Shown: positions 1 to 61,249, numbered from the whole stretch's first letter. The stretch is 61,249 nt of DNA, filler included, from Sphacelaria rigidula (GCA_964200075.2; 9 parts of 9 records of this genome joined end to end with filler, not necessarily neighbours in it); one strand, 5' to 3'. Numbers and translations: made by a program. Notes: generated by a model not told the origin, from the sequence alone.

Positions 1-424
1 TGATACTACTTGTGAATACATAACATCACGTTTTCACAATTTTGGAAAGCTTTTATTTTGTAGGAATCCGCAACATGTGTAGAAAAAAGTTTACAACTGT
101 TGTTGTTGGTGTGGTGTTGGTACTTATGATTGTCCCTTATGATTGTCCCTCTGATGGACATGAGCGCTCACAGTACTTTCGTGCATGGGTGAGATGTGCC
201 TATACCCTGGACAGTAGACCATGTAATAAAACGTTGGCGCTGCAATAGCCCCGAAGATTTGACCGACAATGTTCATTGTCAGTCATAATCGACTCGGATC
301 AAAGTCTTCCGAAAGCTTTTGTAGGCGACAATAGAGTCGGGATAAAGGACGTGATGTATCATTGCCGCGACAACGGAGGGGCCCAGTTGTATTTCGATAA
401 ATTTTATATGTTGCAGTGGGCTCT

Positions 425-610
425 GAATTGTGGCCACCAATGTTAATTGCCAATCACAGTAGGATCTACCACGCGGCGACCAATACATATTGGTCACAAT
501 AGGATACCAATTGCGCCCACCAATGTCTATTGAGGGTCACAATAGAATCTGAATCGCGGCCACCAATGTCTACCGCTGGTCACAATGTATTTTGAATCGC
601 GACCACAAAG
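425..610. repeat. Degenerate minisatellite, ~39-bp unit
   Basis: Recurring (g/c)caccaatgtcta...ggtcacaatag..tctgaatcgcg, about 4-5 copies. Confidence 0.6.
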
Positions 611-982
611 GTGGCTGAATGGCGTCGATCACTAGCGCTATGTATGCACATTTTTCACTGTATGTTTCCGCCTTTTTCCACAGAAGCTATGGCCAGCTAT
701 CGCCTCGAATCGTTGCGTGTTGTAAGGGGTATTGCTGTTGATATCATGAGACCACTGCAGTGAGCTATCTTTTTTTCAAAACCTATCGTTGGCGTCACTG
801 GCTGTCGAGAGGTGCTCCTTATTATTGTGTCCATTGTCCAGAGTGTGTACTGTACTCAGTATGCTTTTTTGACAGTGTAATATACTGTTCAGGTTGTGAA
901 TTATTTCGCCAGCCAGCATATATATATATATATATATATATATGCCTCTCTTATTCTTCAGTAAGTGTTGTAGTTTGCTTTT

Positions 983-1058
983 CTTGGGTACGCCTATCAT
1001 GTGATCACGGCTGGATCCCCGGGAGATCAGTTAAAGTGCGACAATCAATCAAATCAAT
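983..1058 (+). repeat. 3' end of a dispersed retroposon family with an (AATC)n tail; other copies at ~1360-1430(-), ~5238-5305(+), ~8178-8263(-), ~26770-26858(+)
   Basis: Shared string gggtacg.ctatc.tgtg..cacgg.tggatc...gggga.cagtt...tgcgacaatcaatc in five places. Confidence 0.75.
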
Positions 1059-1618
1059 CTTGAAGGCAAAAGTCTCGTTTTTTTAGTATGTGAACATAGA
1101 ATGAATTGACTGCAGGTTTACAGTGTACGTCAGCAGTTTAGAAAATCCCATTTTGGCCAAGTCTCGCGTCTTATTTTCTCTTCAATTTCAGCCCAAATGC
1201 TCATCAAGTTCAGCACAAATTACCAGAGTTCTTATTTCTTCATCAAGTTCAGCGGAAATGCTTACCTGAAAAATCTTGAAATGTCGAACATGTCGGCCTC
1301 AGATTCTTAACTGCCAGATTCTCGAGTGCTGACGCGTACAGTAAGGCACGTGTCTATTCGATGATTGATTTGATTGGTTTGTTACCACACATGAACTGAT
1401 CCCCGGGGGAGCAAGACTTGGTCATTGTGCACGAGGTGACCGTTTGCTTCGTGACAGAATATGATGAAGTACAAGAAATTATGTGAAGGAGTATAGGTCA
1501 TTTTTTTTTCGGTAAAAAAATTATTTCGAAAAATGAGGAGAAAAGCAGTAATAGTTGATATTTATAATGGTTTGGAACAGTAACAAATTGAAAGATGGTG
1601 AGAATAATAACAACAGTA

Positions 1619-2913
1619 CAGGCTGGGTCGCTCAAGAAGCGAACGCTCCTTCAGCCGGTTCTAACTGGCGATGCCTTGCGAGTTGTGCCTACTATGACAC
1701 ATCGTGGTGATCTACAAGTCAACGCGTGTCTTTCACTACACGTAGCACTGCGATTCGACAAGCTCCCATCAAACGACGTACCAAACCGTAGTCAGCTGCA
1801 AAGTGTGGTGGAGAGTCGAGGGTGACATGGGCGGCGGATTTAGAGGGGGGAAACGGCTGAAATCGCGTTTTCGGTTACAGTCGGTTGTGCCGCGGCCGCA
1901 AAGTGAGGGTGCTGCAGGAGCTGTGGTTGTACAACAACGCATGTCGTCAAAGTTCCGGCTAAGGTTGTTAGCGTCTAATAGCAAGTCAGCCAGTTCTCAA
2001 CAGGAAAGCGCGGTTGGGCTGGTCAATTTCGGGTAGTTTTCTATGAAAATTTTGACACGATGTACATGAGGTATGTGCGAAGCCCCTATCGTTTCTCCTC
2101 CATTTTTTCTTTCCCCTCATGAGTTATTGGTGAAGGAAATTTCGCAAGACTTTTTTCGGTACAAAATCGTCGACAACTCATCGAGAAATAGCGGGGAAAA
2201 AAAGGATGAAAAGTTCTTCGCAACAGGTGTCATGCACATCGTGTCAAAATTTCGTGGGAAACAAGTTGATTTTGGACAGCATTACCACGTTTTATTTTTT
2301 CGTGACTTGTCCATCTCCACGTGGGAACCCCTCTTCGACACGAACACGCTATAGTTTCACGGTTCGCATTACTAAATCCACCATTTCTTAATCCTGATCG
2401 CCTCAAAGAGAGAAGAAAGTCGACCGCTGGTCAAGCAGGTTTCCACGCAACTTTTGCGCCATTCCACGTGCCTGGGCTGCGCGTACCTGGGTTGCAACGC
2501 TGGAGACAAAGCCCAAGTATGTATTCGTACGATACGACTCAATCACACTAGAATCAAGTAATTTCCACACGAATCATGAAATCGTATGACCCTTGCAATT
2601 TTGGGTCGTTTTGCATTAAATTTTGACACGATGTACAGGGCGCATGTACGTAAACTCCATCACATCTGCTTCCTACCTTTTTGCTTTTTTCTCAGTTAGT
2701 CATTGACGACTAAACATTTTTAAACGCTTTTTTTTTTTTTAACTAAGTGGTGGGTGACTCACGAAAAAAATGAAAATCATGAAGGGGGCAGATAATTGAG
2801 TGTTCTTCGCACATATGTCCTGTACATCGTGTCGATGTTTCCTGGGAAATGACCCAAAATTCTGCATTATCGCGTGTTTACACCCCTGTTACATTCTTCG
2901 GCGGCCTAGCCTG
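1619..2913. mobile_element. Non-autonomous Tc1/mariner-like foldback element with two internal ~270-bp palindromic modules
   Basis: Imperfect TIRs: TA|CAGGCTGGGTCGCTCAAGAA at left, TTCTTCGGCGGCCTAGCCTG at right. Palindromes at ~2030-2280 and ~2595-2875. Same end and palindrome recur from 40157. Confidence 0.65.
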
Positions 2914-4035
2914 AATTAGTGACAGTAAGAAAGAAGGATAGTAACAGCGTTAGCGTTATTTTCAAGATATGCCAGCCATGAATGATTTGGAGGCGTACCA
3001 GGGCAAAGCTGCTTTGATTAAAAGGGAGGACTTAGGACGATAGTCATGGAGGCCACGGGCGTCTACCGTAGTGCAACGTGCTTTGTTCTTGCGTGAATCG
3101 AGTTGGAGGATTCGGGGGCGGACAAAAGAAAGTGAGGAAGAGGGGTGGGCCGGTAGACAAGTCCGTGGCCTCAAGATATCGACCTACTCGTCCGTGGTAC
3201 ATGCTTCGCCAGCGCTCTCTCGGGGGGTGCATGGTCAATGGTCAACTGGCCAAGACAGGCAACAAACGACCGCTAGTTTTTTGCCATCACTATTCGTACT
3301 CTAATTCATGTTACGAAGTATATTACAAGTACTATCCTTCGTTCTTAAATGAGTACTAACCCTTGCCCTAGCTTTTGCCCAACGCTTACCGATAACCCTC
3401 GCGCAAGGGGTACTCGGGGCAATTGCGAGTTGGCAGGCGTCAAATCGGTGCCGATTTGGACAAAAACCCGTCCTGCGCATGCCATGAGGGAAGAACAATG
3501 AAGTGTCTGTTCTACTGAAGATGAGAATATTCGTGCCCAGACCCAAATCAAGGAAGATTTCAGCCATGAATCATTTGGGGGCAATTGGTGGATGAATCGA
3601 GAGATTGAGAGATGAATTGCGTGTTGCACTTCAATTAAAACCCCAGGAATAGAGCCTTCGTCATTATCCACATAATAGACGTGCCCGAGACAAGAGAAAA
3701 CTAAAACACTCCCTTAAGAAGAAAAAAGAAACAGAGAAGGTCGAACGGAACAACATGGTAGACTCAGACTCTCGAAAAAAAAGGAGATGAACAAAAGAGA
3801 AGGGAAGCAAAAGACAAACTTGGGCGAATTTGCTCTACTGTTACTTTTCATTGTCTTAACCATTTCATCTGTCTCTCTCCTATTCCACCCCCCCCCGCCC
3901 CGTTTTCGTGTTCCGTCCTTCTCTTTTGCCACTTATTACGTGGTAAGTCGGTGGCGATGCTCTAGCGGGAAAATTAGCCGGGCTCAGTATGCAGGAAGGT
4001 GAGAAAACGCAACTTGTTCTAGTTGCTCTCACTCA

Positions 4036-4227
4036 GGGCGTGTCTTAGCACGCTAGTTTTCGATCGAAATTGTGCGGTGGAAAACAAGAATCGCGATATC
4101 TGATAGGCAAGTCTTTAACACCATCGTTCATTTTGAAGATGATCGAAATCATGGCCGATCAGATATCGGGATTGTTGTTTTGCATCGCACTTTTTTTAAT
4201 CGAAAACTGATATGCTAAGACACGCCC
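4036..4227. mobile_element. PIF/Harbinger-type (Tourist-like) MITE
   Basis: Perfect 15-bp TIR GGGCGTGTCTTAGCA...TGCTAAGACACGCCC, longer imperfect inner inverted repeat, and a 3-bp TSD TCA on both sides (4033-4035, 4228-4230). Confidence 0.85.
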
Positions 4228-6717
4228 TCAACTATTTTTTGTTTTTACTTCCTCTTGATTCCTTCAAGTATTTTATTCTTCCTACAGTGGTATACTGATG
4301 GATCAATGGATAGATTTAATGGATTGTCGCTTATTAACTGATCGCCGAGGGACCAACCTGTGGTTATTATCCGCAAAGTAGACGTACTCGAGAGAAGCAA
4401 GAACGAAAACATTAACTCGCTGAAAGGGAAGCTGAACAAAGGGGGGGGGGAGGGGGATGCAGGTAGAGGGAGGGTACAGGGTAAACTGAACAACAACAAT
4501 GATCAGAAGACTTGATTTTTTTTGTTCTTATCTAGTCCGACTGGGGGGGAAAGAGTTGAGGCTGATCCCCTTAAAAGAGGTACGTATCTTCGCCGTTGAT
4601 CTTTCGAGAACCGGGAAAAAGGTCTGTCGTTTGTGGGTATGACTGTGTATCCCATGCCCCATTCCGGTACCGCCCCGCGCCCCTCCTCTCATTACAGAAC
4701 AAGGGTTGGGTATGTGGGTAGTGCAAAGGAGCAGGGTTGTTAGCGCAGTCCCAGGGAGGGGGTGGGGAGGTTGGAGATGTCATGGTAAGGTTTGTTCGAG
4801 AAAATTGTGTGTGTGTGTGTGCGTTGGTGCATTAAAATGTTGAAATATCGAAACGTGGCGAGCTAGTTGTCTCTGCTCTTATGTGAAAACAACCAACATT
4901 TTTTTGGGATGGCATTTTTTTCAGTTTTTCGAAATGTTGCAGTTAGTAAAAACTGTGTTGAGGTTCGAAATGTTGAAAGTTTTTGCTGTTGTATCAACAT
5001 TGAGTTGTACAGAACAGGAAGAAGGTCGTTACCGATGCACTTCTCCCTCGTATTGTATACGAGCACTCTTTGTCCTACACCCTGAATGATTACAACAGAT
5101 TACATCGTCTGTAAGTGTGCTGCGTACAGTATAGAATTTGTTGTCTATTTTGCGATAGACGTAATAGTCGATACTGTATGCGGTACATTTTTTTCACAAT
5201 GTGGTATGTTGTCATTGTTCAGGGCAGTTTTGCTTGTCTCGGGTACGTCTATCATGTGACCACGGGTGGATCCCTTGGGGATGAGTTGGAGTGCGACAAT
5301 CAATCAGGATGCGGTATATTCACAGCGTCCGTCTCCCTCTTCCTTGAAGCACACGGGTCATAGAGATGGTTTCCACACGCCGGACAGCTCGTGAGTTACC
5401 TCAAATGACTGATACAAGAATGCTCGCCAGACCCGTTGTCCACTAACTGAAGAGATGTGACCGCGAGGTCCGTGAAGCCAAAACGGTTCCTTGGTGCCAC
5501 TTCGCGTGCGGGCCGTCCGGAACTGGAGGAAGCAAATTCTATCCTGAAAAATACTTTTTTGAAATTATGATTAGTTTATCGAAATGGTTGAACCCTTCGG
5601 GAAGTAGACCCCCACGGAGTGCTGATTTTTTGTTTTTGTGAATCGGCATCATTTTCAGTCATTTTCAGTCATTTTCAAGTTAATATGATGCCTTTTTACG
5701 AAGATTCACAGAACAAAAATCAGCACTTGAGTTCCCAGAGCGTTGAACTCCCCCCTCCCTCGAGAAATTCATTCGATTGATTAATTTTCCACGGTTGTTG
5801 GTCGGGAGTGGTTGGGGTTGAGTATATATATTTTTGGATTGAATTATTATTTTTTGGAGAAAAGCAACACGATATTGGAGAGAGGAAATAGGATGATTTG
5901 TTGATAGCTCATGATACAGATCAGAACACTGGTAGGAAGCAATATTTAGATAAATCATGCGCTGCCTGTCCGACGCGTGTGGACGGTTTTGCGGTGAGCA
6001 GATCTGTACTCGATACACAAGGTGATGTACTGTTTTTTTCCGTTGGGCAGCAACGTTTTTATGAAGCTCGCTCAAAACTCGTGGATTTCACGTGCATACG
6101 TGTGGACTTGTCGATCCCCCTCCCCCTGCCTCCAAGGGTTTGCGTCGGTTGGTGACGACGCTATAGGACACGCCACTCGCTGCGTGAGCTATTGAAAAGG
6201 CACGCAAATCACCACGGGTTTTCCGCTTGCGGCATTTTGCGGCACCCATGCGGTGGTCGAGTTATGTTGCATTGTGAGGGATAGAAGAGCCCGAACTCCG
6301 TGCGAGGGAGAATGATCGTGCTGCTTATTATTTAAATGGTAAGACACACATGGGGCAGCGTGGAACCCATGGCTGTCTCTGGAAGTGGCCATACCAAAAA
6401 ATGAAGCTACTCGTTGTAGACTGTCATCTATATACGATCAGTAAGCTTCGGGCGGAACAATGTTGGCAGGATGCAGCTCACCCTTCGTGCGAGTCGCCGA
6501 GTACATCACGGCGCCTGGCGTTTGGTGATTGACCACGAGCCTGGTCGGCGAAAACCCGGCGTGCTCCGTCCGGTCTTTTTAGGGTTGCGAGGTCGATGGC
6601 CATGTGACCGCGGCATGCAAGATCATGAGTACATCCCGTCCGTCCGTCCGTCCGTCCCCCCCCCCTCGGTTGATCAATGGTCAAATGACTAAGGCAAGCA
6701 ACAAATGAGTACGCCCC

Positions 6718-6817
6718 NNNNNNNNNNNNNNNNNNNNNNNNNNNNNNNNNNNNNNNNNNNNTTAATTAATTAANNNNNNNNNNNNNNNNNNNNNNNNNNN
6801 NNNNNNNNNNNNNNNNN
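6718..6817. other. Assembly spacer (N44-TTAATTAATTAA-N44); the same spacer recurs at 13535-13634, 20352-20451, 27169-27268, 33986-34085, 40802-40901, 47618-47717 and 54434-54533
   Basis: 100-nt N runs with a central six-frame-stop linker. The segments between them are 6717 bp (x5) then 6716 bp (x4). Confidence 0.98.
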
Positions 6818-9029
6818 CTTCGTAATGTATGATTTCCACGGTGGAAATCATACATTACGAAGAAAAACCCAACGCATCGGAAATCGAACCCCCGTTCTCT
6901 GTGTTGGCGATTTTCCCTGTTCGGGGCTCAAAAAGTGGCTCAAACGCCATGAAAGTGGACAATACGTGGGCCGAAAATCTGTGTGCCATAACATCCGGCC
7001 TAAGCAGAGACATCAGCAACATGCAGTAGATTGTGTTCAGTGGAGAGCGATGACACGCTGACTGCTTCTTACCATTCTGTCCAGCGACGACATAAAAGCA
7101 CACATATTGACTATGCACGCAATAGACTGCACGGTGAAAACCGCTCAAGGGTTCTCCGGGACTGTTAAATACGTCCTCACTGACTACACGATGGGCAAGC
7201 CTCCAGTATACCGACTGCGAACACCGCCGAACGGGTGCGCCTCGCCTCCGGTACGGGGAACCAATTGTCAGTGCAGCGCAAGAGAATGCGCCCACAATCA
7301 CGACCTTTTCGTAGAACGCAACTACTCCATGTAGCTCTCTGTGGCTGTAGAGTTATGGCATTTTAAGTGACCTCGTACATTTTCTGTCGCGTATGTTGGA
7401 CAAGAATTATTGATCCGTCCTCGGCACTCTCTGGCTACCCGATGCACTTTCACCAACTGGACAAGAGCATTATCACTTCTGAGCTCCAATGTACATAGAT
7501 GACGTCAACTCTCTGGGTCAAGTGAAGAGCAGTTAACCAGGAGGATATTGTAAACCCACTCCGACATCGTGTTTTTTCTTGAGAAAATCGTAGTATGTGT
7601 ACCTTAGTTTTTGAGACTTCCCAGGCATGTGGAGATATGGGTGGGGGAAGTGTAAAGCCGGCGTAAACCTGGCAGATGATACATCTCGGCCTCGTCGAGG
7701 TACAAGAATACAAGCATGCAAATTTGATTGCTATTGTTGGTAATCTTTGGTTCTCGATTTTGGTACTATTTCTGCTTGGCTTCGGGTGTCGAGTGTAAGC
7801 GTCGGGCTCGACGTTCACCAGTCCGAGTGGTCGCCGGCGGCACTGAATCTCACGCAATTGGTATATATATATACTTTTTTTTTGTATCGCGTCTGCGTTG
7901 ATTTTTCGGAGTCCCATCTGATTCTGTTATGATTTCCTCATGTTTTTTTTGTGGGTAGTCAGCCTGTGAGCACGGAAGGTGTCCGTATCAGATGCTCAGC
8001 ACGAAAGTAAGAAGTACTGCGCAAATATCGGTACGGTTTTTAATGCGAATGCACAGCAAACAAAACTCTGCTAATCTGATCACCTGGATACAATTTTTGG
8101 CAAGTATAAATACATTTAAAGTACGAACAATACGCGCGCGGACGGAGTACGCGTTGACTACTGTTTTATTATTCTATTGGTTGGTTGATTGTCGCACGTG
8201 AAGTGATCTCCAAGGTTATCATGATCCAGCCGTGGCAATTAAATGTAAAATAGACGTACCCAAGGTGAACAGAACGGGAGCACGCGCTAAAGCAAACTTG
8301 CAAACGGAATAGAAGAAGGGAAGATGGAATGAACGGAGTAGAGTGGGCAAAACCAGACACAAACAAAATGGAGAAATACGAAGGAAGGACATGGAAGGAA
8401 GTATGCAGCGGCAGCTGTTGCTGCAGTCGGAGAGATGTACTGCACTGTACTGTACTGTACTCTACTGCATGTATGCGCGCCGGGACGCTGATACTCTTTG
8501 AAGAGAATTCGCCGCATGCAACAAAGAGGGAAATCGTGGCCCACCCCGACCACAAGGGGCTGTGTGGCAGGGTGATGGGGACAATAATATCAAAGCCACA
8601 AGTGGCAAGCGGCCCGCCATGTTGAAAGCTCTCTACCGCGACTCATACTGCTTGCTACATCAGATGTGCATTACCTAATGTGCACCCTGCACCTGAGAAT
8701 AGATTGGATGAAACTTTCGGTCTTCCTCATAACCCTGCGGTTACATGCGCGGATTTTCACACGCCACTGTCTGTTTCGTGCAGACGCGAGACACGTCATT
8801 CCTAACCAGCCTCATTGGTCGTTCTGCAGGCCCAGTCCCAAAAGGGTTAAGGTCATATATTACGCAGCAAATGTTTTTTTTCTTGATTCAGCGGTGGTGC
8901 CGTCTGTTACCAGGTTCGTCTGCGGTTCACAGCGATATGCTCAAGTCGCGCTGATTTGGGAAACTAGAGAAGTTGTGGTGTGGGAAGCGAATGCGGGATT
9001 TACTGCTGGCCCAGCTCGTAGTGTAAAAA

Positions 9030-9160
9030 AAACGTAATGAGCACCGAAATGTTGGAGGTGTCTACATCAGGAGTAGGAACGGTGCCCCGTCTCGAAAGGG
9101 ATGCGTGGTCAATGGTCGGACAACTAAGGCGAGCAACAAATGAGTACGCCCCCCGCCCCC
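9030..9160 (+). mobile_element. 5'-truncated LINE 3' end (module A) with a C-rich tail; other copies at ~6668-6717, ~13420-13534, ~13715-13825(-), ~33915-33985, ~47738-47830, ~50745-50885(-)
   Basis: ggagtaggaacggtgc.ccgtctcgaaagggatgcgtggtcaatggtc..acgactaaggc.agcaacaaatgagtac(gc)ccc matches the 3' terminus of the LINE at 13835-13960(-). Confidence 0.8.
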
Positions 9161-9164
9161 TCCC

Positions 9165-9580
9165 CCGCTCCACACACCCATGCAGGGTGCCGACACGATA
9201 CATCCTGGCATTGGTATTGTATCTAGGTCCACGAGTTGGTGGCGAATGTTGTTGTTGTCTTTTTTAAGGTCAACGATTTTCCCGCGCGTGACGTCCAGTT
9301 CCTGCAGGACCTGGTACGTTTGCCGATGCTGCCTGCTGCGGTGTTTCGCATTTTCTTGCTCCATCCTGCGGCGAGCACGCTGGAGCAGGAAAATGCGAAA
9401 CACCGCAGGCGGCAGCATCGGCAAACGTACCAGGTCCTGCAGGAACTGGACATCACGCGCGGGAAGACCGTCGACCTTAAAAAAGACAACGACAACATTC
9501 ACCGCCAACTGTCAGACCTAGATACCAATGCCAGTGCCAGGGTGCTTCGTGTGGGCACCCTGCATGGGTGTGTGGAGCGG
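9165..9580. repeat. Long near-perfect inverted repeat (arms 9165-9363 and 9381-9580, 17-nt loop); candidate hairpin-RNA/miRNA precursor
   Basis: The ~200-bp arms are reverse complements by direct comparison. Most mismatches are transitions. The inverted repeat is certain; RNA function is inferred. Confidence 0.9.
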
Positions 9581-10386
9581 TGGAGAAGCATGTTCTAGAA
9601 TCATAATTGAGAGAGTACAGCACCTCTTTCCGAGGCAACCCAATTCGCTGTGCCCCGTATCCCGGTGAAAACGGGCGTTGAAAGGCCAAAACAGGCATTT
9701 CTGGAGGGACCATATTTCGTACTATACTGCAGTATTAACGGCAGGCAGGATCAGGTGTACCTGGATATATTGGGGCCAAACACGGGCACATGCACATACT
9801 CGTATCAGCACGTGCCAACCGGATAATTGACCATCTGATTCGTCCACATAAGCCACTGTATGCTCGTGACGATGAAAGTCACGATTCCACCTGTTTTCTC
9901 ACTTGGTTCCTGCCGTGCACGTACCTCAACGCCGCCATTCCGCAATTTTCGCCACAATTTTTACCTGTTTGTGGCGAAAAGTGCACACGATTCTGGTATT
10001 TAGCGCAAACGTGAGATCCCACCCTCCTCCCGCCTCAGCACCTACCGTTGACTAAACGAGTTGCGTCGGTAGGGCTAATGTGTTTGCGCTTGTCGAGCGC
10101 TGTGCTTCTAAGTTAGATGGCCAGATCCTCTACGATACCTGATATATTCTGACACGCCAAGCGGTCCGTGTGATAATACCTGATCGTGTCGTGCGCCCCT
10201 TTCCCTCGCCATTGATTCATTGATTCATTCGACTTCGATCTTTGCTGCACCTCAGGAATAGTTGAGCATGTCTCCCATGTCTCCAACAATAGCGATGTGC
10301 TCTGCAGATACGAACATGAACCATGCCTTTTTTCCCTGACGCCCCCCCTCTATGCAAAACAAACGGAACGAAACCGTGAACTGCAG

Positions 10387-10530
10387 GCACTGCTCCCGCA
10401 AGTGAAGTCTATATTGATTTTGGACGAGGATGGTGCACGGGTGAGTAGCAAGTACCACGACAAACAGGAATTTCCAAACTTGCAGGCGGAGTTGGACTTT
10501 GAGGCGAAGCTGTTCAAGAAGACCAAAAAT
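10387..10530 (+). CDS. COPZ1: Coatomer subunit zeta, first identified coding exon (start exon not located)
   Basis: cag|...|gtgagg, 144 nt, phase 0-0: ALLPQVKSILILDEDGARVSSKYHDKQEFPNLQAELDFEAKLFKKTKN, the zeta-COP N-terminal longin motif. Confidence 0.92.
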
Positions 10531-11186
10531 GTGAGGAACTGTGTTCTCTTAGAACAAACCTTTTCACGCTGCACTGTTATAGTCACTTAGATTGGCTGGT
10601 GCTGAGTCGTGAAGACGTGAAGACCCAAGAACGTGATGCACGAAAGGGAGCACTCTTGAATTTTCCTGTAAACGGCAGTTGTCACCGAATGTGCGATCTC
10701 CGTCACGTCTTCTCTCGAGAGTTGATATGACATCCGCGACCTTGAGGCTTCAACATACAGTGCCACGGATCTTGGTAAGACCGAGCAACACGCTAACGCT
10801 ATTGCGTACCGCCGACATTCGTTGTGGTTAACTTCACGGGCGAAAAGTACATCGAAACACACAACTGGAAACTAATGGTCCCAGTACAGCTGCGCTGTGA
10901 TGAGCACGCCCCGAAAGACAAGTGGTTAGTACTCAGCATTCACCATGGTGGTGGGGTAATCAAGTTGTACAACAGCAACATACGGGCCAGTCGATGAAGA
11001 GATTTTTCACATGGTCGGGGCAACTTGAGTGATTTGTCTCGTCACCCCTGAGCGGCATCCCGCTAGGTGCACGTCTAACATAGTCGACATTTCGTGCACC
11101 CGTCCCTCCCTCCACACATCGGCGCACGTATATATGCTGACTGACGGCTGATACTGCGGAACGTGTTCTCGTATGGCATCTCGCAG

Positions 11187-11273
11187 GTGAACGCTCGAAA
11201 CGAGGCGGACATTGTGCTTTTGGACGACGTGGTTGCTGTCTTCCGCAGCGGCGTTGATGTACATCTCTATGTC
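11187..11273 (+). CDS. COPZ1: Coatomer subunit zeta, internal exon
   Basis: cag|...|gtgagt, 87 nt: VNARNEADIVLLDDVVAVFRSGVDVHLYV. Confidence 0.92.
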
Positions 11274-11525
11274 GTGAGTTTGTGGTCCAAGATCCACAGT
11301 ACCATACGAAATAGTTGGGGACTTCGTCCTGTATCGTTGTTGTCGTGGCCGTTGTCATTGCCATTATTTTTGTCATTGTTGGTGCTGCTGCTGCTGTCGG
11401 TATTGTTTTGAAATTATTGTCTCCTCTGCCGGTAATACAGAGAGTAACTGAAGAAGCACACCATTTTGCGGGGCAAGACAGATTTTTGAGGGCTTTCGCT
11501 GCTTTTTTCATTTCCCTCCGAGCAG

Positions 11526-11612
11526 GTGGGCTCGTCCGACGAGAACGAGCTTATCCTCACCGCTGTCTTGGATGCTCTGCACGAAGCTCTCGTTATCCTT
11601 CTCAGGGGGCAG
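11526..11612 (+). CDS. COPZ1: Coatomer subunit zeta, internal exon
   Basis: cag|...|gtacaa, 87 nt: VGSSDENELILTAVLDALHEALVILLRGQ, containing the ENEL motif. Confidence 0.93.
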
Positions 11613-12053
11613 GTACAAATATGTATGTTCATCATTATCCAATTCATGGAAGTCGTCCGATGTACATAAGTTGCGATTGAAGGTCTACAGTGAATGTATT
11701 TTTACCTGTGACAGATGCATCGTTCGTGTATCATGCTTTCATTGCCAGGGTAACTAGCGCGAGAAAGGCGAGCCCTAAGTTGTGGTGGTCGATTTTGTAC
11801 AATATTCAGGTTCGTTCCCTTCTTCATCCTTTCTCTTTTGTATTTTCTATTTTCCATCAAGTTTGGGCTGTGACACTGTGGCTTGTACACAAGTCAACAT
11901 TGGAAAATAGTACGTCGTAATGCCTGTACACGCGCCACTGCTGCCACGCCATATCTTCTTCCCTCCTGCGGCACAGACACTTCCCCTGCAAGCTTCGCCA
12001 CACTCAACGCTGTCTGGATTTCGGTATATCGTGTTTTTATTGTTGTTACGCAG

Positions 12054-12224
12054 TTGGACCGTCGAACTCTTCTCGAAAACCTTGCCATGGCTTTGCTGGC
12101 GGTTGATGAGTTGGTGGATGCGGGCAGGATATTAGAGATCGATCCTCCGGCGATCGCCAATCGGGTGTTGATGAGAGGGGCGGATGCGCAGCAGCCGCAA
12201 ACAGCTGAGCTCGGCTTTCAACAG
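12054..12224 (+). CDS. COPZ1: Coatomer subunit zeta, internal exon (terminal exon not found in this contig)
   Basis: cag|...|gtgcgt, 171 nt: LDRRTLLENLAMALLAVDELVDAGRILEIDPPAIANRVLMRGADAQQPQTAELGFQQ. Confidence 0.93.
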
Positions 12225-13834
12225 GTGCGTGCGCGTACCTTTTTTGTTCCTTGTGGACGCGCGCTCGTGATGTATATTTGATGTTGTAAGGACGACTAAC
12301 ACACTCACACGATCCACTCAAGTTTCTCGTCAAGCTGTCGCCGTGGCTTACGTGGCAACATGGTACTCCTCCTACTTTAGTTTTTGTTGAACTCATTACA
12401 AGCTCGTGGGCCCAAGTGGGGGTCGGGTGGGATTAGTGGCACCGTAGCGTAGATCTGGCGGCCTTGGGTTGGTCGGTGATATCCTGTTGGTGGCGTTTGT
12501 ATTTAGTCCCAACGTGTCCAGCTGACATCTCGTTTTGACGTTCAATCCAAAACCACGCCACAACCAGGTCAACGCAGCAGCCATTCTATTCCTTCTGCTA
12601 AATAGTAAGGTTTCTTCCCCCGCTAATATGTATTACATGGTGTTCGTGAGTATCAGAGGGCACCACTCGCCAATTCAGAAGCATGTGTCTTCCTATTTAT
12701 TTCCGTTTTTTTTCTTCGCTCGAAAGGCTAATGATTCAGTTAACGCACCCCCTTGCCATGCGCCGGAGAGCATCGCTGGTGTGCGCAACATTTGATGACG
12801 TTCCAATCAATCATCAACATCTGTATATAAGGGAAAATACCTAGCTGATTGCACTGCGATGCACACGGGCAATTTTTATGAGGTGAAAAACCTATTTCTC
12901 GAGCTGAGGGTCGCACAGTTGAGTTTTCGCGATATTAAGTAGAGTTTTTTGCGTATTTTACCCAGGCACTTTTCTGGGACAGTCGACACCAGAAAACTGA
13001 TGTTTTCGACAGTTGCAATGACAACTCCGAATCGAAAATCGAAGAGTACCCGAGTTTTTTTATCCCAAAACTTGATGAAAAAATTCGACAGCTATGTTCT
13101 CAAGACTTTTCGGAAACAAAATAAGCCGGGGTGTAGTTCCCCAGTGATTGACGTGACACCGAAAAACTGATACTATTAGTAATTGAAGTACTGAAAAAGT
13201 GAAGATTTGGCTGTTCCACATTTGCTTCTCACACTTGATTGTCAAGACAACAGCAACTGAATCGAAATATCTACAGCCAGGTCCTCAAGACTTTTTGGAT
13301 GCGAAAGTAACTGTGGCGTAGCCCTTCTTCCAAGATGAAACCATGATATCACCTTTTTGGGCAGGTCATGTCCGGGCCTCTTGATTCCCCCCCTCCTCGT
13401 TACAGTAGGGAGAGAACGATGGCTCTACTAAGAGATAGATGGTAGCCAGAGACGGCGAAACAGGACGGGGATAAGATATGTAGAAGGTTTTTGTGCAATG
13501 TATGGAAGAAACGTAATGAGCGCCGGAATGTTGANNNNNNNNNNNNNNNNNNNNNNNNNNNNNNNNNNNNNNNNNNNNTTAATTAATTAANNNNNNNNNN
13601 NNNNNNNNNNNNNNNNNNNNNNNNNNNNNNNNNNTCTTTTTTTTTTTCTTGTTTTTGTGCGCTTTTGTTAGTGTCTTTTTTTGTTGTTTTTTTTTATTGG
13701 GTGGGGGGGTGGGGGGGGGGGGAGGCGTACCCATTCGTTGCTTGCCTTAAGTCTCTGAAACCGTCACAGACCATTGACCACGCATCTCTTTCGAGACGGA
13801 GCACCGTTCCCACTCGGGGGAGGGGGGGGGGGGG

Positions 13835-16800
13835 CGTGTACTTAATTGGTCCTCGACTTTGTCATTTGATCGTTGACCACGAATTTGTTTCGAGACGGAG
13901 CACTGCTCCCACTCCCAATTGAGACACCTCCGAGATTTGGGTGCTCGCCACGTTTCTTGCATACATTACACAACAAACGTTTACATATCGTATCCCCTCC
14001 CTCTTCGCCGTCTATAGCCACCACTTATCTCCTAGTATAGCGATCGTCCCCCCCTACTTCGTAATGTACCAAACGATTCCATGCCACCTTCGTTTACTTC
14101 CCACATTTCCCCCTCCAACACTAGTACGTCCCGTTTCTCCTTGTATAGTTCACATTCTGCCACTTCATGAGTGCCCTACCCTTCATTCCTTTGCCGCAGG
14201 GACAATGCTGCGCATCTGCCCCCTCTTCCACCAGACTACCGGTATATCTCCTTCTTTCTGGCAGATTCCGGTCCCCCACCCGAAATCGCACTTTCAAGTT
14301 TTTTGGTTATTTCATTTAACCCTGTAGATTTGTTTTCATCCCTATACCCTCTCTCAACCTCTTGATATCTTCAGGTGCTCTTCCTCGTCTGCGTTCCAAT
14401 TTACCACCCGTCTTTCCACATTTCCATAATGTCTCTTTCTTGTGTAATGTACCCCCCACACTCACCTTCGAACAGCCTGGATCTGGTTTTGAGGTTCAGC
14501 ATTTGGGTGAGGTTCAGCTCGAAAGCAGTGCTTTCCCTCACCTACAGTCATCACCAATGCATTTCATACGGACAACCTCATGCCCGCCGACCTCCTTGAA
14601 ACTATTTGTGGGGGTTGCCCGTCTTCCGTGCCTTCAAAGCGTATGTGCGAAACCACATTTTTGCCTCGATATCGGGGCGAAAAAGGGGACGTTTTTAGCC
14701 CGAAATTGGCGCTATCGCATATACGCTTTGGGGGCACAGAAGACGGGCAACCCCCAAAAATAGTTTCAAGGAGGTCGGGGGGCATGAGGTCGTCGACATT
14801 AAATTCATTGGTCATGACTGTAGGTCAGGAGAAGCACTGTTTTCGAGTTGAACCTCACCCAAATGTTGAACCTCAAAAACGGGTCCAGGCTGTTCATGGA
14901 CACTGTCTCGTCTTGGTTTCCATTCATACCCTTCCGTAATTCCTCAACCATACTATCCCACCTTATTCCAGCCTGCCCCTTCGTCACTTTATTCTATGCA
15001 GCCCTATCAACTATGGCGGACAATCTCTTCTTTGGCATGCCCTTACGCTGTGTTGCCACTCCGATTTTATCATGCCTCTATTCCTTTTAAGTGGGTACGT
15101 TCGCAAATCTGCTCTCAATACTATATTACCCGTCATTTTTGAGGACCCTAGTATTTTCTTAGCTGCTGTCATCTGAATTGTTTTCCGTTGCTGCACCAAC
15201 TCGCGTCCCCTTCCCACACCTCTCCTGCATATTCCCGCTTCGGTACAATGATTCATCAGAATACACCATCTCTTAATTCTAGTATCGAGGTGCGAGTCTC
15301 TTAGGATCAGGTACATTTCGCCTATCTGTGCCTTGCCTTTCCCTGTTACTTTGCCTATATGCGTGCATCTCAAGAACAGTTTCTTGGTATCTCTATGTCT
15401 ATGTATGCATATTGGTAGGCGATCGGCAATTCCTCTCCTCCTCACTCCCATTAAGCTCTAGCATGTTTTCATTTTCTTCGCTCCATACAATTACCGCGCA
15501 TGTTTCTGCGTTCGCTGCCATTCTCCACTTCTTGGTGTATTCTAGCGCCATCTCCATTTGTTTCTGCGATCCTTCTCGTGCTTTTTATATCCCCACAAAA
15601 TCATTCGCGAACATCAATCTCGATACCTATCTTCTCCTACCCTGACTCCTTGCTTTGCGGCCTCTATTGCTAGCATCATGTCATCAATAAATACATTGAA
15701 TGAAGTGGGTGATAACGCACATCCTTCTGCAGCTCCTTGTGAAAATCATCACCTTTCGATATTCCCTATCTAGCGTCACAGCACTTCTCGCACAGTCTGT
15801 GATGGTTTCCACTATTTTCTATATCTTTCCTCTGATGCCAGTATCCCGCATCTTTCTCCACAGCCCGTATCATACGCCTTCTGTACGTCTAGAAAGAAAC
15901 AGAACGCTATCAGCCCTGTGTCTTCCCTACTTTAAACAACGTCACCTAATGTGTACATATGATCTACGCAGCTACAGTTTGGTCTGCAGCCTGCTTGCCC
16001 CTTGCCGATTGTGTCTTCCTTCTCCAGCATTATTTCCACTCTGTCGTTCAGAATGTTATAGAGTGCTCTTCCTACGGTGCCCAGTATCGTAACCTCTTTA
16101 TGATTTCCGAGGCCAGTCTTGTCTCCCTTCTTAAGGAAGTATATTACTACTCCTTACCTCCACCTCTTGGGTATGTACTCGTTTTTCCAGATCCAATTAT
16201 ACATCATAAGCATCATGGCTACCATTCCCTCTGCCCCGTACTTGCGAAATGCATTCACTACTTCGCCTGGCCCTGCTGCCTTTCTACTTTTGGCTTAGCT
16301 ACGCACTCCACTACTTCGTCTCTTATGAACTCTCTCTGCAGTTCTTTTGATTCACTATCTTCCCGTTTAGATGACTCGACATTTGCCTCTGCCTACGCCT
16401 TGGGTTCTTTGTTGAATATCGCGTCGACCTTCTCGTAAGTTGCTGATATCTCTATAGCTTTCGGTAGTGCTCTACTAGTATTTCTTTCTTCTCTTTCGAA
16501 CTACTGCCCATTTTACCGTTCGGTGCTTTTAGTGTCATCTATGTCCTTGTCTGCCTCAGTCCAGTATCCCTCTTATCCCTACACACATTTGCTTCATCCC
16601 ACCATCAAAGTCTTCATCTCTTTCATGAATTTCATATTTCCATGTCCACTTCTTTTTCTTCTTCCCTATATATTTTACCTTTTTTCTAGCTTTATCATAC
16701 TCCTCCCGCTCTACTGTAGTTTTTCTCGATGTGTATCCTGCGTGGGCCTCTCTCCTGACTCTCATGGTCTCTTTTACTTCCTCATCCCACCATTTTACTA

Positions 16801-18230
16801 TTCTGTTGATTATAATCAGTTTCTTCCTATTGACTTCACTTGCTATGGTGTTGACCACTTACTACCATTCTTCTGCAATCTTCGCTCCTCCCCGACCCCT
16901 TTCTGTTTCCTCATTTGCTGTACCTATTATCTCTGACAGCTTGGGAATTTCATTGCATTTTTGTCCATCTCGTCTTGGAACTCTTTCCGTTTCTATTTCT
17001 AATTTCTAGCAAAATACCTATTCCACTTTCACAACTTCCTACCACGCCTCTTTTTATAATTCCCGTCTGTTGGCTGTCTGACAATATAAGGCACTATTCC
17101 GCAGTTCCTGCGTCCACTACGTATACATGTACTTCCATTGCCTTATTCTATCACCATTTAGTCAAGAATTGAGCTTGTTCTCTCTTGTATGCATTCTCCC
17201 GTAAATCTGCGGGTCTGACCTGTACATTCTGTTGTCCAACGTCTTCATCTCGTTACTCTCAAGAAACTCAAATATCTCTACTCCATTTGTATTTTTCTTC
17301 GTTTCCCCGTATCGCCCAATATCACCGTTCGGTTGGCTTGCTTTTTCAGCCCTTGCATTAAAATCTTCGACGATAATTACTTCTCCTCACCTTCAATACT
17401 TCTGTAGATCTGTTGCCATCTCTCCGAACTTCCTCTGTATATCCTTTACCGTAATTCTCGACCCTCAGAGCGTATTGACGTTTCCGAAGAAAAAGTATTC
17501 CGTTCCCCGCTCTCCTGGTACCCGTATTTATACGTTCTGGTCGAAAATTGTGTGTTTGGTCACTTCTATGATGCCCCACGGGTACTCCTTGACCTACTTC
17601 ATTTCTTCCCCTTTCTTTCTTTCCCTCTCCAAGCGTACTCTCCAACTTTGCGTCCCATTTCCTCCCTACGTTTGTCTCATGAGTCTCGGATTCCCACTAT
17701 ATCTGGGTCGTGCTCACTCTCTTGTTCGGCTCTCTCTAACCCCTAGCGCTCTCCCGTAGCGAAGCCGCCACACATTCTACGATCCTTTTGTCCGCTTCAT
17801 TTTCGACTCATTATCCACTCTCCTTTTGTTTATTGTTCTCTCGCCGTCGTTTTTACTTCTTTCCTTCCGTACTTCTTCTTTCTTTCCGCTTTTTGGTTTG
17901 GTCTTCTTCTGTTTGCCGCAGGGCGCTATCCCCTCCTTGCCCCCCACCTTCCTTCCCTCTAGGGTATTTACTCGTTGCTGCTTCTCCTTACCTCCGTTTA
18001 CCCGAGGGCTACGTGTTGGCTTCGCTGTTCCAATGGCTAGACGTGCTCTCGATCCTGCCCTTCGAACCCATTCCGATACTTCAGTCGTCTCTATCCTCTC
18101 CCACCCCTTGCTGGCTCTCTGTTTCAGTGTGACTCGGAAATGTTCTCCCACTCTTGCTACATTTCCTGCTGCTACACGGTACGCTCCAGCCGTCCTACGA
18201 TCAAATCTTCTCTCTTCTCTCCCCACTGCT
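13835..18230 (-). mobile_element. Decayed non-LTR retrotransposon (LINE) with APE endonuclease and reverse transcriptase remnants
   Basis: Minus-strand fragments: GEVIIVEDFNARAEKA..GRYGETKKNTNG (APE, ~17270-17390); KWWDEEVK (~16780); LSPTSFNVFIDDM and a degenerate F-A-D/N-D-F-V core (RT, ~15590-15715). Many stops and frameshifts. 3' end runs into a C-tract. Confidence 0.88.
14470..14895. mobile_element. Foldback/MITE with ~190-bp inverted arms inserted in the LINE
   Basis: GAACAGCCTGGA...TCCAGGCTGTTC termini; arms pair almost throughout; LINE sequence resumes on both sides. Confidence 0.8.
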
Positions 18231-18859
18231 GTACTCGTTGCTTTCCTCCGAGGAGATCATTTTTACGGTGAAAGGTTCAAGGACGGCTTGCATAACACGA
18301 AGTGGTTCTCACACATGGACATGTCCCGTACACCATTTCTTCCACTTTCATGTTCGGTTCACCATGGGTCGCTACCCAACTGATGCTCCCGAGTAGACCT
18401 TCGCTGCCGAAAGCTTGGCTAACGATTTTCCAACATTTTGAGCCAGCTCATGCTTTTTTAAGATCTCAAGATGTCCACGTGCCGCTCAGTTCTCCTTCTT
18501 GTTGGCCATGTGGTCGGTCATTAGCAAGGTGTTTCTTTCATGAGTGCAGTAGGTTTTGATGTTCTTCTTATTCTTCATCCATCTCTTCTATTCATTTGAC
18601 GTCTGTGCACCTATTGTCGGTGATTTGGGGACAATGTCTGATCAGATTTTCACTTCTCAATGGAAATCGGTCTAAGTATTCCGGACACCGCGAGACCCAA
18701 CCTTCATGTGAAATTGACATGTCGGGGTGACCTTATTATATCTGTGTGTGTTATATCTTTTCCGTGTGTTTCGATTTTGCATGCCTGAACTCTGATATCT
18801 TTTATGCCATACCTTTATTACGATATGGGGGACGGAGTCTGCATTGTCTCTCATGTTGG

Positions 18860-19800
18860 TATGGCGAAATATTGAACGGTTAGTTCGGCTGTTTCATGTT
18901 CATATCCTGTCTGCGTTCTGGGCAACGCATAACAATTTGGTGAGCTTTGTTGTTTCATGTCTATGTCCGGTCTGTGTCTTGGATAGTGTAGAAAAAACGG
19001 TCAGCTTTACTATTTTATGTCTATATCCGGGCTATGTCCTGGTTTGTGCAAAGAAAAGTATGGTCAGCTTCGTTATGTCGTGTCGATATCCAGTCTGTGT
19101 GTAGTGCAAAGAAAAATGGCCAGCTTCATTTTTTGTGCCTATGTCCGGGGCGTGTTCCGGTAGTACTGAGAAAAACATGGCTAGCTTCTTTATTTCATGT
19201 CTATATCCGAACTGTATTCTGGTAGGGAAAAATAAAAATGGTCTGCTTCGTTATTTCGCGCCTGCATCCGGACTGTGTTCTGATGATGAAGGGAAAATAC
19301 AGTCATCTTCGTTATTCCCCGTCTATATCCGGGCTGCGTTTTGGTATTAATAGTGCAAGGATGAAAATGGTTGGCTTCTATATTTCATGTCTATGTCCGG
19401 TCTGTGTTCTGGCTGGTGCACAGAGAAAAATGGCCAGCTTCTGTCTACATCCGGGCTGTGTTCTGGTTACCGCAAAGAAGAACTGTTCACTTCGTTATTT
19501 CATGTCTACATCCGGTCCGTGTTCCGGCAGTGCAAAGAAAAGAATAAATAGCTTCTTGATTTCATGCCCATGTTCGGGCTGTGTTTTGGTGACGCAAACA
19601 AAATATCGCTTGCTTCTTTTTTTCATGCCTGCATCTGACCTGTGTTCTGGTTAATGCAAAGAAAATTATGGTTGATTTCTTTTTTCATGGTTACATATGC
19701 TCTGCGTTCTGGCTAATACAAAGACAAGAACAGTTAGCTTCTTTATTTCATTACTACATCCGGTCTGTGCTGTAATATGGGAAAACAAAATCGGCCATTC
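18860..19800. repeat. Degenerate ~60-bp minisatellite, ~15 copies
   Basis: Periodic tttcatgtctat(a/g)tccgg(g/t)ctgtgttctggtagtgcaaagaaaaatggtcagcttc. Confidence 0.85.
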
Positions 19801-20599
19801 GAGTAATTTCATGACTTTTGTGTCTGTTAGTCTGGGAAAATGTTTGTTGTCCAGTATCGGTGTCTGGTATGTGTATGGTGATAGATTGTACATTTCATGT
19901 CAGGTTCCGGTAGCTTGTTTTTACAGCGTCATTGCCACTCGGCGCCAACCTAGCACTCTAGAAGAGGAGAGGTTGTGTGTGTGGGGGGGTTAGTAGTAGT
20001 TGTGAGGAGTGGTGATGGCGCTCTACCGAAAGGGAGGAAATCAAACGCACCTGCCGCGCCGGCTAGAAGCGTATGACTGAAAGGAATTAACAAAAAATAT
20101 ATACCTGCTAAAGAATACCTCCAAAACAAGACACGCGTGCGCCGGCCGCACCTGCTGAAGGAACTATTGAATATCAATTTCACCGTTCCATCTGCAAATC
20201 AAATGTCGACAGGTAATGGAGATCCTTATAGTTCTCACAAAACATTCGGAAAACAGCGAAATCTGGGGGGGGGGGAAGAAAGATAGGAAAAAAGAGAAAC
20301 CTAAGAACCTTAACGGAGGATACAAAAAAGGTAAAGAAAGAAAGAGCGGGGNNNNNNNNNNNNNNNNNNNNNNNNNNNNNNNNNNNNNNNNNNNNTTAAT
20401 TAATTAANNNNNNNNNNNNNNNNNNNNNNNNNNNNNNNNNNNNNNNNNNNNTTAAGGGTCACAGTGCTAAGGTACAACACGAGTGCGCCCCCCCCCCCCC
20501 CCCCCCCCCCCGAGTCTCTTGACTGTGCGTTTGCCTGGTGGGTGGTCTAGACCCAACGGCGATGCAACCCTAAACTTCTCGCCACCATCACAACGGGTC

Positions 20600-23000
20600 T
20601 CTGCGGGAACACTGAAGGTCAAGGACAGTTGACATCGTTATTTCACCGTTGTCTGCGACTCTATATATCGGAACGAGCTGTCGAGTGGTTCTCCAGTGGA
20701 GATGTACATTTTCGGTTTGAGGTTCTGTACTGTCGGAGTGTCTGGATGACAAAAATCTGGGCCTCAATGTGCAGCCTCAGAACACTTTGGGCTAAAAGTG
20801 CACGCCTACGGTAGAATCCCTCTGTTGACAACTTCGACAACCATGCCCCCCGTTATTGTGGCCCCAGAGGACCAGTGAACTCTGACAGGCAACCTGAAGT
20901 GAAATAGTATGGAAAGAAGTCATCGATGTCGGCGTGTGGTTCATTCGCGTGCGGCAGGCGGAACAAAGCGTTCGGTAAGACGTGCTGGGCTCCGTCTCGC
21001 CACTGGAGGTCTGCGTCGTACTCCATTAGTCTACTCGCTGGGCCAGCCTAGAAGAGGGTCTGGACGTTGAAAACAGATTCTTACCTCAATTTTGGGAGTT
21101 GCACGTGAAGATTTTTTACGGAGAATCAATAGAGCAAAATAGAAGTGTAGTATGATATCTTGAGATATTTTCTCATGAGTCAAGGGCAAAAACCAAGATC
21201 CAGTGTTTCCTGAAACGTCTCTAACTCATGAAACATTCCCGAAGTCCCAAAATTATTTTTTGATATGCCCCTGCGATTTTCCACGCCAAAAATTGAACTA
21301 GAACTCTCAAAATCGAAATGAGGATTTCAGATTTACATGTTGGGCCAGCCTACAAACGGAGCTGTATGTTGTAGGGCATTTAGCAGCTCGGTTTCGAGAC
21401 TTGTGCTTCGAAAAACTTGTGTGGAGAATGACAAGGGTACACTCACAGTGATAAAAGCTGCCGGATGCAGAGTTTTCCCCCCGGTGAGTTAGCATGTTAC
21501 AGTGTAACAAGAACCATTTTTCACGGGGACATCCTTAACTCACGAAAAAAGAATCGAAACCTAGTTCTGTTTTCGTTTCTTGTTTGATCTCGCGATTATC
21601 CAGACTAAAGTTCAAAGCACAACTTCAAAATATGGGCTGAGAAACTGAGTCGAGAGCAAAAATTAATTTCATTTTCTCACGAAAATGCCCTCAACTGATG
21701 GAAAAAAAGTCAAGATCGCAAACGTTTTGTTCTCAGTTTGCCCTTACGATACTCCATAATTTCAAACCGTGACTCTTAAAACTGAAACGAGAAATCCAGA
21801 ATAGTGCATTGATAACTCCGTTCGAATTATAGTGACTTTAGTATTATAGAATCTAACGTGTGCCATATCCCTAGCTAGATAAAGAATAAGGCGAAGGTGA
21901 GGTTATCGATCCTTTCCCCGTCCGTCCGGGAATTTTCACGCAAAAAATCATCAACCGCTGTAGATTCTGTTCCGGGGTTCTGTCGGACTTCAGTGCGGAG
22001 ATATCTTCGTGCACGTTACGGGGTTTACTCGACATGTCGCTTAATCAACAAGAAAAAAATAGACGGGCTTTCGAGCATATGGATATCAGACCCTTGATAA
22101 TAGACGATCAACAAGATCTGCGGTTCACGGCCCAATTTGTTTGCGCCGATGACATATCGCTGTGAGAGGTCAGTTTCTAGGCTGGCCTAGCTGATAACGG
22201 CCCATCTGTGTAGTTTGGAGCACAAATTACGGCTACAAAACGATCCTATCAGAGCTGAGCAGTCAGTCACCAGCCTAAAACCTTCAACCGGCTACATACG
22301 GTCAGAGATATTGGACCCCCTACACTATGGCCATGCGTTCCCGTTTCGTAGGTGCTCTACGTGCGTCGGTGCGAGAGGATGTGTGACTGGTGGAAGCTAC
22401 GATGCACGTTCCGCCCCTCACCAACTGCACCAATACCGCCCCTTCCCCGGCCATGCTCGCGTTGGTCTGCAACACTGGAAATCCGAGTTCGATTCTCGGA
22501 TTGGTCACCATGACACAACTTGAATACTCTGTATATCCAAAGACACGTGATATTGTAAGCGTGCACGGGTTACACAGTACTGACTGACTGAATCTCAGCG
22601 TGACAATCATCACGAATGAGCACAAAGCGTTGGAGTTCAAGTCACGCACTGTATCAGGCCTGATTTCACCACCAGTGAATGGGAAGTGCAAGCACAAGGA
22701 GAACCCCTCAAGAACATGGCAGCTGATAACGCGTTGTATTAGTTGGTGAACAGACCTCGTAGCTGTTGCTTGGGTAAGCTTGTGTCTGGGGCCAACAGGA
22801 GGAACCTCTCAACCTATGGGTTGAGATATGACAATCTTGTACACTAGCTACGTCTTTCAAGTTAGCCTCTACTCATACGGTCGACATCACCCGTAACACT
22901 TCGCCCATTGTTCAGAGTGGGTTGACCGAACAATCCATTGTTCAGGTCAAAACTGTAGAGATCAGAACGTATGGTCCGGGATCTGAAGGAAAAGAGACGA
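20600..23000 (-). mobile_element. Decayed Ty3/Gypsy pol (RT/RNase H region), interrupted at 21034-22194
   Basis: Minus strand: VLQTNASMAGEGAVLVQ...IVASTSHT...PTKRERMAIV...FRLVTDCSAL...SRNLCSKLHRWAV|RLMEYDADLQWRDGAQHVLPNALFRLP, the Gypsy RNase H motif series. Confidence 0.85.
21034..22194. mobile_element. Non-autonomous TA-targeting DNA transposon (Tc1/mariner-like), 1161 bp
   Basis: TIRs CTCGCTGGGCCAGCCTAGAA / TTCTAGGCTGGCCTAGCTGA with TA on both sides. Removing it plus one TA restores the Gypsy frame RWAVRLMEY. Confidence 0.85.
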
Positions 23001-24679
23001 TCTGGTTTCCACGAACACGATGTTGACATTTGGTTTCTTTTAGGCCATACAATAAGAAAAGCAAATGACCTCCTAGCAATCGAAAATAAAGGCGCCGTTC
23101 TGCAAAGTGAGAGTCGAGGAACACGAGGACATCACCTAGGGTTTTGAAGAGGCACGAGAGGGCGCTCGAAATCGAGTTTCAAAATGCGACCAGTTTGTCA
23201 GTCTCTTCATGTTGAAAAAAAGCCTGGAGAAAAGGACGTTATGTCTTCGTCATCACTTTGAGATTACTAGCCACATTCACGTAAACTTCCGGCATTGCAC
23301 CCGTCGAGAATCCGACAACCACTCAGTCTGCCGGCCAAGGCTACCTTTACTGGCACGGCCTCATCCGCAGCTACCTGTGATGTTCGACTCCACTCGCGTC
23401 ACGAGTTGTGCACGCCAACGATGCCTATATCCACTTACTCAACAGTCACACGCCGACTCAAGCACTACCGCAGGGCGTGATGTGTGACACTTGTCTTGGT
23501 GATGGGAGAAGAGTCTACGATACATTTGGCGTCGTGAGATAAGAAGCCTTGATGCTTCGCAAATCGTGTGCAACTTCCTCCTTGTTGCTATTTCAGGAAA
23601 ACGTAATTACCAGGGTGGATCCCGGTCCTAGGACTCCTATATGCGGCAGGTATCACCCCCCGCACGCCCCTTAGAATGTTCGTCATGGACGGGAAGTACC
23701 GTCACCTTGAGTCATAGTCCATCCCAGTCGCCATAATGTCGTCATACTCCGAGGATTCATAAGAAGCACACCTCACCCATCACCGTCGTCACTTCACTCC
23801 ACTCCTCCACCCTGGTCCTTCCCCGAAATTTCGTATCGCTCCACACATACACATGCACATGTACCCGATGAAGATCAGCCTCGTCCCCGTGGACCACTGT
23901 CCCTGACCCGCGAGGGTACCATACCTACCGTCTGGGAGCGGTATCCCCAAACACCCTCAAATAAGTGTTTCTCTATACGAATAAAGTGGCAAATATTGCT
24001 TGGTGGAAACATCTTAGAAGGACAAGTTGTAGCATCATTCGACGATGATGACCTAGCGCAAATATTACGTTTTGGAACTTCGGAAACGCTCCCCGCCGGC
24101 TATCCCTCCTCCCGTCCGCCTGCCGATGCCAAGTTTACCGCCCGGTAGCATGTTTCCAAAAGTTCCACGTATTACTACTGCTGGTCCGCCTACTACTACT
24201 GTTACATACAGCAGTCTATGTTATCTAGCCAGCCCCCACAACCATGGTATATTGATATAGACTACGTTGCAGCAAGCATCCTGCGCATGCGCTCGGTTGC
24301 GTATGCCTGACTTTTTCGTTGCACTCGACCACCGATACATACCAAGAAAAACTTCCTACGCAATCTGCGATCACCACGTGCGCGTGCCCATCACGAAATC
24401 TACCACCACTAGTGGTAGCGCGCGCGCCGTCGCCGGTTTTACGGGGTCCCACCGGCCCTCACATAAGCGCTGTTGTTCCGGCTACTCCCGCGGGCGCTGC
24501 CGCCTCCAACGCCCTTTCCGCTGCCCGCTGTTTTTGACTCCTCGTCTGACGAGTTATCGTCCCCGACACAATGGTCGTAGCATCTGCAGTCGAGGGGGCA
24601 GGGGGTGAGGGGAGTTGCTTGAAACGCGCGAGTATACGCAGTAGTGTGTCCCCTTAAGGTCGCCTAGTGCGCGCCGAAA

Positions 24680-25302
24680 CAAGGGCCTTATTATGCATAG
24701 ATAATACAAGTTATGCTGTCGACCAAATGTCTTCCCTGCAGACAGGTGTCAATGTGCTCTAGACGTCTGAGAAGCCAGCATTTCGCCTTCGCTTGATTTT
24801 GGACTACTATCATATATCATTTTCGTCAAATGCCTCTTTGTGCAGACAGATGTCATTTCGCTCTAGACGTCCGAGGAAGCAGAATTTTGCCTTTACTTGG
24901 TTTTGGAGTACGTCCACACCGGGTGTCTTTTACACTTACTGCTCGACATCATTTTCGGGTGCCCCTTCGCTGATCTTCTTCTCTCCTGCATTTCACTGGA
25001 CATTCGGGTCCGTTCTGTTTCTTTTCTGTATGCGCTGCCTGCTCTTTTTCGCGTTCATGTGTATGTATATATATGTATTGTAAGTGGCGCTCAAAATCTG
25101 TACACAAAGAAGTAAGTAACGCTCAAAAACTGTCCGCGAAGAAGTGAACGGCACTCGAATCTGTGCTTTTGTGTGCGTGGTGAAGCTGAAACCTACCCTT
25201 CGAAGTTGTCTTGCTCGTTTTCTTCCCCTTCGAACTCTTCCTCGCCAGAGCTATCCCCCGTGCACCCGTAGCTGTCTGTTACCACGCCTGTGGGACGTGA
25301 CA
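24680..25302 (-). mobile_element. Possible 5' LTR of the Gypsy element
   Basis: Minus strand begins TGTCAC, is non-coding, and is followed by a PBS-like (t)cggcgcgcac and GC-rich gag-like sequence towards pol. No second LTR is available to confirm. Confidence 0.3.
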
Positions 25303-27084
25303 ACAAAAAGGTAAAATATTGATACGGTGGAAGATAATATGTGGAGAGTTACCGGCAAAAAAGACTTTTCCCGAAAACGGAAATATTATACAAATATCAG
25401 GATGCGTTTTAGCTGGAAACATCCCAGATGGATGGTATTATTGAGAGTGGAATTTTAAATTATGTATCAGAGTGGAACGTATGCAGAAAACGGTTTGCCG
25501 AAAAAAGATCGTTTGAGTTCTCTACGGACTCTGGTGTTAACTGTCATCTCGTACATGCATGCTTCAATTTGGAAGGTTTTGGAGCATCTAGAATAGTTCG
25601 AATCGTCATTGTTTCAAAGACGTTATGCACAAGCATCAGAAACGTTAGAAGTGTCGGGGATATTCCGAATGATCACAAAATGCATTATTATGTTGATTAA
25701 AAAAAACGGTAGAAAATTCTGAGCAATATCCCAACACTTGGTGAAGACAACATCGATCAATACACAATACCTCCAAATCACGACGGTATCCTTCATTACG
25801 CTCAATGAGCGCAACCCATACCCTGTCTCGAATTCGACCGCCGAGCATACTTGAAACGAAGACCTGCAGTGGCTCTACCCGAACCCCCGGGGCCCTAAAG
25901 CACTCAGCAAAAGCCGCGGCAACCGTGTGTTTCTACAACTGCCCTGTAATCACAACCGGACTCACGAGCCTGCCTGCAACGAACTACGGCAATGACTGCA
26001 TCGACCGCGGACGAGAACTTTCGTGGCATCTCTGAGGCTCCTCCCGCAAACTCGACCGCTCGAGCAACTGCACCCCATGAGAGGATTTCACTTTCCCCAA
26101 TGTTTACCAGCAGTCATCATCCAGCTTGTTACTGAGCTTGGCTTGGTCCCCACGAGAAGCAGACTCTCTCTCTCCGGCACGTAAGCCTTGTGTGCCTAAA
26201 ACTATAGTACTACGTTAAGGATATAGACAATCTCGTTCATATGTTTTCCTTCTTCATGCGTTTGACAACACCCCCTTTCTCTCCCACTCCACCACCCCCT
26301 TTCTCTCTGTCTCTATGTCTCTCTCTCTCTCTTTTTCTTCTTTCCTTGAGTATTCTTATAGCGGTTGCTCCCGATTTACACACCATTGGTACATCTATCG
26401 TGTGTCCATCCCGGAATCCGTAGTGGATAGGGCAAGAAGGTGCAATGAGCGATGAATGAATTGAATAATCATTCAAATATAGGCTCATCAATCAATCGAC
26501 CAATCGGCTCATCGATAACCCCTCGAGGCGTGTCAGTCCGTGGCCTCAGGGGAGCAACGCAAATTTCCTCCGCTACACTTGTACCTGGCTAGCAATTCAC
26601 AGTCAAAGACAGGATGGTGGCCGCCGGATAATGACCACTCCAACAGCCTGTCGAGTTTTCGTTCATCGCATGTGTTGCTTACTTGACGTCTCGCGCATTC
26701 CATTGCAGCGACGAGAAAGATAAAACATCATTGTCTCGATTTGAACTCACGAACCCGCCCAAAGGTAACTGGGGTACGTCTATCTTGTGGATAATGACCA
26801 CTGTTGGATCATGACTCCTCGGGGATCCTTTGATATTTGACATGCGACAATCAATCAAGCATATCAATCCACCCGAACTGACTGATGATGTACCTGCTGC
26901 TTTGATCACCAGGGTACCGTGCTTGCTCACGCCACAGGAAATATTTTCCTCATGCACCCCCCCGTCCCTACCCCTCCATTCCAAGTAGAGTGTGTTATAG
27001 TAATGAGTTTCACTTCGTAGTCGACCTTGGCCGTTCATCTTCTAGTATCATACCGCAACTTTAATCTTCAAACTTGATCTCATA

Positions 27085-27168
27085 CATACATGTATACATA
27101 CGAAGTACATACATACATACAAATATACATACATACAAATATACATACATACATACATACATACATAC
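27085..27168. repeat. (ACAT)n microsatellite at contig end
   Basis: Seen directly. Confidence 0.95.
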
Positions 27169-28469
27169 NNNNNNNNNNNNNNNNNNNNNNNNNNNNNNNN
27201 NNNNNNNNNNNNTTAATTAATTAANNNNNNNNNNNNNNNNNNNNNNNNNNNNNNNNNNNNNNNNNNNNTGTCAAACTCCGCCTGGCTCTCTTTGTGCGCG
27301 TAAAACGGCGTGAAAGCTCCAAAAAGGCACTTTTCCAGATTTTTATTTTTGTCTATTATAAGGAGCGGCCTGATGATGGGGAAAAACCGCATGTACGGTA
27401 GAGTAGCAGCAGCAGCAGTACAGAGATAGTACAGAAGGAAGTGCAGTCGAGACGATGTGACTTGCGTGCAAGATTACAACGCGCTCGAGGCGGGCTAACC
27501 CTGCCCCGAGAGTAGACTGTGTTCAGTGGAGAACGATGTCGGCATAAGCCTCATGCCTCGGCGCACAGAGAGCAACGACGGTCTGGCCATTCACACTCAA
27601 CACCATGTAAACAAACACCACCGGAATATTGAGACCCTAGCCACACTGACAACACCAGTCAGGTACACCTAGAGAACCGAGTGCATGAGTGTAGGCTAAA
27701 CTGACGCGATGAGTCAGATATACTCGTATAGCGACAACCAAACTAGTCAAGGTCAAAGACGAGTTCTCAACACCCGCTGGAAGTTGCAGCAAAGCGCAGA
27801 TTTATGTTCAGAGGTATCGTGCATTGAATGCGCATTTCTCACATAGGTCTGTGATAACACGCGCCGACACAAACATGACGTACCCATCACACGAAAGACT
27901 CAGGTTGACTTCACTTTGGATAACTGGAAGAGAAGACTGGAGTTCAAGAGAACGAGAACACTCAAATATGCGAAGACAACTGAATCTGTTGGGAGCGAAG
28001 CTCACTGCCTGCAACACTCTATGAGACCAATCTGATCATGCTCTCATATTTCGTTGCGGGCTACTTACACCAAAGATACGATTTTATTCAGTGCAGCTAC
28101 GTGTACGTGTATCCAGAACACTTATATCGTGTCTGGGACACATTCACCAACCTGGGAATCAACCGTTTCAGCACCCTCCCTTGTTCGCATATTGATGGGA
28201 ATATTCCTACGTTCGATCAATTATCAAAAGCACGCCAATAGGAATGTCGGAACACAATGCCGACTAAACTCTGTTTGAGTGCAGGCCCGGACAAGAAACG
28301 GGGCACGCCCAGCAATAAACCATATTTTCCTCCAGCACTCGCGAAAAGTCGTCACAAATAAATAGAACTCGGCGGAGACGTTTCCCTCCCCCACTTCGTA
28401 CTATTATTATTATTATTATTTCTTTAATTTGTCGCACTTTGATATGGTGGGATAAGCACAATATACATG

Positions 28470-31400
28470 ACCCCCTTCTCAACAGTAAACTATTGAAAAG
28501 CAAAGTACGTCTCACGGTAGTCGCGAGCACTGGATCCAACAATCCATGGATAACCCTTTTGCAGCCGTTGATGGAAAAGTGAGGATTTACAAACTCCCAT
28601 ATGCGAGCTTTCGTCACCGCAGAAACGTCACTTTCGAGTTCAGTGCACGAATCTGTCACATTAGTGTACTTGAAATTAGAGTGGTGCACCGTTCTGATGG
28701 GCTGCATCATTTACAGTTGCAGAAAAGCAACAACCATATCTTGCCCAAGAAAATGTCAACTGTAAGTCTTCACTCTTCCAACGGTTCCAAAAGGGTCAAA
28801 AACAGAAGTGTTGTGTTTTACCAGGTGTCCAAGGGACAATCCAAACATCTGCTTCGAAAAAGCGTCAGTTGTAGTGCAGAACGAAAAATTCAGTCGTAAG
28901 ACATTCACGCTTCAGTGATCGAAACTCGAATCAGGAAGTTAAAAAAACTCACCACCCTTTCCGGTGAATGATGGCTTGTTACTTACTGCATGTACCACAA
29001 CGTTCCACGAAGCGCAAACCACCATAGCAAAAAAAAGCCAAGTTCATACCTGGTGTACCCACTTCAGCCGAAGGTGTAACGCTTCAAAGCCTTCATCTCT
29101 CTAGGGCGCGATCAGTGTTTGACTACTCAAAGCGCATTACGTACCACGCGCTATCGAAGTTGACGATAAAGGCCATATTTTGCACTGCGAATGAATCGCC
29201 CTCGTCACACGAATAACTATGTGCTCGGCAGAATTTGTTGTTGTAGCGAAATATCGAATGAAACGTAGTGTCGAAATAATTGGAAAAAAGACGAACCCGC
29301 AACATCAACTGCGCAGTTGTACATTTCGCTGATTAAAAAAAAGAATGTACGCAACTACCCAGACCGTCAAATATGATGAGAATCGTGAAAAATCATCAGC
29401 TTGAGACGAAACCCTGTCATCAATCAATCAAGTCCCTGGCGATCAAAACACATGCGTGCATTGATCTCAACCATGCATACTCCGTACGACCTTGCAGTCG
29501 CTTGGGATAGCGTAACATAACCTGATTTTCACCGATGCGGGAATGATTGGATATATCGACACCCCTCCTTGATCTGGACAACCGATGAAGGATAATGAAA
29601 GGGAAGTCAGTCGACGGGTGCCAAACCCTTTCATACTATGCCATCAGGCGCACCAGAGTGATTTCATCTGCGTCGCGATATGCTTCACAAGCTTTGAAAT
29701 ATGTCATCTCTCGACTCCGGTACCATGCTTCAAAGAGGAAGCCGATCGCATTTAATGCCTCAGCCGTGGCAAAATATGTAAACCACTGCCTACTCCCCCC
29801 TAGTCAACCACAGCTGGAGGATGTCTCAACAGGGCGCAATCAAAACGGCAAACAAGATCACCCCCCCACACACACACACACGCCCTCCCAAGATGACGAG
29901 CTACGGGCAAAAATAAAATTCACGTTCATTTTCCCCACCCTTTCACGCAAGGGGAACGGGGAATCCATGATGCGAACCGCATCAGTCGGCGACCTTGTCA
30001 GCAGGAGTCGGTACCCATTTTCGTTGACCACCAGAAGTCGGCCACCACTACCAGGGTGTATCATATCGCATCGCAAGAGCACCTATGCCGTGAAGACCAA
30101 AATTTTACCGTTGAAGTCCCGGGAGAATGATAGACGGCAAACATGGTGCATGCGTATCAGTTTCCACAATCAAGCACATGTACATCTTGCCACGGTATTT
30201 CCGAAACAGCACTCGCAGAAGAAGGGCGCTCGAGCAGGCGGGCCAGTCGAGTTGAAGGTACAACTTCTCTGCCTAGTATAGTGACCAGTGTTGGCCTTCA
30301 CTCACAAGTCAATGTAGATCCATCCCCTCCATGTTTCGGTCGTCTCACCTCACAATCAGTTGCGGGTCAACAACACTACGATCACCTGCAGCAATTCACC
30401 AGTACCCAAAACAAGTGGGCGTCTCCGATCTGAACCGGAAAATAGTATCCTTTGGAACGGGAGCAACACGAATCGTCAACCACATGATGAACCTCACGAG
30501 ATCGACAGCATCAGTTTGCTGACGCGTACGCTCATCGAACCTGCAACGTGTAACCGTAAATATTCATGGCTCAAGATGGAAACAAAATTCAGAACGGAAA
30601 TGTGACGCTCTCTCCGCACCGGCCCGAAACATCGATGAGAGCTTGAGTTATGGCAGCAACGCACTCAAACGATATGATTTCTCCGCAATTAGCCCGCATG
30701 AAACAGAGGGCACCGACGGCCACCATCACTGAATATTTCGTCTATTCATCCCGGAAAACGGACAAACCACACTGTCGCAGAGTCGCACTCGTTCCTCCCC
30801 TAATTTTCAGATAATCATGAGCGCTGGGAATTGAGGGGGGAAGGTCCATAAATCTACTATCTGATGAGCACGTCGGAGAAATCGAGAACATGTAGTGATC
30901 GTTTTTTACTCCTCCGCAAACGTTCGATATATTGCATATGCGGATGGAAACCCGGTGGAGCCACCGAACCTGAAACGTCTCTGAAGTTTACTGCATTACT
31001 ATGCTGAGCAGCAACTCATGATGAACCATCAGTAGCTTGGCACACCATAATGACGTCATACGACAGCGATCACTCCAAAACGCCCATGGTTTCAAGCTCA
31101 GCAAAGTATATCAGCCTTGATGCCAAACAGGCAGTCAATCGTACAGCTGTTTGTATGGTATTCCGATACTTTGAATCCTAGCATCCAACAAAACTTAGCA
31201 ACAAACAGTCGGTACACAAAAACATGACAATACTCATCATGCGGTTAGCGTCACTGCATCTATCATTGGAAAATAATTAATTACACGTCATCATTAAAAG
31301 ACCATCATTTAAAGTCGCGCACATTTTCGAACTTCCCGTACCCGATTGTGTTTTCCTCTCTCCAAAGGGAAGGTGTGCCCTCTTTCAAAACCGACAGGTC

Positions 31401-33400
31401 TTCCACGTGGCGTGTACCACGTGTGACATAGTACAAGGCTCTATCTATTCCTTGTCCGTAATCCCGGCTACTGACCCATCCCAACCTTGTGAGACATCGT
31501 ACATGCCGAGAAGACTAGAGACGATGTCTTCTTTGACCTCATCGGAGTACACAGCAAATGTAAGCGAGCAAAATCCCGGGCCTGAGTCATCCTGCGTTTC
31601 CGTTTCCGTCTCTGTCGTAGTTAGGGAAGCTCGTCCTACATCCTGCTCTCAGCTCTCGTCTGCTTCGGTGGTCTGTGACGAAATTACGCCGTTACGTTGA
31701 GTTGGTAGTGATGGTCTGGATAATGACCGGGGATACGGGGATTCTGGGAGGATTCTAGGAGGATTCTGGATAATGACTGGGGACACGGGGATTCTGGGAG
31801 GATTCTAGGAGAATTCTGGATAATGACCGGGGACACGGGGATGATACCCTGACGGTTCAATGAGGCTGTGCCTGCAAGGACACTCCAGAAATGAAATATT
31901 GTACAGGCTGATAGCTGATACTGAGATCAGTGCGACTGGCGAGTCCCTCGAACAGCAGTGATCCAGCACTTCTTCTGACAGGCGTCACAATATGGGTTCA
32001 AGCTGAGGTAGCTGCAGAAAGGTGGCTGGCCTCAACAAAGGAGACATCATTCGGACGATTGTCGATCCTGTCATTTCACCATCAATGACCAAGAAGTGTC
32101 CTGATTCATCCGTTACGTCCCTGGCAACACACGAACTCTCAACAATATTAACGCTACCACGCATGACCTCAGACGACACCCCTACAAAGCGCATCCCGAC
32201 CGGTGGGCACCCTGTCTGAAACCGACGGCACAATGCCGTCGCTCACCTCCCCATGCTCAACCGAACCGTTCTCTGGGTTTCCGGTCGGTGTCGCACCTGC
32301 GTGAATCGTCACGGGTTCATGTCCCCCTGGGGGTACACCTTTACTGGTTACTGTCAAGCGTGGGACGTCTACAATCTCGTGCATTTCCGAACGTTGTTGT
32401 TAACGAACTACCCATCCTCTCGTGTCTTTTATTTCCAGACTCGGCCACCTGACCAGCCTCGGCCCATTTTGTCAGGAGCATCCACCCCTTCAGCTAAACC
32501 TCCATCGTACTTGCAACGAATCGGCTGAGCGCATACCCTGCCAACAAACCACCGTATGCCACAAATGGGCGGGAAAATACCCTCATTCCTCCCACTGGGA
32601 ATCCGTTAGGCGAAGTGTATCAGCCCTCAAGCCCTCATTGCGCCTTAACCCCTTCTTACCTCCGAAGCTGCGGTGGAAAAATTCTTACACGACTGGCGTA
32701 GACTTTGGTGCATAGACTTTGGTACCACCCCCGCTTCCGCGAACCACGGGGGAAAGGTTTGGAGTTGATACCCTGCCAAACCAACCACATCTCTCGAAGG
32801 TGTCACAATCTTTTCGAAGCGATAGAGCCCCAACTGTCTTTTCGAAGCGATCGCACGCGCGACTTTGCTGTTCGGGTTGTTCAAAGGTCGGGCTAAAACT
32901 CCGCAGTAAACACTCGTTGTTCTCGCTCAAACTTTGTCGACGACAAGACCGCATATAAAAGGAAGAATCGAACTGCACGGAACTAATCATGACGGGTCAA
33001 AAATCGTCAATGCGAAGAACTCGCAGAAGACACTGATCCTGTGCAACGTCAAAACTCGAGCGTTGCGTGCACAGGAGACACCACGCCTCAGGGAATAGCG
33101 GCTGGTATGTTGCGCGGGAGAACTCACAATCAATGCGCTCGACGCCTCATACTTCGCCAGACCATCACACTCCGCGCCCACAGGGCGCAAATAAGCGATG
33201 TACCCAGGGGCACTTGCGCGGCACTGTAGTCTACAATCTTGTGGGCCCAGGTCTGACTTATATAGAGGAAACAAAGCATGCTCCCGCAATAAATTTGGTA
33301 GGGGCTCTGAACCCGAGCTGCCTTTTGTTACATTAGTCCTCCCTTCACCGGAAAATGGCCTTTTTGCATTCGAGAGTACCGATTTGGGGTGATCAAGACG
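28470..33400 (-). mobile_element. Highly decayed Ty1/Copia-like LTR retrotransposon fragments (probably more than one element)
   Basis: Weak minus-strand remnants in Copia order: integrase/SH3-like (~32400-33250 and ~30450-30580), RT-like SRQWFTYF..LNAIGF (~29740-29800), and PPT-like GAGAAGGGGG before TG at ~28470. Confidence 0.45.
31716..31842. repeat. ~50-bp tandem repeat, ~2.5 copies
   Basis: ctggataatgac(c/t)gggga(t/c)acggggattctgggaggattctagga(g)att repeated. Confidence 0.9.
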
Positions 33401-35397
33401 AACTATCAAAAAGGCAGTCCAGGAACGGCATCTGCGCTGTCGAGATGGTGGAGATGGGGAGAATTTGGGGCTTACACGGGTAAAGTATGGCGTCGTTAGC
33501 GTCGAATGAAGTTTCAGCACTTCGACCGACGGGTCCTGGCCATTTCATCATTTTTATTGTGATCAACTTGCGGGCTAATGTTGTTGTTTTTTTTGTTTCG
33601 GCTGTTTCAGCACATTCCAGACGTCATCAAAGAGTCGAAAATTCAACACATTGTACGTTGGACCACAAGAAAACATCTTCAATACCTCGGCGATACCTCG
33701 AGCGGAAGTCGGGGCTTTTTCAAGGGATATGAAGGTAGCAGTGCCTGAGGATGGTATCCACCCTTTTATCCTATCGAAAATGAACGATGATACTCCTGAC
33801 TATTCTAGGGGTACATCGTAGGGGCGTTGATATTTCGACGACACCTCTCAGGCGTTCAGGGGCATCATGTAGTTCGCCAACAAACGGTTAGGATGTCGAG
33901 TAACCCCCCCCCGTGTCTCTATTTGGAGTAGGAACGGTGCTCCGTCTCGAAAGGGATGCGTGGTCAATGGTCAAACGACTAAGGCNNNNNNNNNNNNNNN
34001 NNNNNNNNNNNNNNNNNNNNNNNNNNNNNTTAATTAATTAANNNNNNNNNNNNNNNNNNNNNNNNNNNNNNNNNNNNNNNNNNNNTTGCCGGGTAAGAGT
34101 ATGAAAGTCAGAAGTTGCAGAACCATTGGGTATCGGTATGAAAGTCTTACAGAATACACAGAATTATCGAGTACGGGTAGTCCCCGAGAAAATACCCGGA
34201 AGCCGTATCCTGCACAATACAATCTTGAAAATATATTTTTGGTAAGATTCAAACAGGGCGTTACAGACACTAACGTGCTTGTGAATTGACCTAGCAAACA
34301 CATTTCTACTGTGTCGAAAAGACAGGTCTTCAACGCACACTTTGAGCTTCTTCCGATAAAATCATCAAGACTGTTGGTTTCAGAAGCTCATCATTTGCAT
34401 CCGCTCTACCAGCGGACCCCCCTGTCTGCATAGTGGTCAATGTGGTGTAGCCATGCTAACAGCGTGCTGAATTGTTATGCGGACCCACAAAAGGCGGGTA
34501 TCCCCTCGCTCGAAAACAGATATTCAAACATTTGATACGTTTCCTTACACTCGCACTATATTTTTTTTGCATTCAAACGCTCGCTGTTACGGGCTCGGTA
34601 TTCAATCGTACCACGTCGGGGGTATTTTCAGCACTTTCGGGGCGTTTTTCATCCTGAGGTCTGGCTTCCCGGACCACACTTCTTCGAGATATGATCATGC
34701 GCCCACGGAGACAAATCTCAGAGCGATTTCCCTTTCACCTCCACGTCCTGTTTTGATATCGAGACCGGCGGTTCAAAATGAACGAAATGGCAAGTGGTTA
34801 TTCTACCAAAAAATCACACGACGGGGAGTAAAGCCGAGCCACCTGACAAAAAAGAACGTCCAGGAGAACGAAGCATCGATCTTGATTTTTCCCAGTAACT
34901 CCAGATTTTTTTCTCGTGGCAAACCTAGCCCGGTTACCCCGTTCTCATGAGGGAAACGCCTCAACCTTCAGAAATGCCCCGTATCGTAGTACGCTATGAT
35001 TTCGATTCCCAGAAAATTCGGTCTCAGATCGAAGGAATGAGGAGGAGGGGAGTGTTGCTCTGTCGCCCAAGCCTGTCTTCTCCGACTCGAGATCTCGTGC
35101 TCCGCGTTCTGTTGACAAAGTTTTCGTCTCGTCCAGAACAGTGGTTACGGTTCATCAGACCCTATAATTTCTCATTAATGCCTCGCACTTCAGCCCGAGG
35201 GCGGGCTTTATGTTGTTCACGGCAAGCTCTTCGCGCCCATTCCGTACATGCGCAAAATGAGGTGTAGGAAGTAGCTGGTGTGTATTTATTTAGCTCGCTC
35301 AGACTACGTTTCCCCTCAGATTACAGCCCGCGCACTACAGCTAATAATCGTCCTCATCGTATCATCTCAACACGTATTCGAGAGTAAAATGTTTCAG

Positions 35398-36139
35398 TTT
35401 CTGCGTCCGTGTCCGTATCCTGTTTCACCCATACGCGCGCGCGGAAGGCCTTTGTTCTAGCGCCCGGAACCCCCGCCGCAGGCTCCCTCAGCACCACCCG
35501 ACACCGCACCTGGCACCGTCCCCAAGAACACACAGCCACGCGTAGACCTGGTGGCACAACACTTGAAGCGTCGATGCTACCCTTGCCGCATGGCTCCGCA
35601 CAACGAAGACAATCCACATCACCGACAGTCGCAAACGCGTCGCGATCGCAACACCGATTACGCGTGCACACAGATGATTCCTCGGTCACAACCTCCGCTC
35701 CTCTTCCGTCAGCGAGCGACAGCAGTACTTCTACCCCGCCCTTTGCGCGGGGGCCTCACACCGAAATATTTGATTCCGCCGAAGACACAACGGCAACAGA
35801 GCACCGCGCGCTGCTGGAAGGAAAGGACGCATTAGTAGACAAAGAAGAAGAACAAAGCCGGGCAGCACATCATCAGGAGCAAAGCGAACCAGAGCCAAAA
35901 ACAGGAGCAGCAGGAGGAGGAGCGTTCGCGGCAGCAGCAGCAAGAGCGCTGTCGTCACGTAATTTAGGGGAACTCTCGGGTGGTACCGGAGGAGGACCCA
36001 TGAGGCGGGGGAGCATGATGGACAACGCTCCCGCGCAGACCGTGTCTAGGAATGGGCATTACACCGCTGTATTGGTCGTGCCGACGGGGATTGGTGCAGC
36101 TATCGGGGGATACGCCGGTGATGCTCTACCCGTGGCCAG
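35398..36139 (+). CDS. DUF3326-family protein, exon with long N-terminal extension (5' boundary tentative)
   Basis: Open frame ending YTAVLVVPTGIGAAIGGYAGDALPVA-R, the DUF3326 N-terminal signature. Donor AG|gtcaga, phase 2. Tentative acceptor tttcag at 35397. Confidence 0.8.
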
Positions 36140-37030
36140 GTCAGAGTTGGAGTGGGCTTCTCATGGGTCGGATTCTTAAAAAATGGATTGATTCGATCGG
36201 TTGGTTCATTGAATGTATCTGTGGAAGCCGCTCTTGTGAGTGTACGGAGTGGTTATTTGCATGACACGTAAGCCTGAGATGAGGCCCGTCCAAAGAGCTG
36301 CTCCAACCGTGGACTGTTCGAGAGACCCAAAACTCTCATCCCTGTACCGGCGAATTTACGGGACCCTAGGTAGCAGGTCTCGTCGGTGGAAAGAAGCTCA
36401 AAGTAAGGAGAGCCATCGTCGAGCCTGGGGATTCACGAGTATCTTGTGCCCGGTGCAGATTGACTCCAACAGCCTATCACCCAGATCATAAACCTGTCCT
36501 TGCCTGAATATCAAGGGAGAAATTACGCCCGGCTTTGGAGATCCTTCGGGAACATCCGCCCTCGTGAACAATGGCGAACTAGCGGCTCCACACATCACAG
36601 ACTGATCCGCGACAATGTAGAGAAGTTTGTCGTTACTTTTTTTATATATTACAGGGTCCGACGAATCATCGCCAGTTCGAATCGAATCCCCGATTTCTGG
36701 GGCCGGATGGCTCGAAAGAGATGAAAAACAAATTGACCGCGGGTAGAGAAATTCTGTACGCACAAATCGCGCTATCCCACGTGCCTTGGGTGCGGATGCC
36801 TGGGGAACGGTGCAACGCTGGATGGAGACGAAGCCCAAGGATGATTCGTACAGCACGAATCAATTACACTAACAGCAACTAATTTTCAGACGAATCGTTT
36901 TTCGTCCGGTCCTCGTGGACATTTTCACCGTAGCATGAATTACTCCCACAGGCGTTCATTCGTCCTCCCGTTCTTGTTTGCTTCTTCATTGCTGTTCCTG
37001 GACTTTTTTTGGTGTTCAACAATTCCCTAG

Positions 37031-37159
37031 GGTCATGTCGTCTGTCGTGGACAACCTCGTCACGCACCCGAATGTGATGAACGGTGCCATGCTGTACTGG
37101 CCGGAGCCGGGGATGCAGTACGTCGAGGGTTACGCGTTGGACGAATTCTGTGCGGGAAG
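37031..37159 (+). CDS. DUF3326-family protein, next exon (remaining exons not found)
   Basis: ctag|G GTC...GGA AG|gtatgg: VMSSVVDNLVTHPNVMNGAMLYWPEPGMQYVEGYALDEFCAG (THPNV.N and YVEGY.LD.F motifs). Phase matches the previous exon. Confidence 0.9.
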
Positions 37160-37479
37160 GTATGGATGGGAGTCCCTTAAGTGTTCCTCCCAATCTGCCG
37201 GTTTGCGTAGATGGCGCCGTGTTACGGGCACCTGTCTGAACGCACAACGTTGCAGCGTATGCAGAGCTCATGGTTCCGATATTATACGGTTCGAGTTGAG
37301 TATTTTTTGCCTCGAAGGCTAATATTTTTGGTGTCCGAATGAATACTCCGCATTTTCGGACGAATCAGAGTTCATACGGGTTGACTCCGCATAAATATTG
37401 AGTGCACATCATGTACCAAACAATCATCCGGTGTGAATCAAGGATGGTGAAGTTGTACGTTCAAGGCCACGCCGCGAGA

Positions 37480-38111
37480 ATCACGAACTGAGAATGTGTA
37501 CGCTCCAAGAAGTGCCACACAAAATTCAGAGTCCACCATATGTACGAATCACAGTTCCCGTACGAATCACTGGTGGGACAAAATGACACTTGATTCATGT
37601 CGTATATGAGTGGAATGTGTGACACATGTGCGTATAATTCATGCTGCATGAAAGGAAAATGGGGAACATGTACGGGTAATTCACCTCGTATGAAAAGAAG
37701 TCGGAGAACATGTTTTTATGATTCATGCTGCATGAACGAAAATGAGGGAGCATGCAAGCTTAATTCACCTCGTATGCATATCAGGTGGGGAACATTTACA
37801 TGTCATTCATACTGCGTGAATTGGAAGGGGAGAAATACGTACCTGTGACTCATGCCGTATGGATGGAATGTGGAAAACGTGTACAGTTGATTCATGCTGC
37901 ATGAACGGGAGGTGAACAAGAGCATATGTGATTCATGCTGCATGAATAAAAGGGGAGAAGTATGCACCTATGATCTTTGCCGTATAAATGGAGGGTTTGG
38001 CACTACCGTTGTCTGCTGTCTACTGTCTGCTGCTCAGATTGTACAGTACTATGCTGTGCTGCTCCTGTATTGTCCTGTACTGCCTAACGTCTCCAGTGTG
38101 CGCTGCCAGAG

Positions 38112-38144
<33 letters not shown>

Positions 38145-39490
38145 TCTCCACATTAAAAACCGTTCCGATATCTGCGCGGTACATTCGTACTGGGTGTCTG
38201 ATGCGGACGCCTCCCGTGGTCACAGGCTAGCAAGAAAAATAAAAAAATAAAGTAGACCCAAATTAAAACTCACAAAACGCAATACAAGCAAAACAGGGAT
38301 AAATAATAAAGAGAGTACATATGGCTAACCTCAGAAGATCCGGTGCCACAAGTGGCCATTCGGACTTCAGGGGGTGGCACCCGGCTTTCCAACTCGACGC
38401 GCGACACCAAGTAGAAATTAACACAGGGTCCGATAACGAGCGAGACTCAAGGCCCCAAATACCGCCAACCAAAGGACTAAGTGCTTCTCGAAACTCATGC
38501 GAACATGCGGGGATGACGCTTTCGGCTCTGGTGCTGTCTGAATCTACCTTCGTACTGTTTTGTATTTTTTGAGGTCAACTGTACCGCAGAACAAACATGG
38601 AACCACAGAGAGGCTATCAATAGCTCAGCTTCGGAGAAGAAACAGCCGGAATTATCGCTCTGGGGGCACGCAGATGCATGCTGTGCTGTAGTATGTTGTA
38701 CCGTACTGTCTCGTGCTGCAGTGTATGCCGCTGGAGTTTCCCGAGAACTCCTGCGAACATGCGGGGACGACTCGCGCTGGTGCTGTCTTCGCAGGTTATC
38801 GGGGTGTTATACGCAGTATATATCAGGCCAGCTCTGCCTCAAAACAAAATATGGAACCACAAAGGCCGTCAACAGCACCTGTAGGGAAACTAAAGTAGCC
38901 AGGAGAACCGTTCCGGGTACGCAGACGCGTGTGTCTTACTTCTGTATGTATGATATGTTGTGTTGTACGTGTGAGTCCAATGTTTGAAATTGAGTTTGTT
39001 GTGGATTAGTTGAGGCGTTCGCGACCTGCACGCGCTTATTTGCCTTCCCCACCCGCAGAAAGGCCTCGGCGTCGAAGAGTCGCCCCCACGAAATGGTAGG
39101 TGGGAGACATGTTTCCATGATTTATGCCATATGAATGGACGGTGGGGAACATGTAAGCATAATCCATGCTACAATGGAAGGGTACGTACCAGCATGTACC
39201 CATGATTCGCTCCGTATGAATGAAAGGGGGGGGAAGATGTGCGTATGATTCATGCTGCATGAATCGAAAGGGGAAAACATGTGACTGCGATTGATGCCGC
39301 ATGAATGGAAGAGGAGAAACACGAACCTATGATTCATACCAGGCGAATGGAAGCTAGGAAACATGTGCCTTCGACGGTGTACCGCACGAATCACGACCCC
39401 AAAACATGCACGTGTACGAATCACAATTTGTGTACGAATCGTATGATTCGTGCGAGTGTTGAATGGGACGAATCGTTTTTTTAAACGTTC
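37480..39490. repeat. Intronic repeat with ~42-bp gattcatgc(t/c)gcatgaa minisatellite blocks (~37585-37990 and ~39100-39365), split by an insert with (GTT)n and a ~255-bp direct duplication (~38480-38930)
   Basis: Periodic gattcatgctgcatgaa..gaagggg.gaacatgt; acgaatcac clusters at both ends; duplicated gcgaacatgcgggga.gac..ctggtgctgtc. Confidence 0.7.
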
Positions 39491-40156
39491 GAACCATGGA
39501 ATAATTACACTTGAAACAATATGGTTCTTCATGTGGGTGCCTTTTTGTGTTTCCCCACCAATAATGGGTGTTTCGTTTTTCCCTGATTTCTTCTTTTTGT
39601 CGCGTCGTTATGCTGTGGTCCATGTGCACAAGATAATATTGTTTTCTTATGAGCAGCTGTTCAGCTGGCTCTTGTATTAGAAGGCTTGTCCGGAATACGC
39701 GCCTCAACACACCTACCTCCGACCTTAAAAGGACGAAAAGAGGGGGGATAAAAAAACACTTCAAGTGTGAATTACATTCCACACGTTCCCAGGGCGTCAT
39801 CGCTGCTGTACGGTACACGGTTTGCACACACGCACGCACCCTTCTTGCTGAATCATTTATGGAACATCGAATGGCGGCAAACGTTCATGCGTGTACTGTG
39901 ATTTACTTGCCTTTACGACTAACGTCTTGTAACAGCGGTCATGCTTCCCCCCCATACTTGCCCACGGACGACGAACCCGGGCCGTTCGATCAAGATCGAT
40001 AGAGTTTTACAATAGCGTAAATATGTTTGTATTTGTCAATGTCTCATATTCTTTTATTCATCAGTGAATATCAAGCTTTTTCCCGCCCCGCTCCCTAAGG
40101 TTCTGACACCAACGTCTCGCAAGACTGTGGTGAAAATCTGATTCGTAGGTACTGTA

Positions 40157-40720
40157 CAGGTTTGGCCGCCCAAAATGCGGACAGGAATTTGAACATGCGA
40201 TTATGCTGCTCAATTTTGGGTCGTTTTCTATGAATTTTTGACACGATGTACAGGACGTATGTGCGAAGACCCCATCATCTCTCTCCTCTACATTTTTTTC
40301 CGTGAGTTATTCACGACTCACTTTCGAAAAAAAACTGTTCTGAAATGTTTAGTCGCCAGTAACTCACGGAGAAAGAAATAAAATGTAGAAAAGAGATGAT
40401 GGGGTCTTCGCACATACGTCCTGCACACCGTGTCGAAACTTCATAGAAAACGACCCAAAATTGAGCAGTATAATCGCGTGTTCGTGTCGAAACGTGTCGA
40501 AAACCGGGTCCCATGTGGAGATATATCAGCCACGAAAAAATGAACCGCGGTTATGCTGTTCAATTTCAAGTCTAAATCCACGAAATTTTAATACGATGTA
40601 CTCGAGGTATGTTGTAAAGAACTTCTGTCCCCCCCTTTGATATTTTTTCTTATTTTCAATGACTTGTCGACGATTTTGTACGGCAAAATGTTCCGAATTT
40701 CCGATCGCCAATAATTCATG
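40157..40720. mobile_element. Second, partial copy of the foldback family at 1619-2913; well-preserved palindrome at 40191-40483
   Basis: Begins TA|CAGGTTTGGCCGCCCAAAATG. Arms gaacatgcgattatgctgctcaattttgggtcg... / ...cgacccaaaattgagcagtataatcgcgtgttc. Confidence 0.75.
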
Positions 40721-41846
40721 AGGGGGGGGGGGGGGGGGAATAAAGGGGAAAGGGAGGGGCCTCCCCAATACCCCAATTATATCGATCAAAAAAATAAAAA
40801 ANNNNNNNNNNNNNNNNNNNNNNNNNNNNNNNNNNNNNNNNNNNNTTAATTAATTAANNNNNNNNNNNNNNNNNNNNNNNNNNNNNNNNNNNNNNNNNNN
40901 NGTCAATGGTCTGATGACTATAGCATGCATGATCATGAGTACACCCGTTCCCAAGGGTTTTCCGAAAATTGTCACCATTTTTTACTCTTTTTCATGTGAT
41001 TGTTTTGTGATTGTTTTGTGTTTTTTTCTTCAACCTTTTGTTGAAATTGTTGAAATAAATTGATCGACAAACACTGACAAAAACCGAAAAGTATGGCGGG
41101 CTTTGCGAGGTTTGTATAATTGTTTCTGCTCCTTGCCCGCCCTGTCCCGATTATCTCGGATGCTGGCAACGCTCACACACATCAATTATGTACAATACAG
41201 CCGAGGTAGCAACATTATCTCACGCTTCGCCAAATTTTCCCGGACTACTAGTGGTGGGTAGTCGAGGTACGCGACACGGAACATGATCTCATAAATGTAA
41301 TCATGGCGGGTGATGAACTTGGAGGGGCGGTGTGTCCGTCATCTCAGCGGTCTCCATGCCAAGGATATCTGTGCACAGCAGCTGACCGTATCCGCCAACG
41401 CCTCGGCAATAAACGAGGGGACAGCAGGCTGGGTGTCCCCCCCCCTACCCCTCCCCCTCAAAAACTCGATTTTTTTTTATTTTGGCGCCTTCGTGTCCCG
41501 AAATCTATTTTTGACAGACCCTTGTCTGGAGGCGTTCAATCCCTCGGAGGGAAACCAAAAAATCTCTTCTGGAGGACCGCGCACCCCTCCGGAGACGTTG
41601 AATTCCTCTGGAGGCTCGAAAAATTTACCCACCTGGAGGAATTTGGGAGGTAGCCAAATGGCCGCTTGTGTAACAGCTTCTCCTTCTATCACCACTCAAA
41701 TCAGTGTTCCCAGAGTGACAGTGCACGATCCTTGCCAGTAGTACTTGGCATTTCTATGTCCGTTTTTTCAGATGTAGTGGCCGCATCAGCAGCAGTAAAT
41801 AATGTCGAACCGTTTGACGGATCTGCTAACGGCGGCACAGTGTTAA

Positions 41847-41912
41847 ATATACAGCATATCCACTGAGCTATCAGTCAGCGCTGACTGACAGCTCAGTCGA
41901 TATGTTGTATAT
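41847..41912. repeat. 66-bp loopless palindrome, possibly a TIR-only micro-MITE
   Basis: atatacagcatatccactgagctatcagtcagc|gctgactgacagctcagtcgatatgttgtatat, 3 mismatched pairs. Confidence 0.85.
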
Positions 41913-44299
41913 CCATAATAATAAAAGTACAACCGGGGTCCGAGAGCTTGTTCGACTGTTGGACTCCGGTTTTCACCCGAGGGTTGTAATCCCTGTCATC
42001 AGTGCTACCTCCGAGACCATCCTGACGCCTTTTTCTGTAGAAGGAAACAATTTGAGGAAAGGCATGGTATATACATCACTAGTCGTCAAGATGAAGACAC
42101 ATGTTCCCGTCTGTAAGCCGACGGACCGCTTGGGGCAACGCCGATTAGAGGGGTTACAATTCTCGGGTAAGAACCGGAGTCCAACAGTCTAATCATGGTT
42201 AATAACCGGAGTCCAACAGCAAATTTGGCGGCTAGATAATGACTTTGAGTTCGCGATGATCGCTAGATAATGACTTCGGGTGCGCTATAGTCGCCTCGGC
42301 GAAACCGGCGGTCACCGACTTAGTACTTCCACCAAGCTGCTGCAGTGGTACGGGCCGCCATGCTTGGGGGGGCGTTGTACGACGAGTAGTTTTGTGCTGC
42401 TACCGAATGATATGTAATATCTTGTTGTGCAATATACATGCTGTGCTTGTGATGTAACCTGGCTTCGGGATTACCAACCGGCATGGAAATCTCATGATAT
42501 TCTATACATATGTAAAGTATATGAATTTTATATGATGTAGTTTGCTCGCGTTTGAGCAGACAGTGACGTTTATCCAACGTGCATCTCCACATGTCGTGAT
42601 CATACTGCACGGTGACGCAACACAAGGAGAGGTTACAAAGGGAATGTTTTATTATTTCATACTCCTAATTATTCATTATTCATTATTTTGATCATTGATC
42701 AATATCTCAGTACAGCAAGTACTATCGCCATCATCCAACAATCAGGGGGGTACCCCCATCAAAAATGGGGTTTCCCCCCCTCCTCCTGCCACATAATGAG
42801 GTTTTGGTGACAAGGGGGGCCCTGGTGCCGTGACATTCCGATGAAGAGCCCCTTGCCGCGAAACAGTGTCACGCTTGGTGCTAGTGTCACGTTTCCCACC
42901 ACCACCCCCAAAATCGAGACGCGACGAAGTCAAAGAAGTAAACAGAGGGTAAGAATACAACGAAATGATACACCGCTGTAGTACGAGGTGGGCCAGCCTA
43001 GAGGCGGATTTGAAGTTCGCAGGCGAATGCGCCGGCCAATATTTAGACTTGGACCAAAATTTGGTATGGACAATGGATCCTCCTGCAGTCATACACTTCA
43101 CCATCAGCACTGCCCGTCTGTGTAAATTACATGACAGACATGTGCGTGTCGTTGTCGCTGGACTGGCGTTTTGAGCGTGTTGATGACATCGCTGTGCAAG
43201 TTACAACGCGCACGCACATATTTGTTAGTAGTATGTACTGATCGTGTCGTCAGGACCACCGATCATCAAAATTGAGGTTGGAGCATTCCATTGATGATGA
43301 TAACAAGAAAGAATAAGTAAAAAAAATAATAAAAAATTCTTCGGAATATGGTTAGGGTCCTCCACCTCAGGTAGCTATCGATAACTGATACACGCCATGC
43401 AAATTTCGAATCCGATAACCGACATCTTGGGTCTACGTGAAAATCATTTGTGGGGAATTTCGGTGACTTCATTCATGACCTCTGCATTTTTTATTTCACG
43501 TAGGGCCCCGAATATCCAGTTGCCGGGACCCAAACCTGAATGGCGTGGGGGATATAAGGTTAGCTTTTAGCGTATAACGTAATGCTACCCTGTTTTCGGA
43601 AAGATGGGTGTATATGCGAATATTATAGGTTTCTGTTTTTTAATAGTCAAAGGAAAGCTTCCTCCGCAAATTTTATGGTCCCCTGATGGCGAGACGGTAA
43701 TATTTCGGAATCACAAGGGTGACACGGCGGTCAGAGGTTGGGTCTTTGTTAGGGGGGCCAGGTGGGTACCCCGACCGCCCGAATGGGTGCAGGGGGGGGA
43801 GTTCAGGAGGCAGCGTGTGGAGGAGAGAGGGATGAACAGAATCACCCCATACAATTCTCCGAATTGTCAGCATATGACCCATGTCACCGGTTCTTGGCAG
43901 GTCGCAGGCTTAGGAGGACGCCATCGGAACCAGCCAACGTGCAGAGGTTATCCGCGTGCGGTTATCGCGCTGCATAGTTTTCCTCAAGGTTAACTTCATC
44001 CTCATCGTTCGCTGCCGATTCATCTTCGGCGGCGACACACTTGCGCAATTCATACTGACATGTACAGTGTCGCGTATCCGGCGATTCGGCGAAGGGCGTC
44101 GCCACACTACTCGCCACACACCTATGCACCCACGGGCGCGTCGCACCATGCACTGAATACCTTCAATATACACACCAGGAACCGTAAGTGACTATGTAAT
44201 GGAGCAGACAACATCCACTATTTCATATCTACGCGTGCAACGTATTTACAGAAAAAGCAAGCCTCCAAATCACCCCACAGAGTATCCACTCTCACAGAT

Positions 44300-47200
44300 C
44301 CAGGTGTGCAACGCATCTACAAAAAACATGCCTCGAAATTACCCAACCGACTCAATCAAAACGCGAAATCATCATGGCCGTAACCCGCTTCCGATACTGA
44401 TTTCCCCTTCTCAGACCCGCTGAATTCTGAGTCTGAATCTCCAACCCAGATCCTGGCTCAAAGCTTACACCTGCCCTCTGTCGGTCCATCTGGCCCGCCA
44501 TCGTAACAATTGCGATCGGCGGTAGCTGCTCCGGCATCAGATCTCTCTCCCCCCAACCTCCCGCCGTGACGCCGACACGACTCCCCACCAGAACTCGTAT
44601 TCGCCGCGGGCCCCGAAACCTCCGTCGATTCATTCGCCTCGCCCAATCGACGGCATGCAGTGGATTCACCCTTGCGGTGCTTCGCCGTGGATCCGCCCTT
44701 CCCCTTCCGAGGTCGGGGGCGCGCTCCGACATTTTCTCCCGCGACATCAGCTGTGGGAGTAGCGCCGGTCGGTGGGGAAGGAATCGGGGGCGAGAAGCAG
44801 CGGCCCTGGCAACCGCAGCTCAGGGTGCAGTTCCTCAAATACTCGAAGTTTTGGCATCGGTGACACCTGTTGCCCACCTTCTCCGGCCTGCATGCACATC
44901 TGAGGGTTTTCACGTTCCCAAATGTATCAAGGTAACTGTGGCTTGGCAGGTATACAACCGTGTTTTCCCGAGTCAGCTTCACCTCCCCTCTGCTCGCCGT
45001 CTTCACCCCACCCTTGTGTTGAGTTTTCTTTCCGGCTCCACAACCCATCCCCGTCCGTTGAAGTTCACTGTGGGCATCTCAATCCCGAAGCCCCCCCGCC
45101 AGTACTCGAACACTGCATCAGAATTTTGCGCGTGCTCCCTACAGGCGTCCAGGTCTGGGCAGCAGCGGGAAGGCATGTGCCCATGTGCTTTGGTGATACA
45201 GAGGCGGATCTTGTTCACGAATGACTCCAAGTCCCGCCCACACGTGGTGAAGAGAAGGCCTGGGGCCGCGGCGACCCGCTCGAAGGCGTTTCCGTACTTT
45301 AAAAAAAAATACCGTGGCGAGCAGCTTGACGCCCTCGTCGATATCCACCTCCGGGGTGTTGTCTTCTATCTCCACTCTCGGTTTCGTGAAGAGGTTTGGA
45401 GATCGCACGTCCTTTAGCACGAAGTCCCACATGTTCAGGAAGGGAATCCCGGACACGCGCGGCAGGAAGTCACAGCCAGCCAACAGGTAAGTGAAAACAA
45501 ACAGGGCCACCTTTAGAGGTGGCGTCAGCCAAGCATACTACTCGTCGGGCGGCCAAGCACTTTCGCTGCCTTCCCTCAGATCCACGATCGCCCTGGACAC
45601 CCGATTCCCCAGTATATACCGGGGGCCACCGCTCACGATGCGCTTGACAGTAACCTGAACTGCGTCGGCGCCCTGCGGCGGTATCCACCCGGTGGTCATC
45701 GCCAAGGGAACGATAACCCATTGATCAGTATCGATGGAAGTTATGAGCCACTCCGTCGATTGCTTCTTGAACAACCTCTCCGAGTGGATGATAAAGTGGA
45801 CTGCGGACATCTCTCTCTCACCTATGCCGGGGACGACTGCGCTGTGGATTCTCCGATCAGGCCCACTGCCATGACGCCACCATAGCAGACGGCCTTGCGG
45901 GTAGTGAGTAGATCACTGGCGGGGGCACCGCACCTGGCAGACGTGCTTTTGCCACGCTGTTCCCGGCCCCTCGCCGCCTGAAAACGCCGCATGATACGAT
46001 TTTGGGATCGCCCGAACTCCCGCACTGGCGCCAACATCCACGCGTGGCGCCCTCATCGGCGCGCCCGCCTCCTCACGTCCTCCTCCACCGGTCACCGCCT
46101 CAAGATACGTCCGCGGAGGCACCCCTGCGACAGCACTGTCGCCGATAACTCCGCCCGCTACAATTCCTGTCGCAGCTCCCGACACCGGCGGCATCGCCGG
46201 TCCCCCCTCCCCTCGCCCGCCTGCCGCCGCCGCTGAATTCGACCCGCAACCCGCCGCGGTCAGCCCGCCGTCGAAAATACTCGCACCTGACATCACTACT
46301 TCCGTCGCCGTCGCCACCGCCCCCCCCGGTAGTTCGACCATCATCACGTGTGGCTCCCTCATCGACGCGACCGCTCTCTCACGCCCTTTCCCACCAGTCA
46401 ACGCTTCACGATATGTCCGCGGGGGCAACCTGGCACAGCATTACCGCCGATAACCCCGTCCGCCGTACATCCTGCTGCGACTCCCGACACCAGCAGCATC
46501 ACCGGTCCTCCCCCCCTCGCCCGCCTACCGCCGGCCCGTCGCCGGAAACGCTCGCGTGTGACACCGCTAACTCCGCCTCCATCGCTACCGCCCCCCCCCG
46601 GTAGCTCGGCCATCACCACTTCCGCGATCCATGGCCGGCTCGAATTATCCTACCCCCGGTCATCCACACCGTCACATCCCTCTTCGTTTGCCATAGCCGC
46701 CGCTGCTGTGTCGCGACCTCCTTCGCCTGCATTCGGTGCTTCTTTTGCCACATGTATCTGCGTGTAACCACGTCGGGTCTGCGGCAATCTGCTCCCATAT
46801 GTTACAATCAAGGGCCCGTCGTGGTTTTCGACTAGTACTCGCTCGAAAGCACCGCTGGCAAGGCAGTTCCGTACGTGTTTGTTGTTTTGCCGAAGCAAGC
46901 TTTGGAAGCCTGTTACCCACCTCTTGAAGAGGTACTGACGACGGATTTGATGGCGACACCCTCCGTGTATGGTTTTCCGACACGGAAGTAACCGAAAGTT
47001 CACCAGTCGCGCCTTCCCCGCCCGGCAGACATCTAAGCTTGATACGCCCTGCACTCCGACGGTAGTTGCGCCCCCCCACGCAGCCGCGGTTTTCCACATC
47101 TGCGTCATCAGGTGAATCGATCGGTGCCTCCGAGGGACTGAACAATGCAATCGCCCGGGTTTTCAGCGTACGATGGGGGACTTAACTCCTTCCGCACAGC

Positions 47201-47395
47201 ACCCCTTTCATCGGTGTGGCCCCCGGCGACATCCCTAAGATTATTCGCCGATACCTCACGCTCGGAATATGTCAGTCGAGGTGTGCTTTCAACAGCGGAT
47301 GTGGCATGTTCCGGACGGGATAGCGGCCGGAGTGGCGCAGGCACGTAGCCACCTGCCCGGATGAGAAGATGCAAGGGTATATGGGCACAGAGCAT
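44300..47395 (-). mobile_element. AcademX-like DNA transposon remnant: PIN-fold (XPG/FEN1/XRN-like) nuclease plus Cys8 zinc finger, pseudogenised
   Basis: Ordered minus-strand motifs: WVTGFQSLLRQNNK...LIVTYG; VVPGIGEREM; ITSIDTD; FVFTYLLAGCDFLPRVSGI; PDLDACREHAQNSDAVFEYW...GRGW; CACRPEKVGNRCHRCQNFEYLRNCTLSCGCQGRC; acidic tail. Intronless, with stops and frameshifts. Confidence 0.7.
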
Positions 47396-47849
47396 CAGTC
47401 TTCTGGTGTTGGTCGTTTTGCGAGCGTGGGACCGGGGTGTTCATGGCCCACGATACAAGCAGGTGTACGTACGGTCGATTCTCTTAAAAAGCACACTTCT
47501 TCATCGAAAACAAGAGGAGTGGTGTCTGATGCATGCACTGTTATCGGGGTGAATGGGGCCCGATTTTGGGCACTATATATCTGTAAAATGGACCGACCAC
47601 TATCAAAAAAAAAAAAANNNNNNNNNNNNNNNNNNNNNNNNNNNNNNNNNNNNNNNNNNNNTTAATTAATTAANNNNNNNNNNNNNNNNNNNNNNNNNNN
47701 NNNNNNNNNNNNNNNNNTGCCCCCCCCCTCCCCCCTCCCGGTGCTCCGTCTCGAAAGGGATGCGCGGTCAATGGTCAAACGACTAAGGCAAGCAACAAAT
47801 GAGTACACCCCCGCCCCCCCCTCCCCCCCTCCCGAGCCTACTCCGGCGA

Positions 47850-47945
47850 AGAACCGGCGTGCTCCGTCTCGGCTTTTTAGGGATGCGAGGTCAGCGGTCG
47901 TATGACTATGGCATGCAAGACCATGAGTACACCCCCCCCTCCCGC
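47850..47945 (+). mobile_element. Sister LINE-like 3' end (module B) with a C-rich tail; other copies at ~6545-6665, ~40902-40947, ~50895-50955(-), ~53405-53500(-)
   Basis: ccggcgtgctccgtc.gg..tttagggatgcgaggtc...ggtc.tatgactatggcatgcaaga.catgagtacaccccc recurs. Confidence 0.7.
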
Positions 47946-49310
47946 ACCCTCCCGTGAGTAACATCCCGGGCCGATCACTTTTCGGGTCCCCAAATCTCAT
48001 TGCGTGCATGGGTGTTATCAACTCCCAACTCCTTCACATATTTTCAACTGCTTCGAAAGGAAAGCGTGAGTTTTTCCTACCGGAACACGGTACCGCATAT
48101 TTCGGTAAGGGATCGAGGAGGGTAAGGAGGGGGTGAGCCCTTGAGCTAATCCTGTCATAAGGGGGACGGTTTCAGTTTCCTTCTTTTTCAGTGTTTTTAG
48201 TAGCCCCGTTCTTGTTCCTCTGTACTTTGTACACCTCCCTGCCCCGTGACTATTGTAGTGCAACACAACATTGATTGCGGGTCTCGGGGTAAAAGGAGCT
48301 GCCACGTATTTTGTGCTGCCGAACGCGTTTCTTCACACGGAAACACGGAGAGATAGAAATAGCTCAGCGCACAGAGTATAGAAAATCTTGCTATATTGTA
48401 CACACGCCATGATCTCGCACAAACACTACAAACACTACTGGAATATGACTTCACCAACCTCTCCCCCACCAGACAGTGATCTAGATCATGACCCCGGTCC
48501 GTATTCACTACTTTTGTACTAACGTTTGTCATCCTGCAGGGGAGAAGGGGTCGTAGGGGGGACGTATTGTCTCCCACAAACACTACCGTGAAGCTTCATC
48601 CAACCCCTCCGCCACGAGACTGTAACGTGAGATGAACCCTGCCTGGTTCGTTTCACCAGTCTCGCACTTCACCCTGCCCCTTACCCTGTAAGAGCATGCG
48701 GGCTGCCATTGGCTTCCTGATCGTGTCGCTGTTGCCAGAATACACCGCATGGCGGTCGACCAGAACAAACCAAACGTCATCATTGACTAAATGCAGCACA
48801 GCACACACCTTTGTTGTTAATATTAAGAATAACGATGAAGGATCGCATCAGTATACAACTTCTTGTAAGTTGATTTTAGCCGGTGTATGTACATACATAC
48901 ATAGACTATTACAGACCATACATGCACACAAACAGTACACGTCTCTACGTCACCAACCGCCGACTGCCCCTCGCAGTCTAAACACCCAAAAACGAAATAA
49001 ATTTTTGGGGTAACATATATCTTGTATGAAGCACCGCCACAATCACGTCTCGCGTGCACGCGGTTGCGTACCACTATACCGTACACCCAGCCCCTCGTCT
49101 CCTCTCCTGTGTCTCAGCAAAAAGCCACCACCACATGTAGTGCGTCAACAAAACACACACACACACGCATTGAAGAACAGACTAGACTGACTGCAAATCA
49201 TGCGCCAGCCTCTCGGGGGGGGGGTTCGACAGGACGCCATTCAACACAAGTATAAAAAAATAAAATAAACTGATCCTACGAGTGATGACAGACGGACGGC
49301 TGGCTGTTTC

Positions 49311-49362
49311 TCAATTGAAGAAAACGAGCTCCAAGATCAGCGCGAGAAGCGCCTGAAATAAT
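49311..49362 (-). CDS. YIPF1: Yip1-domain protein, terminal exon
   Basis: acag|A TTA TTT...AAT TGA: (G)LFQALLALILELVFFN*, matching the YIPF1/2 C-terminus. Phase 2 is compatible. Confidence 0.8.
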
Positions 49363-50293
49363 CTGTTGAGCATCCATCCGAGGGTCGATCATAGGCGCGA
49401 CGGGGGGCATCATAACAGAGGGAGTAAGTACACGTCCTGACACGCTCTTAAAATAGTGAGGTGGGTGATGCCATACGGCAAAGATCAGGGCGGGGGCAGG
49501 TACACAGCTTCCAAAACACGAGAGAAGAGACAACAAAATCGAACAAACTTTACGTACAATCACAAGCACGTTTGAAGGCATGATTTGGACAAATGCAAAA
49601 GTTTAATGTTTTCATTCTGGGTCACTGACAAACGACAACATTTACGTACGAGGAGGGAAGGGGAGGGGTGGGGGCGGGGGCGCCGGGGTGACTGTTACAA
49701 AGGGACCACTTGACATCACCGCATAACGGAGGGTGACCGAGGTGTAACCCTCGGCCGGGATCAACAAGGATTGGAAAATATCAAGCAGGTTCAGTATCGA
49801 GGCTGAATGGGTACAGCAAACTCCACTGAGGACAGGGGCCAATAAAAGATGAAAGGATCATTGAGTTATGGGGCATCTTTGGGATAGACACTGTGAATCA
49901 TGCCAGTGAGTTCTTCCATGAAGTCTGGATGTTCCCATCTATTGGAAACACTTGCTATCCTGGGGTGGCGTCGTCGAAGATCGCGCACGTACCCACAGGA
50001 CCTACAAGCAGCAGCTGTCGCTGAGAACAGTACAGCACAGCACAGCACAGCACAGACAGAGCAGCAGGCCCCTGATCTTTTCCCCCCTCAGCATTCAACC
50101 AAATTTCCTCACGGTCCATCCTTTTGTGCACATACAAATGCCCAAGACAATGTTCTAGTACCTGCCTCGAAATGCGTATAAGGAGAGCAAATGTAGCGCC
50201 CACGCCAAAGGCGTGGATCATCAACAAGTACAGTACCTGCGGCAGAAGTCCCTCGTCTACGCGGGGGGCACGGTAAACGAACATGGAATCTCG

Positions 50294-50295
<2 letters not shown>

Positions 50296-50340
<45 letters not shown>

Positions 50341-50341
50341 C
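50296..50341. repeat. (CAA)n microsatellite, intronic
   Basis: Seen directly. Confidence 0.95.
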
Positions 50342-50484
50342 GCTATAGCACCTTCGAAAGCAAATACATACATATATACAGTTATACCAGGGAGAGATGG
50401 ATCGATCCCTTCACATCAGGGAATCGTCCCGAGGAAGGGGGAAGGTGTTCAGAGTGTGACCAGAAAAAAAAAAAAAAAACTTAC

Positions 50485-50681
50485 CCCAGCCCGGCCATGA
50501 TGGGCGCTGCCATCCCCATATTCTTCTCGAGCAGCGTTGGCGTCAGCGTTCGCAGCAAAAAAATCATAGACGTTATCGCCGCGACGCCCAATGCTCCCAC
50601 AGAAGCATAGTCCAACGGCAGCGCACACACAACGACCGCGGGTAGGAAAGGTCCTAAAGAGTAACCATATGTACATACGGC
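50485..50681 (-). CDS. YIPF1: Yip1-domain protein, penultimate exon
   Basis: gcag|GCC...GG|gtaagt: AVCTYGYSLGPFLPAVVVCALPLDY..., with the CxYGYSL motif. Phase 0 to 2. Confidence 0.88.
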
Positions 50682-50970
50682 CTGCAAGTGGAAGTGGAAT
50701 GGCGTAGCGGCGAGGGGGAAGGGGAAAGGGGAAGTGAGACGGGGGGACGTGGGGGTGGATACTCCTTTGACCATTGACCGCGCATCCCTCTCGATACGGA
50801 GCACCGTTCATACTCCTAGTAGAGACACCTCCAACACTTGGGCGCTCGTTACGATTCTTCCATACGCTACACAAAAACCTCGACCTTTCTTCATGGGGAG
50901 GGTGGGGGTGGAATGTACTCATGATCTTGCATGCCATAGTCATATGACCATTGAGGGTGTTATTACCCAC

Positions 50971-51091
50971 CTGAATGAGGCTGACTTGAACGTCTAGCTG
51001 ATTCAGCACCAACCACAGTACCACAGGTGCCACAACAGAGAAGCCATAGACCAACCATGCACTGGTAACCAGCGTAGTAAGATCGTATCCC
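50971..51091 (-). CDS. YIPF1: Yip1-domain protein (YIPF1/2 type), internal exon (upstream exons not located)
   Basis: ttcag|G GGA TAC...CAG|gtgggt: GYDLTTLVTSAWLVYGFSVVAPVVLWLVLNQLDVQVSLIQ. Confidence 0.85.
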
Positions 51092-51207
51092 CTGAAATGG
51101 GAGGAGGAGAAGCGAGAAGAAGTGAGGGGAATGGGGAGGGGAGGGAGAGAATGGCAATGATAGAGTCAGCAATAATAGTGATATTAGTAAGTCTGTTACC
51201 GCCGCCG

Positions 51208-51330
51208 CGCCCCGGTGGTGTAATGGTCCGACTGTCGCCATTAGGGTGGAGAGAACGAGGGTTCGATTCCCGATGAGTTGGGGTTTTTCTTCGTGGTATC
51301 TGATTCCCACCGTGGAGAGTGTTAGAACGT
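51208..51330 (+). mobile_element. tRNA-derived SINE head; related partial copy at ~6818-6900(-)
   Basis: A-box-like GGTGGTGTAATGG and B-box GGTTCGATTCCC, then gatgagttgggtttttcttcgt...ccaccgtgga shared with the second copy. No proper acceptor stem. Confidence 0.7.
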
Positions 51331-53986
51331 GAGTAATCAACATAGTTTACCGAGTTTGTTTGATGACAGTTGGCGCGGTGCGGGAGTGCCCACCCGATCC
51401 ACGAGACCAAAATGCAAAGCGCGTACCAGGGAGAGATGGGGTGTTCCCTTGAGACCGTAGACTCATCCCGAGGAGAAGGGGGGGGGGGGGGGGGTCAAAA
51501 GGGGGGGAAAAAAAAAAAAATGAAAAAAAAAAAAAAAAATAAAAAAGAAAATTTTAAAAAAGTATTTTATTTNNNNNNNNNNGGAGGGGGAGGGGGGGAG
51601 GGGAGGGGAGGGGAGAGGAGGAAAAGAGGGGGAGGAGGGGGGGGGGGGGGGGGGGGAGGTTCAAAGTGCGAGAAACAAAAATAAATGATAACAATACAAA
51701 AAAATATATATGAGCATTTTACAATAGTATTTGTAGTTGTGGAGACACAAACAAAAGCAACAATGGTAACACTACTGACATAATATACTATCAACGTGAG
51801 ATTACCACCTCTTCATGACCCGACCCGCTTACTAATGACTCGGGCCTGTCAACTCAGCCCATCATCCCGGGCCTGAAGAGTCTGTACTTGCGATCCTCCA
51901 TCCTCAGTCCGGGCTACGGCCATGCTTCTCATTCTGGGCTGCGACAAACCTCGCCCCGTTCTGTCACTTTTAGATCTCTACCGCGTACCCACTCGCTCCG
52001 TACACTCCACACCGAGTGAGAAGGTGTCACTTACACGTCCTCTGTCGTCACTTTTTTTTTTCCCTCGGAAAGAGGCAAAAAAACGGCCATTTTTTGGGCC
52101 GGTTACTTTTTTTGCAGCCGTTCGGCGGCATGGTTCAAGCACGAACTGCAAATTTTAGACTCATTTTCTTGATCCAAAAACACCGTAGAATTAATAAAAT
52201 AAAATAAAATGATCGGACATCGTTAAGGGCCCGTACAAATTTATGCACCTTTACTTATGGGACAGAGGAAGTACATGATCACGTGGACACCCCCCCGTCC
52301 CCCCCCCCCGCCTTATGTCGCCTTTGCCGATGAAGAAACGTCGATTTCGCCCACGCGATCGTTCGAAAAAACAAGGCAATTTACGGGTATTGCGAAAAAA
52401 TGGGCGTTCGGGACTGGTTCGGTTGGCTGCAAAGATTGCCGCCGCGGCCCGCTGGTGCAAGTGACATGAATATCAATGGCCGGATGGATGGGTAAAAAAA
52501 TGGGATGTGCGTTTTAATCTCGGCAGGTGCGGCATCTTTTTGAGATGAAGATATGTGACTTCCGTCTTTGAAAGCGTGGGGACGTACGTGAGGAACAGAA
52601 GACTTGAGTTGGCGTGAGTCGACGCGGTGTGGGAGTAGTCATAATTCATTCCTCAATACCAAAATACCAGGCATCCGTCACGGGGAGACATGGGTGATTT
52701 CTTGAGACACTGCGGAAACGTCTCGAGGAAGGGGACGGGTGACAAATGTGACAAAAAAAAAGACAGCGAAGAGATGATGCGCGATATCCCTCATCAGGCT
52801 TTTGTGGGGAACGGGCTGTAAAATTCCCGTAAGACTCGGCTCTATATAGAGAAAAGGGACACGAGAGGAAAAAAATGGGAAAATGAAGAGAAAAAAGGGG
52901 GCTGAATTTTCTGCTTGTTAGGTAGCATATTTCAATGTGAAAATTTGCTGTTTTATTTTGGTGGTGAGTGTCAGCCTTGTCTGATCACTTGAACCAAAAG
53001 GTGCATCGCACCATAGGACACTGACACACATCCGCACTGTGGAGTATGACAGATATCCAGGAGCGCAACCGAAACAAACGCGTATGGCACACACACATAC
53101 CAACCGAACGATAGGCAAGCATTGGAGGATGAAAGACGGGCAGTGGATTATGACAGGGTAGCGTAAGCGACAAGCACTGGATAAATCTGCACTTCGTATA
53201 TATTTTCAGTGGAATATGACACACATACACACATACACAGGTTACAGCTCACACGTATTATTCTCACCCTGTCTTGAGGTTGGATGATAGAGCGATGAGA
53301 AACAGCAGCGTCGTCGCATTCTGTTCATCCATGGAAAGGAACACGAGAGACAAACAACAGAAAAAAAAACGGCACCATGTGAGCACGGGAGGGACAACGG
53401 GGATGACAGGGGTGTACACGTGATCTTGCAGGCCGTAGTCATAAGACCATTGACCCACCCCTACCAAGCCTGGACGGGGCACGCCGGGTTTTTACCGGAT
53501 CAGGCTCGCAATCACCAAGAGCGAAGCGCCATGGTGTGTTCGGCAAGCCGCATGAGGGGTGACCTGCACCCTGCTAAGACTGTTCGGCCCAAAGCGTACG
53601 GATCATCTTGCATTTGGATGACAGCCGCGAAATAGTTGCTTCATTTTCTGGTTTCGCCACTTCAAGAGACAGCAACGGGTTACACGGCCTCATGGGTGAC
53701 TCACCACCAGCGGGGGAAGGGGGGCTGCAGTATTTAAAACAAGGAAACAGCGCAATTATTGTTCAACACCTCTGTATTTCAGTCGTTAGCTCTCATCTTG
53801 GCTTTAATAGTTCCTGGTCAACGTAAAAAGAAAAAGAAGTAAGGCGCAACAGTGTATCACCAACACACCCTCATATTTTGGGCACGTTGTGTGAACAGGT
53901 ATACAGTGATTGTTATCAACATCAAAGCCCCTTCCCCCAGCACGAAGCAACTGTGGAAAATGACGCGACAGACGTTGAATTATCAA

Positions 53987-53988
<2 letters not shown>

Positions 53989-54022
<34 letters not shown>

Positions 54023-54372
54023 GTCGTCCCATTCATTCTGGGCACCAGTCTACACCCTTCGGTATATGTGGGCGCATCAGCCGCGGGCACACAGGAGGAA
54101 GGTCAACACAGGAGCTTTTTCTTTTTTATTTGTTTTTAATACCGCACCTGCCTTCTGCGGTGCTTGACTTTTTATTTTTCTTATCGCGAGAGGGGTTCAG
54201 CAGTTCCTTTCCCTCGTCGACCGTTAAGTCGATTTTTGTGTACCCACGACATAGTCGCTCTCCACTGTTGGGCATGGCGTGAGAAAAGATTCCAGATCGC
54301 TCCGGGAATCGAACCCCCCTACTCGACCATCAGAAGGTTACGAGGTGACCAACTGAGCCACCGGGGCGACCG
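53989..54372 (-). mobile_element. Full-length tRNA-derived SINE with (CA)n tail; diverged copy at ~60530-60908(+)
   Basis: Minus strand: GCCCCGGTGGCTCAGTTGG (A box) ... GGTTCGATTCCCGG (B box), body, then cccagaatgaatgggacgacaa(ca)n. The body matches 60690-60908. Confidence 0.85.
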
Positions 54373-54533
54373 CTTCAAACTGTCTAGACTACACAACTGC
54401 ACGTTGAGCAAGTAGCCGACGCGAAATACAGTANNNNNNNNNNNNNNNNNNNNNNNNNNNNNNNNNNNNNNNNNNNNTTAATTAATTAANNNNNNNNNNN
54501 NNNNNNNNNNNNNNNNNNNNNNNNNNNNNNNNN

Positions 54534-55547
54534 GTATTTTCAAAACTCATACCTACGATACCTGCGATCCCACGGTATTTCGAGATTTCAATACCTACCA
54601 TCCCCGCTCAATCCGGCATTTTCAAAAGTCATACCTACAATACCTACGATACCACGGTATTTCGAGATTTCAAAACCTACCCTACCGGCCCAATCCCGTA
54701 TTTTCGAAACTCATTCCTACGATACCCACGATACCAGGGTATTTCGAGATTTCAATAGCTACCATACCGGCCCCATCCGGTATTTATTTTGAAATGTCAC
54801 ACCTATGATACCTACGTATACCACGGTATGGGATACCCCGGTAAATACCGGGGGTACGCTCGGTACGGTACCTTACCTACGGTGCCTGTGAAAACTTCGG
54901 CTGCTCAACTTGCACCCAGATCTGAAACGCTTCGCATTGCCAGGTGACGGTTTTGAACTCGGTAAAGAGGGTAAGGCAGGTACCCGGTACCGGTATTTGG
55001 GACATCACATACCGTACCGATACCGACCCAATCCGGTATTTTCAAAGCTCATACCTACAATACCTACGATACCACGGTATCTCGAGATACCGGTACCTAC
55101 TGTACTTGCAAACTCCGGTATTTTCAAAACTCATACCTACGATACCTGCGATACCACGGTATTCCGAGATTTCAATACCTACCGTACCCGCTCAACCCGG
55201 TATTTTCGAAACTCATACCTACGATACCTACGATATCACGGTATTCCGAGATTTCAACACCTACCGCACTTGCTCAATCCGGTATTTTCAAAACTCATAC
55301 CAACAATGCCTGCGATACCACGGTATTTCGAGGTTTCAATACCTACCCTACCGGCCCAATCCGGTACTTTCAAAACTCATCCCTACGATACCCACGATAC
55401 CAGGGTATGTCGAAATTTCAATACCTACCGTACCGGCCCAACCCGGTATTTTGAAATGCCATACCTTCGATACCTACGCATACAACGGTATGTGATACCC
55501 CGGTAAATATCGGGGGTACGCTCGGTACGGTACCTTACCTACGGTGC
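54534..55547 (+). repeat. Two tandem copies of a non-autonomous element built on an 82-bp satellite (54534-~54887, truncated; ~54965-55547)
   Basis: ggtattttcaaaactcatacctacgatacc... at 82-bp spacing (4 and 6 units). Both end ccccggtaaata(c/t)cgggggtacgctcggtacggtaccttacctacggtgc. Confidence 0.9.
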
Positions 55548-55617
55548 GGAGATCGCCATGGTGTTTTTTGCGCCAGGGTTTTTCTTCAGCGTCCGCCGGC
55601 GAAATGTTGAAGCCAAG

Positions 55618-56030
55618 CGAATCTGAAAAGGGGCCCACGCTCCTCTCGGCCCGGTGGTGCAAAGTGTCCAAGACGTGTGTGGGCAATGTTATGTTCCCTG
55701 TTTGGGGGTCAAAAAGAGTCTCAAACACTAACAAAGTGAGCAGTCCGTGGGACAAAAATCTGTGTGCCATGACATCCGGCCTTTAGTGGCCAATGTGACG
55801 GGGACCGACAAGATTTTCCCACCCAACTTACTGTTCAGCGGCCAATCTAGAAACGCCGGAGCAAAAATAATCTGAAAAGCGGACTAGGCTCCTCTCCTTG
55901 GGGTGATGCAAAGTCCCCAAGACGTGTGTGGGTCATTTTCCCTGTTGGGGGGTAAAACAGTGCCTAACACGTCCAAAAACTGAACAATCCATGGGGCAAA
56001 AATGTGTTTGCCATAACATCCGGCCGGATG
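55618..56030 (+). repeat. ~250-bp direct duplication; a third partial copy at ~6905-7002
   Basis: aatctgaaaag...tgcaaagt..ccaagacgtgtgtggg...ttccctgtt.gggg..aaaa...aaaat(c/g)tgt.tgccat.acatccggcc. Confidence 0.75.
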
Positions 56031-56649
56031 CTAACATATTATTTTGCCCCCATATTTTTTATTCCCGGTCAAAGAAACCCGCGGCAAATTTCGGGTCGGG
56101 CACGATCTCATGGCAGCACAGATATTTTAACCCCACCAAGTTGTGATGATTTGTTCACCCCCACAAGGGTTTCGAGTTTCATCTGTAGCGTGTTTCAACA
56201 GCTCACAGTCGCGCAGGTGTCTCGTGTGCTGTGGCGTGCTGTAGCGATGCCGCGTCACTGCCGTAGAGAGGTCATCACCACCCCACGAACACGAGTGCAC
56301 ACGCGGCCATTCGACTACCCCGCCTATTACATAGTTTCCGGTCAACCTCTGCAGCCTCCAAAGGAATCGAAGGCCTCCAGAACACGCGCGGCCCTCTGCG
56401 TAGGCGGGTCGATTCAGAACCCGGGCTGGGCGAGATTCGACATGACATGTTCCAGGCGTCGACCGCCGCAGGATAGGCGCCGGTTGTTCACTGAAACTTT
56501 GCGAGGAACCCCGCCAGGTCGCCATGCACCCACAATGGCGTAAGAGGTTGCTTCGTGCTTATATGAGGATTTGATTCTTGGTTTTTTATCTCACTTGTTC
56601 AGGCGACCTTAGTAAAGTAGACACGATATGTCCACGACAACGCCCATAC

Positions 56650-57400
56650 GTCTACGAACAGAACAAGGAATGAAAATAACCTCCATCAGGGCACTCCGGG
56701 CGATCGAGGCCGCATTCATTTCTTATCTCGTTTTATTCTCCCAGCAAACTGCCCTCGCACGAGCAAGGCAGGCACCCACAGAGGTTCGTGAAGAACCACC
56801 TTCATGAACTGACGATAGTGCACGGCAGAGCACGCCACAAGCATCATATTCTACTCATGTCGAGCAGCACGTCGCAGTTCCACGATGAGACGGCGAAGGT
56901 CATGGCGCACACGCCAGAAACCTCACGCCGGCCGCGTAAGAGTTGGACGCTGATATGACGCACCAACATGCGGCGGATCCTCGCAAAACCTCGCAGCAGA
57001 CACGATGTTTCCAGCTTTTCTACGTGTTTTACGGTGGTCCGCATCGTCCGAAGTTCCCACTCAACAAGACTGTACAGGAAGATACTATGAGCAAATAACG
57101 CAAACGAGGAACATATTCCACTGTGGAAACTCGTGCAGGAAGCCCAATTTCAGGGCCAAAGAAAGGCCCTTTATTCACACCGCAATCGAGGCCAAAACAT
57201 ACTTTTTTATTTACACACCGTTAGGAAGAGGGAAGGGCGGGAAGTTCCTCAAACAAATGTGAAAGCAAGCATTCAATATGACAACACGCATTTTCCCCCT
57301 TTTACGGATCCATCACCACGATGGAGGCTCTGTAGGGTCTCCAACGATGTCTCCGAAAACAATCGCGCCAGCGCGGGTTTGTCAAACCAGGCGTGAACAA
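56650..57400 (+). pseudogene. Possible Crypton-type (DUF3504-like) tyrosine recombinase remnant
   Basis: Ordered, frameshifted fragments TRCFQLFYVFY..HRP, then YFFIYTPLGRGKGGKFLKQM-(C)KA, then SITTMEAL, resembling Crypton RCPV..Y..Y...RP / PLG.n.l...mk.mc..A / HS.R.t..t. Catalytic residues are not cleanly readable. Confidence 0.3.
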
Positions 57401-57759
57401 CAGAGGATCAAAACGTAAGGGACGCGAAGCGACATGTTCTTCCCATGATTCGTGGGATATCGAGTATGTCTCAAAGTGTATAACGCTGTGGGTTTATGTC
57501 AAATCACCTAACTACGTTTTGTTTACGGACCGCAGTATGTCGAGATCGGAGTGACGTCCTCATAGGGGTGCGCAAATATTAACCGATCTTATAATCGTGG
57601 GCACAAGCTCTTTACATCGTTGAGAATGTGACTCACGAATACTTGAGAATACGCTGTGATTACTATTCCCCCACCATCTTCTCATGAAAATGAGACTGAA
57701 GTTTGTGAAAGGGTGGAGGACGTAACCCATGTAGCCGTGCACGTTGGATCAATGACAGC

Positions 57760-59815
57760 TTATGAACCCGACGAAATGTTGCACAAGGCGTTTACTCAAC
57801 CATCGCATTGCGCATTGTTGGCACAGGGTGAACCCGCCAGAGGGCCGACTGACGTACCGGAGAGTAGTTACCTTATCACGGGTTTGGTAAACCAGCCATA
57901 CACACTCATCCACAAAATGTACGGAATGCTGCTGCGGGACATGAGAGATACGACCACACAATTAATAAGTCGTGTGATGCCTACTGGAATGCTGTCGTTA
58001 ACACCGACGTCTCCCGCGCAAGACTTTCGCTTTAATACTGTGTATCATATAAACTTATCGTGATCTACGACAAAAGATCTGCGCACACACGCCACAGAAA
58101 GAACAGTCGTCGCCTCATGAGATCTTTGCCGCGGCATCCATCACACCACAACCAAAAACAAATAACAAACGCTGCGCCTACCAATACTCCCATGTGTGTG
58201 GTGGTGTGCTCTGAACCATGTTTGTTTTCATGAGGCAACAGCCTGCTGCAAAATCGTTTATCAGCGTTTGCGACGGAATCGCATAAACTGTGGAGTCATG
58301 ACACATATTTTTCACGCCGGAGCGTCAACCGAAATCCCGAACGACTACCGCATAATCACGGGTTTGGTAAACCAGCCATACACACCCATTGGCTGAATAT
58401 ACAGAATGCTGCTGGACATGAGAGACACGACCACACATTCATAAATCGTGTGATGTGTAGTGAAATGCTTTCGTTCATGTCACCGACGTCGCCCGCACAA
58501 GAGTTTCACTTCAATACTGTATCATATAAGTTTATCGTGATCTATGACACCAGATGTGCGAACACACACGCCACAGAGAGAGTGGTCGTCGGCCCATGAG
58601 GTCTTTGCTGCGGCAGCCATCACACCACAACCTAAACAATAGCAAACGCCGCGCCTACCAATATTCCCGTATGTGTCGTGGTAGACTCCGAAGCATGTGC
58701 CTTTACATGAGACACCAGCCTGCTGCAAAATCGTTCATCGGCGTCTGCGACGGAATCGCATAACCTCGGGAGTCGTCACACATAGTTTTCACGCCGGAGA
58801 GTCAACCGAAATCCCGAATAACTACCGCCTAATCACGGGTGAGGCAAACCAGCCAAACACACCCATCGGCTAAATATACAGAATGCTGCCGGACATGAGA
58901 GACACGACCACACAATTATTAAGTCGTGTGGTGTCTAATGAGATGCTGTCGTTCATGACACCGACGTCTCCCGCACAATAGTTTCGCTCTAATACTGTAT
59001 CCTATACGTTTATCGTGATCTATGACACAAGATGTGCGCACACACGCCACAGAGAGAGAAGAGACGTCGGCCCACCACGTGTTTGCTGCAGCAGCCATCA
59101 CACCACAACCGAAACAATAACAAACGCCGCATCTATCAGTATTGCCATACATATGTCATGGGCTCTGAACCATGTGCGTTTTCATGAGGCACCAGCCTGC
59201 TGCAAAATCGTTCATCGGCGTCTGCGACGGAATCGCATGACCTCTGGAGTCGTCGCACATAGTTTTCACGCCGGAGAGTCAAGCGAAATCCCGAACAACT
59301 ACCGCCTAATCACGGGTTTGGTAAAACAGCCGTACACACCCATCGGCTGAATATACAGAATACCTGCGGGACATGAGAGATACGACCACACATCAATAAG
59401 TCGTTTGGTGTCTAAGGAAACGCTGTCGTTCATGGTACCGACGTCTCCCGCACAATAGTTTCGCTCTAATATTGTATCATATAAGCTTATCGTGATCTAC
59501 GACAAACAATGTGCGCACACACGCCATATAGAGAGATTAGTCTTGGGCCCATCACGTGTTTGCCGCGGCAGCCATCACACCACAACCAAAACAATAGCAA
59601 ACGCCGCGCCTACCAATATTCCCATACATGTCATGAGCTCTGAACCATGTGCGTTTTCATGACGCACCAGCCTCATGCAAAATCGTTCATCAGCGTTTGC
59701 GACGGAATCTCAAAACCTCTCGAGTCATGACACATAATTTTCACGCCGAAGAGTCAACCGAAATCCCGTACGACTACCGCCTAATTACGGGTTTCGTAAA
59801 CCAGTCATGCACACT
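57760..59815. repeat. Tandem array of ~478-bp units, ~4.3 copies
   Basis: Anchor at(c/t)acgggtttggtaaaccagcca..cacac at ~57875, 58355, 58831, 59310 and 59784; the units align along their whole length. Confidence 0.93.
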
Positions 59816-61249
59816 GGAAAGGTCGTGAACGCAGCGCCCTGAGATTAGACATTATGCTATGGGTTCCAAGGCATGTCCGTGTCCCTCAAGCGAGAGGTTT
59901 CTGCCGAACCGTTCCCGTTTTTTTGCCGAGACATCGCCCTACGTAGCCATCCATGCCATAACACGAAACCACCCGATGGATGACCGACGAGTTGACCACA
60001 TATCGCTCTGTCACGGGATTGCGGAAGGAGTCATGAACATTACCGCGACATATGACGAACACCTCGCGAAGCGATATCACCGTGTGCATAGGGATTAATC
60101 GTTGGTTGCATTGATCGAGTGATAACTTTGTGACAAATCGGTTTCAGTCGTAGATAACGATACCAGCTTCTCCCGTGGTTCGTCCCACGAGATGGTCACA
60201 CCGCGGAAACCGAGAACGAATTGACCGAAGTGAATGGCCGATACATGCATAAAACCCATCACCTAGAATGACGAACACCGCACGAGACGGCATCACAACG
60301 CGTGGACGCCAGACCATGACGAACCAACAAGCGACGCGCGAAACGATTTAATAACACATCTCGTTGGTTCACTGTCAACGTTCACAACATGCCGCATTTC
60401 CACTTAATAATTTCGCTTTGTTTACACAACAAGCGCCGCACCGCCCGCGCCGCTCCAAATGACCCCAAATAGTAGGTTTACAAACCAGCGGCCGCCAAGA
60501 CATATGTATTGAGATGGTACTCGCAGGCCAGCGCCGCGGGCGCTACGAGGTGGTTGATGTGCTCGACGAAAGCGGAAATATTAAGAATGCCACGACTGGA
60601 GCGTGAGTCCGATTCTGGGAGCGATCTTCAAACTTTGATGACTCAATGCCCGACTGCGAAGAGCGATTGTACCCTGGATGGGCGAAACTCGAGTGAATGG
60701 TGGACGACAGAAACGCACTACTGAACCCCCATCGCGAAAAAATAACACCAACAACCGCAGAAGGAAGGTCAGTGGAAAACTAAAAAATACGAGATTGAGA
60801 CATAGTTCTGTGCTGACCGCCTTCCTCCCGTGTGACCCCGGCTGCTGCGCGCACTAATAGCAATGGATGTCGTGCGGCGCCCAGAATAGAACGGGCGACT
60901 ACACACACTGCGTTCTACACCCCGATGCCGATCGCGCGTGTTAACACCCAGCGTGACCCGTCGACACCGCCCCCTCCTCCCCCCACCATCCTCCCTGGCC
61001 GCTCGTGACCAAATACTCGACATAAAAGACAGCATCATTGCATGGCTATGGGCGGGGGCTGGTGGGCCGGAACTGATCTCCATCCTTGCAGTCGAAGTCC
61101 GATAGGAACGCTACATGAAGCTATTCGTTGACATCAACGAGTGAGCCGTTCCGCCGGTATGATCCAAATACAAGACATAGAGACAACAGCAGACGCAAGG
61201 TATATACATCACCTGTACATTACTGGACTCCATCCCATCCTCGGACCCC

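Follow-up and report, generated by a model that had tools for sequence, protein, structure and literature searches.

The remains of a nuclease-like gene on the minus strand of this DNA raise the question of what kind of repeat once carried it, and whether a DNA transposon was involved. The locus holds a dead copy of an intronless, multicopy Ectocarpales repeat family; on balance, the reading favoured here is that this family encodes an accessory nuclease of a DNA transposon. The window (the whole 61,249-nt stretch analysed) is made up of nine pieces of 6716–6717 bp, separated by spacers of the form 44N+TTAATTAATTAA+44N; the nuclease copy sits on the piece spanning 40902–47617. Since this piece stops 42 bp beyond the right terminus proposed in a preliminary description of the locus (47575), the missing DDE transposase on this copy says nothing about what lies beyond the piece. 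The likely coding start is about 250–300 bp from the same end, which is the upstream one.

A broken gene on the minus strand

The coding trace runs from 47162 to 44790 on the minus strand. With at least three in-frame stops and three frameshifts (Table 1), the window copy cannot yield the protein, and as a pseudogene it carries no functional weight. Read in order, it shows the nuclease-core motifs PGIGERE, SIDTDQ and LLAGCDFLP, then the CP..YW..GW region, and lastly a cluster of eight Cys. All the peptide motifs and the cluster reported in the preliminary description were located, the motifs at a level well over chance expectation (FQSLLRQNNK in ORF 46653–47162, LLAGCDFLP in 45142–45537 and H..YW..GW in 45006–45365, all on the minus strand). 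When the 2455 ORFs of the window were scanned with HMMs, positions 132–484 (of 524) of the family model fell on four consecutive minus-strand ORFs (E-values in Table 1), with no other match among the 2455.

Table 1. Coordinates of the features of the nuclease copy and its surroundings, counted from the first letter of the window
Feature	Position	Strand	Observation
Extent of diverged family contigs (boundaries approximate)	43188..47548	-	Contig comparison
Left 'terminus' of the preliminary description	43501..43513	+	Inside multicopy homology, not an end
Cys cluster CxC-x8-C-x2-C-x8-C-x3-CxC-x3-C	44797..44898	-	8 Cys; HMM E 4.3e-12 (44791-45018)
Conserved region CP..(Q..R)..YWRGGFG..F.GRGW, fold unassigned	45006..45365	-	HMM 322-415, E 1.4e-22
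Frameshift	near 45030	-	One of at least three
H3TH-like region LLAGCDFLPRVSGIPF and subsequent helices	45142..45537	-	HMM 247-339, E 1.5e-28
Frameshift in T9/A3 run	45298..45309	-	P0009 and P0012 share the shifted reading; P0024 in frame
In-frame TAG, Gln in relatives	45538..45540	-	P0003, P0009 and P0014 carry Q
Putative nuclease I region	45541..45912	-	PGIGERE (two Glu), SIDTDQ (two Asp); HMM 132-241, E 6e-36
In-frame TGA, Arg in relatives	45913..45915	-	P0003, P0006, P0036 and P0040 read ..HRS..
Gly/Ala/Pro low-complexity spacer between N and I regions	46031..46619	-	Tandem ~305-bp unit, duplicated
Frameshift	near 46425	-	Inside spacer
Vestigial N region of the putative nuclease	46653..47162	-	FQSLLRQNNK..RNCLAS arch motif; strand ..LIVTYGS; closed by TAG at 46650-46652
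Piece end, likely another very abundant short repeat	47549..47617		Poly-A at end
Right 'terminus' of the preliminary description	47563..47575		Within or next to another high-copy repeat

The window copy retains the catalytic residues of the I region (top phmmer match for 45541–45912, E 1.5e-49), and its N region is vestigial. The peptide F..LL..NNK, earlier counted among the nuclease motifs, is present, but it aligns with the arch motif of the family ('yQpfLR..nn') and not with a nuclease N-terminus, and the N-domain HMM scored its ORF at just E 0.062 (9.2 bits, HMM 88–150). This was the top match of the 2455 ORFs and it sits at the place expected relative to the nuclease core; a word search with the same ORF returned no protein relatives. 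The spacer that follows holds a duplication, with blastn self-matches pairing 46031–46229 with 46338–46533 (79%) and 46263–46347 with 46534–46619 (77%); TRF reported nothing there. The module PPRTY.EA.TGG is present twice (families D1–D5) and occurs as well in relatives P0036, P0040 and P0131. Further downstream, the tail of ORF 45142–45537 is out of frame after the homopolymer.

The protein family and its proposed kinship with FEN/XPG nucleases

Using the translation of 45139–45912 as a phmmer query, with X placed at the stop, 164 related proteins passed E<=1e-3, of which 86 also passed <=1e-10 and 13 passed <=1e-30. The two relatives with a named source belong to the brown algae Pylaiella littoralis and Ectocarpus sp. 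These 164 representatives (50% identity) make up a sizeable unannotated family with no match in Pfam, NCBIfam or PHROGs. Its members, listed as "unnamed protein product", clutter the gene sets of brown algae. Full-length intact members are stand-alone ORFs of 532–666 aa that start at or close to the nuclease itself; a cluster of 666 aa has four members, on contigs of 25–648 kb. Residues E238, E240, D270, D272 and D357 are invariant in all nine full-length members, as are Y479, W480, F493, G497 and W498, while the Cys cluster has nine Cys in the family consensus, seven of them invariant in 9/9 members (alignment A4). Sub-lineages holding intact ORFs and conserved catalytic residues are only 27–40% identical to each other, and the persistence of intact ORFs across such diverged sub-lineages argues for selection on the protein. 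Neither longer relatives (1060–3025 aa; weak evidence) nor a DDE domain fused to any relative were found.

A FEN1/XPG-type fold is assigned to the family with moderate confidence, on the basis of profile comparisons. When the family profile with the spacer cut out was compared by hhalign with 28 archaeal and 4 viral FEN1 sequences, a P of 1.3e-4 was obtained (score 39.8, 180 columns), with YD..VPPIK..Q..R / FDGkpp.LK...R, GEGE / EGEA, SvDTDQ / SQDyD and GCDF / GTDf in register. Control scores were 16.3 for a reversed template, 18.7 for a reversed query and 17.7–26.5 for 20 block-shuffled templates. A 125-sequence profile gave P 9e-4, and other profile combinations 0.15, 0.38, 0.063, 0.027, 0.11, 0.035, 0.02 and 0.0018; comparison of the uncut A4 and A5 profiles gave E 0.32. 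The assignment is thus unstable, varying with the profiles used from P 1.3e-4 to 0.38. The family lies below detection by FEN1/XPG models in sequence searches: no FEN/XPG match was seen in Pfam for any of 126 members or in NCBIfam and PHROGs for 11 members, nor any FEN match among PDB sequences by phmmer and hmmsearch. Atlas leads pointed to poxvirus G5 (Pox_G5, 0.83) and to XPG_I/XPG_N clusters (0.80 and 0.79) as kin, these scores coming without alignment or E-value.

The likeness to FEN1, XPG and EXO1 extends to colinear catalytic motifs, to all the acidic residues and to the Lys/Arg pair, the N region of the family having YD plus a K and an R 7 residues apart. As in XPG (PF00752 XPG_N, PF00867 XPG_I), the N and I regions are split by a spacer. 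In the window copy, the I region is in register with FEN1 EGEA and SQDyD, and the H3TH-like region aligns with FEN1 ILiGTDfN.GvkGIG; the Gly-rich loop of the FEN1 H3TH is, however, replaced by G(L/I)PF in the family. The family differs from FEN1 and XPG in a Cys cluster and in a further conserved region near the C-terminus, and, in contrast to a single FEN1/XPG repair gene, it is multicopy and decaying. The preliminary reading, in which a Cys cluster comes after a FEN/XPG-like nuclease, is moderately supported by these motifs in register with FEN1, and the family is amenable to direct flap-nuclease testing.

Judged by its pattern, the Cys cluster is CXC-like and is probably a zinc cluster that binds DNA. 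The Tesmin/TSO1 CXC domain (TCR, PF03638) has a nine-Cys spacing scheme, which the nine Cys of the family (CxC..C..CxC..C..CxC..C) resemble in pattern, but the spacings differ, and PF03638 was matched by none of 126 members in Pfam at E<=10. In the atlas, the clusters closest to the family comprise animal proteins (Mollusca and Arthropoda, 417–727 aa; scores 0.95 and 0.88) that carry TCR in 36% and 10% of members or are named CXC proteins.

Copies of the repeat and its candidate ends

Contigs from three DNA runs (X1, X2 and X4) were compared with the window at >=80% likeness. Diverged contigs, with about 13–17% other letters (~85% alike), cover 43188–47288 in all three runs, the records lying at 43188–43910, 43193–43947, 44016–44596, 45029–45703, 45630–46155, 45930–46324, 46085–46516 and 46911–47288. 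Together with the relatives above, they support a multicopy family of brown algae, in line with the intronless coding sequence and the stramenopile lineage of the preliminary description. Summed contig depth, which is not copy number, reached 275–930 for the diverged contigs of X1 in the flanks and 1350–4690 over 44710–46053; contigs identical to the stretch summed to 20.8–26.3, below the diverged contigs in every bin. Both sides of the repeat adjoin high-copy repeats of other kinds. In X1, the bin 47398–47617 had a summed depth of 13594 versus 870 in the preceding bin, and joints 40946>47549 were present in one contig of X1 and two of X2; the start at 47549 is uncertain since the joint side comprises just 23 letters. 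The T9/A3 frameshift is common to the window copy and relatives P0009 and P0012, so this defective sub-lineage multiplied after it was inactivated, an indication that it was copied in trans or duplicated.

The TAG-type termini put forward earlier as a TIR (13 bp, 10 matching) were rejected as element ends. The two 300-bp flanks contain 25 pairs matching at 10/13 (shuffle mean, 8.9), and 29 of 30 shuffles had a best match of >=10/13, so the match is at chance level. Six diverged records (2, 3, 9, 11, 19 and 20) pass through 43501, and the right arm falls within or close to another repeat (Table 1). At the alternative ends, 43141–43300 and 47441–47617, the best local inverted match scored 14, which is less than the median obtained from shuffles (15).

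A proposed association with a transposon, and the alternatives

None of the 90 flanking ORFs (>=35 aa) on the piece, which ends at 47617, matched transposase Pfam families, and no DDE_Tnp_4 gene lies next to the nuclease among them; the Academ DDE is described as having no Pfam model (PMC5751038, excerpt). The lack of a DDE domain noted in the preliminary description holds for the 6.7-kb piece. The intact stand-alone relatives, with their conserved catalytic residues, speak against its suggestion of a simple deletion derivative, as does, weakly, the lack of longer relatives.

In the favoured reading, the product of the only recognisable gene of the family, ~600–670 aa long, would be a FEN1/XPG-type metal-dependent 5′ nuclease with its N and I regions split by the Gly/Ala/Pro-rich spacer, followed by an H3TH-like GCDFLP motif, the CP..YWQ..F.G.GW region and a 9-Cys CXC-like zinc cluster. 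It would serve as the accessory nuclease of a DNA transposon that moves by cut and paste, comparable with AcademX, ISL2EU and nuclease-bearing Kolobok lineages. Docking on DNA would be the task of the Cys cluster, and the flaps or gaps that excision or insertion leaves behind would be trimmed by the nuclease. The DDE transposase would come from elsewhere: from sequence past the piece end, from another gene, or from master copies only. This mechanism is inferred, as is the transposon context, the latter solely from the multicopy, intronless and decaying state of the family, since no transposase, TIR or TSD was seen. Excerpts of published work offer precedents for accessory nucleases: the AcademX nuclease versus the AcademH helicase (PMC10045372), ISL2EU, of about 4840 bp, with a DDE ORF and a YqaJ-exonuclease ORF2 (PMC4482050), and the E, D and P lineages of Kolobok (PMC9587614). 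The Harbinger-like ISL2EU/PHIS elements, of about 4–5 kb, likewise have a separate nuclease gene with a DNA-binding module, but the nuclease of the present family has diverged much further and matches no XPG model in Pfam, and in place of SWIM or YqaJ its zinc module consists of nine Cys in a CXC-like cluster.

That the copy belongs to an AcademX transposon proper, carrying DDE, XPG nuclease and Cys8 finger in one element with the DDE lost or beyond the piece, is possible but doubtful. AcademX, a lineage of the Academ superfamily reportedly described by Kapitonov and Jurka (2010) and Kojima (2020), encodes a single transposase-nuclease protein with an XPG-type nuclease followed by a Cys8 cluster. 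The present family has the same order of nuclease and Cys-rich cluster, both are multicopy eukaryotic repeats, and the piece ends only a short way upstream of the likely coding start. As far as the excerpts go, the AcademX lineage encodes a nuclease (PMC10045372) and Academ elements abound in bivalves (PMC10294476) and whitefly (PMC9143410). The closest atlas clusters are those of molluscs and arthropods, some with a TCR/CXC domain, the atlas giving no alignment or E-value. Academ elements have TIRs and 3–4-bp target site duplications (PMC10045372, excerpt), features not seen here; the DDE domain is found neither in the stretch nor fused in relatives, the intact brown-alga members are stand-alone ORFs, and the host is a stramenopile. 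A literature search for Academ in brown algae found no paper. If the family were Academ-related, this poorly known superfamily would be extended to stramenopiles, with its nuclease-plus-Cys module existing as a gene of its own.

It is unlikely that the nuclease by itself constitutes an autonomous selfish element of ~4.4 kb, spreading without DDE, for example through homing-like cutting and repair copying by the FEN/XPG-CXC protein. The unit 43188–47548 has space for one gene, no longer fused form was found, and the intact ORFs, with conserved catalytic residues in widely diverged sub-lineages, fit such an element. However, movement driven by a FEN-type nuclease alone is not known to us from any mobile element; the limits of the unit are approximate, with other high-copy repeats on both sides, the piece is just 6.7 kb, and the spread of a defective sub-lineage also fits mobilisation by another element. 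Equally improbable is the wider proposal of an autonomous brown-alga selfish family with FEN/XPG-CXC as its sole protein, devoid of DDE, HUH, tyrosine or serine recombinases, and with the mollusc and arthropod 'CXC proteins' as kin. If no transposase is tied to the family, it would represent a selfish element of a new type.

Still less probable is a lineage-specific host gene family with segmental-duplication pseudogenes, or a gene acquired from a giant virus, whether a phaeovirus or another member of the Nucleocytoviricota. Two annotated brown-alga genomes do carry members as ordinary gene models, viral FEN-like proteins are similar in motifs (APGEGEA, STDTD, GCDF), and among the named nuclease clusters of the atlas, those of Nucleocytoviricota lie nearest. 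Yet the giant-virus origin, which the preliminary description had set against its own reading, was not borne out, as two scans of IMG/VR with three patterns yielded no relative and the best matches were not viral. Against both host and viral versions, the family is intronless, and its many decayed copies have ~85% identical non-coding flanks and an inherited frameshift.

A brown-algal nuclease family and its predicted fold

Judged by its sequence, the gene copy on piece 7 of the window (40902-47617) belongs to an unannotated, multicopy brown-alga family whose product would be a FEN/XPG-like nuclease bearing a Cys cluster. When the peptide encoded at 45139-45912 (with X at the stop) was compared by phmmer with 1.84 billion representative proteins, 164 were matched at E ≤ 1e-3, of which 86 reached ≤ 1e-10 and 13 reached ≤ 1e-30; the top match (1.5e-49) was 45% identical. 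These matches were mostly fragments; full-length members of 532-666 aa were supplied by a word-index search, and one cluster of 666 aa comprises four members, whose contigs are 25-648 kb long. The only two named members are unnamed proteins of Pylaiella littoralis and Ectocarpus sp. CCAP 1310/34; both are brown algae (Stramenopiles), in agreement with the stramenopile lineage suggested in the preliminary description. No relatives were found in IMG/VR, in JGI metagenomes or in prokaryote genomes.

An HMM of 18 members aligned, over its positions 132-484, with four window ORFs (E 6e-36 to 4.3e-12) and with no further ORF of the window; blastn, tblastx, tblastn and HMM searches likewise revealed no additional copy there. 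Nine full-length members, 27-40% identical to P0155 (itself a full-length member), have GIGEGE, SxDTDQ, CDFxP, YW, F...GW and seven Cys residues as invariant features, and this invariance indicates that some family members are under selection as proteins.

The family probably has an XPG/FEN nuclease fold, a prediction for which profile alignment was the main source. The comparison set consisted of archaeal FEN1 genes, obtained via PF00867, and four viral FEN-like genes. With the spacer excised from the family, hhalign placed the catalytic motifs in register over 113-181 columns, the strongest runs giving P values of 1.3e-4 (score 39.8) and 9e-4, while scores of 14.4-26.5 were obtained for templates or queries that had been reversed or block-shuffled. 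P ranged from 0.0018 to 0.38 in the remaining profile combinations, the addition of one sequence to the viral FEN profile lowered one of the scores, and the uncut family did not match the FEN profile. The named neighbours in the ESM atlas of protein clusters included Pox_G5 (0.83) and XPG_I/XPG_N (0.80, 0.79). Pfam gave nothing above cut-off for eight window pieces and no XPG or TCR match for 13 members and, in a second round, for any of 126; NCBIfam and PHROGs gave nothing relevant for 11 members, and sequence searches of the PDB, with a single protein and then with a profile, returned chance matches only (E 0.14 or worse).

The broken gene copy and its proposed ends

The window is composed of nine pieces of 6716-6717 bp and is not a single locus, the joining of two pieces implying no adjacency in the genome; several pieces start or stop in homopolymers, microsatellites or a common short repeat, and they are probably individual contigs from a fragmented assembly sorted by length. 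All the peptide motifs quoted in the preliminary description were found on the minus strand of piece 7, in a gene interrupted by stops and frameshifts. The residues that relatives carry at the TGA and at the second TAG (see table) mark both stops as point mutations of a formerly open frame, and the window copy is a dead gene copy. The N-terminal nuclease region is faintly preserved (E 0.062 with an N-domain HMM, the top value among 2455 window ORFs), and no relatives of the piece 46653-47162 were present among 118 candidates. The motif F..LL..NNK of the preliminary description aligns with the arch motif of the family and not with a nuclease N-terminus. TRF reported no tandem repeat in the Gly/Ala/Pro-rich spacer.

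Spacers between window pieces and features of the nuclease gene copy
Feature	Position	Strand	Remark
Eight identical spacers (44 N + TTAATTAATTAA + 44 N)	6718-6817, 13535-13634, 20352-20451, 27169-27268, 33986-34085, 40802-40901, 47618-47717, 54434-54533		
Frame A (N-terminal nuclease region)	46653-47162	-	closes with TAG at 46650-52
Gly/Ala/Pro-rich spacer after frame A		-	~305-bp unit in tandem duplicate; frameshift near 46425
In-frame TGA	45913-15	-	Arg in relatives
I region (PGIGERE + SIDTDQ)	45541-45912	-	
In-frame TAG	45538-40	-	Gln in relatives
LLAGCDFLP	within 45142-45537	-	
Frameshift in T9/A3 run	45298-45309	-	
CP..YW..GRGW region	45006-45365	-	
Frameshift	near 45030	-	
8-Cys cluster	44797-44898	-	

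Termini had been proposed at 43501-43513 and 47563-47575. The inverted match of 10/13 between them does exist, yet it is at chance level: the two 300-bp flanks contain 25 such pairs against a mean of 8.9 in shuffles, and a best match of at least 10/13 was reached in 29 of 30 shuffles. Moreover, six diverged records cross the left arm and stop only at 43188-43193, beside a high-copy repeat. These termini were rejected as element ends. The right one, 42 bp before the end of piece 7, falls in the last bin, where the summed depth rises from 870 to 13594 and contig joints connect 40946 to 47549; this points to a different, abundant repeat, albeit with a joint side of only 23 letters. The alternative ends showed no inverted repeat, and no TSD was readable.

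Multicopy state and possible kinds of element

Logan contigs from three DNA-type sequencing runs were placed on the window at ≥80% likeness. Many diverged records (~13-17% other letters) span 43188-47288; in run X1, summed contig depth (which does not equal copy number) rose from 275-930 in the flanking DNA to 1350-4690 across the coding core, the contigs identical to the window having 20.8-26.3. The family is multicopy, decaying and intronless. At the T-run, two database relatives (P0009 and P0012) pass from the correct frame into the shifted frame of the window copy, while a third (P0024) remains in frame throughout. Since this frameshift is common to the window copy, P0009 and P0012, it was inherited, and a sub-lineage multiplied after its inactivation. 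P0009, P0012 and a further relative, P0114, are database 'proteins' translated across frameshifts, so public protein sets hold many translated pseudogene fragments of this nuclease repeat.

Another run, X6, which is RNA only by guess, contained contigs identical to the window copy at 43928-45485 (depth 144) and 45937-46557 (133), compared with 4-21 for diverged copies. The ratio of X6 depth to that of the DNA runs was ~0.4-0.9 over 44038-47397 versus 0.01-0.03 in the flanks, at most a weak hint of transcription; should X6 be RNA, the pseudogene copy would be among its well-represented sequences.

The nuclease family is probably transposon-borne, and it may be a member of Academ, the nuclease of a two-gene element or a nuclease-only element. 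Accessory nucleases are frequent in known transposons, where they occur in fused form or are encoded by a second gene (PMC10045372, PMC4482050, PMC9587614). The only pointer to Academ is that the closest atlas clusters consist of proteins from molluscs and arthropods, a part of which carry a CXC domain; Academ is common in these two groups (PMC10294476, PMC9143410). The literature search found no paper linking Academ with XPG, or an XPG nuclease with a transposase, and no on-topic paper on Academ in brown algae. No longer fused relatives (1060-3025 aa) occurred among 8000 candidates, which the tool itself rates as weak evidence, and intact members start at the nuclease or just ahead of it. A unit without a DDE transposase had been proposed, and this stands for the visible piece: none of the 90 ORFs of at least 35 aa outside the coding core matched a transposase family in Pfam, in which the Academ DDE has no model (PMC5751038). 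The coding start of the window copy is probably near 47300-47400, and upstream of it the other repeat and the piece end are reached after ~150-250 bp. The absence thus holds for visible DNA only, and a transposase gene may lie past 47617 or elsewhere.

Other repeats and genes in the window

A very abundant short repeat (GTCAATGGTC...) lies at or near several piece ends (40902-40946, 50914-50954, 47902-47934, 53410-53454 and 6613-6633); its summed depth in X1 was ~730,000, and hundreds of its loose ends run into poly-C. The second high-copy repeat, at 42918-43141, had a summed depth of 152,000 in the same run, with loose ends concentrated at 42982, 43024 and 43055, immediately to the left of the limit of the nuclease-family contigs. 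An inverted repeat at 41951-42009/42134-42192 (59 nt, 80% complementary, 124 nt between the arms, with a nested 23-nt pair) could represent a short foldback or MITE-like element.

The plus-strand ORFs 35388-36176 and 36939-37319 align with consecutive portions of DUF3326 (PF11805; E 8e-11 and 1.7e-19) and have the appearance of exons from a single host gene with introns. The minus-strand ORF 22323-22808 resembles, below the cut-off, the reverse-transcriptase RNase H domain (RT_RNaseH_2, E 4.9e-5); it is probably what remains of a retroelement.
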